Positions 1 to 47,923 of a stretch of DNA of 47,923 bases are shown piece after piece. The first letter of the stretch is position 1, and each line of letters starts with the position of its first letter. The translations under genes and the position numbers were made by a program. The DNA is from an uncultured Bacilli bacterium (GTDB taxonomy: Bacteria > Bacillota_I > Bacilli_A > RF39 > UBA660). The notes beneath the pieces are model-generated. The model did not search any database, was not told the origin of the DNA, and saw only the letters and a list, made by a program, of their open reading frames with translations. The DNA is taken from NCBI GenBank assembly GCA_947600335.1, contig CANQGB010000003.1, forward strand, positions 1 to 47,923, given 5' to 3'.

Positions 1-55
1 CACACGCAAACCCTTATAAATAAAGGAAAAAATAGAAAAGTGTCTTCACTGCACT
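1..55. mobile_element. Putative end of an inserted element (IS-like) interrupting the ABC ATPase gene; family not assignable
   Basis: The ATPase frame reads QRVALIRTLAL from nt 56. Codons upstream do not encode the expected LSGGM(R/K) and hit TAA at 17-19. The segment contains the imperfect palindrome CCTTATAAATAAAGG. Confidence 0.45.
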
Positions 56-397
56 CAAAGAGTAGCCTTAATTAGAACTTTAGCTTTAAATCCTAACATT
101 CTTTTACTAGATGAACCATTTAATGCTTTAGATTATCAAAGTAGGCTGGCGGTTAGTAACGATGTGTATGAAATAATTAAAAACGAAAATCAAACAGCTA
201 TTATGGTTACTCACGATTTAGCCGAAGCTATTAGTATGGCCGACAAAATATATGTCTTATCTAAAAGACCTTGTCGCATAAAAAAATATTATGATATCCA
301 TTTAGAAAACAAACAAGACCCCATCACTAACCGAAAAGATAAAAAATTTATGGAATACTATGACCAAATATGGAAAGATTTAGATATCAATGTCTAA
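56..397 (+). pseudogene. 3' part of a NitT/TauT-family ABC transporter ATP-binding protein, disconnected from its 5' half
   Basis: In-frame QRVALIRTLALNPNILLLDEPFNALD (Walker B, D-loop), then VTHD (H-loop). The ORF-track call 164..397 is only its tail. Overlaps the permease start. Confidence 0.75.
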
Positions 398-1178
398 AGA
401 ACATAAACTATATTTAAAAAAGATTAAAAACAATAAAATAATTGTTGTAAGTATTCAAATTTTTATTGCAATCGGCTTTATCATTCTTTGGCAAGTCTTA
501 TCCGACCATAAAATTATAAATCCCTTTATCTTTTCTAGTCCTAAAAAAATATTAGAAACTACTATCTCTTTATATCATAAATATAATTTAATCGACCATA
601 TTATAACAACTTTATATGAAACTATAATTGCCTTTTCTTTAGGAATTGGTCTTGGTTTTATTATCGCAATACTTCTTTATGAATGCAAAACTTTAGCTAA
701 AATAGTCGACCCTTTTTTAACGATGATAAATAGTTTACCTAAAGTAGCTTTAGGACCTATCATCATTATCTGGTGTGGAGCTAATACTAAATCAATTATT
801 GTTATGGCTTTACTTATTAATTTGATAATCAGTATTATTACAATTTACAATGGTTTCTTAAATACCGACAATTACAAAATTAAATTATTAAAATCTTTTA
901 AAGCTAGTAAATTGCAAATTTTAACTAAAGTTGTTATTCCTGAATCTTTTAGTACAATTATTTCATCATTAAAAATAAATATTGCTATGTCTTTAATCGG
1001 AATAATAATGGGTGAATTCTTAGTTAGTAAAAAAGGTCTAGGTTATCTCATTATTTATGGAACACAAGTATTCAATTTAAATATTGTTATGAGTGGCATT
1101 ATCATTTTAATTTTTATTTCATTTATTCTTTATGAAATAATGAATCTTTTAGAAAAAATCTTAATCAAAAACAAATAA
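390..1178 (+). CDS. NitT/TauT-family ABC transporter permease (BPD_transp_1)
   Basis: Multiple TM segments, PKVALGP motif, EAA-like loop, GEFLVSKKGLGYLI. Confidence 0.9.
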   Translation: MSKEHKLYLKKIKNNKIIVVSIQIFIAIGFIILWQVLSDHKIINPFIFSSPKKILETTISLYHKYNLIDHIITTLYETIIAFSLGIGLGFIIAILLYECKTLAKIVDPFLTMINSLPKVALGPIIIIWCGANTKSIIVMALLINLIISIITIYNGFLNTDNYKIKLLKSFKASKLQILTKVVIPESFSTIISSLKINIAMSLIGIIMGEFLVSKKGLGYLIIYGTQVFNLNIVMSGIIILIFISFILYEIMNLLEKILIKNK

Positions 1179-1207
1179 CCATGTCTAAAAAGCATGGTCT
1201 TTTTCTT
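1178..1207. terminator. Intrinsic terminator between convergent genes
   Basis: ACCATG...CATGGT hairpin followed by a T-rich run. Confidence 0.6.
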
Positions 1208-2095
1208 TTAATTATTAACTTTAATATCGCCACAATTGTTTTCTATTTTTAATGTAATATCAGATTTATTAAAATTATTGTTAATAGCTATTTTTCCTAA
1301 ATCGGTTTTCGCATCAATAAATATCTCATTGGTATTTCCAATTTTTATATCGCCATAGTCATCTTTAATGGAGGAATCTTTCTTTAAATTAACATTATTT
1401 ATTTCTATCTTACCACAGTTATTTTCTAAATTAAGATAGTTATTAACTGCGTTAATTTTTATATCACCATAACTATTTTTAACTGTTACATCATTTACAT
1501 TAGTAATTTTCACATCGCCACAATCTTCATTTATGTTAGACACATTAGCTTTTTCTATTTCGATATCACCATAATTGTTCTCTACATCAACTATATTGCC
1601 ACCTAGTATTTTAACATCGCCACAGTCTTCTTCTACATTGATATCTGTACTTAAAAATTCATCAACAAAAATATCGCCATAGTCATTTTTAATATTAATA
1701 TTGCCATTAAAATTTTCGGGTAAATAAATTTCGATTCGCGCACTTTTTTGGTTAAAACAAAAACCTATACAACTTTTTTCATTGGCTTGCACCTTCAAAA
1801 TATCCAAACTAGTTTCTACCTTAATATAATCTGGTTCGCCATAAACTATCGCCCTAATGTTTTCGGTATCAGACTTTTTTATTACAATCTCACTTGTAGT
1901 GGAATCTATTATAATTTTATTAAATGATTCTTCATAAGTTTTATCTAGTACCAATTCCTTACTACTTTGTAAGCCAAATCTAAAACCTTTAAATTTAAAA
2001 TCACTTTGTAACAAACCAACAAAAAATATCGAAAGAGCTATCAAAATAATAGTTAATACAATAATTAAAGCTATAATTCCCTTTCTACTTTTCAT
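1208..2095 (-). CDS. Membrane-anchored DUF4097-family beta-strand repeat protein
   Basis: N-terminal TM, then repeated (N/D)xYGDI / DCGDV units. Overlaps the upstream XRE gene. Confidence 0.8.
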   Translation of the reverse strand: MKSRKGIIALIIVLTIILIALSIFFVGLLQSDFKFKGFRFGLQSSKELVLDKTYEESFNKIIIDSTTSEIVIKKSDTENIRAIVYGEPDYIKVETSLDILKVQANEKSCIGFCFNQKSARIEIYLPENFNGNINIKNDYGDIFVDEFLSTDINVEEDCGDVKILGGNIVDVENNYGDIEIEKANVSNINEDCGDVKITNVNDVTVKNSYGDIKINAVNNYLNLENNCGKIEINNVNLKKDSSIKDDYGDIKIGNTNEIFIDAKTDLGKIAINNNFNKSDITLKIENNCGDIKVNN

Positions 2096-2732
2096 CTTTG
2101 GAACTCCTTAACATAAATATTAATTTGAGAATTTCTTCAAATAAGCCAAATAAAACCCATATTATCCAAGTTAAATGCCAGGCCATTGTTTTAAAACTAA
2201 TAATTAAGTATATAATTGTTACGATTATGGCCACTATATGGGAAATCTGATTTCTTAATTTATCCATATCTGTTTCTTCAGGAGTTTTTACTTTTTTATA
2301 TCTAATACACACATAAATTATTATACCTGTTGCTATTCCACAAATAAGTAAGAATATAGAAGATGCTACGATAGGATTCATATTCATTACTGGAATTGCA
2401 ATCATTATCCATACAACAGATAGAAAAAACAATCCTACACTAATAGCTATTCCTTTAGCTTTCTTACCCGTCTTAAATCTTTCATCTTCTAAATCACCAT
2501 GAGATTCAGCATTTTTAGAAATTTCCTTGTCCTTTAACTCAATAAATAATTCATTTGGGGTAATGCCATACAATTCACACAAAGGAGCCACTTTATCTAA
2601 ATCAGGCATACTTTGGTCGGTTTCCCACTTGGAAACTGTTTGTCTTGTTACATTTAATTTTTCTGCTACTTCTTCTTGAGATAATTTTATATTCTTTCGC
2701 AATTTATATAATCTTTCGCCTAAATTATTCAA
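2085..2732 (-). CDS. XRE-family HTH regulator fused to four TM helices
   Basis: LSQEEVAEKLNVTRQTVSKWETD helix-turn-helix. Probable TTG start at 2732 after GAGGTG; the ORF track starts at 2762. Confidence 0.85.
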   Translation of the reverse strand: MNNLGERLYKLRKNIKLSQEEVAEKLNVTRQTVSKWETDQSMPDLDKVAPLCELYGITPNELFIELKDKEISKNAESHGDLEDERFKTGKKAKGIAISVGLFFLSVVWIMIAIPVMNMNPIVASSIFLLICGIATGIIIYVCIRYKKVKTPEETDMDKLRNQISHIVAIIVTIIYLIISFKTMAWHLTWIIWVLFGLFEEILKLIFMLRSSKDEK

Positions 2733-2840
2733 TTTTCTCACCTCATGCCTTGAATTATACATTTTATTTTAGTTACATTCTACCTGTTTAAGTTGGAAAT
2801 TTGTCAACTAACATTAACATTTCAGCTTTTCTTACCTAAA

Positions 2841-3887
2841 TTACATTTTATTTATATATTCCTTCAAAGCTAATGGTACATATCTTGGACCCCTAATAGC
2901 CCTTATTCCTAAATCATTCAATTTTTTAAAAGACAATTTATCTTTTTCATATCTAGTTATTAATGTTATTTTCATCGCTCTTTGTATTTTTATATTTTCA
3001 TCTTGATAATCATAAGGCATATTTACTTCTTTGACTTTAAACTTATACATAATTGCTGAATAAGGTTCGGCCACATATATATAAACAATATCCCCTATTT
3101 TAATATCTGTACTTTGTTTCCACATTATTGTCTTATTCTCTTTTAAGGCTTTCTCAATATCAAAATACTTGGGATTAGCCGGAATTATCCACTCATTTTT
3201 TACACAATATTTATTTGTAACGGTGGTAAATGCATGACTCTTCTCAATTAAACTTAATATCAATTCATCAGTTGAAGTATCATCCAATATAATTGAAATC
3301 CAACTTTTCTTATTCATATGATAAGCCGGATAAAAGCCATCCAACTTTAATAAACCTTCTATCTCCCCAGGTTCTAGTTTTATGTTAATTATCTCTATTT
3401 CGCCCTTAGCTTTTTTATCTAATTTATTTTTATCAAGATTCATGATTATGCCATACCATTTTTTACTATCTTGATTTTTAAAAGTAGCATACCCAGGAAA
3501 CTTTTCCCATTCAAATTCAGGCTCATCCCCATACTTATCTTTTATGGCTTTGGCTATTCTGTTAGATTGTTCATAGATAAAATCTTCTTTAATAAAACAA
3601 TTATCTTTAATATCTTTTAAAATGTTTTCAAATTCTTCTTTCACACGACTAGCAAAAGAACCGATAGTACCTTCCACCCGAAAATTAGTATATTCTTCAC
3701 CAAATGCTAAATCATAAACTTTACCCTTAATTATACCGGCATTATTTATTTCAATATCCACTCTAAAACTATTATCCATGATATTTTTAGAATACTTATA
3801 TGAAGATTTATCTTTTTTAAATCCATATTCAATGATTTTATTAACATCCATTTTTGTCCTTCTAAATAATTCTTCTTCCATAGTCAT
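2841..3887 (-). CDS. MmcQ/YjbR-family DNA-binding protein with C-terminal EVE-like domain
   Basis: PAYHMNKKSWISI (MmcQ/YjbR motif). C-terminal WIIPANPKYFD...WKQ...GDIVYIY...IRGPR is EVE/PUA-like. Confidence 0.75.
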   Translation of the reverse strand: MTMEEELFRRTKMDVNKIIEYGFKKDKSSYKYSKNIMDNSFRVDIEINNAGIIKGKVYDLAFGEEYTNFRVEGTIGSFASRVKEEFENILKDIKDNCFIKEDFIYEQSNRIAKAIKDKYGDEPEFEWEKFPGYATFKNQDSKKWYGIIMNLDKNKLDKKAKGEIEIINIKLEPGEIEGLLKLDGFYPAYHMNKKSWISIILDDTSTDELILSLIEKSHAFTTVTNKYCVKNEWIIPANPKYFDIEKALKENKTIMWKQSTDIKIGDIVYIYVAEPYSAIMYKFKVKEVNMPYDYQDENIKIQRAMKITLITRYEKDKLSFKKLNDLGIRAIRGPRYVPLALKEYINKM

Positions 3888-3916
3888 CTTATCTTACTCC
3901 TAAAAATTATCGTTCA

Positions 3917-4936
3917 TTATTCTATTAGTTTAATGTTTTGAGTTTCCACTAATAATTCATCAAAATCAGATATATATTTTTTATCCTGTACAACCCTATA
4001 TTTTTCATATTCAGCAAGTGCTAATTTATCGGCTATTTCTCTTGTAACTTTACCATTATCTTTCAAAATGTTATATTCATTTAAATTTAAGAACATTTCT
4101 AACTTATCTTTCCATTCTTGCATAGATATAATATGACCTAATTTCACTTGTCGCTCGGCAAAATCTAAATACATAGATACAAGATTATTTAGTTCTTTAA
4201 TTTCATCTTGAGTTAAATAATTTTTAGCCACTACAACATCAGTTTCCAATATTTTACCATCAGGAGCATTTTTCCAAGTTTGAAGCCCCATATTATCTTT
4301 TTGTGAATCAACTCGTGCTTTTATAATTTCCGGTGCAGTCTTTCCAGTAATAGCAAAATGTAGTTTATTTTGAACATTTTTATAAAACTCTTTCGTAATT
4401 TCACTATTTTTATCATAATCATAACTACACTCTTTATAAATATCGGTAATTTTTTGATAAAATCTTCTTTCACTAGCTCTAATTTCTTTAATTTTAATTA
4501 ATAATTCATCAAAGTAATCTTTACCAAATTTTGGTCCATTCTTTAATAATTCGGTATTTAAAACAAATCCTTTTTTAATATATTCCTTTAAAGTATTAGT
4601 TGCCCAGATTCTAAAATCTGTTGCTTCTTTTGAATTAACCCGATAGCCGACTGCAATAATAGCATCTAAGCTATAAAAATCATACTCACGCTCAACATTA
4701 CGATTTCCCTCTTTTTGAACTTGTCGAATTTTTCGATTAGTTGCACTTTTTATTAATTCTTTTGAATTATATATTTCATTCAAATGATAACTGATTGTAT
4801 TAGGCTTAACATTAAATAACTCAGCCATTGTTTTTTGAGTTAGCCAAAAATCTTCATTGTCATATAAAACTTCAATAGTTTTATTATTATTTTGACTTTG
4901 ATATAATACTAGTTCTTTTAAATTTTCAATCTTCAT
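3917..4936 (-). CDS. rhuM: RhuM-family protein
   Basis: WLTQKTMAELF, YSLDAIIAVGYRVNS, FRIWAT, DYFDELL..IRASERRFYQKITDIY, VQNKLHFAITG. Confidence 0.9.
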   Translation of the reverse strand: MKIENLKELVLYQSQNNNKTIEVLYDNEDFWLTQKTMAELFNVKPNTISYHLNEIYNSKELIKSATNRKIRQVQKEGNRNVEREYDFYSLDAIIAVGYRVNSKEATDFRIWATNTLKEYIKKGFVLNTELLKNGPKFGKDYFDELLIKIKEIRASERRFYQKITDIYKECSYDYDKNSEITKEFYKNVQNKLHFAITGKTAPEIIKARVDSQKDNMGLQTWKNAPDGKILETDVVVAKNYLTQDEIKELNNLVSMYLDFAERQVKLGHIISMQEWKDKLEMFLNLNEYNILKDNGKVTREIADKLALAEYEKYRVVQDKKYISDFDELLVETQNIKLIE

Positions 4937-5096
4937 ACTAAAATCCCCTCTAAAATGTTAATATTTATTTATCTTCAACAACAGTATACATATTATAAAA
5001 CATTATTTCAATTTTTTAAATTATAGCACGTACATCACTAATCTTCCAAATATTTATCGCCATTTTAAAATAATTGTTTTAAATAATAAATTCATG

Positions 5097-5125
5097 AAAA
5101 AATCCTAATTTTCTTTAGGATTTTT
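5097..5125 (-). terminator. Intrinsic terminator after the small HTH gene
   Basis: AAAAATCCTA-N8-TAGGATTTTT inverted repeat. Confidence 0.6.
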
Positions 5126-5186
5126 AACTAAAAATATCTTTATTAAACATTTATTTAGAAAGTTAAATACATTCAATTATAATTTT

Positions 5187-5465
5187 TTATTTCTTAGAAA
5201 CCTTACTATATTTTAATAAATCACTAACATCACATTGTAATACAAAAGCTATCCGAGCAAGCATATCTAAATCAATTCTTGTAACTTTATTATTATAATA
5301 ACGATTAACTAAATCATAATTAGTAGCAATCATATTACATAACTTATTTCTACTTATTCCTTTTTTATCAAGAATCTCTTTTAAATTTATTTCAATTTTT
5401 CCATAATCTCTTAAAATATACACACTATCATTCATAAGCATATTCCTTTCCAAATTATTATTCAT
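5187..5465 (-). CDS. Small Cro/C1-type (HTH_26, YozG-like) regulator
   Basis: LKEILDKKGISRNKL...RIDLDMLARIAFVLQCDVSDLL. Confidence 0.8.
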   Translation of the reverse strand: MNNNLERNMLMNDSVYILRDYGKIEINLKEILDKKGISRNKLCNMIATNYDLVNRYYNNKVTRIDLDMLARIAFVLQCDVSDLLKYSKVSKK

Positions 5466-5635
5466 TATTAGAATATAAAATATACTTATATTATAATTTT
5501 TTTATAATAAAAATACATTTCCCTAAAAAACTATATATAAAATATATTAAGCATATATATTTGTGCAAAATTCTATATATATTTATTATTTATATATTTT
5601 TATATAAATTTTTCATTTAAAATTATCCGAAATAA

Positions 5636-5644
5636 TGCTATAAT
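5636..5644 (+). promoter_or_regulatory. Extended -10 promoter upstream of the 5825 gene
   Basis: TGCTATAAT matches TGnTATAAT. Confidence 0.55.
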
Positions 5645-5824
5645 ACTATTAAGAGTAAAGGAGGTATTTATTAGATTAAAAAATCTTTTAACTGCATTAA
5701 CACTCTTTATAATAAGATATTATATAAAAATGCAGTATTAAATATGTTCATCTATTTCCCAATATATTTATAATAGATGCAACAACAATAACTAATGTGA
5801 TGTACATAAGCGTAGGAGGTATTT

Positions 5825-7204
5825 ATGAACAATTCTAACAATCCATTTAACAATAACAATAGAATTACACCACAACAACCAAATAATAATCTGAATGGGA
5901 ATATAACATCTACACCATTACAAAGTAGTACATTAAATCAAAATAATATTCCAAGTCAACCAACTAATAATTTTAATCAAAAAAATAGTGAGTATTCATC
6001 TAATAACCTAAATAATATGAATTCTACTCCGATTAATAACATAAATAATATGAACCCTAAGACTGTTAATACTATGTCTATTAATCAACAAACAAATCCC
6101 CAACAATTTCAAAATTTGAACAATAATTTGCAAAATCAATCATCAAACCCTAATTTTAATGATGAAGATTTATTAAAAGCATTTATTGGAAACAACTATG
6201 ATAAAATTAATCCTAAAACATTTAATTTTGCTGGATTCTTTTTTACGACATTTTATATGTTTTATAGAAAAATGTTTTTATATAGTATCCTTTTAGTCAT
6301 AGTTAATTTAATAATATCAAATTTTATTATTCGAAAAAGTACTGTTGCATATATAATTGTCACAATTTTATTCGGAATAATAATTGGTCTTTTTGTTAAT
6401 AAAATTTATATATATTATGCCAAGAAAAAAATTGCCAAAATAAAATTAGAAAATCCTCAAAAAAATCTGGAAGAACTAAAAAATATTTGTTCTACTAAAG
6501 GTGGAACCAGCTTTATAACCATGTTTTTAGGAATTGGTGCTCAACTAGGTATTGCCTTAATTATGATTATAATTATGATGTTTATGGGCTTAAATAGTTT
6601 ATTTAGTCCTAACATTAACGATAACAATAATAGTGCAAATGATAAAGATTCAACAAACACAGGAACTTTAGTAGAAAACGTAACCATTAGTGGTTATTCT
6701 TGCTTTGGCACAAAATGTACTATTTCAATTGAAGACTCAAATGGGACTATGACTAATTATGTAATGAATTCAGATGATGGAGAATTTTTTAATACTTTAA
6801 GTGACTATACAGATTATATTAAAGTCAATATATATTACACATCTAAAGGAAATGAAAAAACTATTTCTAGCTATAAAATATATTTAAAATCAAATAATGA
6901 AGATATAAGTTCTATAAAAACTGAAAATGAATTAAGAGATAAAATAGGACTATATTCTATAGGTACTCATACAGATACATTTACTCTAAAAAAAATAGGA
7001 ACACCCGGTTTTGGTTATAAAGACAACGTTCCCTATACTTATACCACTTATATATTTGTTGATAATCAAAATGTAGAATATGAAATGAAATATATTAATT
7101 CAAATGGTACTCTAAATTTAACTGTTGGTAACAAATATACCGTAACTTTTGAAGTAACTGAAAATACATTTGATTATGAATTTAATATTAAATCAGTTAA
7201 ATAA
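5825..7204 (+). CDS. DUF2628-type membrane protein with N/Q-rich N-terminus and probable extracellular C-terminal domain
   Basis: Strong RBS AGGAGG. LLKAFIGNNYDKI..FNFAGFFF...YRKM is the DUF2628 pattern. Three to four TM segments. Confidence 0.7.
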   Translation: MNNSNNPFNNNNRITPQQPNNNLNGNITSTPLQSSTLNQNNIPSQPTNNFNQKNSEYSSNNLNNMNSTPINNINNMNPKTVNTMSINQQTNPQQFQNLNNNLQNQSSNPNFNDEDLLKAFIGNNYDKINPKTFNFAGFFFTTFYMFYRKMFLYSILLVIVNLIISNFIIRKSTVAYIIVTILFGIIIGLFVNKIYIYYAKKKIAKIKLENPQKNLEELKNICSTKGGTSFITMFLGIGAQLGIALIMIIIMMFMGLNSLFSPNINDNNNSANDKDSTNTGTLVENVTISGYSCFGTKCTISIEDSNGTMTNYVMNSDDGEFFNTLSDYTDYIKVNIYYTSKGNEKTISSYKIYLKSNNEDISSIKTENELRDKIGLYSIGTHTDTFTLKKIGTPGFGYKDNVPYTYTTYIFVDNQNVEYEMKYINSNGTLNLTVGNKYTVTFEVTENTFDYEFNIKSVK

Positions 7205-7209
7205 ATATG

Positions 7210-7244
7210 ATACCCCTAATCCACAAAATTAGAGGTATTTTTTT
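7210..7244. terminator. Intrinsic terminator between convergent genes
   Basis: ATACCCCTAAT-N7-ATTAGAGGTAT followed by a T run. Confidence 0.65.
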
Positions 7245-7259
7245 GTCCAAAATTTAACT

Positions 7260-7766
7260 TTAAGCTATTACAAACGCAATCGTATTACAAATAACTCCAA
7301 TCAAAAACATTACCCCTGTAAACAAATCAGTTTTATCTCTTTCTATTTTATAACGGCTTAAAAAAGTAATACAGTTATAAGCACATAATAAACTAACAAC
7401 CGATGTCATAGAAGTATCTTTAAAAAATGAGATTATTACTAAAATAATCGAAAATAAAGCCATGCCAATAACACCATATTTCATCGATTTTAAATGCACT
7501 AACTCTGTTAATTTGATAATATTCTCTTCACTCTTTTTAGCTATATCTTTTTCTTCTATCTTCTCTCCAGCGAGAATCTCATTAATACTTACATCTAATA
7601 TTTCACTAAGCGGTTTAAGTAAAGACATATCCATTAAACATAATCCTCTTTCCCACTTACTTACTGCATTTTTAGTAATTCCCAATTTCTCGGCTAATTC
7701 CTCTTGTGTTAATTCTTTTAATTTTCTTTGCTTCGCAATAAACTTGCCAATTTTTTCTTGATTCAT
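7260..7766 (-). CDS. XRE-family HTH regulator with three C-terminal TM helices
   Basis: MNQEKIGKFIA...LTQEELAEKLGITKNAVSKWERG. ATG at 7766 follows GGGAG. Confidence 0.85.
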   Translation of the reverse strand: MNQEKIGKFIAKQRKLKELTQEELAEKLGITKNAVSKWERGLCLMDMSLLKPLSEILDVSINEILAGEKIEEKDIAKKSEENIIKLTELVHLKSMKYGVIGMALFSIILVIISFFKDTSMTSVVSLLCAYNCITFLSRYKIERDKTDLFTGVMFLIGVICNTIAFVIA

Positions 7767-7842
7767 AAATTTTCTCCCTTCGAGAAAAACTATACCATTC
7801 ATAACTTACTATTTAAACATACTAATGGTTTACCCTTATTCT

Positions 7843-8343
7843 TTAATCAACTTGTTTATAGGCCATTTTTTCTATATATGTTTTTTTCCTATTATTTTCC
7901 CATATTCCATAACTAAAACCAACAATCATAAAAATATATTGTATTCCATTATCTTTTATAAAACCATAAATTATAAAGCCAACAATTATAATCATGGCCA
8001 AAGTTAATTCTAAAAAATGGTCTTTATCCCATTTATTACTAAAATATTTAATCTTTTCTTGTAAAGTAAATGAACTATTTTCTAATGCCTTAAATAAATT
8101 ATCATCAGCTTGCTCTCTAAACATTTCTTCCTTAATTTTTTCACCCGCAAAAAATTCATTTAAAGTTATTCCTAAAACATTGCATAATTTTTTATATAAA
8201 GATACATCTGGTAAACATATACCATTTTCCCACCGACTTACAGACTTATTAGTTACGCCTAACTTTTCTGCCAATTGTTCTTGCGTTAATTTTTGTTCTT
8301 TTCTTAAAATCGCGATAAAATTACCAATTTTTTCTTGGTCCAT
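7843..8343 (-). CDS. XRE-family HTH regulator with two C-terminal TM helices
   Basis: MDQEKIGNFIA...LTQEQLAEKLGVTNKSVSRWENG. RBS AGGAG. Confidence 0.85.
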   Translation of the reverse strand: MDQEKIGNFIAILRKEQKLTQEQLAEKLGVTNKSVSRWENGICLPDVSLYKKLCNVLGITLNEFFAGEKIKEEMFREQADDNLFKALENSSFTLQEKIKYFSNKWDKDHFLELTLAMIIIVGFIIYGFIKDNGIQYIFMIVGFSYGIWENNRKKTYIEKMAYKQVD

Positions 8344-8433
8344 AATTTTACTCCTTCCTAAAAAAGATTATATATAAATACTCAAGCAATTAACAGGACA
8401 CCAAACGAGAGTTTTACCAAATTTAAATTTATT

Positions 8434-9288
8434 TTATGTATTCTTTAACTTTTCATTCGCTCTAATAATCATAAATATAGACATAGCAGTATTTATTAAA
8501 CATGCCACAAATCCCATTATGCTAGTTGTTATCATTTTAAACTCACTATCATTTGTACCAAATTGGGATACCATTGCCACTTCCAGAGAAATCATCGAAA
8601 TCATCGCCACAGTTAAATTAACACATTTACTTGCGGCTAAAATGGGTCTTTTATCTTTTCGATATTTAATCACATTTATAATTGCAGTTATTATTAAATA
8701 AAAATCATAAATAGCAACCAGATAAATAATAAATCCGGCATAAGTAATTTCTTGATTTTGTTTAATAATTAAAATAATCATTCCTGACAATATTAAATTT
8801 AAAAATAAAAGTATTATCCCTGTTAATTTAAGTTTTTTGTATTCATTATTTAAATTTTGACCAATTTCATTTTTAATGTCTTTCACAATAGATAACTTCA
8901 TTAAGCATAAAACTAAGTAGTAAACTGCAAATATAATAAACCACCAAGACATATAGTATATTCCTGTTCCTAACTTTAAAATACCATAAATGAAATGAAA
9001 GAAAGTAGCAACCGCTAGATTAAACTTTGTTATTAAAATTTCTTGTTCTTTATAAAAAACATAAGGCTTAGAGTTTTTAATTATCTTATTACTAAATTTA
9101 CATATTTTCCAAAACCAAATACAAAACATAATTAAAGCATAGGTCGATAAAAGATAACTTATATAAGCAAGAGGTGTATTTTCTAAATGACAACTAAAAA
9201 CATAAATAAGCAAACCAAAAGCCAAGTTAAATAGTATGAATCCAATTATTTTATTGGGCCAAAATAATTTGTTTAATATTTTTTTCAT
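8434..9288 (-). CDS. Polytopic membrane protein of unknown function
   Basis: About eight hydrophobic segments. RBS GAGGTG. Confidence 0.7.
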   Translation of the reverse strand: MKKILNKLFWPNKIIGFILFNLAFGLLIYVFSCHLENTPLAYISYLLSTYALIMFCIWFWKICKFSNKIIKNSKPYVFYKEQEILITKFNLAVATFFHFIYGILKLGTGIYYMSWWFIIFAVYYLVLCLMKLSIVKDIKNEIGQNLNNEYKKLKLTGIILLFLNLILSGMIILIIKQNQEITYAGFIIYLVAIYDFYLIITAIINVIKYRKDKRPILAASKCVNLTVAMISMISLEVAMVSQFGTNDSEFKMITTSIMGFVACLINTAMSIFMIIRANEKLKNT

Positions 9289-9355
9289 AACTTCACCTCT
9301 ATCTATATAATACCATTAAATAAAAAAAAGGAAGAATATTCTTCCAAGTAAATAA

Positions 9356-9751
9356 TTAATCTTTATTACTTTTTAAATATGAATAAATTGGATAATTAAG
9401 TACACAAATAAGTAAACCAACAATCCCAGTAGCAATACCGATTATTAAATCAGTTTGAGTTGGATTGCCTACCATTACTTTACTCATACCAAAGCCCATT
9501 ACTAATGCCCCAACTATACCAATAAACCATGTAAATACAATTCCCCAATTTATCGGGGCATGTTCTTTTTTAGGGTGACTACTACGATACACTGGAATAA
9601 TACAAAGAAGAATAATAAATCCTAAAATTGCTACTACAACACCTGCCTTAAATAAGTTCCACTCCGGTATTAAACACATCGTCAAACCTATTGCAAATAC
9701 TAAACCACCAATAGTTCCTAAAATTATTTCTAATAAAGTTTCTTTTTTCAT
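9356..9751 (-). CDS. Four-TM membrane protein with an internal two-fold repeat
   Basis: Two similar halves: GGLVFAIGLTM...G.VVAILG.II and GALVMGFGMSK...GIATGIVGLLI. Confidence 0.75.
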   Translation of the reverse strand: MKKETLLEIILGTIGGLVFAIGLTMCLIPEWNLFKAGVVVAILGFIILLCIIPVYRSSHPKKEHAPINWGIVFTWFIGIVGALVMGFGMSKVMVGNPTQTDLIIGIATGIVGLLICVLNYPIYSYLKSNKD

Positions 9752-9774
9752 TAGTTATCTCTATACTCCTTTAT

Positions 9775-10002
9775 TTATTTAATTTCATCTTGAATTTCTT
9801 GGGTTATTTTTGAATATTTATGTTGTTCTTGTTGTAATCTTTTCTTCGCTTCTTCTATTGTTTCATCATCTTCCTTTAAGAAAGTATCGACAAATTTATC
9901 TTCTATCTTTTGGTAACCACCCACAACTGTATCTTCAATTTTTTTGTAACCACCTACTACAGCTTTTTCAATTTTTTTATTAGCATCTACGATTTTAGAC
10001 AT
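9775..10002 (-). CDS. Small conserved-type protein with 11-aa KKIExxVVGGY repeats
   Basis: KKIEKAVVGGY-KKIEDTVVGGY-QKIEDKFV. RBS AAGGAAG. Confidence 0.75.
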   Translation of the reverse strand: MSKIVDANKKIEKAVVGGYKKIEDTVVGGYQKIEDKFVDTFLKEDDETIEEAKKRLQQEQHKYSKITQEIQDEIK

Positions 10003-10026
10003 CCATATTTCTTCCTTTCAATAATT

Positions 10027-10105
10027 AGACACTTGTCTTTTTTTTACAATTTTAATATAATCTATTTAAAAGTGAAAAACAATCAACAATTTATCGACAT
10101 TTGTC
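10027..10105. promoter_or_regulatory. Two palindromic operator candidates (GACA-N2-TGTC) in the TetR divergon
   Basis: AGACACTTGTCT at 10027-10038 and GACATTTGTC at 10096-10105. Confidence 0.55.
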
Positions 10106-10129
10106 CAATTAATACAAGGAGTGAACTAT

Positions 10130-10666
10130 GTGAATACACCAAATAATAAAAGAAAAAAAGAAACAAGAGATAAAATTAGTAAAGTATTTATAACTTTATT
10201 ACAAACTAAAGAAATAAATGAAATCTCCGTTACTGACATTTGTAAGCATGCTAAAATAAATCGTTCTACTTTTTATGTTAATTATCTTGATATTTATGAT
10301 TTAGCAGACAAAATCGGGCAAGAATTAGAACAAGATGTGTTATCTTTATATCAAGAAGAAAGAGATACTAATCATAATTCAAACGATTTTTTAAAACTTT
10401 TTAAACATATAAAAGATAATCAAATATTTTATAAAACCTATTTCAAATTAAAAATGGACCAAAACCTTATTACCCAAGAATACGATTATCATTTATCAAA
10501 AAAATTATATGATGATAAATACATTGATTACCACATGGAATTTTTTAAGGCTGGACTTAATGCTATTATTAAAAAATGGCTTGATAATAACTGTCAAGAA
10601 TCTCCCGAAGAAATCGAAAATATCTTAAAGAGTGAATATTTAACCAAACATAATATTCAAAACTAA
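10130..10666 (+). CDS. TetR/AcrR-family transcriptional regulator
   Basis: ISVTDICKHAKINRSTFY HTH and C-terminal IIKKWL...ESPEEI. GTG at 10130 is correctly spaced from AGGAG. Confidence 0.9.
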   Translation: MNTPNNKRKKETRDKISKVFITLLQTKEINEISVTDICKHAKINRSTFYVNYLDIYDLADKIGQELEQDVLSLYQEERDTNHNSNDFLKLFKHIKDNQIFYKTYFKLKMDQNLITQEYDYHLSKKLYDDKYIDYHMEFFKAGLNAIIKKWLDNNCQESPEEIENILKSEYLTKHNIQN

Positions 10667-10680
10667 ACTGCTATTATTCA

Positions 10681-11184
10681 TTAAAGCCAATTTTCTATTT
10701 TGTTTCTTGAATTTACACATTCAGTTCCTTTTATAGCCATATTATCATTTAAAATAGTGGCCCCTGGACATATTTTCTTAATATCTTCTACAACATTAGC
10801 TAATCCTGAACCTTCATGAGTTGTTACTATTCTTACTATTTTACCTGTAAAATCTAAATCTTTGATGGCCGTTTCTATTTCTGGTGCGAAACTACCCCAA
10901 TAGACTGGTGTCATAATATAAATTACTTCATATTGCGAAATATCATTTATCTTATTTTTTATCGGAGCATTTCCTACTCTTTGTTTTGCTTCTTCAATAC
11001 ACTTATTATATTCCTTACTATACGGTATTAATGGTTCTACTTTAAATAAATCAGCTCCCACAATATCCCTTACATATTCCGCAATATATTCCGTATTTCC
11101 TTTATTAACGTACCCTACAGCATAATTTTCATCTGCTCTTGAAAAATAGATAACCAAACTTTTCATATTTTTAAATTCACTCAT
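10681..11184 (-). CDS. Flavodoxin (Flavodoxin_4 type)
   Basis: LVIYFSRA...GNTEYIA, TPVYWG, TTHEGSG. Confidence 0.9.
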   Translation of the reverse strand: MSEFKNMKSLVIYFSRADENYAVGYVNKGNTEYIAEYVRDIVGADLFKVEPLIPYSKEYNKCIEEAKQRVGNAPIKNKINDISQYEVIYIMTPVYWGSFAPEIETAIKDLDFTGKIVRIVTTHEGSGLANVVEDIKKICPGATILNDNMAIKGTECVNSRNKIENWL

Positions 11185-11222
11185 ATTTAAATCTCCTTAT
11201 CTTATTATTAATTTTAATTTCT

Positions 11223-11801
11223 TTAATCTTTTATTTTAATTCCCAATATTGTAGCTAAATCCATAGCTTGAAAACTATTAACAGTTAAACCTCTTAAATC
11301 TTCTATCTTAACCAATATATTCGAAATATCACAAGTTCTAAAATCAAGATGCTCTAATTTTGTATTACTAAAATCAGCTCCCATTAACTTACAATTATCA
11401 AAAGTTGTCTTATTAATAGCTTCTAAAGCAATAAAATTACTTTCACTAATATCACAATCACTAAAGTTCACCTTATTTAAAATACTCTCTGATAAATTAC
11501 TATACCGCATAGAACAAGCTTTAAATGAAACATTCTCTAAATGAATATTCATCATATTCGTACCAATAAATTTTGAATTAATATAAACATTGCCCTTACT
11601 TATAAACTTGGAGTATATTGCATTGGAAAAATCACAATCTATAAACTGGCATTCTAAAAAATATATATTAGATAAATCATGCTTAGAAAAATCGACATTT
11701 TTAAATATACAATTTACATAGTCATTATAATTTTCTTCAAAAATCATATTTTCAAAAGTTTCATCTTTACATTTCATTTTAATAGCCCTCCCATTTTCCA
11801 A
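11223..11801 (-). CDS. Pentapeptide repeat protein
   Basis: Tandem xxF/L pentapeptides (CQFID CDFSN, ADFSN TKLEH LDFRT). Likely start at 11777. Confidence 0.85.
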   Translation of the reverse strand: MENGRAIKMKCKDETFENMIFEENYNDYVNCIFKNVDFSKHDLSNIYFLECQFIDCDFSNAIYSKFISKGNVYINSKFIGTNMMNIHLENVSFKACSMRYSNLSESILNKVNFSDCDISESNFIALEAINKTTFDNCKLMGADFSNTKLEHLDFRTCDISNILVKIEDLRGLTVNSFQAMDLATILGIKIKD

Positions 11802-11823
11802 AAATATTAATCTACTATCTTAA

Positions 11824-12705
11824 TTATATTTTGACTTTTATAATTAAACAATTATTTTTATAAATGGCTTGAATTTCTCCACCTATTAAATCTATTAGCT
11901 GTTTAGCAATAGATAATCCGATTCCATTCGATTTCTTAGCACTCCTAACAGTATAATACCTATCAAATATCTTTTCCAAACTAACATTGTCTAATCTAGT
12001 TGTTTTATTAGAAAATTCTATTACTCCATCATTATATAATTTAACATTAAAATCTTTTTCACTATACTTTATAGCATTAGAAATAATATTTTCAAATATT
12101 CTTTTTACCATATTTTTATTAGTATATCTCATAATTTTTTCATTACAAATACTTATACTCGGACTTATATTATTTTTCTTAAACAAATCATAAAAACCAA
12201 CCATAGTATCTTCTAAAATATCATTAATACAGATATTTTCTTTAGTTAACTCTTTTTCAATATCTAAACTTTTAGAATAATCAAAAAGTTGTTCCGTAAG
12301 TTCAATTAAATCTTCAACTTTTCCATCAATAATTTTAAGATACTCAATTTGTTTTTTAGTAAGATTTTTACTATCTAATAAATCAAGATAACCCCTTATT
12401 GCTGTAAGAGGTGTTCTTAAATCATGAGATATATTAGTAATCGAAGACTTCAGTTCTTGATTCCCATTTTTATATTCTAATTCCAGTTTTCTTAAATCTT
12501 TTAAATTTTTATTCAAATTCTTAACAAAGTTTTTTAAGGTTTTATCATTAGTATTAATCGTAATTAAATTATTCGTATCTGATTTTATAATACTTGTTAA
12601 CGATTCACTTATATTTTTTATTTCCTTTTTTAATATGTATATTTTGACTATTAAAAAACTAGAAATAATTAAAACTATGAAAAATATATAAAACCAAATA
12701 CTCAT
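11824..12705 (-). CDS. Sensor histidine kinase, single TM (intramembrane-sensing type)
   Basis: H-box SHDLRTPLTAI, N-box NAIKY, IFDRYY, GIGLSIAK. Confidence 0.92.
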   Translation of the reverse strand: MSIWFYIFFIVLIISSFLIVKIYILKKEIKNISESLTSIIKSDTNNLITINTNDKTLKNFVKNLNKNLKDLRKLELEYKNGNQELKSSITNISHDLRTPLTAIRGYLDLLDSKNLTKKQIEYLKIIDGKVEDLIELTEQLFDYSKSLDIEKELTKENICINDILEDTMVGFYDLFKKNNISPSISICNEKIMRYTNKNMVKRIFENIISNAIKYSEKDFNVKLYNDGVIEFSNKTTRLDNVSLEKIFDRYYTVRSAKKSNGIGLSIAKQLIDLIGGEIQAIYKNNCLIIKVKI

Positions 12706-12719
12706 TAATAATCGCCTTT

Positions 12720-13559
12720 CTATTTTAATTCTTTTTTCTTAAATAACCTAAGTCCTATCCCTGTAAATATTACTATATTTGCTAAAGAATATAAAGAAAT
12801 TTTTGCTAAATTAGGTTTGATTCGTCCAGCAATTTGATACATTTGACCAGCCGGATTAACATCCGCCAAAAATTGATATATCTTTCTTGCATTTTCACTA
12901 GGATAAAAAGGATTAGGTTCTTCTATATATTTAAACTCCATCGTGTCGGCATTAGTTATTTGGCCCTTTTGAATATATTCTGTTTCACTTAAAATACTAA
13001 AACAAGTAAGAGCCCCAATCATTAAAACTACAGTTAAAACAATATTTATGATGGTACTAATGGTTTGATTGGATATCAACATTGTAATAAAGGTAAATAT
13101 ACTCGAATAAGTAATTATAGTTATAAAAATACAACCAATTAATTTGAATAATACTGTTAAAGACATAGTAATCTTGCCAAATAAGGGAATCCCTAGAACT
13201 ACAATCACTACCAAAAATATAATATAAGCCATTAAACTGACAAGCGAAACAATTACTAAATTTGATAAATAGATATTAGCTCTATTATGACCGATACTAA
13301 TCTTATTTCTTAATGTTCCATCAAAATACTCTATTCCTAAAAATATGCTAGTAAAAATCGCACTGGCCATTCCAATAACAGTTGAATAATTTAACATAAG
13401 TTGTTCTACTTCTATTACTTTTCCATACTTATTCACATCAAGCCATTGGGTATAACACATAAATAAAGCTAAACCTATACTAAAGACTAAAAATGTCCAA
13501 AATACTTTATTTTTTCTTAATCTCGTAAAACCAGCATTTAATAACCTAATCATTTGCAT
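12720..13559 (-). CDS. ABC-2-type permease (bacitracin/lantibiotic-resistance-like)
   Basis: Six TM segments, EY.DGTLRNK...GH.R motif, ends FKKKELK. Confidence 0.85.
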   Translation of the reverse strand: MQMIRLLNAGFTRLRKNKVFWTFLVFSIGLALFMCYTQWLDVNKYGKVIEVEQLMLNYSTVIGMASAIFTSIFLGIEYFDGTLRNKISIGHNRANIYLSNLVIVSLVSLMAYIIFLVVIVVLGIPLFGKITMSLTVLFKLIGCIFITIITYSSIFTFITMLISNQTISTIINIVLTVVLMIGALTCFSILSETEYIQKGQITNADTMEFKYIEEPNPFYPSENARKIYQFLADVNPAGQMYQIAGRIKPNLAKISLYSLANIVIFTGIGLRLFKKKELK

Positions 13560-14460
13560 TACCTCTAATTAAATTCATATAGTAATTTTCTAAAGATTCT
13601 TCTTGTTCATGAATCTCATCTACTTCTAAATTTCTCTTGGCAAGTTCTTTAATGAATTTAGACAAATTATAGTTTCCATAAACATATATTGTCTTTTTAT
13701 CTATCACTTCGTAAGGCATATTTTTTTCTTCAAAATATTTAACAAATTCTTCTAACTTATCAACTTTTAGGATAAGTTTATGATTCATCCTTTTTATAAG
13801 TTCTTCCTTACTTATCTCTTTAATAATAAACCCCTTATCTAAAAATCCATAGTGGGTGGCCACTTTAGACAATTCATCTAAATAATGACTAGATATTAAA
13901 ATAGTTATTCTTTTTTCTTTATTTAATTTTAAGATTAATTCTCTTATTTCAATGATTCCTTGGGGGTCCAGTCCATTAATCGGTTCATCTAAAATCAAAA
14001 AATCTGGATTAGTAACTAAAGCCATCGCAATTCCTAATCTCTGTTTCATTCCTAAAGAAAATTGTTTAACTTTCTTCTTACCTATATTTTCTAATCCCAC
14101 CAATTTTAATAAGTCATCTATTTCTTCAAAACTTGGCATCCCTACTAATTGGGCTTGAATTAACAAATTATCTTTAGCCGACAAATCTTCATATATAGAA
14201 GGGCTTTCGATAATCGCTCCCATTCTTTTTCGCACACTCGATATAGCCCTACTATCATTCTTAATACCATAAATTGTATAATTTCCACTTGTCGGTTCTT
14301 GTAGACCACAAATAATTCTTATTAAAGTAGTTTTACCGGCTCCATTTTTACCAATAAGACCATATATTGAACCTTTTTCGATATGCATATTTAAATTAGT
14401 TAATGCTTTAAAATTTTTATATTTCTTTAAAAGATTATTTGTTTCTAAAACTAACTCCAT
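13546..14460 (-). CDS. ABC transporter ATP-binding protein (BcrA/LanF-like)
   Basis: GKNGAGKTT, FSLGMKQRLGIA, ILDEPINGLDP, SSH. Confidence 0.92.
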   Translation of the reverse strand: MELVLETNNLLKKYKNFKALTNLNMHIEKGSIYGLIGKNGAGKTTLIRIICGLQEPTSGNYTIYGIKNDSRAISSVRKRMGAIIESPSIYEDLSAKDNLLIQAQLVGMPSFEEIDDLLKLVGLENIGKKKVKQFSLGMKQRLGIAMALVTNPDFLILDEPINGLDPQGIIEIRELILKLNKEKRITILISSHYLDELSKVATHYGFLDKGFIIKEISKEELIKRMNHKLILKVDKLEEFVKYFEEKNMPYEVIDKKTIYVYGNYNLSKFIKELAKRNLEVDEIHEQEESLENYYMNLIRGNAND

Positions 14461-14484
14461 AATCTTTCTCCTTTCTAAACATCT

Positions 14485-14540
14485 ATTCTAATTGAAAAAT
14501 GTTAAGAAAACAGTTAACAAAATGTTAAGATTTTATTAAG
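14485..14540 (-). promoter_or_regulatory. OmpR-type direct-repeat sites and -10 box for the ABC operon
   Basis: TTAA cores at 14502, 14514, 14525 and 14536 (11-12 bp spacing), AATGTTAAGA present twice, TAGAAT at 14490-14485. Confidence 0.6.
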
Positions 14541-14541
14541 A

Positions 14542-15198
14542 TTATTCCTTTATTTTAAACCCTAATCCCCAGACAGATTCTATATATTCATTCTTGGTAT
14601 ACTTTCTAATTTTCTTTCTTAAGTTGCTAATATGAACTCTTAACGAATTTTCATCACAATCTTCGGTATCAATACTTATTAAATCTAATAATTTATTTTT
14701 GGTAATCACCTGAGTAGGATTTAAAAGTAATTGCTTTAAGATTGCATATTCAGTCTTAGTTAAATTTATCTTGTGTTTAGAAACAATAAGGGTACGATTA
14801 TCGAGTAGTAATTCCAATTCTTTATACTTCAAAGTTTGAGCCTTAACAGTTTTGTCTCTTAGTTGGACTTTTATTCTAGCTAGTAACTCACTACAATCAA
14901 AGGGTTTAGTTATATAATCATTAGCCCCTTTTAATAAACAATTTACTTTATCCTCACTTGATATTTTAGCCGACAAAACTATTATTGGCGTCTCATTTAC
15001 TTTTTCAATTATTTCTTCCCCATTAATTGCTGGCAACATTAAATCAAGTAATATTAAATCATATTTTTCTTTTTCCAAGAGCAACAATGCTTCAGTTCCT
15101 GAATATGCATTATCTACCTCATAAGCTTCTTTTTTTAATAATTCCTGAATTATATTATGAATACTAATATCATCTTCTACAATTAAAATCTTGGCCAT
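14542..15198 (-). CDS. OmpR/PhoB-family response regulator
   Basis: ILIVEDD, LLDLMLP, GANDYITKPF, VHISNLRKK, SVWGLGF. Confidence 0.95.
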   Translation of the reverse strand: MAKILIVEDDISIHNIIQELLKKEAYEVDNAYSGTEALLLLEKEKYDLILLDLMLPAINGEEIIEKVNETPIIVLSAKISSEDKVNCLLKGANDYITKPFDCSELLARIKVQLRDKTVKAQTLKYKELELLLDNRTLIVSKHKINLTKTEYAILKQLLLNPTQVITKNKLLDLISIDTEDCDENSLRVHISNLRKKIRKYTKNEYIESVWGLGFKIKE

Positions 15199-15262
15199 AT
15201 ATTATCACCTTCAAAAAAATTTTTCTAACACTTACTTGATTAATAAGCTATCACTATTTTCC

Positions 15263-17872
15263 CTATTCATCTTTAAAAAACTTAGCAATGACCGGTTTTA
15301 ATATTTCCATTATTATAAACGATACAATATTAACTAAAATTACAAACAGTAATTGAGAAATCGTTATTAATGTTAAACCAAAAATCTTTCCTATTGGAGT
15401 TAAAAATACTAATAACTGAACTAATAACAACCCTAAAATACCTATATTTAAATATTTATTACTAAATAATCCTCTTTTATATATTGGCTCTTTTAAAGCC
15501 CGACAATTATAAGCAAAAACAAATTCATTAATAATGATACTCAATAAGGCTAAAGTTTGAGCAATTACCGTTCCTAAATACAAAAAATGGTAATAAACAT
15601 ACAAACTAATAAAAGTTTCAAGTACAACTGATATTATTAAAAATGCCCTAAAAAAACTTGTAAATATTCTTTTGCTTAAACCATTAGGTTTTCGATGCAT
15701 CACATCTTTCGAAGCCGCTTCAAATGCCAAAGTTATCGATGGAATAGTATCAGCCACCAAATCAATATATAATACATGAATAGCCGAGATAATTGGATGA
15801 CCACTTAATAAACCAAATAAGATAATTAATATTTCCGTAAAATTACTTGATAAATTATAGAGCACATTAGTTATAACATTGTCATATATTCTTCGTCCTT
15901 CTTCAACTGCTGTAGTTATTGTATTAAAACTATCATCTAATAAAATAATATCTGAAACATCTTTAGTAACATCTGTTCCACTTTTACCCATTCCAATTCC
16001 AACATTAGCTAATTTAATTGCTGGTGAATCATTTACTCCATCACCTGCCATTGCAACAACTTTTCCTAATTTTTGGAAGGCTTTAACTATTCTCAACTTA
16101 TTCTCCGGACTTACTCTAGCAAATACAGAATATTTCTTAATATACCTAACTAATTCTTCATCGGTAATTTTATCTAACTTAGTTGCATCCAAACATTCAG
16201 CATTACTTTGACAGATACCTACTTCTTTAGCAATCGCTGTTGCCGTAAGTAAATTATCTCCCGTAAGCATAATTGGTCTAATCTTGGCATTTAAACAAGT
16301 TTGAATAGATTCTTTAATATTATCTCTAATCGGGTCTTTTAAACCAACCAAGCCCACTAATACTAAATCATCTTCTTCGTTAAAATAATCATCTACTTTT
16401 TCAATATTTTTCTTAATTGGCTTATAAGCAAAGGCCAAAACTTTTAAAGCATCTTGAGCCATAGTTGCATCAAATTCTTTATATAGCTTTTCTATCTCTT
16501 TTGACAAATTCACAATTTTATCTTCTACTAATACTTTGGTACATTTATTTAATATGGCTTCAAATCCACCTTTAGCATATAAAACTTTTTTTCCATCCAT
16601 TTCATAAACAAAACTCATCATTTTTCGATTAGAATCAAATGGTAATTCCATAATTTTTTTATTATTTAAAGTTTTAATATCATTTTCTTGCAAATAATTC
16701 TTTAACGCAACATCGACAGCATCACCATTATAATTGTTACTTTCATCAATCACCGCCGTATTACAATACGCTATAATATCAATCAATTTGGGATAATTTT
16801 TGATTTCTTTTAATTCTATCCTTTTACCATCTAAAAATACTTTCGTAACTTCCATTTTATTTTGGGTTAAGGTTCCCGTTTTATCACTACAAATTATTTC
16901 CGTTGCCCCTAAAGTTTCAATAGCCTTTAAATTTCTGACAATAGCATTTTTCTTCGCCATTTGACTTACACCAATCGAAAGAGTAGCCGTAATAGCAACA
17001 GGTAAGCATTCGGGTACACTAGCTACAATCATAGAAATACAAAGCATTATAATATTTAAAAAACTATAATTATTGATTAAACCATATATCAAAACAAAAA
17101 TTACTAAAAAACTGGCCACCATCGTTATAAATTGACTTATTTTTTGAATTTTCATTTGTAAAGGTGTTATTGGTTCTTCTTTACTATCCATACTTGAAGC
17201 AATTTTTCCTAATTCGGTATTCATTCCGGTAGCCACGACAATCGCTTCAATTTTACCAGCCACTAAAACTGTTCCCGAATAAACCATATTTTTTCTTTCG
17301 GAAAGCGAAACATCATTAATAATAACATCTTTTACTTTATCAACACTTAAACTTTCCCCCGTTAATAATGATTCATCAACCTTACCAAAATAACTTTCTA
17401 CAACTCTTGCATCAGCCGGAATTTTATCCCCTGCTTCTAAAAATAAATAATCTCCTACTACTAAATTCTTAGCATTAATTTCTTTATATTTTCCATTTCG
17501 TTTAACGGTAACATAATTAGTCGAATACTTTTTTAATTTTCCAATTGCATCCTCAGCTTTATATTCTTGTAAAAAGCCCATAAAACAATTCAACAAAGAA
17601 GTACCTAATATTACTATCGGCTCTAAAAAATCACTTTTAGTAATTATGGCATATATCAAAGATAATACTCCAACCACTAATAAAAGAATCACCATTATAT
17701 TTTTAAATTGATTAAAAAATATTTGAGTTTTAGTTTTTTTATTTCTTTCAATAAGTTCATTTTTTCCATTTATCTTCTGTAATTTTTTAACTTTTTCTAA
17801 AGTCAAACCATTTTTTTTAATATTCAATTCTTTATAAATCTCATCAATTGTTTTTTTATATGCCTCATTCAT
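15263..17872 (-). CDS. Cation-transporting P-type ATPase (P2A, Ca2+-like)
   Basis: TGES, PECL, DKTGTLT, TGDN, GDGVNDSPA. Confidence 0.95.
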   Translation of the reverse strand: MNEAYKKTIDEIYKELNIKKNGLTLEKVKKLQKINGKNELIERNKKTKTQIFFNQFKNIMVILLLVVGVLSLIYAIITKSDFLEPIVILGTSLLNCFMGFLQEYKAEDAIGKLKKYSTNYVTVKRNGKYKEINAKNLVVGDYLFLEAGDKIPADARVVESYFGKVDESLLTGESLSVDKVKDVIINDVSLSERKNMVYSGTVLVAGKIEAIVVATGMNTELGKIASSMDSKEEPITPLQMKIQKISQFITMVASFLVIFVLIYGLINNYSFLNIIMLCISMIVASVPECLPVAITATLSIGVSQMAKKNAIVRNLKAIETLGATEIICSDKTGTLTQNKMEVTKVFLDGKRIELKEIKNYPKLIDIIAYCNTAVIDESNNYNGDAVDVALKNYLQENDIKTLNNKKIMELPFDSNRKMMSFVYEMDGKKVLYAKGGFEAILNKCTKVLVEDKIVNLSKEIEKLYKEFDATMAQDALKVLAFAYKPIKKNIEKVDDYFNEEDDLVLVGLVGLKDPIRDNIKESIQTCLNAKIRPIMLTGDNLLTATAIAKEVGICQSNAECLDATKLDKITDEELVRYIKKYSVFARVSPENKLRIVKAFQKLGKVVAMAGDGVNDSPAIKLANVGIGMGKSGTDVTKDVSDIILLDDSFNTITTAVEEGRRIYDNVITNVLYNLSSNFTEILIILFGLLSGHPIISAIHVLYIDLVADTIPSITLAFEAASKDVMHRKPNGLSKRIFTSFFRAFLIISVVLETFISLYVYYHFLYLGTVIAQTLALLSIIINEFVFAYNCRALKEPIYKRGLFSNKYLNIGILGLLLVQLLVFLTPIGKIFGLTLITISQLLFVILVNIVSFIIMEILKPVIAKFFKDE

Positions 17873-17951
17873 GTAACAACACCTCCGTCTTAAATCATCA
17901 AGTTATCACTAACTATTTTATATCTTTTTCTTAACAATCTAATTATACTAC

Positions 17952-17983
17952 AAAAAAAGCAAACCTTATATACGGTTCACTTC
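17952..17983 (-). terminator. Intrinsic terminator downstream of the SNF2 gene
   Basis: Minus strand AAGTGAACC-GTATAA-GGTTTGCTT followed by a T run. Confidence 0.65.
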
Positions 17984-18129
17984 TAAAAATCTAATTCTCC
18001 AACTTAGAAAATAATCAACAATTAAATATAACTCATAATTTAACAAATAACTAAAAATATAACCAAAAAATATTTAACTTTTTTCATAACTTACTCCAAT
18101 TTTTTATAAATATTATATCAAAAATCTTC

Positions 18130-21100
18130 TTAGGATTTTACTAATTCATCTTCATTATCCATTGTTAATAAGTTTTGAATATCTTTCTCTGTTAATTTTG
18201 AGAAAATATTTTGGTCTCTATCAGCATCCTCGATTAAAGCATCACTCAATACTTTTTTCTTATTTTGCAGTTCTAAAATTCGTTCTTCAATAGTTCCTTT
18301 ACAAATTAGTTTAATAACTTCAACTGTGTTAGTTTGACCGATTCGATGGGCTCTATCAGTAGCTTGATTTTCTACTTGTGGATTCCACCATAAATCTAAG
18401 TGAATAACTACATCCGCACTTGTTAAATTAAGTCCTGTTCCACCGGCTTTTAATGTAATTAAGAAAACATTTGTGTCATCATTATTAAACTTATCAACTA
18501 ATTCCATTCTTTTTTTCGATGGCACACTACCATCTATTACATAGGAAGTAATATTATTTTTATCAAACTCTCTTTTGACAATATCTAAAGCAGTTTTAAA
18601 ACTAGTAAATAAAAGTATCTTATGTTCATTTTCAATAATGCCTTTAACAATCTCAATTAAATTAGTTATTTTAGCACTACCACCCGTATAATTTTCATAG
18701 ATAATACTAGGATCAATACATAATTGCCTTAATTTAGTCAATAATTGTAATATTTTAAAATTACCTTTTTTAAAACCTTCTGTTCGTAATATTTCATCTA
18801 GTTCTTCCCGCGTTTTTTTAAGAGTTGCTACATAAATTTTCTTTTGTTCTTCATTTAAATCAATGCTAATATTATTTTCAATTTTAGGTGGTAATTCCTT
18901 AACAACCTCTTTTTTTCTTCGGCGTAAAATAAATGGTTTTATTTGTTCTTTCAAACTATCCAAATTTTTCAAATCATCTTCTGTTATATCTTTAATATTA
19001 TATTTTTGTTGAAAACGAGTAATCTCAGCCAAATATCCTGGCATTATAAAATCAAAAATACTCCATAATTCCATAACGGAATTTTCTAAAGGCGTACCTG
19101 TTAAAGCAATTTTAGTATTAGCATGCAAATTTTTAACTACCTTAGTCATTTGGGCATTACTATTTTTAATAGTTTGAGCTTCATCAATGACGACTAATTC
19201 AAAATTAATATTGTTATATATTTCTTTATCTTCTCTTACTAAACCATAAGTAGTAATTAAAACTTGAACATCATTTAATTGTTCTAATTCTTGTTTTCTA
19301 ACCTTTTTATTCTCGGCAAAAACTTTATATTTTAAATCTTGTCCAAATTTATCAAATTCATTTTTCCAATTATAAATTAAAGAGGTTGGAGCAACAATTA
19401 AAAACAAAGCATCCTTTTTTTCTTTAACAATTTCTTTAATTAAATAAATAAGTTGAATTGATTTACCTAAGCCCATTTCATCAGCTAAAATACCGCCAAA
19501 ACCACATTTATAAATATTATAAAGCCATTTAACTCCAATTTCTTGATAATCACGCAAGATTTTTTTATCTTCTGCACTTAAACTAATTGGCAAATCTTTA
19601 TAAGAATTAAAGTTATTTATTAATTGGTCAAATAAATTATTGGTTTTAATAATATTATATTTCTTACTTTTTAAGCTATCTAAATAAATTGCTCGATACT
19701 TAGGAATAACCCCATGACCATTTTTAATATCCTTAGTTGATAAATCCATCGTAGCTACTAAATTATCAAATTGTTCCAAATCTTCGTTACTTAAATTTAA
19801 AAAGTCGCCACTTTTCATTCGATAATATTTTTTCTTTTGTCTAAAAGCATCTAAAACTGATAATATTTCTGACTGCGGAATACTACCTAAATCAAAGTCA
19901 TAACTCATAATATTATCTTCCCCAATACTAAAGCTAGAACGAATATTATTTTCGCGAATAATTTTAGCATTTTTTAAATTTTCGGTAGTAAATACTTCAT
20001 AATCATTAGCTAGGTTTTGAAAACCTTCTTCTAATAAATAAACCATCGTATCAATATCATCTAAATATATTTTATTATTATCAATTTTAAATCCTAAATC
20101 TAATAAAGTTTTAATAACCATATTTTCCGTTTCAATATCTCGTAAAACAACGGAATTTTCTTCAAAATAAGCTATTTCTTGTTCTTGATAAACAAATACA
20201 GGATTACAGAAAATAATATCTTCCTTAATATCAAAATAAAGTTTAGCTTGTGGTTTAACTCCTAAAATTATCTCATTTTCTACTGTTTTATCTAAAACAA
20301 CATTATTTTTAATAATTGGCATTATACTTTCTTTAAAAGATGGAAAATCTTCTTCTAAAATAGTTATATCTTCCACTTCATTTTCATTCATTAAAGAAAG
20401 TATTTTTGAAAACTTATCTGGTAAAATATACAAGGTATCATTTTGAACTACATATTTGTAATCACTAGTTAGAGCAATTATGTTATCATCCACAAAAGAT
20501 AAATTATATTCCACATTTTCTTTCTTAAAGTTTAATTTAAAAGGATTACCTTCTTCAATTTTATTAATAACTCCATAACCTTCTATCATAAATTCTTTAT
20601 TGCGCAGTAGATCAATAAAAGCTGAAAATTCTTGAGCTTTGATACTAAAGTTTCGATAATTATAATAATAATTTTTATTATTTATTTTTGATAAATACTT
20701 AATTATAGCTTCATCCTCTTTTGAAAAAAAGAAATTTCGGGGATTATAAGTTAATTCTTTTCCAAATTTTAGTTCTTCCCGTTCTTCATTATAAACACTT
20801 AAAAATTCTGATAGTCTAATATTTAAATTATACATTTTTTTCTCACCGATTTTAAAATTTAAATAAACTAAATCATCATAATAGCTTTGAGAAAAAGTTA
20901 AACTAACATCTATGTGTAATTGTTTTTTGACATTATTAATTTTATTTATAGGGGAAGAAAATTCTTTTAAAAGCATTTTGGATAAATAAATTTTTTTATC
21001 TTCTAAGGCCATCTCAAAAATATCATCATGATATTCGATAAGACAAGCAGCAACATGCTTACAACTAGAAGCTTTTTTAAACTGCGGACAATCACATGAA

Positions 21101-21309
21101 GCTGAAACAATTTCCCCATTACTTATTTTAATATTTACATCATAACTTTTATTATAATCGCGTTCGCTTTCAACCATAAAATTATGCGAATAAACTCTAT
21201 TTTCGCATTCTGAATCTAAATAATCTATATCACCATAATAGTTTCTTCCTTTAAGGTAATTTTCAAAGCCGACAAAATCGCGAATTTTAATTAAAATATC
21301 ACTTTGCAT
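18130..21309 (-). CDS. SWIM zinc-finger SNF2-family helicase/ATPase
   Basis: CDCP...CKH (SWIM), LADEMGLGKS, DEAQ, LTGTPLEN, QATDRAHRIGQ. Confidence 0.95.
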   Translation of the reverse strand: MQSDILIKIRDFVGFENYLKGRNYYGDIDYLDSECENRVYSHNFMVESERDYNKSYDVNIKISNGEIVSASCDCPQFKKASSCKHVAACLIEYHDDIFEMALEDKKIYLSKMLLKEFSSPINKINNVKKQLHIDVSLTFSQSYYDDLVYLNFKIGEKKMYNLNIRLSEFLSVYNEEREELKFGKELTYNPRNFFFSKEDEAIIKYLSKINNKNYYYNYRNFSIKAQEFSAFIDLLRNKEFMIEGYGVINKIEEGNPFKLNFKKENVEYNLSFVDDNIIALTSDYKYVVQNDTLYILPDKFSKILSLMNENEVEDITILEEDFPSFKESIMPIIKNNVVLDKTVENEIILGVKPQAKLYFDIKEDIIFCNPVFVYQEQEIAYFEENSVVLRDIETENMVIKTLLDLGFKIDNNKIYLDDIDTMVYLLEEGFQNLANDYEVFTTENLKNAKIIRENNIRSSFSIGEDNIMSYDFDLGSIPQSEILSVLDAFRQKKKYYRMKSGDFLNLSNEDLEQFDNLVATMDLSTKDIKNGHGVIPKYRAIYLDSLKSKKYNIIKTNNLFDQLINNFNSYKDLPISLSAEDKKILRDYQEIGVKWLYNIYKCGFGGILADEMGLGKSIQLIYLIKEIVKEKKDALFLIVAPTSLIYNWKNEFDKFGQDLKYKVFAENKKVRKQELEQLNDVQVLITTYGLVREDKEIYNNINFELVVIDEAQTIKNSNAQMTKVVKNLHANTKIALTGTPLENSVMELWSIFDFIMPGYLAEITRFQQKYNIKDITEDDLKNLDSLKEQIKPFILRRRKKEVVKELPPKIENNISIDLNEEQKKIYVATLKKTREELDEILRTEGFKKGNFKILQLLTKLRQLCIDPSIIYENYTGGSAKITNLIEIVKGIIENEHKILLFTSFKTALDIVKREFDKNNITSYVIDGSVPSKKRMELVDKFNNDDTNVFLITLKAGGTGLNLTSADVVIHLDLWWNPQVENQATDRAHRIGQTNTVEVIKLICKGTIEERILELQNKKKVLSDALIEDADRDQNIFSKLTEKDIQNLLTMDNEDELVKS

Positions 21310-21394
21310 AAAAAACCACTTCCAAAGTATTAAAATACATACTTAGTTTAACAAACAGCTAAAGGAAATGCAACAGTAACTATTTAATTCTACA

Positions 21395-22876
21395 CTATGG
21401 CTTTTGGTAATGATATAACAGTCTTTTGTTTTTATTTACCGATTCTTCACTATAAGTAGCTTTAATAAGTTCTAATGTTTCTTTAAAATTTAGAAGTGAT
21501 GACTTTAAATTATCACGCATTTTAGTATCTGAACAAACTTTGGCGACAGTATTAACAATCCCATTTTCCAGCGTATTTTCTATATATTTTGGAGCTAGAT
21601 TGATTCCATCAACAATTAATTCTTTACAATCTTTTAAACTTCTTTTAATTAAATATTCAACTGTTAATTCTTGTAACAATTCTATAGCACTATATCCATT
21701 TTCTGTAAAATTACTAATACCATTTAAACATAGAAATGCTTTGGCCATGCTAAATAAAAAATTAGGTGGCACAAACTCATATTTTAAACAAACATTAATC
21801 ATATCAATAAAGTAAAAAGTCACTTCTTTAGTTTTTACTTGCTCACTATATTTTTTACAATCTTCCTTAAATAACTGTTTCTTTTCATCTGACATATTTC
21901 CATATTTAACTAACATTTCATATAGTTCTTCATAATTTCCTGAATAGGCTAATAAGAAAAACTTTCGACATAATTTGGCATCTTCTTCACTTAAAACAAA
22001 TAATAATCCCATATCTAAGAAGAAAATATTGCCATTTTCATCAATACAAATATTACCACTATGGGGATCACCATGAAAGACAATTGGTTTATCATTAAAC
22101 ATTGCCCAAAAACTTGATTTAATATAACTATTTAAAGCTGTAATAATTTTTCTTTTATTATCTTCTGTTAAAGGCATTTTATTAACAGTCGGCGTCTTAA
22201 TATATTCCATTACAATTATATTTTCCGTACAATAATTTTCATATAATGCTGGAACTTTTATTAACTTTGTATCTTTTACTTTGCCATTTACTACATTAGC
22301 AAATTTTTGATAAGTTCTAATATTTTGACATTCGTTAGTAAAATCAGTTTCTTGTTTAATCCACTCTAAATATAAATCTAAAGCATGGTCGCCTCCAGTA
22401 TAATTGCCAAAACTTATTATTTTTCCAAATTTATGAACTATTTTTCTAATCTTTTCTATATCATCTTCAATATTTCTCGTAACATCTTTTCTTTTTATTT
22501 TAATAGCAACTTCTTCCCCAGAATTTAACATAGCTCGGTGAACTTGTGATACTGAGGCTGAACCTAGAGGTTCTTTTTCGATAAAACTAAATATACTACT
22601 TAAATCATTGCCATACTCTTGTTTTAATATTTTTTCTATTTCTTCATAACTTATCGGATTACAATTATCACAAATGGATGATAACATTTGTCTATCTTTT
22701 TCTGTAAAAATGTTACCATAATTTTGAGTAGCCAATATTTGAGCCAACTTTATATATACAATTCCCATTTTCTCGGCAAATTCTTTTACAACAATTCCAT
22801 TATTTTTTCGCAGAATAAATTTATTAAATAATAATTTAGTTATTTGCCAATATAAGTCCATTTTAACCACTTCCAA
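21395..22876 (-). CDS. AarF/UbiB/ABC1-family atypical kinase
   Basis: YIKLAQIL, PLGSASVSQVHRA, VAIK, FHGDPHSGN, LDMG. Likely ATG at 22861. Confidence 0.88.
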   Translation of the reverse strand: MEVVKMDLYWQITKLLFNKFILRKNNGIVVKEFAEKMGIVYIKLAQILATQNYGNIFTEKDRQMLSSICDNCNPISYEEIEKILKQEYGNDLSSIFSFIEKEPLGSASVSQVHRAMLNSGEEVAIKIKRKDVTRNIEDDIEKIRKIVHKFGKIISFGNYTGGDHALDLYLEWIKQETDFTNECQNIRTYQKFANVVNGKVKDTKLIKVPALYENYCTENIIVMEYIKTPTVNKMPLTEDNKRKIITALNSYIKSSFWAMFNDKPIVFHGDPHSGNICIDENGNIFFLDMGLLFVLSEEDAKLCRKFFLLAYSGNYEELYEMLVKYGNMSDEKKQLFKEDCKKYSEQVKTKEVTFYFIDMINVCLKYEFVPPNFLFSMAKAFLCLNGISNFTENGYSAIELLQELTVEYLIKRSLKDCKELIVDGINLAPKYIENTLENGIVNTVAKVCSDTKMRDNLKSSLLNFKETLELIKATYSEESVNKNKRLLYHYQKP

Positions 22877-22960
22877 ATAAATTGAAATTATTATACTTTA
22901 TAAACTTATTCTTTACAATATACCTAAAAAAAAAGGCATTCGCCCTTCTTTTAAATATTG

Positions 22961-24934
22961 CTATTTCTTAATATTTTTAATATATTCACATATTAAATCA
23001 GCAGTTTGTTCTTTACCAATACTAGAATCAATACATAAATCATAGTTATTTAAATCTAACCAATTTTCTCCCGAAATCAATTCATAATAACTAGCCCTAT
23101 TCTTATCTGACTTGATAATATTTTTCTTGGCTTCCGCTTTAGTATCATGATACATATCCATAACATTTTGAATCCGATAATCCATTGGAGCATAAATCAT
23201 TATTTTAACTAAATTTTTATTATTCTTTAAAACATAATCAGCCGCTCTACCGACAATGACACATGAACCTTTTTGAGCAATCATTTTAATTGCCTTTTCT
23301 TGGGCCACAATTGCATATTTAACTGGTGAAGATGTCAAATACAAATCATGTAATACATTTTGACTTTGATTAATATTCGATACAAATTCTTTATCTAAAC
23401 CACTTTCTTGCGCAGCAATCGCAATCATTTCTTTATAATAGCAAGGAATATTTAACTTTTGAGCCACTAATTCCCCAATTGCTTTTCCTTGACTACCATG
23501 ACATCTCGCAATGGTAATAATCACTCCTTGTTGAGTTTCTTTTAAACTGCTTTCAACATAATTATTTTCCGTGTTTCTATCCAAATGTTTAAAGAAATTA
23601 ATAATTAAGACAACTGTTACTATTAAACCAAGAAAATCCGCAATCGGAGCAGCAATTAAAGCTCCTTTTATTCCCATATATTTCGGTAAAATTATAACTA
23701 ATGGTACAAAGAAAACAATATCTCTAGCTAATGATACTATTGTTGCTTTTAAAGGTTCTCCAACTGCTTGAAAAAAGATAGAACACATTTTAATTAAACA
23801 GGTAAATGTTACTAAAATTAAGAATATTCTAAATGTTAACACAGCAAATTCCATATATAATTCTTCACTTGAACCAAAGATTTTAATAATTACACTCGGA
23901 CATAATTCAAAAACAAGAGTTGATAACAAGCCAATAATCGTTGAAACTATCACAACTGTTTTAAAAGTTTCTTTAACTCGAGCCATATTCTTAGCTCCAT
24001 AGTTATAACCTAAAATTGGTTGAGCTCCTAAAATAATCCCGACAATGATATTTATGACTATTGAAAATACTTTCATAGTAATTCCAATTACTGCGATGGG
24101 AATGTCAGCCCCATATTTACTTAAAGCGCCATATTTAGCTAACATTATGTTACAAACTAAAGAAATAATAACAATACTCATTTGGGTAATAAAAGTAGAT
24201 ACTCCTAATTTAATAACATTTTTAAAAACATTCATATCTAATTTAAAACTATCTAAACATAATTTAAAAGTCTTAGTTCGAGTATAGTAATAAATGGAAA
24301 TTAATAACGTTGCTATTTGACCAATTATGGTCGCATAAGCTGCTCCTTTAATACCCCAATTTAAACCAAAAATAAATACTGGATCTAAAATAATGTTAAT
24401 AATAGCCCCACTAGCTGTTGCTAACATTGAAAATTTTGGTGACCCATCGGCTCTAATGACAGCATTCATACTATTTCCTAACATATAAACGGGAATAGCT
24501 GCTAAAATAATATTATAATAATCTCTAGCCAAAGCAATACTTTTTTCACTTGCACCAAATAAATATAATAAATTATCCCGAAAAATAAAACCTAAGAATA
24601 AAAAAATTATACTTATAATAAAAGATAATAAAATACTATTTCCAATCGCTTTATGAGCATTCTTAGTATCTTTTCGCCCTTGACATAAAGATAAATATGC
24701 GGCTGAACCATCACCAAAACACCAAGCAAATGCTACCGCAATAATCGTAATCGGATAAACAACACCTGTCGCGGCATTGCCTAAATAACCTAAATCACTA
24801 TTACCAATAAAAATTTGGTCAACAATATTGTATAATGAACTAATAAGTAAAGATAAAACACAAGGAACAGCAAACTTAAAAAGTAATTTACCTATTTTTT
24901 CATGACCTAAAAAATTATTATCTTGATTTTTCAT
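22961..24934 (-). CDS. MATE efflux transporter (MepA-like) fused to a cytidylate-kinase-like domain
   Basis: LYNIVDQIFIG, NIILDPVFI, QPILGYNYGA. C-terminal ITIAR.HGSQG, VIVGRAADY, DKNRASYY, YDLCIDS. Confidence 0.9.
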   Translation of the reverse strand: MKNQDNNFLGHEKIGKLLFKFAVPCVLSLLISSLYNIVDQIFIGNSDLGYLGNAATGVVYPITIIAVAFAWCFGDGSAAYLSLCQGRKDTKNAHKAIGNSILLSFIISIIFLFLGFIFRDNLLYLFGASEKSIALARDYYNIILAAIPVYMLGNSMNAVIRADGSPKFSMLATASGAIINIILDPVFIFGLNWGIKGAAYATIIGQIATLLISIYYYTRTKTFKLCLDSFKLDMNVFKNVIKLGVSTFITQMSIVIISLVCNIMLAKYGALSKYGADIPIAVIGITMKVFSIVINIIVGIILGAQPILGYNYGAKNMARVKETFKTVVIVSTIIGLLSTLVFELCPSVIIKIFGSSEELYMEFAVLTFRIFLILVTFTCLIKMCSIFFQAVGEPLKATIVSLARDIVFFVPLVIILPKYMGIKGALIAAPIADFLGLIVTVVLIINFFKHLDRNTENNYVESSLKETQQGVIITIARCHGSQGKAIGELVAQKLNIPCYYKEMIAIAAQESGLDKEFVSNINQSQNVLHDLYLTSSPVKYAIVAQEKAIKMIAQKGSCVIVGRAADYVLKNNKNLVKIMIYAPMDYRIQNVMDMYHDTKAEAKKNIIKSDKNRASYYELISGENWLDLNNYDLCIDSSIGKEQTADLICEYIKNIKK

Positions 24935-24979
24935 TCTCTAACCTCCCTCTTTTAATGAAAATCTTACCTAATCCTAAAC

Positions 24980-25018
24980 AAAAAAAATACGCAAAAACAT
25001 TGTCTTGTTTTTACGCAT
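24980..25018 (-). terminator. Leader (attenuator-type) intrinsic terminator in the MATE 5' UTR
   Basis: 13-bp stem AUGCGUAAAAACA / UGUUUUUGCGUAU with two G-U pairs valid only on the minus strand, then a long U run. Confidence 0.75.
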
Positions 25019-25039
25019 TTTGCTGGATCAGACTAGTTA

Positions 25040-25068
25040 ATTATATAACCAAATTCCAAAATTTTCAA
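25040..25068 (-). promoter_or_regulatory. SigA-type promoter of the MATE gene
   Basis: TTGAAA-N17-TATAAT. Confidence 0.75.
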
Positions 25069-25104
25069 ACAAAAATTTTTAAATTTTAGCATTAATTAAG
25101 TAAC

Positions 25105-25139
25105 AAAAAACACAAGACAACTAAATATCCTGTGTTTTT
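25105..25139 (-). terminator. Intrinsic terminator of the giant peptidase gene
   Basis: CACAGGAUA / UGUCUUGUG stem plus U6, immediately after the stop. Confidence 0.75.
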
Positions 25140-25143
25140 AAAA

Positions 25144-28100
25144 TTATTTTAAGGTTGGATAACCATTACTTGAAACAGTATCTAAATTCCAGATAGTTTC
25201 ATCAAAATGTAATGTATCTTTGTAGAAATTTTTATCATGAACATTTTTTTCTGTTGCCACATCTAGTTTTCCTTTAGTAGCATCTGTTACTCGTGAAAAA
25301 CCAATAGCACCAGCATATTCATAACAATTTTCTAATGTATTCAAAATAGTACTTTCTACAGTTCCTGTAAATTTATAAGGAACAAAATCTTCATCATTTT
25401 TTGTATAGCCAGTCATTTTACCAAAAGCAATCGAATTTTTAATTCGTGGTGCATTATAAATATTTCCCACAAATCCCGCATTATATATGCTATCTGCTTT
25501 ATTTCGATTGTCACTAGTTTTTATAACATCAACCTTAGAAACAACATTTTCAACTAATCCACCTAATTGTAAGGCTCCAACAATGCCTCCATTTTCAGTA
25601 TTAAAGCATTCAATGGTTCCTTCAACATAAACATTTTTAATTGAGCCACCATATTTTCTACCAATAAATGTCGAAATATACACTCCCGTACCTTTTACTT
25701 TGGCATTTACTACACTAATATTTTCAAATGCAGAATTTTTATCATCAACAGCTACAACTGGTGCAACACGATGTTTACCTTCTAAAGTAATATTTTCAAA
25801 GCGCATATTTTTAAATGTCGCTCCGTTAGAATTATTAGCAAAAGCTGAAACATTTTCCCATTCTCCAGCATTAGGTTTTATATTCGTAAAATCTTTAATT
25901 CTCAAGTTAGATACACTACCTTCAAAATCATTAAATAATGTATATCCCTTTAAATTTTTAATTGTATAATTATTACCTTCTAATTTTCCCGTAAACGTTT
26001 CTATTATTATAGCATCTATACCAAATATATTAGTAAAAGTTCTACCCTCAAAATCTAAATCAGCAGTTAATTCATAATATTTATCGGGAGCATCACTAAT
26101 TTTTAAGAAATCATCCACAGTAGCTATTTCAATCTTATTTATAATATTAATATCTGAATTAGTATCTAATTTACTATTTAAAGATGGTAATTTACCACTT
26201 TCCACTTTACTTAAATTCCAAATATTGGCATCCCAACCTAAAGTATTTGTATAGAAATTATTAGTTAAACCATTTGTTCTAATAGAAGTTATTTTATCTT
26301 TGAAACTATCAACATCTGTTCTATTTAAAGTTGAAAGTCCAAATGGTTCTTCTAATTCGTAATTATTTTTAAAGTTATTAAACATGTCTTTACCACTACG
26401 GCCATCAAACTTATAAGCATGAGTACCATTTCCTAAAGAAATTGAGTTTTCGATCCGGCCAGTATTCAAAATTTGGCCAATGAAGCCACCACCCATGGCA
26501 CCTGTTGCCGTTACATCAACTTTACTTAAACAATTTTTAATAACTGTGCTACCTTCAGCCCAGCCGACAAAGCCTCCAACATCATTGTGACCTTTTATGG
26601 TACCTAAAGCATAACTATTAGTAGCAATCGAATTATCAAATTGACCGAAGAATCCTCCTACTGCATTACCTGTAGCATCAACATTTCCATTACTTGAACA
26701 TTCTTCCACTATCATTTGGGTTCCATAACCAGTTAAACCACCAGTTCTATCAGTACCACTTACATTGACAGTGTTAATATGAACATTTTTCATATAGCTT
26801 CTTGAAGCACTACCAATTAAGCCACCAGCTTGTTTCGCACTCGTTGTAATATTAATATTATTAGCTGCGACATTGGTAATTTGAGAATTACTTATAACTT
26901 TAGCTAAAGCCCCACAATCTATCTCAGCAGTTATTATACTTGCATTCTCGATATTTAAATTTGTTACACTAGCATAAGTCAATTTCGCAAACAATGGTAA
27001 TTTAATTCCAGTTATTATATGATTATTACCATCAAGTGAACCATAGAAGGCTTCTCTAATAATAGCATTTCCTTCAGTAATACTAGAAACATCAATATCA
27101 TTATCTAAAATAAATTCTCCATGTAAATTACTTTCAATTAAATTTCTAAAATCTTCAGCATTCTTAATGTGAATTTTATCGACATTAGTATTAAAAATAT
27201 CTGATTCAAAATCATTCGTAATTCTCTTAATATGACCATAAATCATTTGTCTAAATATTGCCATACTACTTGTCTTACTATTTTGAACATTATTTGCAAT
27301 ATCATTTTTAACTTTAGTTTCAATTTCTTTCATTAAAGTATCTTTATTCAAATAAGTACTATTATTTAATTTTTCTTCAATTTTCTTATATCTATCTAAT
27401 TGATATTCTTTCCAATTCTTATAGTTACTTACAGCTTTTAAAGCTTCTAAATCAGTTTTATAACCCCATCCTGCATAAGCAGAATATCCGTCATAACCAA
27501 AGTCAGCTAACATTTGATAAGCAATTAAAGTCCAATTGCCTTTTTCGACTAGTCCATTATCATTATGAACTACATACCAATTAGCACTACCTAATAAACT
27601 AGTTCCCTCTCGTGGAATAACAATCTTATTATCCCATAAGTCACTAATATTTTTTAATTTCATCTTTTTAAAGTCTTCAGCCGTTTTGGTAACCAGTTTC
27701 GTACTAATATTAGTAATTGTTTCTTTATCATTTAATTTAACATCCGTACTTGTTTCTTCAACAACTCTTGCTATTTTACTTTGTTCTTCCGGAGTTAATT
27801 TTAAGAATACTTGCGCTTCTAAATAATCTAAAGCTGCATATACATCAAACATCTTTTTATAGAAATCTTCAATTTCTTCTCTTGTATTAATTCGCTCAAA
27901 ATTAAAGTTTGTGGCAATATTAGTATCAAAATTATAATCATATGTATAATTTGGAACTATGCCATATTCGCCAGCACCTTGAGTTAAGAATCCATCTGTA
28001 AAGTATTCAGCATTAGCTCCCGCTCTTCTTCCTGTTCCATCTAGGAAAGTATTTCCATCTTGATTGTGAATAGCTTCATGCGTAAATATTGAATAGAATG

Positions 28101-31100
28101 TTAAAGCCGAATAAATCCAATAAATATCGGTACCATTAGCATAAGCCGAAGCAGCACTATGAACTGTATACTTATTTAAAACCTCAAAGAAAGCTTTATA
28201 TACTGGTTTAACATTTTCTTCATTAGACCAATTCTTATTTGAAGTTTTATCGTAGTTAATCATTGTTCGGCTAACCATATTGCCATAACCTTTTTCACTA
28301 GTTACACCAGCAATTGAATCATAAAATTTAGTTGCTTTATCAGCAAATTGTGTTAATAAAGTCATTCTTTCAGCTTTCGTAGTTTCTGCAAAAGTAGCTT
28401 TACCTAAAGCATTTAAATATTCATGTTCATCCAAGTTTCCAACCATTATACAAGTTGGAATACCTAAGATATATAAATCTTCACCATGATAAGATAAAAT
28501 TGGTAAAATCAACAAATCTCTAGCTTTTAAGTGATCCCAAACTCGATAACGTATTTCCGGATGTCTTTCCGCTTGAGCTTCATAAACAGTACCTGAATAA
28601 TTATCAACAATCCAACTAGCTGGATCATTCTTATACTTATCAATTGTTAAATTCTTTATAAAGTACTCTATAAATGGACCAACACTAAGATCATTAGTTA
28701 AAGGTTTAATATATTTATTAAAATAACTTGGTAGCTTACTTTCCTCATTTATCATTCTTTCCTTATCGCTTGCCATATCTACCATTGTCAAACTTACAGA
28801 TAATGGATTTAATTTATCACTAAAAATATTTCCATCAAAATAAACGATATCACTAATATTAATTCCACCTATTTGAATATTATAGAACCGATCATAATAA
28901 TTATAAGCATATAATAATTTTTCTAAAGTATAATTATTTTCTAAATCTTGAATAACTTTATTTTCTAATATTTCATTTAAGACTGATATACTATACTCAT
29001 CCACATTAGCTAATAATTTTAAAGCAAAACTATCAGCATTATCTTTAACATGAGCATAATTTTCAACAAAAATTCGAGATTCAGTTTCACTAGTCAAAGA
29101 TGCTATATTATTAACATAATTTAATTTTTTTATCCTATCAACTATATAACTATAAACCTTTGATTTAGTATTAATCAAATATTTGCTATACATATAATCG
29201 ATATCTAGTTCATTAATATCATATACGGCTATTCTATCCCCACTATCTTTTAAAGATACATGATAAACAGCTGTATCATCATCTTCAAATATAACTCTAA
29301 TAGTTTTTATAGTTGATTTATTGTTTTGAGCTAAAGCTACTACTTGATTTCCATTTGCATCATAAGCATATACATCTTTAATAACTTTTGTATTTAAAAT
29401 ATGATTAACATCTAAGATATTTCCATCTTCTACATAATACTTAGCATCATAGAAAGGCATTAATTTATACATATTATGATAAGCAATATTACGAGTTGCA
29501 TCATAATTAGCTAAATTTTTAATTCGTGCTAAATCTGGAATAAATATGCCATCAACTGTATTACTTTCCATTTTAGCATTATCTGTATTTTGATATGCTT
29601 TTAATGTTGGATATTGTCCAGAACTTACTTGTGATAAATCCCAAACATCTTCACTCCAACCTAAAGTTTTAGTATAGAATTCTTTGGTTTTTAATTGTTC
29701 TGGAGTAACAACTTTTATACCTTGTATATTTTCTTGAGACACCATATTTGATGTCGATAACTCATATACCTTCGTAGACTTATCACTTATTTTAGAATTT
29801 TGATAAGAACCATAAACTTTTAACCCATAACCATCAAGCTTAGCTTGAGATAAACTAATACAATTTGTTAAGGTAAGGCCTTTTGGATGTCCAACAAAGC
29901 CTCCTCGTGAACCACCTTTACCATTATAATTAGTCATAACATTGGTATAGAAATTTTCAATGATACTATTATCATAAGCTTCACCTACAACTCCACCAAC
30001 TGCATCATTATTCGCATTAAGAGTTCCAGATATAAAACCATTTTTGATCGTAGTTGTATACATCATACCAACTATGCCACCTAATCTTTTAGCGCTTCCT
30101 ACATTAACATTAGTTGCTGAGATATTCTCTAATTGGCTATTTTTTATAATTCCACCAAATAATCCTGAACCAGCATCATTTATAGTACTAAGTTGAACAT
30201 TCTTCATGTGAACATTTTTAATCGTGGCATTTGTTATATTATTAGCAAGTAAACCATTTGCATTAGCCCGAGAATCTATAATTACTAAATTCTCAATCGT
30301 AGCATCTTTTAAACTATCAAATAATGGAATAGACATATTTTTAATAGTATGACCTTGGAAATCGATTGTTCCTGTAAATTCTTGTGGAATTATCGCCTTT
30401 CCTGAAGTTATATTTTTAGCATCAAAATCCGCATTAACTTTATAAGAACCATCTGGATCTTGTTTAATAAGTTCTATTAAAGTATCAACATCTATATTAC
30501 TTGCTATATCACCATTAATACTACCAAAAGTAATTTCTAATTGATTAATTCGACTATTTCCGTTATATTGAACAACATTATCATAATCTAAAATGAATTT
30601 TAACAAACCATCTTCTATTTTATAATCTTTAATTGTTGTATAGAAATCTCTATCATCTTTTAAGTTAACTTGAACAATATACTTACTTAAATCTTGTAAA
30701 TCAGCAATATTAACATTCGAAATCTTTTCAACTTTATTACCTTTTTGCGTAAATAATGTCATACCTAAAACGTTTTTCATTTCTAAGAAACGTTCACCAA
30801 TATTCATTTCTTCACTTAAGATTAATTCATTTGTAATTTCATTTTTACCATTTTCTAAAGTATTCGTATCTAAATCATAATCAACAAATACTTTAAAAAT
30901 ATAGTATTCACTAGTTGTTTTCTTAAATGTTAAAGTATTTTCTCCAACTATAACATCATCATTAGCTACAACAACTCCTTGTTCATTTAAAACATCAATT
31001 TTACCTTTAGTAAATGAATTATCTGTATTTTCTAAATTAAACTTAGCTGTAATAGTCGAATCTTCATTTTCTGTATAACCAAAATTAGTAGCTTTTGGTT

Positions 31101-34100
31101 TATCCTTTAATACCTCGATTTGAACTTGATTATTTTCTTTAATTTCTAAATGTTTATAATTTTCTAAAACAATAGATTCAATTTTAATATCTTTTACTCC
31201 AGCTTCTTTATAACCATCAATTATAACTTTATAACGGTTATTTTCAGATTCTAAAGTATATAATTTACCATTAATTATAGCTTCAATTGGCTTAAACATA
31301 CTAATATTAGTACTAGCAAAAGATAATTCAATTTTCTCATCTTTAGCCAAATATTTTTTCGTTGTAATATCAAAAACTTTTAATTGATAATCAGATATTA
31401 ACTCGACAATTTCACTTGCTAAAACCTCACGATATTGATTTTCCTTATCCTCTTTATTGGTATCTCTATCATATTCAATTTCCATCTTTAAACTATATGG
31501 TTCAGCATTATCAACCGCGAAAGTTACACTATGAGAACCAGGTTCAATAGCTTGAGTCTTAACTGACTTATCACTATTTTTCGTAAGAATAGCTTCTCCA
31601 CTTACAAAACTATCATCATTATCAGTTAATGTATAATAAATCGTTACCGTACTATCATCTGTATTATCTTCTTGATCATCAATAGTTATAGTTGGTTTAT
31701 CTTTTAATACTTCGATTTGAACATTATTTTGGCTAGTTATTTCAACACCATCACTATAAATAAATTTTTTCGCTTTTAATTCTTTAACTCCAGCTGTTCT
31801 AGTAGCCTCTTCTAAAATTACTTGATATAAATTATCGCTTAATTTTATAGCAATACATTCTTCATTATTTACTAAGATTCTAGCAATATCTTCTGATTTA
31901 TTAGTATTTACTCTATAAGTAAGAGCTACTTTTTCACCTTTATTAAAATATACTTTTTCCGTTTTAACCTCTTCAATATCTAAACGTGTTTGTGCAGTAA
32001 CCTCTTTAGTAACAACTAATTCTTCACCACCAACTGCATCCTCAAGACAACTGTAAGAAGCAATTACTTTAACATAATATTTCTCAGTAACTTCTGTTGG
32101 TAAATCCCTATTAAATTGTTTATTTTCAATCTCTTCTTCAGTAAATACGTATCTCGTAATTTCCTCATTATTAGCATTAAATAAAATTACATTAACCCCT
32201 AAAATAGTTTTATCATAGTCGGTTATATCAAATTGAACATTCAATAAATTATTAACAATATCCTCATTTGTTTTAATTTCTGAAATAATTGGTGCTCTTT
32301 TGATTATTGTTAATTTAAGAACATTATCATTATCTATTTTAAAACTTTTACCATTGTCTAATATAATTTCTTCTAATTTAAATTCATTTTCGCCTAAATT
32401 TTCAATTCCTTCTTTTACAGTAATTTCATAATGATCTTGAACCTTTTGAATATCATCATATCTATGACCATTTATTATTACAGCACTTGGTTCATGACTT
32501 GTACTATTAGAACTTACAAAGCCAAGTTGGAAAGCAGCATTTTTTTCAATTGCCATTAATTCTTTACCATTTTGATATGCTTTAAAGCTTCCTACTTTAA
32601 ATTGATAATCAATATTAAATTGTAAATCTTTTGTAACTGTTAAAGCCCCCGTATATTTATCTTTATCAGAAAAATCAGCATTTGTTAAATCGTATTCAAC
32701 CACAATATTTGCTTCATACTTTTCACCATCTACCGCTGGAACAGTTACTTTATTTTGACCATTAGTAATATTTTGAACAACTATTTCTTTATCATTTGAA
32801 TCAGTAATTACAATCCTAGCTTTCGTAATACTAGCATCCTTATCATTTAAATCAAAAGTAATATCTAATTCTTCATTTAAGAAATTTTCTCCTACTGACC
32901 AATTCTTAATTTCTGGAATTTCTTTTAATACATCGATATTAACATCTTTAGCTGTTTTAATTACTTTTTCATTATTTAAAATAACTTTTTCAATATTAAT
33001 ATTTTGAATGCCAGCTCTATCACTTGCTTTTAAAACTACTTGATATGTCCCATCGCTTAAAGTCTCAACTTTATAAGTAGTTCCATTAATAACAACATTT
33101 TCTATTGTAGCCCCATAACTAACATCAGCTGCAAATTTCAAAATAACTTCCGCATTTTTTTCATAAGAATAATTATCTAAACTAACATTAGTAAATGTTA
33201 TTTCATAGTCTAAAGTTTTTTCTAATTTTTGCACTAATAAAGTTAAATCGGTAATGGTTATTTTATTATCACCATTCATATCAGCATTTTCTATGTAAGC
33301 TTTATCAATATTTTCAGAATTAATTAAATAAAGTTCTAAAAGCTCAGCATCAGCATAGTTTACCTCATAATCACCATTTAACTCACCAAGTAATGAATAA
33401 TTGACTGCTAAAGCAACCACCGTTCCAACAAATTGTAGAGAAACTAAGCCAATAGTTGTAAAGAATAAGAAACTATGAAGATTAGTCTTATTATTTTTAT
33501 TTTTATTTTTCTTTTTTATAAACCAATAAGCTAAAACTCCTATTTCAAGGGCAATAACACTTATCACTATTACATAACGTATTTCATTCTTTTTACTTAC
33601 TGCTTTTATATCTTCTATTTCAGTTTTTTCATTTTTATTTGTATTTCTATCATTAGTTGTTGAACTATCCCCACTATTAACATTATTTTCAGTTTTGTTA
33701 TCTTTGTTATCAGTATTATTAGTATTATCATCTGTTCCAATTGTTGGAATAGTTTCTTGAACCTTTATGGCTGAGATAACGGCCTTTTCATTAAAAACAT
33801 TTAAATCTGCTTTACCTTCTGATACCGCTACATCGGCAAAAGTTACTTCCGTATCTTGGGGTAAAATATTATCCCTAACTTTTAAACGAATTTGAACAAT
33901 TTCACTTGGATCTTTAACTCCAACCCGATTAATAGCCACTAATTCTTGGGTATTCGGATTATATTTTAAAGATTCCCACCCATTTAAAGAAATAAAATCA
34001 CTTTGATATACTTTTTCAAAAATGTTTTCATCATAGACCAAAGTAGCTTTATATGCATTAATACCCTTTTCAACATCATTAAAAGTATGCATTTTAAAGG

Positions 34101-34239
34101 TAATTAAAATTTCTTCACCACTTTTAACTTCATAAGAGTTACTAACTGCACTTGCCTTTATTTCAGTTTTGGCCTCGGCTTGTATAAAAGGAACCAAAAC
34201 CCCTAATATTATAAATAGTTTAATTATTGACTTCTTCAT
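25144..34239 (-). CDS. Giant surface zinc metallopeptidase of the M26 (ZmpA/B/C, IgA1 protease) family with N-terminal cohesin-like and dockerin domains
   Basis: Signal peptide; cohesin-like domain; two TM segments; duplicated dockerin Ca loops (ELNGDYEVNYAD, DMNGDNKITITD); AYHNMYKLMPFY; FTHEAIHNQD HEXXH at 28066-28080 with downstream AEYF; GLUG-like beta-helix modules. Confidence 0.85.
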   Translation of the reverse strand: MKKSIIKLFIILGVLVPFIQAEAKTEIKASAVSNSYEVKSGEEILITFKMHTFNDVEKGINAYKATLVYDENIFEKVYQSDFISLNGWESLKYNPNTQELVAINRVGVKDPSEIVQIRLKVRDNILPQDTEVTFADVAVSEGKADLNVFNEKAVISAIKVQETIPTIGTDDNTNNTDNKDNKTENNVNSGDSSTTNDRNTNKNEKTEIEDIKAVSKKNEIRYVIVISVIALEIGVLAYWFIKKKNKNKNNKTNLHSFLFFTTIGLVSLQFVGTVVALAVNYSLLGELNGDYEVNYADAELLELYLINSENIDKAYIENADMNGDNKITITDLTLLVQKLEKTLDYEITFTNVSLDNYSYEKNAEVILKFAADVSYGATIENVVINGTTYKVETLSDGTYQVVLKASDRAGIQNINIEKVILNNEKVIKTAKDVNIDVLKEIPEIKNWSVGENFLNEELDITFDLNDKDASITKARIVITDSNDKEIVVQNITNGQNKVTVPAVDGEKYEANIVVEYDLTNADFSDKDKYTGALTVTKDLQFNIDYQFKVGSFKAYQNGKELMAIEKNAAFQLGFVSSNSTSHEPSAVIINGHRYDDIQKVQDHYEITVKEGIENLGENEFKLEEIILDNGKSFKIDNDNVLKLTIIKRAPIISEIKTNEDIVNNLLNVQFDITDYDKTILGVNVILFNANNEEITRYVFTEEEIENKQFNRDLPTEVTEKYYVKVIASYSCLEDAVGGEELVVTKEVTAQTRLDIEEVKTEKVYFNKGEKVALTYRVNTNKSEDIARILVNNEECIAIKLSDNLYQVILEEATRTAGVKELKAKKFIYSDGVEITSQNNVQIEVLKDKPTITIDDQEDNTDDSTVTIYYTLTDNDDSFVSGEAILTKNSDKSVKTQAIEPGSHSVTFAVDNAEPYSLKMEIEYDRDTNKEDKENQYREVLASEIVELISDYQLKVFDITTKKYLAKDEKIELSFASTNISMFKPIEAIINGKLYTLESENNRYKVIIDGYKEAGVKDIKIESIVLENYKHLEIKENNQVQIEVLKDKPKATNFGYTENEDSTITAKFNLENTDNSFTKGKIDVLNEQGVVVANDDVIVGENTLTFKKTTSEYYIFKVFVDYDLDTNTLENGKNEITNELILSEEMNIGERFLEMKNVLGMTLFTQKGNKVEKISNVNIADLQDLSKYIVQVNLKDDRDFYTTIKDYKIEDGLLKFILDYDNVVQYNGNSRINQLEITFGSINGDIASNIDVDTLIELIKQDPDGSYKVNADFDAKNITSGKAIIPQEFTGTIDFQGHTIKNMSIPLFDSLKDATIENLVIIDSRANANGLLANNITNATIKNVHMKNVQLSTINDAGSGLFGGIIKNSQLENISATNVNVGSAKRLGGIVGMMYTTTIKNGFISGTLNANNDAVGGVVGEAYDNSIIENFYTNVMTNYNGKGGSRGGFVGHPKGLTLTNCISLSQAKLDGYGLKVYGSYQNSKISDKSTKVYELSTSNMVSQENIQGIKVVTPEQLKTKEFYTKTLGWSEDVWDLSQVSSGQYPTLKAYQNTDNAKMESNTVDGIFIPDLARIKNLANYDATRNIAYHNMYKLMPFYDAKYYVEDGNILDVNHILNTKVIKDVYAYDANGNQVVALAQNNKSTIKTIRVIFEDDDTAVYHVSLKDSGDRIAVYDINELDIDYMYSKYLINTKSKVYSYIVDRIKKLNYVNNIASLTSETESRIFVENYAHVKDNADSFALKLLANVDEYSISVLNEILENKVIQDLENNYTLEKLLYAYNYYDRFYNIQIGGINISDIVYFDGNIFSDKLNPLSVSLTMVDMASDKERMINEESKLPSYFNKYIKPLTNDLSVGPFIEYFIKNLTIDKYKNDPASWIVDNYSGTVYEAQAERHPEIRYRVWDHLKARDLLILPILSYHGEDLYILGIPTCIMVGNLDEHEYLNALGKATFAETTKAERMTLLTQFADKATKFYDSIAGVTSEKGYGNMVSRTMINYDKTSNKNWSNEENVKPVYKAFFEVLNKYTVHSAASAYANGTDIYWIYSALTFYSIFTHEAIHNQDGNTFLDGTGRRAGANAEYFTDGFLTQGAGEYGIVPNYTYDYNFDTNIATNFNFERINTREEIEDFYKKMFDVYAALDYLEAQVFLKLTPEEQSKIARVVEETSTDVKLNDKETITNISTKLVTKTAEDFKKMKLKNISDLWDNKIVIPREGTSLLGSANWYVVHNDNGLVEKGNWTLIAYQMLADFGYDGYSAYAGWGYKTDLEALKAVSNYKNWKEYQLDRYKKIEEKLNNSTYLNKDTLMKEIETKVKNDIANNVQNSKTSSMAIFRQMIYGHIKRITNDFESDIFNTNVDKIHIKNAEDFRNLIESNLHGEFILDNDIDVSSITEGNAIIREAFYGSLDGNNHIITGIKLPLFAKLTYASVTNLNIENASIITAEIDCGALAKVISNSQITNVAANNINITTSAKQAGGLIGSASRSYMKNVHINTVNVSGTDRTGGLTGYGTQMIVEECSSNGNVDATGNAVGGFFGQFDNSIATNSYALGTIKGHNDVGGFVGWAEGSTVIKNCLSKVDVTATGAMGGGFIGQILNTGRIENSISLGNGTHAYKFDGRSGKDMFNNFKNNYELEEPFGLSTLNRTDVDSFKDKITSIRTNGLTNNFYTNTLGWDANIWNLSKVESGKLPSLNSKLDTNSDINIINKIEIATVDDFLKISDAPDKYYELTADLDFEGRTFTNIFGIDAIIIETFTGKLEGNNYTIKNLKGYTLFNDFEGSVSNLRIKDFTNIKPNAGEWENVSAFANNSNGATFKNMRFENITLEGKHRVAPVVAVDDKNSAFENISVVNAKVKGTGVYISTFIGRKYGGSIKNVYVEGTIECFNTENGGIVGALQLGGLVENVVSKVDVIKTSDNRNKADSIYNAGFVGNIYNAPRIKNSIAFGKMTGYTKNDEDFVPYKFTGTVESTILNTLENCYEYAGAIGFSRVTDATKGKLDVATEKNVHDKNFYKDTLHFDETIWNLDTVSSNGYPTLK

Positions 34240-34282
34240 AACTATCCCCCTAATTTACTGCATTAAAATTTAATTTGTAACT

Positions 34283-34310
34283 ATTCTACCATAAAATTAC
34301 GAATTTACAA
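34283..34310 (-). promoter_or_regulatory. Promoter of the peptidase gene
   Basis: TTGTAA-N16-TAGAAT with extended TG. Confidence 0.55.
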
Positions 34311-34395
34311 GCATTTTATTTCTTAAACGTTACTCCTTAATTATACCAATAACTTAAATATTTTAATACATTTATAAATCATTTTACATTCAATT

Positions 34396-35982
34396 TTATG
34401 GCCTTTTAAATCTTTTAATTATATTTTCAGCCACTTGTATTCCATCTATCGCCGAAGTTGTAATTCCACCCGCATAACCAGCACCCTCACCACAAGGATA
34501 AATACCTTTTACATTGCTTTCATAAGAATCATCCCGGATAATTCGAATTGGTGAAGAAGTTCGACTTTCAATTGCCGCTAAAACTACATCATCTGCATCA
34601 AAGACTTTAATTTTTTTACCAAATTCAGGAATAGCTTCTAATAATGCTTGAACCATAAAATCAGGTAAAATCCCTCTTAGATTAGCCAGTTCATAATTAC
34701 CTTTCATTTTAGGCATTATTTCCCCAATCCTTTGAGACTTACGATTCATTTTAAAGTCTTGCCATAATTGCACAGGTATTTTTCCCTGACACAACCCCCA
34801 GACCTTCGCTTCTAAATCACGTTGAAATTCTACTCCAGCCAAAAGATAATCAGGATAATCTTCTGGACTTACAGTTATCACAATCGCACTATTGGCAATT
34901 CCACTATCTCTTTTGTAATAACTCATTCCGTTAATAGCTAATCTCTTTTGTTCACTTGAAGCATTGACTACATAACCACCGGGGCACATACAAAATGAAT
35001 AAACTCCCCGCTTTTCTTTCGTTGTATAAGTCACTTTATAACTGGCATTACCTAAAAACTTAGCATATTTCCCAAATTGATTCACATTAATATCTTCTTG
35101 CTTATGCATAATTCTAATTCCTACGGCAAAAGGTTTATTAATCATCGCTAAATCATGTTCTTTTAGCATATAAAATGTATCTCTAGCACTATGGCCAATC
35201 GCTAAAACTAAGACATTACAAGCAATTTTTTCATTATCATTGACAATAATTTGTTCTAACTTTCCATTTTTAATCACTAAATCTGTTAATTGAGTTTGAT
35301 AACGAATTTCTCCACCCATTTCAATTATTTTTTTCCGCATATTTACCACGACTTTTCTTAAAATATCCGTACCAATATGGGGATTATACTCATACATAAT
35401 CTCAGCCGGTGCACCACATTCAACTAAGATTTCTAGCACTTTCTTGCCTAAATGTCTTTTATCTTTCACCAATGTATTTAACTTTCCATCCGAAAAAGTA
35501 CCAGCTCCTCCTTCACCAAATTGCACATTGCTATTAACATTTAATTTCCCAGTTTGCCAAAAATCTTCGACATCAATGCTTCTTTCTTCCACTTTTTTTC
35601 CGCGTTCAATAACTAAAGGTTTATAGCCAGCCCAAGCCAACATATAAGCCGTAAACAAACCAGCTGGGCCACTTCCTACAACCACAATTCTATTTAAAAG
35701 TTCTTCATTACCTGACTGAGCCATTTGATATTCTTCATTTAGGACTACTAAAATATCTTCAGAATTCCACTTTTTTTCCATTAATTCAGCATTTTTAACC
35801 TCTAAATCAATTTCATAAACAAAATATATTTGCTTTTTATCTCTAGCATCCAAAGATTTTTTATTGATTTTAATATCTTCAATCTCACTAAAAGGAATTT
35901 GGAGTTTTTGAGCCACCTTTTTTTGTAAATACTCGGGACTATCTTTTAAAACCGGCACTTTAATTTGTCTAACTCTAATCAT
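34396..35982 (-). CDS. FAD-dependent oxidoreductase (COG2509-type)
   Basis: VVGSGPAG, FGEGGAGTFSDGKL, FCMCPGG, GEGAGYAGGI. Confidence 0.9.
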   Translation of the reverse strand: MIRVRQIKVPVLKDSPEYLQKKVAQKLQIPFSEIEDIKINKKSLDARDKKQIYFVYEIDLEVKNAELMEKKWNSEDILVVLNEEYQMAQSGNEELLNRIVVVGSGPAGLFTAYMLAWAGYKPLVIERGKKVEERSIDVEDFWQTGKLNVNSNVQFGEGGAGTFSDGKLNTLVKDKRHLGKKVLEILVECGAPAEIMYEYNPHIGTDILRKVVVNMRKKIIEMGGEIRYQTQLTDLVIKNGKLEQIIVNDNEKIACNVLVLAIGHSARDTFYMLKEHDLAMINKPFAVGIRIMHKQEDINVNQFGKYAKFLGNASYKVTYTTKEKRGVYSFCMCPGGYVVNASSEQKRLAINGMSYYKRDSGIANSAIVITVSPEDYPDYLLAGVEFQRDLEAKVWGLCQGKIPVQLWQDFKMNRKSQRIGEIMPKMKGNYELANLRGILPDFMVQALLEAIPEFGKKIKVFDADDVVLAAIESRTSSPIRIIRDDSYESNVKGIYPCGEGAGYAGGITTSAIDGIQVAENIIKRFKRP

Positions 35983-37183
35983 TACTTATACTCTCCCCAG
36001 CTAGAATACCACTCATCCAAGCAAAACCTAAATTGTAACCACCACAATCACCATCAACATCGACAATTTCTCCGATTAAATACAAGCTTTTTACTTTCAA
36101 AGATTCCATAGTTTTAACATTTATCTCGGTTAATGGAATGCCCCCACTACAAACTTGAGCACTATCAAAATCATTAGTTCCTGCTACTAAAAAAGGAAAA
36201 CTTAGAATCATTTTAGCTAATCCCCGCTTATCCACATCGCTCCATTTAACATCAACTGGCACTTTTGCTAATTTCAAAACTAAATTGACTATCTTATAGT
36301 TTAAAAAGCCCTCTAATATATTACTTAAATTATATTTATTTAATTTTTGTTCTTGTTCGTCCATAAATGCTATAAAATCATCAATATTGCCCTTAAACCA
36401 AGGCACAAAATTAATTTCGATTACTTCTTTTTTCTTTTGGACTAAACCTTTAGCCACCAAACCACTTAAATTAAAGGTACAAATACCACTTAAGCCATAA
36501 TCGGTAAACTGTACTTCACCATGTTCCGATTTAATTACTTTATCATTTTCTTTTAATTTTAAAACAACCTCGCTTCTTACCCCAGCCCAATCTTTATAAA
36601 AATTATCTTGACCTTTTAATTGAACTAAAGATGGTAAAACCTCTACCAATGAATGACCTAAACTTTGTGCTAAATTATAGCCATTTCCATCACTACCGGT
36701 CTTACTAGCGGCTTTGCCACCCGTTGCTAATATAACTTTTTTAGCAGTATAAACATTCTTCGTAGTTTTAACCACAAACTTATCCTCTTTTTTAATATCT
36801 ACAACATACTCATCTAAAACAAAATTTACTTTTAAGTTATGAGCCGTATTTAAAAGCACATTCAATAAACTAACTGCTTGATTAGAATAGGGATAATAAT
36901 AACCATTAATCACTTTTGAAACTAAACCCAAACTATCTAAAAAAGGTAGAACTTTATCTTTACCATTTAACCATATCTGTTCCCCTAAACGAATATCCTT
37001 TGAATGATACTTATCAATACTTTGCAATTCATTCCAATAATTAGCCCGACCATTACCTGTTAACAATATTTTTTTCCCACATTTGTTATTTCTTTCAATA
37101 ATCGTTACTTTAAATCCTCGCCTAGCTAAAACAATTCCCGCAGTCAAACCAGAGGCTCCACCACCTACAATAATTACATCCAT
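35975..37183 (-). CDS. HI0933/YhiN/BaiN-family flavoprotein
   Basis: IVGGGASG, GKKILLTGNGR.N, LATGG...TGSDG.GY, GE..DVDG.CGGYNL..AW.SG. Confidence 0.92.
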   Translation of the reverse strand: MDVIIVGGGASGLTAGIVLARRGFKVTIIERNNKCGKKILLTGNGRANYWNELQSIDKYHSKDIRLGEQIWLNGKDKVLPFLDSLGLVSKVINGYYYPYSNQAVSLLNVLLNTAHNLKVNFVLDEYVVDIKKEDKFVVKTTKNVYTAKKVILATGGKAASKTGSDGNGYNLAQSLGHSLVEVLPSLVQLKGQDNFYKDWAGVRSEVVLKLKENDKVIKSEHGEVQFTDYGLSGICTFNLSGLVAKGLVQKKKEVIEINFVPWFKGNIDDFIAFMDEQEQKLNKYNLSNILEGFLNYKIVNLVLKLAKVPVDVKWSDVDKRGLAKMILSFPFLVAGTNDFDSAQVCSGGIPLTEINVKTMESLKVKSLYLIGEIVDVDGDCGGYNLGFAWMSGILAGESISND

Positions 37184-37275
37184 AATAATTCACCAATTCA
37201 ATTATAACAAAAATCTAGTGCTTTTTAAATTTTCGTGATATAATTCATACATGTATTTAAGGGAGGTGCACTTAA

Positions 37276-37401
37276 TTGAAAACTTTAAAGAAAAACTTAC
37301 CTGATGGCGTAAAAAAGAAATTTTCCACTGTAAAAGGAGTTAAAGTAAGACTTATTAATAAAAACTTAAAGAAAAATAAACCTAAAAAAGAAACTAAATA
37401 A
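37276..37401 (+). CDS. Uncalled 41-aa highly basic small protein
   Basis: TGATATAAT promoter, GGGAGGTG RBS, TTG start, MKTLKKNLPDGVKKKFSTVKGVKVRLINKNLKKNKPKKETK, terminator over the stop. Confidence 0.65.
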   Translation: MKTLKKNLPDGVKKKFSTVKGVKVRLINKNLKKNKPKKETK

Positions 37402-37421
37402 AACAAGGTATTTAGTTTTTT
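37391..37421 (+). terminator. Intrinsic terminator of the small basic gene
   Basis: AAACTAAATA-N8-TATTTAGTTT followed by T. Confidence 0.6.
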
Positions 37422-37484
37422 TATTGCCATATTTTCTTTTCCATAATATAATATGCTAGAATTTTTTAAAGGTGCGGTGAAATC

Positions 37485-38144
37485 ATGAATTTTTGGGAAA
37501 ATATAGATTACAATCAATCTTATTTATATACTAACAATCTCTCATATCCTAATTTTATGCAAAGTATATATATAACTAAATCTTTTGATAAACAAAATAA
37601 CAAAGACTTATATTATTTAAGAGCTTATGCTAATAATAATCATGACTTAATCGACCAAGGCTATCTTTACTTTACTATTAATTTAAAGAATAAAGAAAGC
37701 AAATACATTGGTACTTATGTTAATCCTAAATACCGTAACCTAGGCATTGGTTCTTTATTACTTGCCACTTGGATTCAACTATGTTTAAATAATAACTTAG
37801 AATATTTATGTGCTAATCGTAAACAAAGAAAGCCATTTTTACTCTATCTTTTAAAAACTTTTAAATTTGAACTTGATAATCCCTCCCTTTATTTAACTCA
37901 TTCTAAAACAATCTATATCTGTCAAAACTATTTTAACAATGAAAAAGCCCTTTTATTTAAAAATAATAAAGAAAAAGAAGTTTTTCAAAATTGTAAATTA
38001 TTTAAAATGGATAATTATCTAATACTTGATAGTTTAGATAATTCGGCCCAAATTATTGACCAAATAATCCCCGTGTTAGTATATAAAGCCCACGATAATG
38101 AAGCAACTTTTAAACATGCTCTTAAAATTTTTAACCAACATTAA
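37485..38144 (+). CDS. GNAT-like acetyltransferase domain protein
   Basis: YVNPKYRNLGIGSLLL acetyl-CoA motif A. The rest is unrecognised. Confidence 0.6.
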   Translation: MNFWENIDYNQSYLYTNNLSYPNFMQSIYITKSFDKQNNKDLYYLRAYANNNHDLIDQGYLYFTINLKNKESKYIGTYVNPKYRNLGIGSLLLATWIQLCLNNNLEYLCANRKQRKPFLLYLLKTFKFELDNPSLYLTHSKTIYICQNYFNNEKALLFKNNKEKEVFQNCKLFKMDNYLILDSLDNSAQIIDQIIPVLVYKAHDNEATFKHALKIFNQH

Positions 38145-38202
38145 TTGTTAGTTTTTTTATAAATTTTACTTTTTCTGCCACAATAAAAATAGGTGAAAAA
38201 GC

Positions 38203-39009
38203 ATGACCAAACATTACAATTATAAATCTATCATCTTTTTAGCTATTGCCATTGTATTTTTAGGTTTCTCCCTCATTAACTTATATGAATGGTTTACTGA
38301 TAACCAAAAAACTAAAATAATAGAAACTCATATAAATATCACTCCCAAAGAAGAACATCCAAATAATGACAACTTAATCTTAATCAATCCTCCAGAAAAT
38401 CTAAGTGACCCTTACTGGCTTTATCAAGATACGCCTTTTTTAAATATCGATTTTACGCCTTTAATTGCGGAAAATAGAAACACCCAGGCTTGGATTCAAG
38501 TAAATGGTACTAAAATAGACTACCCTGTCGTTCAAACAACCGATAATGAATATTACTTAACCCATTCTTTTGATAATACTTTTAATAAAGCGGGTTGGAT
38601 TTTTGCTGATTTTCGCAACAACTTTATAAACTTAAACAACAATACAATTATATATGGTCATCGTCGCTTAAATGATTCCATGTTTGGTAGTTTAAAATAT
38701 GTCCTAACCGATGAATGGTTTAACAATCAAAATAATCATTTAGTTAAAATATCGACACCTACTAATAATACCATTTGGCAAATCTTTAGTGTCTATGCCA
38801 TACCCGCCGAAAGTTACTATCTCACAGCCTTTTTTCCTAACAATTTAGAATATCAAAACTTTTTACAAGCCATCACCAAGCACAGTAAATACGACTTTGG
38901 TACTACCATTAACTATCAAGATAAAATTCTTACTCTTTCTTCTTGCCAAGATGATTTAGGCAACCGCATCGTAGTTCATGCTAAATTAATCAAAAAAGAA
39001 ACTCGGTAA
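38203..39009 (+). CDS. srtB: Class B sortase
   Basis: N-terminal TM, IDYPVVQ..DNEYYL.H, IIYGH, MFGSL, ILTLSSC, RIVVHAK. Confidence 0.9.
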   Translation: MTKHYNYKSIIFLAIAIVFLGFSLINLYEWFTDNQKTKIIETHINITPKEEHPNNDNLILINPPENLSDPYWLYQDTPFLNIDFTPLIAENRNTQAWIQVNGTKIDYPVVQTTDNEYYLTHSFDNTFNKAGWIFADFRNNFINLNNNTIIYGHRRLNDSMFGSLKYVLTDEWFNNQNNHLVKISTPTNNTIWQIFSVYAIPAESYYLTAFFPNNLEYQNFLQAITKHSKYDFGTTINYQDKILTLSSCQDDLGNRIVVHAKLIKKETR

Positions 39010-39030
39010 TCAATCATACCGAGATTCTTT
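38995..39030. terminator. Bidirectional terminator between srtB and its convergent neighbour
   Basis: AAGAAACTCGGTA-N8-TACCGAGATTCTT. Confidence 0.7.
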
Positions 39031-39766
39031 AAATATACAATTTTTTTAAATTATAGAAAACTGTTCCTAATCCCATCGTACCAATTAAAAGACTTAATCC
39101 GATATAGTCAGCAGTTTGTGGATTAGTTGGAGTTTCAAACATATTTAATACTTCTTGTAAAACTAATTCATCACCTGAATTAATTGTTCTAATCATTCCA
39201 TTCATTTCTATAATAGCATCCTTAGAATCATCAGGAACCCATAAAGTTGGAGCATTTTCTTTTTCTGTTGTATTTACAATCTTAGTATCATTATCCATTT
39301 TTAAATGCGATACTTCTGTAACTCCTTTACCTTGAGATAATTCTATTCCTCCAAAACCATTACCAGATACATCAATAGTTCCTTCTAATTTAATAGTACC
39401 TCCATTTACTAATAAAGCTGCATTACCTCCTGTTAACTTAATATTCCGGAAAGTAGCTTGCGTTTTATAAACTTGGAAAATATAAATTCCACTCCAAATT
39501 TTATTATCGCTAGAACCATTATCACCAAAAGTACCAACATACTTAACTGTATGACCTTTACCATCAATAACTACTGGTCTTAAAATATTAATTTTTTCCG
39601 TTGTATTAATATCTTCGCCAAGAATTATTTCGGTTACTTCATTATTACTTAAAGCTGACTTTAAATCTGCTTGATTATGAACAGTCACACTACTAGCTGC
39701 CTTAACTTTCAAAAATGGAACGACTAATAACATTATAAATATACTTAAAAAAATTGACTTTTTCAT
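39029..39766 (-). CDS. Secreted beta-helix (pectin-lyase-like) surface protein with NPQTA sorting signal
   Basis: Signal peptide ending VKA, DLKSAL...IILGEDI beta-helix start, C-terminal NPQTAD plus TM plus KK. Confidence 0.75.
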   Translation of the reverse strand: MKKSIFLSIFIMLLVVPFLKVKAASSVTVHNQADLKSALSNNEVTEIILGEDINTTEKINILRPVVIDGKGHTVKYVGTFGDNGSSDNKIWSGIYIFQVYKTQATFRNIKLTGGNAALLVNGGTIKLEGTIDVSGNGFGGIELSQGKGVTEVSHLKMDNDTKIVNTTEKENAPTLWVPDDSKDAIIEMNGMIRTINSGDELVLQEVLNMFETPTNPQTADYIGLSLLIGTMGLGTVFYNLKKLYI

Positions 39767-39835
39767 ATATATCTCCTTTCTAAAATTAGTATGTTTAAAA
39801 ATAAAGGAAATATACCAAAAATTGTCGAATTTTGT

Positions 39836-41137
39836 CTACTTATAACCTTTAAAATCTATTTGACTATAACGAATCATTTCGTATTTATCTTTTAACAAAT
39901 CATAAAGTTCCATCTCAGTTTTATTTAAATTCTCATACCAAAAATAATACTTAATATCTCGCCACTTATTCACCTTTAATAATCTCTCAATATCTAAAAT
40001 CGAAAAAAAATTCACTTGCGATTTTAAAAGTTCATAACCATTATTATTCAGTAAACGATTTAAATTTTTAATATTATTACAATTATTAATTCGACCAATA
40101 ATACAACCATTTTTCTTTAATAGTTTCTTAATTTTTTCTAAAAACTTCTCCGGATTTTTTACCTGTTCTAAACAATTACCTATTAAAATACAATCATATT
40201 TTTTCTTAACTTTGCTTAAATTTTGATAAACATGAGCAAAATGTGAGGCAATATTTCTTTTAGCTTGATTAATTTCAACACCTTCGATAGAAATATTCTT
40301 ATATTGATACTTTAAAGCCAAAATAGTTGAACCAATACCACAATTAAGTTCCAATACCTCTTGATATTCTTCCATTAAACTAAATGATTTCAAATCATCA
40401 AAACAAAAAGTATTAAAATGCCATTTATTTATAAAATATTCTCGATTTTTATTTAAAATAGGATAAAACTTAGTTAAATCCTTCCGAAAAGCTGTTCCTA
40501 AATAATGAAAAATAAACGCATCATGACATAACATCAATTTATAACCCAAATTAATAATTCTCAAACTTAAGTCATTATCTTCAATATAACCTGGACTATA
40601 ATTTTCATCTAAGCCCTTTAATTTCGTAATAACCTCTCTTTTAATTAATAAACAAAAGCCAATTAAAAAATTTTTTTCTTCCCACTTATCTTTATTAGAA
40701 ACATTGTTTAACTTAGCTAGTTGTTGCATTTCTTCCATATCTTTAAAATTAAAATTTACCCCTTGCCTATTTTCCTGATTATTACAAACTGCCCCGACTG
40801 CTCCAATCAAGGAATCACTTTCTAAGCAAATTTTTAAATTTTTAAGCCAATTTTCTGTAACAATCGTATCATTATTTAAAAGCAAAATATCATTTTCCGA
40901 CGCACACTGAATACCTTGATTACAACCTTTAGGAAAACCTTCGTTTTTATCATTTAATATAATTTTCCATTTATCTTGCTTCTTAAGCCACTCGTGTGTT
41001 CCATCTGTAGAATTATTATCAACTATTACTAATTCGTAAGTATCTAAATCTGTATACTTTAAAATACTTTCGATACAGGCTTTTGTATAATCTAAATTAT
41101 TATACGTTAAAATAATAATAGAAGTTTTTCGCATCAT
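39836..41137 (-). CDS. GT2 glycosyltransferase fused to a degenerate class I methyltransferase-like domain
   Basis: SIIILTYN, IVDNNSTDG, LLNND, EDNDL. C-terminal VLELNCGIG...YDCIL..LEQV.NP. Confidence 0.85.
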   Translation of the reverse strand: MMRKTSIIILTYNNLDYTKACIESILKYTDLDTYELVIVDNNSTDGTHEWLKKQDKWKIILNDKNEGFPKGCNQGIQCASENDILLLNNDTIVTENWLKNLKICLESDSLIGAVGAVCNNQENRQGVNFNFKDMEEMQQLAKLNNVSNKDKWEEKNFLIGFCLLIKREVITKLKGLDENYSPGYIEDNDLSLRIINLGYKLMLCHDAFIFHYLGTAFRKDLTKFYPILNKNREYFINKWHFNTFCFDDLKSFSLMEEYQEVLELNCGIGSTILALKYQYKNISIEGVEINQAKRNIASHFAHVYQNLSKVKKKYDCILIGNCLEQVKNPEKFLEKIKKLLKKNGCIIGRINNCNNIKNLNRLLNNNGYELLKSQVNFFSILDIERLLKVNKWRDIKYYFWYENLNKTEMELYDLLKDKYEMIRYSQIDFKGYK

Positions 41138-41181
41138 ATTCCCCTCATTTAAGTATATGAAAGAAAAATTAAATATCTTAA

Positions 41182-41895
41182 TTAACTTAACTTATTAAAT
41201 ATATTACTTAAACTATCGTGAATAACTAAATTAGCCAAATTATCATAACTAGTGACCGTTTTATTTAAAATAACTAAATATTTACCATTAAACAACCTAA
41301 CTAAACTACTTGCGGGTTCCACTGTTAAAGAGGTTCCAGCCACGATTAACATCTCCGCCTTAGTTATCAAATCTATTGCTTCCTCAAAACAATCGGGCAA
41401 GGCTTCTCCATATAAAACTACATCTGGCTTAATTAACCCACCACAAGCACATTTATAAGAATTACTCTTATCAAAAAGGTATTCCGCTGAATAAAATTTA
41501 TGACATTTAAGACAATGATTTTGATAAATCGTTCCATGAATTTCATAAACTTTTTTATTACCTGCTTTCGTATGCAACCCATCAATATTTTGGGTAATTA
41601 TGGCTTGCAATTTTCCCTTATCTTCTAACTTTTTCAAATATTTATGCGTAATATTAGGTTTGGCCCCTAAAGAATTCATACTACTGCGATAAAATTCATA
41701 AAACTCTTCCGGATGATTCTCCAAAAATTCTCTACTTAACATATATTCAGCAGAATATTTAGTTTTTGCATTATATAATCCATCAGGACTTCGGAAATCT
41801 TTAATACCACTTTCGGTAGAAACTCCAGCCCCACCAAAGAAAACAATATTAGAACATTCATCAATCATTTTTTGTAATAATTCTAGTTTTTCCAT
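41182..41895 (-). CDS. cobB: NAD-dependent protein deacylase (Sir2 family)
   Basis: GGAGVSTESGIKDFRS, TQNIDGLH, EIHG, CxxC...CxC, KPDVVLYGE, GTSL. True start at 41895 after GAGGTG. Confidence 0.92.
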   Translation of the reverse strand: MEKLELLQKMIDECSNIVFFGGAGVSTESGIKDFRSPDGLYNAKTKYSAEYMLSREFLENHPEEFYEFYRSSMNSLGAKPNITHKYLKKLEDKGKLQAIITQNIDGLHTKAGNKKVYEIHGTIYQNHCLKCHKFYSAEYLFDKSNSYKCACGGLIKPDVVLYGEALPDCFEEAIDLITKAEMLIVAGTSLTVEPASSLVRLFNGKYLVILNKTVTSYDNLANLVIHDSLSNIFNKLS

Positions 41896-41992
41896 AAAAC
41901 ACCTCTTTTTATAATAAATATAACAAAACCAAAATTTGAATTCAATAACATAAATCTCCCCACTTTGGCCATAATAAAAATAGGTGACATAA

Positions 41993-42670
41993 ATGGAAAT
42001 AATAATGCGTTCAATTACTATGTTTATAATTCTTTTCTTGATTGTAAAAATTATGGGCAAAAAGCAAATTAAAAATTTAACTTTATATGATTATGTTTTA
42101 AGTATTACGATTGGCTCTATCGCTGCTGATAGTATAATTAGCTTAGACACGCCTTTACAAGATGGTATTCTTGCTTTAATTATCTTCAGTATTATTGGTT
42201 ATCTATCATCGCTTCTATCTTATCATAATCACACGGTTGAAGAAATAATTGATGGTGAACCTCTAGTTTTATTTGAAAATAATAATTTTAATTATGACAA
42301 CTTAAAAACCGCGAAATTAAGTGTAGCCAAAGTTTTAGAAAATTGTCGACTTAAAGGCTGCTTTGATATTAATGAACTAGAATGTGCGATTTTAGAACCA
42401 TCTGGGGACATATCTATTCTTTTAAAAGACAAATCTCAACCAATCACAAGTAATGACTTAAAAAGCAATATTCAAAAAAATAGTAAAAAACAATCTTTAA
42501 ATTATTTAATAATTGTCGATGGTATTATCAATGAAAATGAATTAAAAAAAGCAAAGAAAAACAAATCTTGGCTCAATAAATATTTAAAAGAACACAAAAA
42601 AAAGATAGAAAATATTTCTCTATTATCTATCGATAAAAATGATAAAGTAACTTTATTTAACCGTAACTAA
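41993..42670 (+). CDS. DUF421 (YetF-like) membrane protein
   Basis: MGKKQI..LT..D...ITIGSIAA, GEPLVL, AILEPSGDISI, IVDG.I. Confidence 0.88.
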   Translation: MEIIMRSITMFIILFLIVKIMGKKQIKNLTLYDYVLSITIGSIAADSIISLDTPLQDGILALIIFSIIGYLSSLLSYHNHTVEEIIDGEPLVLFENNNFNYDNLKTAKLSVAKVLENCRLKGCFDINELECAILEPSGDISILLKDKSQPITSNDLKSNIQKNSKKQSLNYLIIVDGIINENELKKAKKNKSWLNKYLKEHKKKIENISLLSIDKNDKVTLFNRN

Positions 42671-42802
42671 TAAAAGTTGCTTTTTTATTTTTAATAATCT
42701 TCTTGCAACCGCTTTTGAATGATTAAACTTTTTATTAAAATCATTATTTACTAATACTAAAAACTAAAAAGTATATTTAAACAATTTAGCAACATTTTTA
42801 TT

Positions 42803-43450
42803 TTATTCATCAATAAAATCTTTTAATTTCTTGGTATTTCTAGGATGTCTCATTTTAATTAATGCTTTTTGTTCCTGCTTAACAATTGTATTTTTAGAGC
42901 ATCCAAATATTTCGGCTACCTCTTCTAGTGTTTTTTTATGGGCATCATCAAGACCATATCGTAATAAAATAATTTGTTGTTCTCTAGAAGTCAAACATTT
43001 CAAAGCTTCACGAACAATATCTATTTTCATTTCCGATATTACATCCTCTATCAGTTGTTCAGCATCTGTTCCAATTATATCTTCAATCTTCATATCATCG
43101 CCGTCTTTATCTTTACCAATTGGCTGCTCAAAACTTAATACATGACTATGTTTATTATATTTAATTAAGTCTCGCCTTATTTGATTTTCAATTGCAACAG
43201 CAATGTATGAACTAAAGCCCTCTATTGCTCTTTCATTATAATCAAATTTATTAATAGCATTTAAGAGACCTTCCGTACCAGCTGACATTAGTTCTTCAAA
43301 TGTTAAACCTTTTCCTAGATACTTTTTAGCAAAAAATCTAACCAATCCGCTATTACATACTGTTAAAACTTCTAAGGCTTCTTTATCCTCAAGTTCTCGC
43401 CACGCTTTCAAACAATTTTTAGTTTCATCCAATGTTAATCTTCTAGCCAT
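42803..43450 (-). CDS. Sigma-70-family alternative sigma factor (regions 2 and 4)
   Basis: GLVRFFAKKY, GLLNAINKFD, FSSY...IENQI, LTSREQQIILLRYGL...TLEEVA. ATG at 43450 overlaps the upstream stop. Confidence 0.9.
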   Translation of the reverse strand: MARRLTLDETKNCLKAWRELEDKEALEVLTVCNSGLVRFFAKKYLGKGLTFEELMSAGTEGLLNAINKFDYNERAIEGFSSYIAVAIENQIRRDLIKYNKHSHVLSFEQPIGKDKDGDDMKIEDIIGTDAEQLIEDVISEMKIDIVREALKCLTSREQQIILLRYGLDDAHKKTLEEVAEIFGCSKNTIVKQEQKALIKMRHPRNTKKLKDFIDE

Positions 43451-44510
43451 TATTTCCACCACTATTTTTTAAAGATTTTGTCAATTTCTTTTGATAGCCT
43501 AATTCCTCCGCTTTAAAACTAACTGCCCCTGTTGTTCTTCCCAGTACCTCAGCTATTTCTGAATAAGTCATCGTTTTATAATTTTCTCTTAAATACTTTA
43601 ATTCTTTACCTTTCCAATATTGAGGAAGCATATAACTATAACCCATATTTCTCAGTAAATTAGCAATTGCTGATTCACTTCTATTTATAATTTTAGCAAT
43701 TTCTAAATAATTCTTACCCGATTTAAATAAAGATACGGCTTGCTTGATTTCTTCTTCTGTCCATTTACGATACCAAAGTGGATTTTCTTTAATATCTCTC
43801 ACTCTTTTTTCTTTTAACCATTCAGGTTCAATACCAAGCATATTCTTTTCAACACATCTTGAATCCCATTCATTTTGATTATTTTCTAAAAAAAGCATTA
43901 AATCATTCCATGTAATAACATAATATGACATATTATTAGTTAATTTTTTCTTTTTTAAATTCAAACCTAAATCAACCCAAGTAGTAGTAATTCTATCACG
44001 ACTTACATTAAGCAAATCACACATATCAGAAACTGTAATAAAGTCATAATTATTTTTAATCATAGGTCCTAATCCCATTCTTACTGCTTTTACTTTTAAT
44101 GAAAAAACCGTTCTTTTTAATGTTTGGGCAATTTTTTCAATAGGCTTAGTTCCCCATAAATCTGATAATAATACTTCTTCCTCTTTTGTCCATTTTCTTC
44201 TGTCTTGAATTAAAGTTATTCCCAATTTTCGAGCCTTTATATAAATTGCATTTTCTGTTTTATTCATAATTTTAGCTATTTCCGAATAATGAAATTTATC
44301 AGACAATAATTTTAATGTTTCGATTTCTTCATTTGTCCACTTATTAGAGGTAGGTATATCTAATCCATTTTGTTCAGCCACTCTACAAACTGCATACCAT
44401 GAACAATTAAACTTTTTCTTCATACTATAAGGAGACTCTTTTCCCCAATTACTAATTATATATTGTATTTCTTCATCAGTAAATTCTCGCTTTTGACCAT
44501 TCATAGACAT
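43443..44510 (-). CDS. Protein of tandem Myb/SANT-like HTH repeats
   Basis: Five (W/F)TxEE-type repeats, most with IA..L.R(T/S)..A(I/V), around a central HTH-like segment. Confidence 0.7.
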   Translation of the reverse strand: MSMNGQKREFTDEEIQYIISNWGKESPYSMKKKFNCSWYAVCRVAEQNGLDIPTSNKWTNEEIETLKLLSDKFHYSEIAKIMNKTENAIYIKARKLGITLIQDRRKWTKEEEVLLSDLWGTKPIEKIAQTLKRTVFSLKVKAVRMGLGPMIKNNYDFITVSDMCDLLNVSRDRITTTWVDLGLNLKKKKLTNNMSYYVITWNDLMLFLENNQNEWDSRCVEKNMLGIEPEWLKEKRVRDIKENPLWYRKWTEEEIKQAVSLFKSGKNYLEIAKIINRSESAIANLLRNMGYSYMLPQYWKGKELKYLRENYKTMTYSEIAEVLGRTTGAVSFKAEELGYQKKLTKSLKNSGGNNG

Positions 44511-44689
44511 CGCCTTTTTATTATTTTTTTAAATCTTTCATTTATGTAACTTAACCTAATCATTATATAATTTTTTATTCATAATTTAAGTGTTATTATA
44601 TATCAAAGTCCAAAAATTTTAAATAAATTTTTCCTAATGATATTAATAAATTAAAATAAAATTCGAATAGCTTGACTAATAAATATTTA

Positions 44690-45529
44690 CTATTTTATTA
44701 ATGATTTAAACAAATCTTCATAAATTTTATTAGCATCTAATTGTTTTATAAATGTTATTTTATGCCTATCATGAGTAAAAGTAAAAGTATTATCTTTATT
44801 AATAATCGGGCAACTTATTTCCATAGTTTGAAACCATTTATTATTTATCATATAAGCAATAGCCCCAATATCCCAAATAGGATATCTTTTATGTGGACCC
44901 CAAAATCGATTATAAAACTTATCACATAAATAATCACACAACTCATTTTTACCGCCAATTTCTGCATAAAGTTCATAAATTGATGTCATTAAATTTGATG
45001 TTATCGGAGAACATGGAACAACTGTTAATTTTACTTTGGAATAAAAAACTGTTTTTACTGCTTCAACATCTTGTCTGAAATTAAAATCTTTATTATCCCC
45101 AAACAAAAAATTTGTTCCATTCCAAATTATTTCAATTTTATTAATAATTTTTGGCTCTTTTGTTATAGCCAGTGCAATATTTGTTAAACAACCTATCGCA
45201 ATTATATATACTTTATCATTTTCCATTGCGAGTTCAATTATTTTATCTACTGCATCACTAGTATCTAAATAACCATTCGTTAAATAGCCTCTACTGCCTT
45301 TATAAATTAAGCTTTTATCAGATATACCAAGATAATTAAATATTTTACATGTTTCATCATAACTATCATCTATTGAATCAAATACACTTTTTTTATAGCC
45401 ACTATGTTTAAATGGAGCTATCGTGATTGCTTTAATATCAAACATATCTTTATTTTTTAATAGATATGATATTGCAAATAAGTCATCTGCTTCATTAAAT
45501 GTATCTGTATCCAAAATTATTTTTTTCAT
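44690..45529 (-). CDS. Nucleoside hydrolase (IUNH family)
   Basis: IILDTDTFNEADD, IGCLTNIA, DFNFRQD..A, IWD. Confidence 0.88.
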   Translation of the reverse strand: MKKIILDTDTFNEADDLFAISYLLKNKDMFDIKAITIAPFKHSGYKKSVFDSIDDSYDETCKIFNYLGISDKSLIYKGSRGYLTNGYLDTSDAVDKIIELAMENDKVYIIAIGCLTNIALAITKEPKIINKIEIIWNGTNFLFGDNKDFNFRQDVEAVKTVFYSKVKLTVVPCSPITSNLMTSIYELYAEIGGKNELCDYLCDKFYNRFWGPHKRYPIWDIGAIAYMINNKWFQTMEISCPIINKDNTFTFTHDRHKITFIKQLDANKIYEDLFKSLIK

Positions 45530-45574
45530 AAAAATACTCCATCCTATTATGTAGATTACTAGTACAAAAATATG

Positions 45575-45679
45575 TTTTTTAATTTGACAAATAAATCAAT
45601 TTCAGTCTATAAAAATTATAGCATAAACTTTATAAGTTTAAAACTCGAGTTATCATAGTTAAAATTTGATATCACCATG
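45575..45679 (-). repeat. Copy 1 of a ~100-bp intergenic module (decayed hairpin, extended -10 promoter)
   Basis: About 75 of 100 positions identical to 47426..47529 by hand alignment, one gap. Confidence 0.75.
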
Positions 45680-45702
45680 ATTAAACTAACTCATTTAAAA
45701 AC

Positions 45703-45728
45703 AAACTATTATGTTTTAGTAATAGTTT
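45703..45728 (-). terminator. Hairpin after the toxin gene
   Basis: AAACTATTA-N8-TAATAGTTT. Confidence 0.5.
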
Positions 45729-45745
45729 CTTTATGTCATAAACTA

Positions 45746-46020
45746 CTAAACTTTATCATAATGAGTCCACATTCTAATAATATGAATTTCTTTTCTTTCT
45801 TCATCTACTTCATAAACAATTCGATGCTGTCTATTAATTCTTCTAGAATATAATCCTGATAATTCACCAGTTAATTTTTCATATGATGGTGGATAACAAA
45901 AAAATTTTCCATCATTAGATTTAATATATTTTTACAATTCTTATCAAGATTAGCATTTTTTAGTTTTAATTTATCTTTTTCTGCTTGTTTAGAAAATTTA
46001 ATTGTATATAAACTTACCAT
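45746..46020 (-). pseudogene. yoeB: Txe/YoeB-family toxin with a 1-nt frameshift
   Basis: MVSLYTIKFSKQAEKD...MMENF, then in the -1 frame CYPPSYEKLTGELSGLYSRRINRQHRIVYEV...IRMWTHYDKV. Span is 275 nt; the shift is at the A7 run 45898-45904. Confidence 0.88.
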
Positions 46021-46271
46021 TCTTCATCCTTTTCATATTTTTTAGCAGACTCCCAATTTTCATTTTTTCTTATGTTATTAATATCATCTACATACCCTGG
46101 AATACTTGATAAAAATAATGTCTCTTCAATATTTTTCCATTCATCTTCAGATATTAATACAGCATTTTTTCCTTTATTATTTATAATAGTAATAGGATTA
46201 AAACCAACATTAACATCTGATATCAATTTGTATAGGTTTTCCATAGCATTAGTTATATTTATTGTACTCAT
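46014..46271 (-). CDS. yefM: Phd/YefM-family antitoxin
   Basis: NLYKLISDV...PITI...NAVLISEDEW..IEETLFL.SIPG. Overlaps the toxin start. Confidence 0.9.
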   Translation of the reverse strand: MSTINITNAMENLYKLISDVNVGFNPITIINNKGKNAVLISEDEWKNIEETLFLSSIPGYVDDINNIRKNENWESAKKYEKDEEW

Positions 46272-46407
46272 TATTAATCACCTCATTTGCATTGTAACGA
46301 CATCAAGTATCTAATAAAATTCAAAGATTAAATAAACATGCATTAGCATTAAAAAAGAAGAGTATTTAATATCTTCCAAAACATATTGATACGGGTGTAG
46401 AGGCTAT

Positions 46408-46857
46408 TTAACAACTTTTATCATATTGCATAAAATATCTAGTTTCAGTTGTTTCTTTTATTTTAAATCCTAATTTTTTGTATAAATTTAAAGCAAGAGT
46501 ATTTTCTTTATAAACCCATAAATAAACTTTAGAATAATTATTTAATATATTATTTAATATATTCGTACCTATTCCTTTTCTTCTATAATTTTTATCTATA
46601 TATAATTCGTTTAGTAAAATACCATCTTCATATTTTTCTAATAATAAACATCCAACTTTTTTGTTGTCGACAATAATAATCTCATAATCATCAATTTGTT
46701 TAGGAGTAGTAGTTTTAACATAATTAGTTATTTTTTCAATTTCTCCTTCAGGTAAGTCTTTCGCATAATCTAAAATGGTTGCTAATTTATAGGATTTTAA
46801 TAACTTTATATCATCTTTAGTTGCGCATTCTAATTTATAGGCTTTATGATTTTTCAT
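46408..46857 (-). CDS. GNAT-family N-acetyltransferase
   Basis: LYIDKNYRRKGIGT, LWVYKEN..ALNLYKKLGF. ATG at 46857 after AAGGA. Confidence 0.88.
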   Translation of the reverse strand: MKNHKAYKLECATKDDIKLLKSYKLATILDYAKDLPEGEIEKITNYVKTTTPKQIDDYEIIIVDNKKVGCLLLEKYEDGILLNELYIDKNYRRKGIGTNILNNILNNYSKVYLWVYKENTLALNLYKKLGFKIKETTETRYFMQYDKSC

Positions 46858-46937
46858 AAAAAAGTTCCTTCTCTCTTTATTAATTATATTAAGATTGAAA
46901 AGTTCAAACATACTCATTAAGAAAACATACAACAACT

Positions 46938-47387
46938 TTATAAATAAATAGTTAATGTTTCACTTGTTGTTTTAAAATTGCATTTTTCATATAAACGTTT
47001 AGCTTTAATATTATTACTCCACACGTTTACTTCTATTTTATCAGCATTTTTGGATATAGCCCACTTTTTAAAATATTCTATTAAAGATGTAGCAATTTTC
47101 TTATTACGGTAATTATTATCGATATATAATGCATCTAATTTAGCAATTATATATTTATATGTATCATCAACTGGTTTAATGATTCCATATAAATAACCTA
47201 CAACTTGAGCATTTTCTTCAGCAACAATAAGCAATTTATTAGAATCTTCAATATAATTTTCATACATATTAGTGACCGTAAAATTCTCATCGATTCCAGG
47301 GTCGTATTGTCTTTCATCTCTTATTAAAAGAGTTAAAAATTCATTTAATATTTTTACATCATCATAATTTGCTTTTCTAATATTCAT
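46938..47387 (-). CDS. GNAT-family N-acetyltransferase
   Basis: MNIRKA, LYIDNNYRNKKIAT, VWSNN.KAKRLYEKCNF. Confidence 0.9.
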   Translation of the reverse strand: MNIRKANYDDVKILNEFLTLLIRDERQYDPGIDENFTVTNMYENYIEDSNKLLIVAEENAQVVGYLYGIIKPVDDTYKYIIAKLDALYIDNNYRNKKIATSLIEYFKKWAISKNADKIEVNVWSNNIKAKRLYEKCNFKTTSETLTIYL

Positions 47388-47425
47388 TTATAAATCTCCT
47401 ATTAATAAATAGTAAAATTGGTGTA

Positions 47426-47529
47426 TTTTTTAAATTGACATATACATCAATTCAATCTATAAAAATTATATCAAAATTTCAAACATTTTAAAACTCGAAC
47501 TATAATAGCCCGAGTTTGATATCATTATG
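47426..47529 (-). repeat. Copy 2 of the ~100-bp intergenic module (intact 12-bp hairpin, extended -10 promoter)
   Basis: Minus strand AAACTCGGGCTA-TTA-TAGTTCGAGTTT, then TGATATAAT, then AATTGA-N8-TCAATT. Confidence 0.75.
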
Positions 47530-47572
47530 TGCCTAAAGAAAGAAGTACAACAACTTTGGACAAAAGAAATAG

Positions 47573-47923
47573 TTAGTAATATTTTCTATCTCTTGCATGT
47601 ACCCAAGCATCAGCTTCTTTTCTTCTAATTCTTTTAAATTCTTTTACTAATCTGTTATTTGCACTACTAACTTGTTTTCCTATATTGTTAGTTGAAAACC
47701 TATAATTTGATTCAGGTAAATGAATTAAAAGGTATTTTGCATAAGATCTTAAGTAAAAATTATGAATACCTTCAATTTCGTTCATAATTTCATCTGAGTT
47801 TTCTAAAGTACATCTTTTAACAAGAGTATAACAAAATGTTTGCTCATCTTTGGTTAATTTTAATTTTGCATATTTTTGTATATCAAAGTTAGGAATGTTA
47901 TTTTTGATTTTATTGAATTTTTC
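47573..47923 (-). CDS. 3' end of a hypothetical protein running off the window
   Basis: Frame is open from 47923 (EKFNKIKNNIPNFDIQKY...) through the ORF-track call 47573..47785. Confidence 0.65.
   Translation of the reverse strand, partial: EKFNKIKNNIPNFDIQKYAKLKLTKDEQTFCYTLVKRCTLENSDEIMNEIEGIHNFYLRSYAKYLLIHLPESNYRFSTNNIGKQVSSANNRLVKEFKRIRRKEADAWVHARDRKYY

Follow-up and report, generated by a model that had tools for sequence, protein, structure and literature searches.

A cohesin, a putative membrane hairpin and a dockerin at the N-terminus of a single M26-family protease

Why should a protease carry a cohesin and a dockerin in the same reading frame, on either side of a hydrophobic hairpin? 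The locus that raises this question lies in a stretch of 47,923 nucleotides from an uncultured Bacilli bacterium, referred to as the window. The source is a small-genome gut bacterium, whose assembly is 1.23 Mb and 91% complete. The reading that we favour, with a probability of roughly 55%, is that the protease is severed from, and then re-docked on, its own membrane-held cohesin.

The reading frame and its protease region

The gene (25144..34239, (-)) is a single intact ORF that encodes a 3031-aa protein, assigned as a secreted zinc metalloprotease of the M26/Zmp family from Pfam and NCBIfam matches and from 54 full-length homologue clusters. Residue r of the protein corresponds to nucleotides 34239-3r+1 to 34239-3(r-1). 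From the N-terminus, the chain consists of a signal peptide, a cohesin, a low-complexity linker, a first hydrophobic segment (TM1), a K-rich loop, a second hydrophobic segment (TM2) that ends in V-V-A-L-A, and a type I dockerin. A cohesin-TM hairpin-dockerin cassette is thus placed at the N-terminus of the protease, all in one reading frame, and the matches of the N-terminal modules and of the protease go beyond chance. The original prediction, made from the sequence, had given the same order, with a cohesin-like domain at ~34150-33770, TM1 at ~33577-33519 and a two-loop dockerin at ~33390-33220. The translation and the domain matches locate each element where it had been placed: a beta-rich domain at residues 24–165, TM1 at residues 222–241, and a dockerin that passes Pfam at residues 282–345.

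The region homologous to the solved Gram-positive IgA1 metalloproteases (27598..30795, (-), residues about 1149–2214) takes in Peptidase_M26_N (residues 1119–1345) and the catalytic domain. In a phmmer search of the PDB, ~1070 residues match the IgA1 metalloproteases 7uvk, 6xjb, 7jgj and 6xja (E 5e-34 to 5e-32), and the Pfam Peptidase_M26_N match has an E of 5e-31. The translation contains the zinc-binding motif H-E-A-I-H (28066..28080, (-), residues 2054–2058), in which H2054, E2055 and H2058 are almost invariant across 53 aligned homologues; homology to both the M26 N-terminal and catalytic domains, with an HExxH motif, is therefore indicated. The NCBIfam models for ZmpA, ZmpB and ZmpC score 151.5, 114.2 and 108.6 bits (the ZmpB match is partial), far under their cut-offs of 3000 bits, which rules out orthology to any of the three and leaves the protein as a distant M26 member.

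The cohesin and dockerin modules

The cohesin module (33745..34170, (-), residues 24–165) is assigned from its AF2 fold, from Foldseek matches to the PDB and from relatives that pass Pfam. The AF2 model (pLDDT 93.3, pTM 0.86) predicts a beta-sandwich of nine strands, as in cohesins. Foldseek returned 129 PDB matches at E<=1e-3 and, among the matches listed, nearly all are cohesins with a probability of 1.00. The nearest solved folds are the non-cellulosomal cohesins of Clostridium perfringens, namely 2vo8 (TM 0.75/0.78, among the best matches), 2w1n, 2jh2 and 2o4e. Recovery of both modules by Pfam, proposed as a check of the original prediction, succeeded for Dockerin_1, whereas Cohesin (PF00963) reaches 22.4 bits in the genome search (E 1e-4, profile positions 10–125 of 139), below its cut-off of 24.1, and is absent at E<=1 from the hmmscan list for the N-terminal domain. 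Family membership comes through relatives. Searched with phmmer against 1.84 billion representatives, the domain yields 561 relatives at E<=1e-3, and its matches to proteins accepted by the Pfam Cohesin model have E values of 1e-32 to 1e-10. The model is passed by 18 of the 24 relatives scanned, and those that are 44–48% identical include P0057 (48% identical, 38.9 bits) and P0061 (34.5 bits). The prediction hinged on a cohesin fold at this position, and the model, its structural matches and the link through relatives to Pfam cohesins all point to one.

The type I dockerin (33205..33396, (-), residues 282–345) has two calcium-loop repeats. It scores 38.8 bits with Pfam Dockerin_1 (PF00404; E 1.1e-9; 43.6 bits in the genome search; cut-off 22.9), and phmmer matches it to solved dockerins, e.g. 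2yik and 1daq. Loop 1 reads E-L-N-G-D...D297 (E286, N288, D290, D297), where Glu takes the place of Asp at position 1, and loop 2 reads D-M-N-G-D...D331 (D320, N322, D324, D331). With acidic or amide side chains at positions 1, 3, 5 and 12, both are EF-hand-like loops that are predicted to bind calcium.

The cassette is carried by 151 unique proteins, in which the modules are 26–40% identical. The architecture is kept in 54 clusters and in 67/80 genome loci, and GH5 and BNR proteins bear the same cassette as the protease.

The membrane hairpin and the candidate cleavage site

The N-terminal Sec signal peptide (34171..34239, (-), residues 1–23), read from the translation, has a basic n-region and a hydrophobic core and ends in Q-A-E-A, with A-E-A before K24; 49/54 homologues have a hydrophobic window at the N-terminus. 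A T/D/N/K-rich low-complexity linker, delimited by translation and motif scan (33577..33744, (-), residues 166–221), leads from the cohesin to TM1 (33517..33576, (-), residues 222–241; hydropathy window 223–241, mean 2.44). TM1 has a Glu, E232, in the middle of the helix and may stop transfer and anchor the cohesin piece in the membrane. The translation continues with the basic loop KKKNKNKNNK (33487..33516, (-), residues 242–251), which contains six Lys, is predicted to be cytoplasmic and falls in columns 6–11 of the family alignment, mostly K/R/N. We infer that this loop has two roles, providing both the charged tail that follows TM1 and the n-region of an internal signal peptide. TM2 (33406..33480, (-), residues 254–278), the internal signal-peptide-like segment, is about 22–25 residues long and includes Q269 and G272; signal peptidase I could cut behind either A276 or A278. 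Two hydrophobic segments stand ahead of the dockerin in 151/151 unique cassettes, a count that follows from how the filter was built. The cleavable signal peptide, TM1, the six-Lys loop and TM2, read by the positive-inside rule, would place both cohesin and dockerin outside the cell, rather than on opposite sides of the membrane, the arrangement named as fatal to the original prediction.

Across the 151 unique cassettes, a K/R/N-rich stretch lies upstream of the hydrophobic core of TM2, an arrangement that corresponds, by von Heijne's rules, to the n/h/c organisation of signal peptides. The -1 column, that of A276, holds A (100), G (18), S (5) and V (17), with A/G/S in 123/151; the -3 column holds V (66), T (34), I (28) and A (12), with V/T/I/A/C/S in 145/151; and Gly is present at -5 in 105/151. 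A signal-peptidase-like site after TM2 is thus conserved family-wide, and the genome encodes a signal peptidase I (128.5 bits). A cut after A-L-A had been predicted; the conserved site and the peptidase are consistent with a cut, but the family-conserved Ala aligns at A276 (V-V-A|L), two residues ahead of A-L-A|V. Both positions satisfy the -3/-1 rule, and the motif suggests that the chain is cleaved after TM2.

In the proposed sequence of events, export would begin at the N-terminal signal peptide and carry the cohesin and its long, flexible linker across the membrane until transfer is halted by TM1 and the lysine-rich loop. TM2, in the role of a further signal peptide inside the chain, would set export going again, now for the dockerin and the ~2750-residue protease. 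Cleavage by signal peptidase I behind TM2, at either V-V-A|L or A-L-A|V, would give a membrane-held stalk (cohesin, linker, TM1, loop and TM2) and a free dockerin-protease, which would rejoin the cohesin in a type I cohesin-dockerin interaction that depends on calcium.

If TM2 were left uncut, which we regard as unlikely, the product would be a two-pass protein with both modules outside, clasped within the chain or arrayed between neighbours, and the pair would only organise or stabilise an enzyme that is tethered covalently. Conserved polar residues in the middle of both helices (Glu/Gln in TM1, E232 here; Gln/Glu in TM2, Q71/E29 of 151, Q269 here) suggest a packed hairpin, and TM2 exceeds most signal-peptide cores in length; a long TM2 with such a residue would equally suit a stable, uncut hairpin. 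Val at -1 in 17/151 cassettes is atypical for signal peptidase I and also counts against a cut. However, the small -1, allowed -3 and Gly -5 residues would serve no evident purpose in an anchor left uncut. The relatives argue in the same direction. The pattern xPx[TA]G precedes TM1 in 46/151 unique cassettes and a TG[DE]-type motif in 11–19/151, and an LPXTG-like motif stands at the linker end in about 40% of the family, including many Clostridia; in at least 46 of these relatives, sortase would cut the chain before TM1 regardless. In two genomes the modules work on separate chains, as two-gene forms in which the gene for an enzyme with a C-terminal dockerin precedes that for a small signal peptide-cohesin-LPXTG anchor. 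The streptococcal model places a second signal peptidase site at the same position (PMC3518915).

Partners, known systems and the mode of anchoring

Re-docking depends on the two modules binding each other, which the original prediction assumed and which a complex model now predicts. In three runs the cohesin-dockerin model gives an ipSAE of 0.77, 0.78 and 0.79, whereas the best of three controls reaches 0.01; the partner pLDDT is at least 79, and contacts agree 100% between runs. The mark of the tool is reached by 58/80 solved complexes and 2/110 mismatched pairs, counts that are rough here, where our own alignment was used. Cohesin and dockerin are a textbook pair of which many complexes have been solved, so the pass may reflect likeness or memorisation and not that this copy binds; the model is also unable to tell the cognate dockerin from another. 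Nine of the 18 (nearly) invariant cohesin positions fall in the predicted interface, which comprises 27 of 142 residues (Fisher p = 0.0014). Among 9088 cohesin x dockerin column pairs, the top APC-corrected mutual information links columns 97 and 307, both interface residues, and interface x interface pairs make up 4 of the top 8 (hypergeometric p = 9e-4); the enrichment at the top-25 level is not significant (p = 0.067), and these counts are confounded by shared ancestry.

A second cohesin was not found in the own genome with either the Pfam HMM or the family HMM, run with filters off. The family HMM gives 4.8e-59 for this protease and 0.089 for the next match, although a second cohesin could sit in the missing part of the assembly. 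The genome has two dockerins, the other being on a contig-23 SH3/dockerin protein (26–27 bits, degenerate second loop). The idea that other dockerin proteins share the cohesin thus gains one further candidate and slight support, as that candidate is weak. The complete genome of Sellimonas caecigallum JCM 35759 likewise has one cohesin and two dockerins. A cellulosome is ruled out by this inventory of one cohesin and two dockerins genome-wide, neither dockerin being on a recognised polysaccharide-degrading enzyme.

The modules might nevertheless not be mutual partners. The dockerin would then use a cohesin elsewhere, in the unassembled 9% or in other species, and the cohesin would recruit other proteins, e.g. 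the contig-23 protein. The protease would resemble the adaptor scaffoldins of the ScaA/ScaB types, in which a cohesin and a dockerin of different specificities are carried on one chain. The second dockerin in the genome fits such a role, as do some related genomes that encode more than one cohesin and as many as 35 dockerins, and the scaffoldin ScaO, which has a Coh1-Doc1 unit and an S8 peptidase-like domain (PMC11557425). Adaptor scaffoldins differ in that their modules have different partners and lie on one soluble chain, where they are not known to be separated by a TM hairpin or an internal signal peptide. We consider this reading quite unlikely: neither the own genome nor the complete related genome yields another cohesin, the complex model favours binding of the gene's own pair, the strongest covariation sits in the predicted interface, and the second dockerin has its degenerate loop. 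That both modules are relics without a present binding role, on a plain secreted or membrane-bound protease, is suggested by a cohesin under the Pfam cut-off and a loop 1 that begins with Glu, but is very improbable given their conservation over the 151 cassettes, a mean column entropy of 1.31 in the cohesin interface versus 2.23 in the rest of the domain, and the invariance in 53 homologues of the cohesin interface residues S140, G142 and D145 and of D297, D320, N322 and D331 in the dockerin.

The cut-and-re-dock arrangement shares parts with several known systems. The cohesin-dockerin pairs of C. perfringens work outside cellulose breakdown, on glycoside hydrolases and toxins that act on host glycoproteins, and link different secreted enzymes to each other; we know of no membrane hairpin or cut-and-re-dock design among them. 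The C. difficile S-layer precursor SlpA is cut, and its halves re-associate non-covalently. One gene, a cut after export (putative here) and non-covalent reassembly at the surface are common to both; the protease and the interaction domains of SlpA are different, and it is not known to have a membrane hairpin. In the anchoring scaffoldins of ruminococci, of which ScaE of Ruminococcus flavefaciens is a sortase-anchored, single-cohesin example, one surface-fixed cohesin on a linker holds dockerin-bearing proteins, as would be the case here. Such scaffoldins are attached via sortases in Ruminococcus (PMC11557425). Unlike these, which have separate anchor and cargo genes and a C-terminal sorting signal, the present protein has one frame and a sorting-signal-like segment in mid-chain; small signal peptide-cohesin-LPXTG proteins are common within the same cohesin subfamily.

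A further likeness is to the streptococcal Zmp proteases (IgA1 protease/ZmpA, ZmpB, ZmpC, ZmpD; MEROPS M26), which have a homologous catalytic region and the same order: a signal peptide, a sorting-signal-like segment, a pair of hydrophobic segments where a second signal peptidase site has been proposed, repeats and the HExxH region (PMC3518915). Here, in contrast, a cohesin lies between signal peptide and anchor and a dockerin follows TM2, neither of which is mentioned in the streptococcal descriptions consulted. Relatives of the window's protein have an LPXTG-like motif in the same place as the streptococcal proteases, whereas this copy does not: the motif scan of linker residues 166–221 found none ahead of TM1, as had been noted originally, and none occurs in the 60 rows of the window's Bacilli clade. 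The C-terminal sorting signals of the genome itself, in 5 proteins, are NP[QD]T[GAS], and nothing resembling them lies upstream of TM1. The protease was thus rejected as a sortase substrate, having the hydrophobic segment and the six-Lys tail and lacking the sorting motif. TM1 and the basic loop have the form of a cell-wall sorting signal, and membrane anchoring in the Bacilli clade therefore looks derived. In Clostridia relatives with the LPXTG-like motif, sortase would move the cohesin piece onto the cell wall, as has been proposed for streptococcal Zmp proteases with their N-terminal LPXTG; in the Bacilli clade the motif would have been lost, and the cohesin would stay on TM1.

Architecture of the protease and identity of its N-terminal domains

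The gene at 25144–34239 (-) is an intact, single ORF of 3031 residues, with the cassette encoded at its 5´ end. Its translation gives, in order and all on the minus strand, a signal peptide that ends in Q-A-E-A (residues 1–23), a beta-rich domain (residues 24–165), a T/D/N/K-rich linker (residues 166–221), a first membrane segment with E232 at mid-helix (TM1; residues 222–241, window 33517–33576), the loop KKKNKNKNNK (residues 242–251), a second membrane segment that contains Q269 and G272 and ends in V-V-A-L-A (TM2; residues 254–278, window 33406–33480), and a two-loop dockerin (residues 282–345). Nothing resembling LPXTG precedes TM1. These boundaries, and the missing LPXTG, agree with the original prediction.

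That prediction held that the chain is cut after A-L-A, so that a free dockerin-protease re-docks on a membrane-held cohesin. In the mechanism that we favor, the cohesin would be exported, transfer would halt at TM1, TM2 would restart export, signal peptidase I would cut after TM2, and the dockerin-protease would re-dock on the cohesin stalk, which would be held by TM1 in the clade of this protein and by sortase in LPXTG-bearing relatives. The prediction survives the in silico tests that were run; the cut and the binding are what we infer, and we place the probability of the mechanism as a whole at roughly 55%.

Approximately 770 residues of repeats separate the dockerin from the protease. Pfam Peptidase_M26_N matches residues 1119–1345 (E = 5e-31), and the solved Gram-positive IgA1 metalloproteases 7uvk, 6xjb, 7jgj and 6xja match residues ~1149–2214 (E = 5e-34 to 5e-32). 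H-E-A-I-H (residues 2054–2058) is nearly invariant among 53 aligned homologues. The NCBIfam models of ZmpB, ZmpC and ZmpA yield partial matches that fall far below their 3000-bit cut-offs. As judged from sequence, the protein is a distant Zmp-family enzyme and not an orthologue of ZmpA, ZmpB or ZmpC. A second ORF in the window (22961–24934, -) encodes, in 657 residues, an unusual fusion of a MatE transporter region (residues 24–186 in the better of two Pfam stretches) with a C-terminal cytidylate-kinase-like domain (residues 472–638).

The dockerin passes the Pfam Dockerin_1 cut-off of 22.9 bits, as predicted, with 38.8 bits (E = 1.1e-9; 43.6 bits in the genome search), and solved type I dockerins align to residues 282–344 (phmmer, PDB sequences). 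Its second loop is canonical, and its first starts with Glu instead of the usual Asp. For the proposed cohesin, hmmscan against Pfam found no Cohesin match at E ≤ 1 in residues 1–400, phmmer against PDB sequences matched only dockerins and no cohesin, and the Cohesin HMM applied to the genome of this organism (its MAG) reached 22.4 bits (E = 1e-4), slightly under the 24.1-bit cut-off. Because Pfam alone was indecisive, relatives and fold were used, and it is by these that the predicted cohesin stands. A phmmer search of residues 24–165 against 1.84 billion representatives returned 561 relatives at E ≤ 1e-3, 135 of them at E ≤ 1e-10. The Pfam Cohesin cut-off is passed by 18 of the 24 relatives scanned, including P0057, which is 48% identical to the domain (38.9 bits), and P0061 (34.5 bits). 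The AlphaFold2 model, built on a 71-sequence alignment, has nine strands with a pLDDT of 93.3 and a pTM of 0.86. Foldseek against the PDB gave 129 matches at E ≤ 1e-3; among those listed, nearly all are cohesins with a probability of 1.00, and the closest by TM-score (0.75/0.78) is 2vo8, the C. perfringens GH33 cohesin. We conclude that this is a cohesin.

The same arrangement, for which the original prediction proposed a survey of related MAGs, recurs widely. With residues 1–345 as the query, 54 clusters of 2072–4267 aa were retrieved, mostly covering the whole query at 26–82% identity, and the order of parts, read by eye, is unchanged in their N-termini. A one-genome-per-species scan, queried with an alignment of nine closer rows, gave 221 pattern matches and 128 confirmed relatives. 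Among the best 80 of these 128 loci, which were kept, 67 carry the two-TM cassette, 12 encode ~300-aa proteins with a signal peptide, a cohesin and a C-terminal dockerin but no TM, and one other is a fragment. Named carriers within these best 80 are uncultured Bacilli, 'Tenericutes', Mollicutes and Clostridia MAGs, Mediterraneibacter, and the cultured Sellimonas caecigallum JCM 35759. One Bacilli-type cassette gene (L071, contig CAZWXX010000034.1) lies in a MAG labelled Muribaculaceae (Bacteroidota), for which misbinning, not transfer, is the probable explanation. The twelve TM-less proteins (~300–320 aa; loci L067, L072, L073 and L075–L083, in Clostridia MAGs) belong to the same cohesin subfamily, contain a small middle module between cohesin and dockerin, and have dockerins unlike those of the Zmp proteins in sequence; one genome encodes several (L080, L081). 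They could be chain formers or adaptors. For the column counts below, 275 proteins were pooled and filtered for two hydrophobic segments ahead of a dockerin-loop pattern, which left 163, of which 151 are unique; the other 112 rows are fragments or proteins without the cassette.

Membrane segments, candidate cleavage site and sorting motifs

A signal peptidase I substrate consists of an n-region, an h-region, a helix breaker and small residues at -3 and -1. The TM2 region has this layout as far as the alignment can tell. Across the 151 unique cassettes, K, R and N are abundant ahead of the hydrophobic core, Gly occupies -5 in 105, the -3 column holds V (66), T (34), I (28), A (12), C (3) or S (2), and the column aligned with A276 holds A (100), G (18), V (17) or S (5). 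The predicted cut at A-L-A|V would fit this layout, alongside V-V-A|L, the site that the family alignment gives. Signal peptidase I itself is encoded in the organism's genome (128.5 bits).

The main rival starts from the same segments and supposes that the hairpin stays uncut, with the cohesin–dockerin pair acting within or between chains. TM2 is long and contains a conserved Gln or Glu, matched by a Glu or Gln in TM1, features that speak against a simple signal peptide and could form a stable hairpin. Weighed against the signal peptidase layout at the end of TM2, an uncut hairpin seems to us unlikely. In TM2, 71 of the 151 cassettes have Gln at mid-helix and 29 have Glu, within a 'Q-F-x-G-T' motif; conserved polar residues at mid-helix are unusual both for a stop-transfer segment and for a signal peptide, and might be there for the two helices to pair or for a processing enzyme to recognize.

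Cleavage after TM2 and re-docking would leave TM1 in the anchored piece, and the region ahead of TM1 resembles a sorting signal in many relatives. xPx[TA]G (LPKTG, LPQTG, LPRTG, LPYTG, IPKTG, SPNTG and similar) lies directly ahead of TM1 in 46 of the 151 cassettes, a TG[DE]-type motif (NVKTGD, SVQTGD) in 11 by a strict rule or 19 by a loose rule, and an 'xKT..Y' remnant in 31; in the remaining cassettes, neither motif nor remnant was found before TM1. In form, TM1 and the basic loop match two parts of cell-wall sorting signals, the hydrophobic segment and the charged tail. We treat the TGD class as uncertain, because SrtB did not cleave NVQTG, a suggested sortase motif of C. difficile, in vitro (PMC4155245); the xVxTGD of Lachnospiraceae relatives was accordingly rejected as a proven sortase site.

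In a FastTree phylogeny of 150 cassettes, the protein falls in a 60-row clade (support 98) whose named members are all Bacilli, Tenericutes or Mollicutes MAGs and in which no row has a motif. PxTG or TGD motifs are present in the neighboring groups. Loss of the motif in this clade is the likelier reading rather than a demonstrated one, since the tree is quick and unrooted. Loss of the cell wall was rejected as its cause, because the genome encodes PBPs (five transpeptidase matches), sortases (five matches) and sorting signals (C-terminal NP[QD]T[GAS] in five proteins, by regular expression on ORF ends). The Gram_pos_anchor HMM found weak matches only (15 and 11.6 bits).

NP[QD]T[GAS] appears to be the sorting motif of this organism, and five sortase matches occur in a genome of only 1.23 Mb. 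One sortase gene (38203–39009, +; Pfam Sortase, E = 3e-12) converges on a gene (39029–39766, -) whose 245-aa product combines a pectate-lyase-like adhesive domain with a C-terminal signal of NPQTA, hydrophobic stretch and basic tail. The remnant, more fully '[IV]-x-K-T-[TSN]-x-x-[YF]', is found in P0004–P0020 and L005–L031 of the clade without LPXTG (~35–40% overall identity). With no Pro or Gly, it is unlike the NPxTG signals of the genome, and it is possibly a new sorting motif. The protein studied here does not have even the remnant and reads S-K-K-N-E-I-R-Y at this position.

The pneumococcal N-terminal LPNTG domain was reportedly the subject of an experimental paper by Bender and Weiser (2006). 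A sortase A knockout depletes the pneumococcal IgA1 protease and ZmpB, according to PMC13604702, and PMC3518915 proposes a secretion model for streptococcal Zmps with cleavage sites that are putative only. On the cut-and-redock reading, the LPXTG at the 'wrong' end of Zmp proteases would be explained, because the N-terminal piece would be the anchor.

Predicted pairing of cohesin and dockerin

As the original prediction proposed, the two domains are predicted to bind each other. The cohesin (residues 24–165) and dockerin (residues 279–346) were modelled with 53 alignment rows each, and three runs gave ipSAE values of 0.77, 0.78 and 0.79, whereas no control out of three exceeded 0.01; the partners had pLDDT values of 79 or more, and the contacts were 100% alike between runs. 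Of 80 solved complexes, 58 reach the mark that the modelling tool sets, as do 2 of 110 mismatched pairs; these rates are only roughly valid here because a custom alignment was used. Since many cohesin–dockerin complexes have been solved, the pass may come from likeness to them and need not mean that this copy binds.

The predicted interface comprises cohesin residues 60–64, 90–107 and 138–145 and both dockerin helices. Its cohesin side comprises 27 of the 142 residues and includes 9 of the 18 cohesin positions that are invariant or nearly so (Fisher p = 0.0014), and its mean column entropy is 1.31 versus 2.23 for the remainder of the domain. Ranked by APC-corrected mutual information, the first of 9088 cohesin × dockerin column pairs is 97–307, both members of which are in the interface. 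Interface × interface pairs account for 4 of the top 8 (p = 9e-4) and 4 of the top 25 (p = 0.067). This covariation offers modest support for pairing, because shared ancestry inflates the scores.

The next alternative is that cohesin and dockerin each serve separate partners. The Pfam HMM, and likewise the family HMM with filters off (4.8e-59 for this protein, 0.089 for the next match), finds a single cohesin in the organism's genome (1.23 Mb, 69 contigs, 91% complete). Two dockerins are present; the one outside this protein is C-terminal on an SH3-bearing protein on contig 23 (26–27 bits, with a degenerate second loop). The complete Sellimonas genome also has two dockerins, and its only cohesin lies in its Zmp. 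Other carriers hold up to 35 dockerins and up to nine matches to the cohesin model, some of these to its anchor part only, and such genomes could supply separate partners. With one cohesin in each of the former two genomes and an interface predicted between the gene's own two modules, we consider this alternative improbable. The SH3/dockerin protein (L002, contig 23, 9596–12739) lies in a 638-aa open frame and has a canonical first dockerin loop; the product of the following gene has a cadherin-like domain in addition to a signal peptide, a beta-rich domain and a TM at its C-terminus.

Cargo, apparent split forms and implications of the cassette

The cohesin-LPXTG-TM-TM-dockerin head also occurs on GH5 cellulase-family proteins (P0101, P0162), BNR/sortilin-like proteins (P0128, P0158, P0167) and a DUF4874/DUF4832 protein (P0092). 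In P0182 it sits mid-chain, between LRR and BNR regions. This 2056-aa protein has its cohesin at 1040–1158, then LPXTG/TM segments, then a dockerin at 1296–1348, and its LRR region is EndoS-like; if cut and sorted, it would carry functional domains on both halves. Members of the same cohesin subfamily are also found in small proteins of the form signal peptide-cohesin-LPXTG-TM and in proteins that hold several cohesins and end in a dockerin, such as P0055 with its four cohesins. Two genomes that have the one-gene form also encode a large dockerin-ended enzyme directly followed by a small cohesin anchor: 1016 aa then 259 aa with LPQTG at locus L094, and 1355 aa then 280 aa with LPKTG at locus L095. 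The small L094 protein scores 68 bits to the family HMM and has no Pfam Cohesin match. From their sequences, these pairs look like a split form of the one-gene arrangement.

We give about even odds to a broader reading, in which the cassette is a portable one-gene cut-and-redock display unit that supplies a surface anchor and a releasable enzyme 1:1 and has been joined to four or more types of cargo (M26 protease, GH5, BNR/sortilin-like and DUF4874/DUF4832). In form, it would unite two proteins in one chain, a cohesin protein anchored by sortase and a secreted enzyme with a dockerin, such that the charged tail of the former doubles as the n-region of the latter, and anchoring would have passed from wall to membrane in the small-genome Bacilli clade of the organism. 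The arrangement joins two known kinds of system, cohesin–dockerin pairs and the N-terminal LPXTG of Zmp proteases; a full-text literature search, with partial coverage of subscription journals, found no paper that joins the two.

If true, this would be the smallest natural cohesin–dockerin system, in which one gene yields as many anchors as cargo molecules, and a natural surface-display module that requires no second gene. It would also provide a testable model of how N-terminally sorted giant proteases stay cell-bound after their chain is severed. The cassette is present in many uncultured gut Bacilli and Clostridia, and because proteases related to its cargo cleave IgA1 and other glycoproteins of the host, whether the protease is held or shed would bear on host–microbe contact.

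Follow-up and report, generated by a model that had tools for sequence, protein, structure and literature searches.

A theme at the center of bacterial regulation is the alternative sigma factor with a dedicated partner, and the partners described so far are anti-sigma factors, proteases or small cofactors. In the Firmicutes pairs spoIIAB-sigF and rsbW-sigB, the regulator lies upstream and the sigma gene downstream, translationally coupled. An HTH protein of the GcrA type provides a precedent for a DNA-binding protein acting as a sigma cofactor (available text of PMC4647560 and PMC5887438), and mobile genomes of Firmicutes are described as carrying SigE/K/F/G-like sigma genes (available text of 10.1101/2021.11.12.468384). 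Here we describe a locus from an uncultured Bacilli bacterium, lying within a window of 47,923 nucleotides (the whole stretch of DNA analysed), at which the putative partner is a large protein made solely of tandem DNA-reading modules, conserved with its sigma factor and apparently moving with it as a unit. The first-pass annotation did not recognise the pairing as a described system, and our literature searches found no description of a poly-HTH/sigma pair; the pairing is conserved in many species, without a described function in the literature found.

The upstream gene of the pair (43443..44510, minus strand, as are all parts of both genes given below) encodes a 355-aa poly-HTH protein, identified from the open reading frame list, Pfam, PHROG and an AF2 model. 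Since homologues start (MNGQK/MKGKK) where its third residue lies, translation may in fact begin at the ATG at 44504, which would give 353 aa. We found 286 homologues, all unnamed or hypothetical save one (P0091), which bears the source label 'DNA-binding CsgD family transcriptional regulator'. Mean column identity for the HTH protein is 72%. The motifs from which five Myb/SANT-like repeats and an excisionase-like HTH had initially been read (FTDEE, WTNEE, WTKEE, WTEEE, WKGKE and ITVSDMCDLLNVSRDRI) are all found in the protein, and the five repeats hold up, with Pfam matches over their curated cut-offs and five three-helix units in the AF2 model (residues 12-47, 60-96, 109-144, 252-288 and 301-336; pLDDT 80.9, pTM 0.45). 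Repeat 1 (44361..44489, residues 8-50, FTDEE) has model helices at 12-20, 27-33 and 38-47. Repeat 2 (44202..44345, residues 56-103, WTNEE) resembles the GcrA DNA-binding domain by Pfam, PDB entry 5yiu and the AF2 model. Repeat 3 (44061..44198, residues 105-150, WTKEE) is the best conserved, with S137-G148 nearly invariant among homologues, and is also seen in the model. Repeat 4 (43632..43772, residues 247-293, WTEEE) matches Myb_DNA-binding at 249-288 and HTH_23 at 252-288, and repeat 5 (43482..43622, residues 297-343, WKGKE) is an HTH resembling sigma-70 region 4 (Sigma70_r4 at 307-331, Sigma70_r4_2 at 313-330), both again seen in the model. Scores over the whole protein, in bits against the curated cut-off, are 35.6/24.6 for HTH_23, 34.4/25.7 for Sigma70_r4_2, 31.3/24.4 for Myb_DNA-binding (PF00249), 29.8/26.9 for GcrA, 26.0/24.1 for Sigma70_r4 and 25.1/22.9 for Myb_DNA-bind_6 (PF13921). 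The Myb/GcrA-type repeats exceed chance, and Pfam, PHROG and fold matches together support the predicted DNA-binding character of the protein. At E ≤0.1, its 17 Pfam matches comprise HTH and other DNA-binding families plus IF2_N (13 bits, far below cut-off), and the same scan found no anti-sigma, kinase, zinc-binding anti-sigma or sensor domain.

Between repeats 3 and 4 lies a central signature domain (43773..44045, residues 156-246), which we describe as a putative MerR/excisionase-type winged HTH with a conserved two-helix extension (NQNEWDS...EPEWLKEKR) and which contains a helix-helix-hairpin-helix unit in the AF2 model (residues 160-210). By sequence, the excisionase-like character proposed for it falls short of the profile cut-offs (27 bits for HTH_17, PF12728, which scores 14.0-14.1, and 28.8 for TIGR01764, which scores 17.7); a PDB profile search with the domain gave no match below E 0.06, and the domain alone had no PHROG match at 1e-5. 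At the level of fold there is a modest resemblance. Modelled alone (pLDDT 83.5), the domain aligns in VIA-align with MerR N-domains, BldC, Xis, RacA and small-terminase DNA-binding domains over 52-59 residues (model residues 7-64; rmsd 2.1-3.3) at Z 5.0-6.4, and values of Z <8 may reflect a common arrangement; its helical extension found no structural match there. The MerR/excisionase assignment is thus weak by sequence and modest by predicted fold. The domain is present in 683 clusters (50% identity), with library matches up to 879 aa long.

The downstream gene (42803..43450, 215 aa) encodes a sigma-70 family factor of SigE/SigK-like type without a pro-sequence, as judged from Pfam, NCBIfam and homologue alignment. 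The longest open reading frame there (42803..43462, 219 aa) begins at a GTG; homologues begin at an internal ATG at 43450 (MARRL...), giving the shorter product. Region 2 (43154..43342, residues 37-99; Sigma70_r2 PF04542, 31.6 bits, cut-off 24) and region 4 (42833..42994, residues 153-206; Sigma70_r4 PF04545, 45.1 bits, cut-off 24.1) both exceed their thresholds, and the C-terminal motif MRHPRNT (42833..42853, residues 200-206) is invariant in 19/19 aligned copies. The protein belongs to the sigma-70 superfamily by TIGR02937 (91.9 bits, cut-off 42.9) and scores below the membership thresholds for SigK (TIGR02846, 118.3 against 298.65; PRK05803, 126.2 against 252) and SigE (TIGR02835, 116.5 against 348.6; PRK08301, 122.5 against 339). 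Since these scores fall so far short, 'atypical', the label given at first pass, is a fair one. Its mean column identity is 82%, and the conservation of both cassette proteins is about that of RpoD between the same genomes, which indicates that both are under strong constraint; within region 4, conservation is lowest in the recognition helix. From its sequence, the gene would encode a complete alternative sigma factor, SigE/SigK-like in region 2 and RpoD-like in its C-terminal tail, in a genome that already has SigE, SigF, SigG, SigK and SigH-like genes of its own.

The two genes are tightly coupled. At the junction (43443..43462; AATAATGGCTAG), the HTH open reading frame overlaps the sigma gene by 8 nt, from the sigma ATG at 43450 to its own TAG stop at 43445-43443, bearing out the overlap reported at first pass; the 3′-terminal part of the HTH gene holds a Shine-Dalgarno-like GGTGG run. 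Among 19 scored loci, 17 junctions fall between -8 and +3 nt, with a spacing of -8 nt in nine (window included) and -1 to +3 nt in eight, and GGTGGTG or a close variant (GGTGG, GGAGG, GGAAGG) is kept within that part of the HTH gene. Upstream of the cassette, we infer a candidate sigma-A-like promoter (TTTAAA-17-TATAAT, 44595..44623, minus strand, 10/12 matches); the promoter scan returned 11 promoter-like sites where 16.7 were expected, hence no enrichment, and no terminator-like sites. Operon heads at other loci have TGnTATAAT extended -10 boxes. A motif search of the DNA upstream of 20 cassette heads, with 66 upstream regions as controls, found only A/T-rich and TATAAT-like words and no conserved motif, and so points neither to autoregulation nor to a candidate target site. 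Tandem DNA repeats were likewise absent near the cassette in the window.

Adjacency of the two genes is conserved where little else is. Starting from the HTH gene, we found the sigma gene directly downstream at 19/23 loci from different species, with sigma identities of 64-85%. Starting from the sigma gene, in a family sample of 250 genomes of which seven non-self genomes carry a sigma orthologue, an HTH-repeat open reading frame lies directly upstream in five of the seven, namely all five at ≥69% identity. The sigma-first survey was seeded on the KMRHPRNT pattern, and in its metagenome sample an HTH gene of ~350 aa lies directly upstream in 7/7 full-length orthologues with at least 1 kb of upstream sequence. 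Outside the two genes, no protein cluster is common to more than 3/24 loci, and the neighbours are assorted housekeeping genes. Linkage elsewhere, tight coupling and unrelated flanks together make the dedicated two-gene transcription unit suggested by the first-pass annotation a well-supported prediction. A lack of linkage in other genomes, which that annotation had listed as part of a refutation, is not what these samples show. Some loci have a fuller form with one or two additional poly-HTH genes of 583-796 aa upstream; at one, the open reading frames are 647, 796, 161 and 219 aa, the second being the longest protein from the loci. Paralogous arrays range from 3 to about 15 HTH units.

The distribution of the cassette is patchy. 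Carriers make up 10/250 sampled family genomes (about 4%) and 5/30 genomes of the same genus, and in one genome of that genus (G026) a segment corresponding to 42660..45753, holding the sigma gene, the HTH gene and a nucleoside hydrolase gene, is replaced by 33 bp. Identities are incongruent with those of RpoD: one genome (G065) has 74% for RpoD, 84% for the HTH protein and 82% for sigma, and another (G088) has 84%, 70% and 69%. These comparisons indicate a cassette that is accessory and horizontally scattered. Its neighbours in the window encode a nucleoside hydrolase, a YetF/DUF421 protein, Sir2, a GT2-methyltransferase, a Phd/YefM antitoxin and GNATs; a scan of these ordinary chromosomal genes found no adjacent anti-sigma, kinase or phage structural gene, in agreement with the initial reading. 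Among the 104 neighbouring open reading frames scanned at 22 loci, linked phage genes for structure, replication or integration are lacking, and only one locus has an rve integrase and a serine recombinase nearby (L045) and one an IS200 (L056). Scans of IMG/VR with the HTH and sigma profiles (two peptide patterns per scan) found no relatives. A prophage or prophage remnant, which had been named beforehand as an outcome that would count against a dedicated unit, was rejected on the lack of linked phage genes and IMG/VR relatives and on phage matches of at most 41% identity. The accessory, horizontal status of the cassette, the additional poly-HTH genes and the family shared with phage regulators (phrog_323) were absent from the first-pass annotation.

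Each gene also occurs alone. The HTH gene lacks a sigma orthologue in five incomplete MAGs, three with best matches of 33-34% (G061, G062 and G063) and two others (G299 and G158), and its persistence there implies that it has, or can acquire, a sigma-independent role. Conversely, three sigma copies lack an upstream HTH-repeat gene (G009, G119 and G074), and MRHPRNT is changed in 3/3 of them. Sigma copies that have an upstream HTH-repeat gene (G303, G123, G020 and G010) have 0-2 of 57 invariant columns changed; the sigma of G009, where the HTH gene is deleted except for its last ~30 nt, has the same overall identity (78%) but 7/57 changed, four of them in the MRHPRNT-K tail. In the G119 and G074 sigmas, which follow unrelated genes or no HTH-repeat gene, H202 and T206 are likewise changed. 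These tail changes, in three copies of which two are the most divergent overall, are the only hint that the two proteins may depend on each other physically or functionally.

We tentatively favor, at a little less than an even chance, a self-contained mobile transcription cassette in which a sigma factor and a poly-HTH DNA-targeting partner are coupled and act jointly. An ordinary sigma-A-type promoter would drive transcription of the cassette, and translational coupling would cause the HTH protein and sigma to be made together. The poly-HTH protein, reading an extended or repeated DNA site, would be the sigma factor's DNA-targeting partner, obligate under this proposal, and would direct or activate RNA polymerase carrying the cassette sigma, the positive sign being our inference. 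Activators contact region 4 of sigma-70, and on this basis the protein may plausibly touch the C-terminal MRHPRNT tail. Because no neighbor is conserved, the targets would have to lie elsewhere in the genome. Complex prediction for the two proteins with both alignments gave 0.00, 0.33 and 0.14 over three runs, against a mark of 0.32 and without controls, values that weigh neither for nor against contact. An unlikely extension is a portable orthogonal transcription system, in which a sigma with weak intrinsic -35 reading would be addressed by a GcrA/Myb-type HTH array contacting its tail, with repeat number and order forming the DNA address. If this were true, the cassette could pass between gut Bacilli with reduced genomes, rewiring a set of genes at a single stroke.

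The alternative that survives best sees in the pair either the regulatory core of a mobile element that has escaped recognition or a domesticated phage switch, with targets among the element's genes, not the host's. One point separates it from the favored cassette, with which it otherwise overlaps: whether the controlled genes belong to the element or to the host. In its favor are the HTH protein's match to phrog_323 (E 1.5e-46, 160 bits over two stretches, a score inflated by repeats), the position of distant relatives of that protein in early or replication regions of Clostridium phage phiCp-D and Bacillus prophage phBC6A51, the 60-80% viral content of related ESM-Atlas clusters and, outside the family, the sigma's closest match, a fecal 'Bacteriophage sp.' contig (41%, vs 36% for the host SigE). 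The patchy distribution, the cassette-free syntenic site and the incongruence with RpoD also speak for it. Against it stand the ordinary chromosomal flanks in the window, the lack of linked phage genes, with recombination genes nearby at only two of the 22 loci, the absence of any IMG/VR contig related to either profile, and phage matches no higher than 41%, with the two genes together in 0/4 phage regions inspected. We consider it improbable, and the same holds for its specific assignment of roles, which casts both as phage-type proteins, the poly-HTH protein as an early/late regulator and its partner as a sigma factor.

The poly-HTH protein could instead be a negative partner, either holding the sigma inactive in the way an anti-sigma factor does or repressing its promoters until a signal arrives. 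The gene order, regulator and then coupled sigma, is that of spoIIAB-sigF and rsbW-sigB, and a constitutive-looking sigma-A promoter for both genes would call for a brake. We nonetheless find such a role distinctly unlikely: the HTH protein has no anti-sigma, kinase or sensor domain at the Pfam threshold used above, a six-module DNA binder would be an odd sequestering device, and the sigma would be expected to stay under constraint once a brake is lost, whereas copies lacking the upstream HTH-repeat gene drift at invariant positions.

Less probable still, and in our view very unlikely, is a conflict or defense module in which a poly-HTH protein of variable repeat number binds invading DNA and the sigma reprograms transcription on infection. 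The cassette is accessory and occupies a variable hotspot beside a toxin-antitoxin pair, the numbers of repeats and paralogues vary, and the C-terminal third of the sigma matches the sigma-like MzaA of the MZA defense system (NCBIfam 2.4e-23, PADLOC 4e-20). However, that match covers generic RpoD-like region 4 only, its best stretch being 71/683 profile positions; the other PADLOC matches (mad1, CARF3, CasR) are to bare HTHs, with no system-specific component; the orthologues are strongly conserved, not diversifying; and no effector gene is linked. That the two genes are functionally unrelated and merely share an operon is least credible of all: each is found alone in some genomes, but adjacency and the conserved overlap are kept where loci share nothing else, and sigma copies without the upstream gene drift at invariant positions.

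If the two proteins do act together, the cassette would be a compact, transferable promoter-recognition system, a naturally occurring case in bacteria of DNA addressing by modular multi-HTH proteins, and a way into the regulation of a large, uncultured and apparently spore-forming gut lineage; the carriers are many uncultured gut Bacilli with genomes of 1-1.5 Mb. Among described proteins, the Caulobacter sigma-70 cofactor GcrA is likewise a DNA-binding protein tied functionally to a sigma factor (PMC4647560 and PMC5887438, in the text available). Residues 57-103 of repeat 2 match positions 2-50 of the 155 in PF07750 (29.8 bits, cut-off 26.9), and the GcrA DNA-binding domain 5yiu matches the same repeat in a PDB profile search (E 0.06). 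GcrA has one HTH and a C-terminal sigma-binding domain, whereas the cassette protein has five repeats, no match to PF07750 positions 51-155 and only 13.1 bits against 280 for NCBIfam sig70cofacGcrA (NF050816); moreover, the sigma that GcrA serves is the housekeeping one, whose gene does not lie next to that of GcrA.

The phage family phrog_323, annotated 'transcriptional regulator, D5-like', a predicted function whose name presumably comes from the D5 DNA-binding protein of phage T5, is matched by 12/12 sampled relatives carrying the central domain. N4-like phages of E. coli carry two-repeat proteins of this kind, 36-38% identical; the phage proteins are shorter than the cassette protein, and the pairing is absent from the phage regions inspected. 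The cassette protein also resembles multi-HTH site readers in which tandem three-helix HTH units are carried on one chain, namely c-Myb R2R3 (1h8a), SNAPc subunit 4 (7xur), Reb1 (5eyb) and an archaeal CRISPR-repeat-binding protein (2lvs). Foldseek matched 2lvs (prob 0.99), 1h8a_C (prob 0.98) and 7xur_A (E 1.4e-3), and 2lvs was also matched by sequence profile (E 9.7e-4). With the whole model, Foldseek gave no match at E ≤0.001 and TM-scores were low, because the modelled domain placement is loose (pTM as above). The top PDB profile matches, designed helical repeat proteins, were regarded as composition or repeat artefacts. Unlike the cassette protein, none of these site readers is coupled to a sigma factor.

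For the sigma factor, SigE and SigK are the best family matches (PRK08301 and PRK05803, E 1e-35 to 1e-36, residues 3-210); it shares 36% identity with the SigE and 32% with the pro-SigK of the same genome, and region 2.4, read from the sequences, is of CIENEIL type as opposed to the WW type of RpoD. The genome's SigE and pro-SigK have hydrophobic N-terminal extensions, whereas the cassette sigma has no pro-sequence and starts ~20 residues before region 2.1 (MARRLTLDET...), and its tail is RpoD-like (KMRHPRNTKKLKDFI, vs KLRHPSRAKKLKDFL in the genome's RpoD). Phage-encoded sporulation-like sigmas, as far as the available text on them goes, lie on phage genomes, whereas the cassette sigma is chromosomal, lies outside any phage context and appears to have a dedicated poly-HTH partner.

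The poly-HTH gene and the sigma factor gene form a tightly joined minus-strand cassette in the window (G+C content 26%), which derives from the genome of an uncultured Bacilli bacterium (1.23 Mb, 91% complete). The upstream ORF (43443–44510) encodes the 355-aa poly-HTH protein, whose true start may be two codons further in, at 44504, the position used by homologues. The downstream ORF (42803–43462) encodes a sigma factor of 215 aa when begun at an internal ATG (MARRL..., 43450), where homologues begin. A GGTGG run stands immediately 5′ of this ATG, so placed that sigma shares an 8-nt overlap with the end of the upstream ORF (DNA across the junction, AATAATGGCTAG). The first-pass annotation had reported this overlap and a set of repeat motifs in the HTH protein; the overlap is confirmed and every cited motif is present.

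Linkage of the two genes, which that annotation had proposed as a coupled transcription module, extends across genomes. Searching for the HTH protein in one genome per species gave 23 loci, 19 of which have the sigma gene directly downstream (64–85% identity; the other four are L052, L056, L058, and L061). Sigma orthologues occur in 7/250 same-family genomes: all five at ≥69% identity have an HTH-repeat ORF directly upstream, and the two most divergent (53% and ~48%) are preceded by unrelated genes or lack an HTH-repeat gene in that position. The upstream ORF is interrupted by stops in genome G303, belongs to the long type in G123 (open frame of 700 residues), and is frameshifted at locus L063. 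A sigma-first metagenome scan, seeded on the pattern KMRHPRNT and hence blind to copies that have lost this motif, found 13 orthologous loci, and all seven in which sigma is full length and preceded by ≥1 kb of sequence carry a ~350-aa HTH gene directly upstream. Four others are cut by contig ends and the last two hold only part of sigma, with no HTH gene; the metagenome contigs L107 (3501–3872) and L108 (749–1042), which keep only the C-terminal 98–124 residues (83–85% identity) and have no HTH gene upstream, look like decayed cassettes. The intergenic gap is −8 nt in nine loci (window included), −1 to +3 nt in eight, and +19 or +24 nt in two, with two junctions mis-scored by the start-codon heuristic (L048, placed at an upstream GTG, and L047, where the gap is probably shorter than scored). 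Apart from the pair itself, no protein cluster is common to more than 3/24 loci, and neighbors are mixed housekeeping genes (e.g., EF-Tu, PheT, ClpB-type ATPases, Mur ligases, Ddl, ParAB, RecD2). Because pairing and tight junction recur amid unshared flanks, we conclude that the linkage is selected for its own sake.

The partner is built almost wholly of DNA-binding modules. Six HTH-type families exceed curated Pfam cut-offs (HTH_23, Sigma70_r4_2, Myb_DNA-binding, GcrA, Sigma70_r4, and Myb_DNA-bind_6). An AlphaFold2 model from 38 homologues (pLDDT 80.9, pTM 0.45) predicts a helix-helix-hairpin-helix unit amid five three-helix units, in agreement with the five repeats proposed earlier, and its Foldseek matches, of high probability and weak E-value, are tandem-Myb proteins and a two-HTH CRISPR-repeat-binding protein. 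When the central 97 residues are modeled separately (pLDDT 83.5), the first ~60 resemble MerR N-domains, BldC, excisionases, RacA, and small-terminase DNA-binding domains (Z 5.0–6.4); the two helices that follow (NQNEWDS...EPEWLKEKR) are the best-conserved part of the family and had no match in structure comparisons. A profile of the central domain searched against 1.84 billion proteins retrieved 683 clusters at 50% identity (198 with E ≤ 1e-10), with proteins of 74–879 aa in which the domain sits after ~1 to 13 repeat-lengths of sequence.

The two-gene form in the window is probably a reduced version of a fuller cassette. One or two extra genes of 583–787 aa lie directly upstream in 9/24 loci and encode proteins of ~11–15 such HTH repeats that have the same central domain at their end; examples upstream of the ~350-aa gene and sigma are L048:1575–5995, L053:1563–6001, L055:1567–6004, and L086:2825–7288 (contig C5 of G010). 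In one genome of the genus, sigma is preceded by genes of 647 and 796 aa followed by one of 161 aa with an internal deletion, and relics of long-gene 3′ ends persist in several loci without long genes. The long proteins (583–796 aa) scored against no families beyond HTH and DNA-binding ones. So many tandem HTH units per protein seem unusual for bacteria.

The sigma factor is complete, with regions 2 and 4 both over Pfam cut-offs and no pro-sequence. SigK and SigE are its best NCBIfam families, at about one-third to one-half of the cut-off scores, and it is 36%, 32%, and 30% identical to the SigE, pro-SigK, and RpoD of its own genome; its final 20 residues (KMRHPRNTKKLKDFIDE) are similar to the C-terminus of that RpoD. 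The genome holds eight sigma-like genes, which, apart from the NCBIfam calls on the window's sigma, are named by our reading of the sequences: RpoD, SigE, SigG, pro-SigK, SigF-like, SigH-like, an orphan SigE/K-like factor, and the window's sigma. Those elsewhere, other than RpoD, lie at C54:4488–6006 (contig numbers of this genome), C31:4969–5673, C64:2597–3250, C20:8156–8779, and C8:1407–2075. SigE and SigG are adjacent, the orphan on C8 has no poly-HTH neighbor, and this very small genome seems to hold a full sporulation sigma set.

Conservation of the sigma tail appears to depend on the partner. We took the 57 columns invariant in 19 paired sigmas as reference and scored seven further copies. 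Those with an HTH-repeat gene upstream changed 0 (G303, 78% overall identity), 0 (G123, 76%), 2 (G020, 74%), and 2 (G010, 65%) columns; those without changed 7 (G009, 78%), 9 (G119, 53%), and 16 (G074, ~47%), a small sample in which two of the three unpartnered copies are divergent anyway. In G009, deletion has left only the last ~30 nt of the HTH gene, the Shine-Dalgarno run among them, and four of the seven changes (H202, N205, T206, and K208) fall in or just after the C-terminal motif MRHPRNT; H202 and T206 are also changed in both G119 and G074. Since the matched pair G009 and G303 differs (7 vs. 0 changes), this suggests that the tail is constrained only with the poly-HTH partner present. 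It corresponds to the basic tail of sigma-70 region 4, a known activator contact site. The sigma-only derivative in G009 (L090:1509–2640, contig C7) has a new TGCTATTAT box upstream. Conversely, five genomes retain the HTH gene and have no orthologue of sigma; the gene is therefore not wholly dependent on sigma.

Candidate promoters suggest that cassette expression may be sigma-A-driven rather than self-driven. Extended −10 boxes of the type TGnTATAAT occur at the heads of eight cassettes (L048, L049, L050, L053, L054, L055, L057, and L063) and TTTAAA-17-TATAAT precedes the window's, as consensus matches in A/T-rich DNA that are not evidence of function. No motif common to the cassette upstream regions was found.

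The cassette is accessory and mobile in effect. HTH-family matches occur in 5/30 same-genus genomes (each ≤51% identity) and 10/250 family genomes, and cassette identity fails to follow RpoD identity (G065: RpoD 74%, HTH 84%, sigma 82%; G088: 84%, 70%, and 69%). Between the YetF gene and a toxin–antitoxin locus, alignments place 3,094 bp in the window (42660–45753; sigma, HTH gene, and nucleoside hydrolase), 33 bp in same-genus G026 (C35:9296–9328), 532 bp in G015 (C8:19564–20095), and ~4 kb of other DNA in G006 (C15:11328–15334), making this interval a hotspot of variable content in the genus; no flanking repeats were apparent in these alignments. The pair could be an element-internal switch of phage type: the poly-HTH protein strongly matches phrog_323 ("transcriptional regulator, D5-like", E 1.5e-46), as do, via their repeats, 12/12 sampled central-domain members, and the sigma is 41% identical to one on a fecal "Bacteriophage sp." contig. 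Phage-record matches do not exceed 41% identity, IMG/VR scans returned no relative of either protein, the two genes were paired in 0/4 phage regions inspected, and a neighbor scan found no recombinase or phage genes accompanying the cassette, with such genes nearby only at L045 and L056.

Other genes of the window include a probably frameshifted YoeB/Txe-like toxin gene (45746–46023, minus), split into two frames near 45900 downstream of a Phd/YefM antitoxin (46014–46271), and four Xre-type HTH regulators clustered with RhuM-family and YjbR-domain genes (2085–8343); at L051, a RhuM gene lies three genes upstream of the cassette. A 3031-aa ORF (25144–34239, minus) combines a dockerin type I domain with an N-terminal region of the M26 IgA1-protease type and encodes a giant protein, secreted or surface-located, in what is a reduced genome. 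A sortase gene adjoins that for a 245-aa protein with a pectate-lyase-like adhesive domain, NPQTA motif, and hydrophobic C-terminal tail (38203–39766), which looks like a sortase–substrate pair, and 39836–41137 (minus) encodes a 433-aa fusion of family-2 glycosyltransferase and class I methyltransferase.

Together, these results best support a dedicated transcription cassette, in which a complete alternative sigma and a multi-module DNA-binding partner are produced in fixed ratio; most likely, the partner would direct the holoenzyme to sites located elsewhere in the genome or activate it there. Rival readings are the phage-type switch noted above, an anti-sigma-like brake, in which the partner would restrain sigma, and a defence module; domain-family searches of the poly-HTH proteins found no enzymatic, sensor, or anti-sigma domain. 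Mere co-location of the two genes, a further rival, is made unlikely by their recurrent linkage.

No description of this poly-HTH–sigma pairing was found in the literature or protein-family libraries searched, and the listed homologues of the HTH protein are unnamed or "hypothetical" save P0091, whose source label is CsgD-family DNA-binding regulator. The nearest functional precedent for the partner is GcrA, described as a single-HTH protein riding on RNAP-sigma-70 (PMC4647560, PMC5887438). Its HTH is of the same domain type as the partner's repeats; membership of the GcrA family is ruled out, as the sigma-binding domain is not matched in Pfam or NCBIfam. Sigma factors that have dedicated partners are of a known kind, and what is unusual here is the partner's architecture and the cassette-like distribution.

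Follow-up and report, generated by a model that had tools for sequence, protein, structure and literature searches.

A recurrent junction unit at RNA-gene ends and a probable accretion array behind the tmRNA gene of an uncultured gut Bacilli bacterium

Described systems and the array behind the tmRNA gene

Integrons combine the integrase IntI, an attI site and cassettes with attC sites, each attC being an imperfect palindrome (R''-L''...L'-R') with extrahelical bases, and the short intergenic hairpin repeats of the Correia, REP/BIME and BOX types can terminate, stabilise or start transcripts. The Ccr large serine recombinases of SCC elements insert at the 3' end of one conserved gene (rlmH), and SCC form tandem composite arrays in which some members are pseudo-elements without a recombinase, delimited by direct repeats. 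Closest to the locus described here are the Dehalococcoides ssrA islands (McMurdie et al. 2011, PMC3146451). In the part of that study drawn on here, which also describes SCC with Ccr recombinases, the islands follow the tmRNA gene immediately, in tandem, with repeats of the tmRNA 3' end as their borders and a large CcrB-like serine recombinase beside the left junction; those that lack an integration module are interpreted as cis-mobilizable elements acquired by accretion. In the sections used here of two surveys of streptococcal and Firmicutes IMEs and CIMEs (Guedon et al. 2017, PMC5704250; Coluzzi et al. 2017, PMC5357655), serine-integrase IMEs lie inside the genes rumA, traG, maff2 and snf2, and integration at tRNA 3' ends is carried out by tyrosine integrases.

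The window, the whole stretch of 47,923 nucleotides analysed, is contig C3 of the 1.23-Mb genome G000 (sister genomes of the genus are numbered G0xx), and its right end contains a repeat that an initial annotation had placed at 45575-45679 and 47426-47529, matching at about 75%. Alignment of the minus strands bears this out (75% over 79 nt, ungapped); a second alignment gives 80% over ~100 nt, and the copies with their flanks have 84% mean column identity over 142 aligned columns. The last 77 nt of the window are identical to the end of contig C28, an overlap which implies that the array starts at the tmRNA gene; the join of C3 and C28 is bridged by a contig of another sample (run X4, record 11). 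From there the order is tmRNA, unit, ORF200 with its tail, unit, GNAT1, GNAT2, yefM, yoeB (frameshifted), unit and nucleoside hydrolase, followed by further genes. Three unit copies thus stand in series from the tmRNA 3' end, with no recombinase or relaxase homologue in the window.

All cassette genes lie on the minus strand. The 3' part of ORF200 (116 codons, 47573..47923), which has no Pfam family and is open at the window end, terminates in the class-A cassette tail CTATTTCTTTTGTCCAAAGTTGTTGTACTTCTTTCTTTAGGCACA (47528..47572, minus strand), a slightly decayed mimic of a tRNA 3' end with CACA for CACCA; the 5' part is on C28, behind the tmRNA gene and a further unit copy. The acetyltransferase genes GNAT1 (46938..47387; Pfam PF00583, E 1.7e-16) and GNAT2 (46408..46860; PF13508/PF00583) are followed by the antitoxin gene yefM (46014..46271; PF02604, E 1.5e-11) and a yoeB-like toxin gene (45746..46020). 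Pfam matches and homology support the GNAT-GNAT-yefM-yoeB run that had been proposed between the two copies, but the frame of yoeB is broken in an A-run at 45896-45902; its two frames combined match an intact 91-aa gene of G006, and other copies, in public runs, have one G more at 45902/45903. Copy 1 is followed first by a nucleoside hydrolase gene (44690..45529; PF01156, E 1.1e-27). A tail word occurs at the ends of ORF200, GNAT1 (AGTTGTTGTA, directly after the stop codon), GNAT2 (the stop codon lies inside AAAAGTTGTTAA) and yoeB (GATAAAGTT-TAG, where the high-identity block stops at the stop codon), and is absent from the nine other genes looked at; the nucleoside hydrolase gene likewise has none at its end.

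The window array has att-type repeats, a known integration site and no recombination or transfer genes, as is characteristic of cis-mobilizable elements and accretion arrays, and the right end of the window is rather likely to be a recombinase-less, CIME-like accretion array in the ssrA attachment site. It resembles the Dehalococcoides ssrA islands, not an integron. Like integrons, it consists of co-oriented small accessory genes (GNATs, toxin-antitoxin) with a conserved site after each and a promoter upstream; unlike them, it has promoters that recur inside the array, a junction recombinase of the serine type and no integron integrase. The integron-like mechanism of the initial annotation is accordingly not upheld, although its statement that the window contains no recombinase is correct. 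The tyrosine recombinase family PF00589 is represented in the genome by two genes, on contigs C12 and C48, which encode XerD (339 bits, above its cut-off) and a XerC-like protein and reach only 153 and 128 bits against the integron-integrase cut-off of 265. The repeats do not look like attC sites, and by eye the tails lack GTTRRRY/RYYYAAC cores.

Anatomy and distribution of the junction unit

The full unit runs from the CCA end of an RNA gene, or from a CACCA-ending mimic of it (the tail), through a GATTGATA box, a conserved 10-7-10 hairpin and TTTTAA to an extended -10 promoter, after which come one or two leader hairpins. Copy 2 (C3b, 47426..47527, minus strand; profile match E 1.1e-22) comprises the box TAATGATATC (47518-47527) with GATATC at 47518-47523, the T hairpin (47491-47517; 10-bp stem with two G.U pairs, 12 pairs as folded), TTTTAAAATG, the extended -10 TGATATAAT (TGnTATAAT, 47465-47473) and the palindrome ATTGA-N8-TCAAT (47434-47451), and has no second leader hairpin (P2). 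The copy behind the tmRNA gene on C28 shares the first 35 nt of copy 2, CATAATGATATCAAACTCGGGCTATTATAGTTCGA, without a difference, so that ORF200 has a 35-nt identical direct repeat on both sides. The hairpin folds at -13 kcal/mol on the minus strand (z -3.8) and at -8.1 kcal/mol on the plus strand. Copy 1 (C3a, 45575..45681, minus strand; E 3e-16) has the box GGTGATATC with GATATC (45668-45673), a decayed hairpin (45641-45667; z -1.0, no equivalent fold), the extended -10 TGCTATAAT (TGnTATAAT, 45615-45623) and a relative of the same palindrome (45583-45600). The GATATC, TGnTATAAT and TTGA-N8-TCAA motifs of both copies, and the contrast between a G-U-containing hairpin in copy 2 and a decayed one in copy 1, had thus been described correctly. 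At locus L173 the end of a homologous toxin-antitoxin cassette retains ...TTTACCA and an intact hairpin, compared with the decayed copy 1.

The unit had been taken for a two-copy, ~100-bp module. It is longer, since it extends upstream into the conserved tail or tRNA end and downstream, in many copies, into a second leader hairpin, and an nhmmer profile finds eight copies in the 1.23-Mb genome at E <= 1.4e-11 and one partial copy at 1.8e-4. With a 141-nt copy as query, matches occur in 26 of the 30 other genomes of the genus and in four of six other genera sampled within the family; outside the family, 24 genomes gave two weak matches only. An exact 30-mer of the unit is present in 89 stretches of species genomes (among the 80 matches listed, 78 are titled as Bacilli MAGs, mostly 'uncultured Bacilli bacterium') and has no match in a viral contig collection; a phage origin was rejected on this basis. 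The copies do not group by genome or by site, the median identity of the promoter-leader part being 0.65 within and 0.64 between genomes.

Among 87 distinct copies, 53 begin directly at the 3' end of a tRNA or tmRNA gene, and the RNA genes so trailed comprise 16 tRNA anticodon types and tmRNA. Those in G000 start at the 3' ends of tRNA-Leu(UAG), tRNA-Phe, tRNA-Leu(CAA) and tmRNA. Taken together, this makes it likely that the repeat is one copy of a junction unit found across the lineage, whose native place in this family of uncultured gut Bacilli is behind tRNA and tmRNA genes. The tail pattern matches 20 times in 15 of the 31 genus genomes (reversed control, 0), and in 43 of 47 distinct aligned tails GTTGTYG lies 22 nt from the end. 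In 41 of 48 tRNA-adjacent copies the 3' end is flanked by the T-loop motif, 17 nt away, and on the other side by the reverse complement of this motif, 13 nt away in the 5' arm of the hairpin. The motif is therefore 5 nt farther from the end in a tail (22) than in a tRNA (17), a spacing difference that matches the attP-versus-attB shift of serine integrases as set out in the part of PMC3783163 used here. The stem of the tail is 69.6% paired against 67.7% in shuffles, with 10 of 500 shuffles reaching the observed value; given this weak covariation, an acceptor-like minihelix next to the tail ACCA was dropped as a proven feature.

Pairing is much stronger in the hairpin that follows. Across the copies 92.9% of cells are paired, a value for the whole structure that is reached by none of 500 shuffles, and slid controls stay at or below 42%. 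The G.U pairs form on the gene-sense strand only; at one position of the stem 20 copies have G.U and 19 have A-U, and on the opposite strand the former would be an A.C mismatch. In the AT-rich region 42500-47923 a consensus scan called no terminator, the copy-2 hairpin being missed because only four T follow it, and promoter-like matches show no excess (43 against 45.7 expected from shuffles); TG-extended promoter-like sites number only two there, those of copies 1 and 2. In many tails the T-type hairpin is followed by a second terminator, this one canonical. Scanned against Rfam, eight loci gave tRNA and tmRNA only, together with sub-threshold noise. The portable terminator-promoter element proposed in the initial annotation is reasonable as a description of the anatomy, with sense-strand G.U pairs followed by an extended -10 box, but a recent, MITE-like spread does not fit copies that are only ~64-65% alike in the promoter-leader part. 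Judged from sequence, the unit is probably half of an attachment site and probably has terminator and promoter roles as well.

Serine-recombinase elements at CCA ends

The initial annotation had suggested a search for a recombinase beyond the window. At junctions of the same kind there are elements of ~5 kb, each with a small ORF, a large serine recombinase (LSR), a MobV relaxase and one cargo gene. The element of G000, on contig C5, encodes a 617-aa protein with Resolvase, Recombinase and Zn_ribbon_recom domains, a 448-aa Mob_Pre/MobV protein and a 90-aa ORF besides its cargo gene; with its site-specific recombinase and its relaxase, but no genes for a conjugation pore, it is an IME, located outside the window. 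LSR homologues (E <= 1e-20) are present in 20 of the 31 genus genomes. Of 30 loci retrieved, 17 have a tRNA or tmRNA gene in the same orientation that ends 419-1029 nt upstream of the LSR, and at three further loci the element starts after the CCA of a tail. Insertion is site-specific with defined ends, and the elements start precisely at CCA ends and tail CCAs. This is best seen in two sister elements, in G002 (tmRNA) and G022 (tRNA-Leu), which are 43% alike before the CCA and 77-96% alike (mostly 90-96%) over 4.2 kb past it, except for a single segment at 60%, in which there is a 58-nt gap. Two of three sister elements have a class-B tail, CGCACCA, as their right end, the third (G012) being cut by a contig end.

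In G022 the class-B tail is followed by the hairpin of the unit. In G002, which has LSR elements, one of them occupying the tmRNA site, and no match to the unit, the element tail is followed by a different hairpin, and the unit hairpin is therefore not an obligatory half-site. The right end of the element in G000 has no canonical tail, a T-box leader and argS coming next. Its cargo gene is 80% identical to a recombinase-less cassette gene at locus L105 that is bounded by unit and tail. Remnants of the recombinase, relaxase or small ORF occur neither in the window nor elsewhere in G000 except on C5. The junction of ORF200 behind the tmRNA gene is of the unit type (T1) and the left ends of LSR elements are of the T2 type; ORF200 is therefore not simply the cargo of an LSR element inserted there.

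These observations lead us to favour, as the likelier account, an attachment-site unit with an accretion array derived from LSR mobilizable elements. The CCA end with its trailer would be the attachment site of ~5-kb integrative mobilizable elements, which insert exactly at the CCA, the recombinase presumably recognising the trailer. Each inserted unit would end in a tail that imitates a tRNA 3' end (...CACCA), and tail and trailer would then form a new target at which further units are added, allowing arrays to grow by accretion; the cassettes of the window may have come by this route. The hairpin would end or process the upstream transcript and the promoter restart transcription for the next gene, roles in RNA that would explain why the unit is retained. 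These uncultured gut Bacilli with reduced genomes would then exchange accessory genes by way of very small LSR elements, and of remnants of these that have lost the recombinase, stacked where stable-RNA genes end.

The array and its elements share with the Dehalococcoides ssrA islands, as presented in the portion of PMC3146451 considered here, the tandem units behind tmRNA, the serine recombinase, accretion and extra conserved sequence around each repeat. Several points set them apart from those islands. The element family uses many tRNA genes besides tmRNA, and its junction sits at the CCA terminus itself and not within the T-loop. Units range from single genes to ~5 kb, much less than the islands; the repeat at their far end, the tail, imitates an RNA gene end and does not copy the local one; and the element has a MobV relaxase with a single recombinase gene. 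In common with the IME/CIME arrays of the surveys, there are small integrase-plus-relaxase elements that decay to recombinase-less ones retaining att sites; however, the placement of a serine recombinase family at the CCA ends of many tRNAs and of tmRNA departs from them, no serine-recombinase IME being located at a tRNA 3' end in the sections of PMC5704250 and PMC5357655 used here. The likeness to SCC extends to a large serine recombinase, insertion at the 3' end of a conserved gene and tandem arrays with recombinase-less members, and the best NCBIfam match of the LSR is CcrB, but at 129 bits against a cut-off of 900; the targets are RNA genes and not rlmH, there are many target sites per genome, and the units are far smaller. 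For genome engineering, the LSR would be of interest as an integrase that naturally serves many sites and whose target is short and definable.

Variation between species and alternative explanations

Comparison of species bears out the proposal that the repeats mark where exchangeable accessory genes of a co-oriented array meet: gene content varies, the flanks are kept and homology breaks at the unit edges. The near flank of RNase R, SmpB, p347, p67, p181 and tmRNA and the far flank, the membrane protein gene Memb225 (41993..42670, plus strand), are conserved in G005, G006, G009 and G015, and between them lie one to ~8 different genes; Memb225 has 77-81% protein identity and a syntenic position in these four and in G019 and G026. 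The initial annotation's counter-case of two copies genome-wide with conserved gene order is thus not what is found: copies are many, and the order varies between species. GNAT1 homologues of relatives lie on other contigs (in G026:C33, for example, behind tRNA-Thr and a partial unit), GNAT2 is 88% identical in DNA to a gene in a different context in G026:C40, and YefM has 85-87% protein identity in G006, G015 and G026 with a different neighbourhood in each. ORF200 is 94% identical in DNA and 89.5% in protein to a gene on G015:C10, there behind tRNA-Leu(CAA). Between these two sites the ORF200 block is 93-97% identical from the ribosome-binding site to the tail (G)CACCA, and the hairpin part of the unit beyond the tail only ~80%. 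Among 121 genomes, one per genus across the family, ORF200 is found only in G000 and G015 and is hence too rare for a site survey. The WDGH gene has the same border pattern in three species and three contexts.

A purely regulatory unit, that is, a conserved terminator or 3'-processing hairpin with promoter and leader, placed after many stable-RNA genes and in between genes transcribed independently, seems unlikely. Under it, the differences in gene content would be ordinary gain, loss and homologous exchange, and LSR elements would merely also prefer tRNA ends. The sense-strand G.U pairs and the one-sided changes in the stem point to selection on the RNA-sense strand, and copies that do not group by genome or site are expected of old sites held by function. 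Where a copy has no co-oriented downstream gene, as on C5, the promoter part is lost. Genomes rich in units and free of LSR matches also exist: of the 11 among 31 genus genomes with no match at E <= 1e-20, G015 and G006 have 5-10 unit matches each and G026 has three. Synteny around tRNA genes is, moreover, lost in general. Family-wide, the gene after the unit differs in every pair of loci with the same tRNA, but upstream neighbours used as a control are shared in only 6 of 83 pairs; because these are also rarely shared, the turnover is not specific to the side of the unit, and the hot-spot test was dropped as evidence. A regulatory role leaves unexplained, however, the conserved CACCA-ending tails at the 3' ends of unrelated cassette genes, an ORF200 block that stops exactly at CACCA in two species and behind two RNA genes, and LSR elements that start at tail CCAs. 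The stem is also kept far beyond the needs of pairing, most positions being >=90% identical with changes on both sides in 2 of 10 pairs only.

A second alternative is active capture of cassettes in trans, in which tailed single genes (ribosome-binding site, ORF and tail-CACCA) would be independent mobile cassettes that a serine recombinase encoded elsewhere excises as circles and inserts at any CCA with a trailer, the unit supplying transcription; this would be a functional analogue of the integron, and we consider it quite unlikely. The ORF200 and WDGH homology blocks run from ribosome-binding site to tail as such capture would require, and the direct repeat around ORF200, the use of tails as LSR-element targets and the nature of the genes after the unit, which are small accessory enzymes or of no known family (among 68, 38 without a Pfam family, GNAT six, WDGH three, KilA-N three, NUDIX two), are also in its favour. 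So is the strain of run X4, in which 540 other letters stand in place of 47409-47464, a stretch that extends from the -10 box and stops 21 nt short of the GNAT1 start. Against it, the left border of the ORF200 and WDGH cassettes is not at a fixed site, promoter and leader parts being present, partly deleted or absent beside the same cassette. Assembled contigs of four public runs contain no circular form or empty site and no trustworthy joint skipping a cassette, the listed skips having sides of 21-29 letters; coming from contigs only, the result on joints points in neither direction. Cassettes are likewise present in the 11 genomes without an LSR match, and known serine integrases need a directionality factor for attL- or attR-like sites, which they do not recombine without it (as described in the part of PMC3783163 used here).

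A wider form of this idea, that gut Bacilli run a serine-recombinase counterpart of the integron in which tailed (~45-nt) single genes are captured in trans at CCA ends, is speculative and improbable. If it were true, the capture sites would be the CCA ends of about a dozen different tRNA genes and of the tmRNA gene, the trailer would insulate each gene by its hairpin and express it by its promoter and leader, and every stable-RNA gene end in a 1.2-Mb genome would be a small, independently expressed cassette platform.

It is very improbable that the unit itself transposes into intergenic DNA as a MITE- or REP-type repeat bringing promoter and terminator: like Correia, REP/BIME and BOX repeats it is multi-copy, intergenic and hairpin-containing, and IS200-type Y1 transposase genes occur in the genome, but there is no sign of transposition and there are no near-identical or recent copies within a genome, alignments of 42 and 87 copies show neither terminal inverted repeats nor target duplications, and the unit has an orientation fixed relative to genes and a position fixed at CCA ends. 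A link to IS200/IS605 (TTGAT target, Y1 transposases) was rejected, the transposase locus having unrelated hairpins and no unit nearby. On the preferred account, of an attachment-site unit and accretion from LSR elements, the unit is a marker of variable islands in MAGs of this family and accounts for the contig breaks there, and the T hairpin, the tail and the CCA words could serve for automatic detection of cassette ends.

The repeat unit and its RNA-gene anchors

The likeness of 45575–45679 and 47426–47529 reported in the initial annotation holds at 75% over 79 ungapped nt and 80% over ∼100 nt, with a mean column identity of 84% between the two copies in a 142-column alignment. Unit copy 2 (47426–47527, minus strand) runs from a GATATC box through a hairpin (47491–47517, minus strand; two G·U pairs, −13 kcal/mol, z −3.8), TTTTAAAATG and the TG-extended −10 box TGATATAAT (47465–47473, minus strand) to the palindrome ATTGA-N8-TCAAT (47434–47451, minus strand); apart from TTTTAAAATG, these sub-features had already been described. 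Unit copy 1 (45575–45681, minus strand) has the identical order with, as also recognized earlier, a decayed hairpin (z −1.0). On the plus strand the fold of the copy-2 hairpin region reaches just −8.1 kcal/mol.

Alignments of 42 and 87 copies give the consensus order: an RNA-gene 3′ end, or a tail imitating one and ending in CACCA; GATTGATAnn; the T hairpin, AAACTCGRAC-TTTTATA-GTTCGAGTTT; TAAwATG; TRTGnTAtAAT; hairpin P1 (AAATTGA...TCAATTT); AGAAAACACAC; and hairpin P2 (TTGCATATTGA...TCAATATGC), which the window's two copies lack. Pair counts on 42 copies support this structure: 75.1% of cells are paired in the whole, compared with 71.8% in shuffles (0/500 shuffles that high) and at most 42% in slid controls, and the T hairpin taken alone reaches 92.9%. 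One T-hairpin pair is G·U in 20 copies and A-U in 19, an alternation that fits a gene-sense RNA, as the opposite strand would mismatch. Several P2 pairs are changed on both sides, and sequence conservation of the T stem far exceeds what pairing needs.

In the genome (G000; 1.23 Mb, 69 contigs, 28.7% G+C, the window being the whole of contig C3) a profile search finds eight copies at E ≤ 1.4e-11 as well as a partial one, and 26/30 other genomes of the genus are positive; the pair in the initial annotation belongs to a family of more than two copies. The repeat is also present in 4/6 further genera sampled within the family, with just two weak matches among 24 genomes outside it. In the species-genome collection 89 stretches contain an exact 30-mer of the hairpin, and 78 of the 80 listed are Bacilli MAGs by title, mostly ‘uncultured Bacilli bacterium’ from gut samples; the 30-mer has no match in the viral collection. 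Four G000 copies start exactly at a stable-RNA 3′ end, namely tRNA-Leu(UAG) on C32, tRNA-Phe on C42, tRNA-Leu(CAA) on C15 and tmRNA on C28. Among the 87 distinct copies drawn from loci holding the 30-mer, 53 begin where an ARAGORN-called tRNA or tmRNA ends in CCA (16 anticodon types plus tmRNA), and about six more lie at evident tRNA/tmRNA ends missed by ARAGORN, some truncated at the locus edge.

Within 42500–47923 the only TG-extended promoter-like sites are those in copies 1 and 2; promoter-like matches in general are no more frequent there than in shuffled sequence, and a simple scan of the interval called no terminator. The hairpin would most likely end transcription and the promoter restart it. 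In L055-type loci, which comprise many tail ends and the left ends of large serine recombinase (LSR) elements, the T-type hairpin precedes an additional terminator of canonical form (ATCAAyTTC...GAAGTTGAT with a T-run); because of this second terminator, the T hairpin is perhaps not, or not solely, a terminator. Opposite the unit's promoter, the plus strand at 47435–47463 reads TTGACA-N17-TATAAA, a near-consensus sigma-70 pattern directed back into the hairpin, whose TTGACA is the conserved 3′ arm of the P1 palindrome and is retained in most full copies; it may be an antisense promoter or operator.

The ssrA-anchored array

The window's final 77 nt recur, reverse-complemented and without a mismatch, at the end of C28, and the join is spanned by a contig from a different sample (record 11 of public run X4). 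Looking beyond 47923 for more copies, as had been proposed, yielded a further unit behind tmRNA on C28, across the 77-nt join. Along the minus strand of the window the succession is RNase R, SmpB, p347, p67, p181, tmRNA, unit, ORF200 (a gene without assigned function that spans the join), tail, unit copy 2, GNAT1, GNAT2, yefM, yoeB′, unit copy 1, nucleoside hydrolase, HTH protein, sigma factor, the membrane protein gene Memb225, Sir2 and glycosyltransferase. The copies do bracket two GNAT genes, yefM and yoeB, the last with a broken frame. In genomes G005, G006, G009 and G015 the flanks are conserved and 1 to about 8 other genes separate tmRNA from Memb225, and GNAT1, GNAT2 and the TA pair are located elsewhere in other species. 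In the X4 strain (95–99% identical, another sample), 540 other letters replace the 56 at 47409–47464, from the copy-2 −10 box to 21 nt ahead of the GNAT1 start codon; this is a strain-level difference with a breakpoint inside the unit's leader.

The reading frame of the yoeB-like toxin gene breaks in two at 45896–45902 (minus strand; a seven-A run on the plus strand). In other copies, from public runs, one more G stands at 45902/45903, and the gene is intact (91 aa) in relatives; the break is either genuine toxin inactivation or a homopolymer assembly error. The 355-aa HTH protein that follows the nucleoside hydrolase (43443–44510, minus strand) consists of repeated Myb/HTH-like units with weak matches to HTH_23, Sigma70_r4 and GcrA; its gene has an internal DNA repeat (43665–43711 and 44244–44290) and overlaps the start of the sigma-70-family gene (42803–43462). 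Other direct repeats in the window (7614–7788/8191–8365 and 31060–31131/31657–31728; 72–73% identity, spaced by about 580–600 nt) are probably domains repeated within large genes.

Cassette ends and site geometry

ORF200 shares 94% DNA identity with a G015 gene that lies behind tRNA-Leu(CAA) and a unit, not behind tmRNA; the flanking Memb225 is ∼79% identical across the genus. The block of 93–97% identity begins at the ribosome-binding site and ceases at ...CTTTAGG(G)CACCA; the hairpin part preceding the block is just ∼80% alike. A WDGH-domain gene has the same boundary pattern in three species and three contexts. The class-A tail, AAAAGTTGTyGTACTyCTTyCTTTAGGGCACCA, has 20 matches in 15/31 genus genomes (reversed control, 0) and is followed 10–14 nt on by a T-type hairpin in every case inspected. 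The tail word closes ORF200, GNAT1, GNAT2 and yoeB in the array, and was found at the ends of 0/9 other genes examined. A stem abutting ACCA is poorly supported, and the tail is treated here as conserved sequence.

In 41/48 tRNA/tmRNA-adjacent copies the T-loop motif GTTCRAN is 17 nt to the left of the RNA 3′ end and its reverse complement, the hairpin 5′ arm, 13 nt to the right, which therefore places the dyad centre on the CC of CCA. In 43/47 class-A tails GTTGTYG, which has 5/7 letters in common with GTTCRAN, lies 22 nt from the end, 5 nt further out than the T-loop motif. This offset parallels, suggestively only, the attP/attB shift in a passage of Rutherford et al. (2013, PMC3783163), where the zinc-ribbon motif of attB is 5 bp closer to the crossover than that of attP; the presumed attP right arm has no equivalent shift.

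LSR elements and array formation

The window holds no recombinase, as first stated. An integron-like mechanism is not upheld, the XerD and XerC-like proteins of G000 scoring far below the integron-integrase model cut-off, and the hairpins near its two IS200-type genes are unrelated to the unit. The proposed search for a recombinase beyond the window succeeded for the serine type, with one LSR on C5, and among tyrosine recombinases returned only XerD and the XerC-like protein. The C5 LSR gene sits behind tRNA-Thr(CGU), in an element that opens, directly after CCA, with a T2 hairpin (a variant at LSR-element left ends) and a canonical terminator. These are followed by a 90-aa ORF, the LSR, a Mob_Pre/MobV relaxase and a single cargo gene.

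LSR homologues occur in 20/31 genus genomes, with up to 12 matches per genome, many fragmentary. Counting genes and fragments, G023 has 12 matches, G030 has 11 and G021 has 9; internal stops are common among them, and the numbers are unusually high for genomes of 1–1.7 Mb. In 17/30 fetched loci a co-oriented tRNA/tmRNA end (Thr-CGU, Thr-GGU, Leu-CAA, Leu-UAG, Phe, Gly, His or tmRNA) lies 419–1029 nt upstream of the LSR, and in three more a tail CCA, class A in two, precedes the element's left end. Sister elements of G002 (at tmRNA) and G022 (at tRNA-Leu) are 43% alike before CCA and 77–96% (mostly 90–96%) alike after it over 4.2 kb, except for one 60% window containing a 58-nt gap; the cargo gene then differs, and a class-B tail, CGCACCA, follows, succeeded in G022 by the unit's hairpin. 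The G000 element's cargo is 80% identical to a gene at locus L105 bounded solely by unit and tails.

We consider it moderately probable that the repeat is a stable-RNA trailer which, with the CCA end of the RNA gene, would form the attachment site of small LSR–MobV mobilizable elements, the hairpin-promoter being also transcriptional. Tails would be the far-end arms of these elements; tandem growth could follow because tail and trailer would together form a fresh target, and the array in the ssrA site would consist of such elements without a recombinase. Against this reading, the left junction of ORF200 is of the unit type, not T2; no LSR-element remnants were found in the window; 11 genomes have units and no LSR match; G002 has elements and no unit; and a family-wide turnover test did not pass its control.

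A recombinase-less array of this kind would fit the accretion picture drawn in passages on streptococcal cis-mobilizable elements (PMC5704250) and on the ssrA islands of Dehalococcoides, whose serine recombinase is CcrB-like (PMC3146451). Passages of two surveys of integrative mobilizable elements (PMC5704250, PMC5357655) place serine-integrase elements inside genes and tyrosine integrases at tRNA 3′ ends, with no serine-recombinase element at a tRNA 3′ end, whereas the LSR elements described here start at tRNA/tmRNA CCA ends.

The LSR gene is separated from the relaxase gene by conserved non-coding DNA (G000:C5 ∼16800–17040, L240 2800–3040; L062 reverse complement 950–1290) that contains long hairpins (CCTAAGGT...ACCTTAG; CCCCCATATTTTGA...TCAAAATATATAGGGGG) and may be an oriT or a structured RNA. 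Directly after the C5 cargo gene, a T-box-type leader AAGGTGGTACCACGG (G000:C5 ∼19560–19820, L240 5560–5820) precedes a gene resembling arginyl-tRNA synthetase and marks the point where chromosomal DNA resumes.
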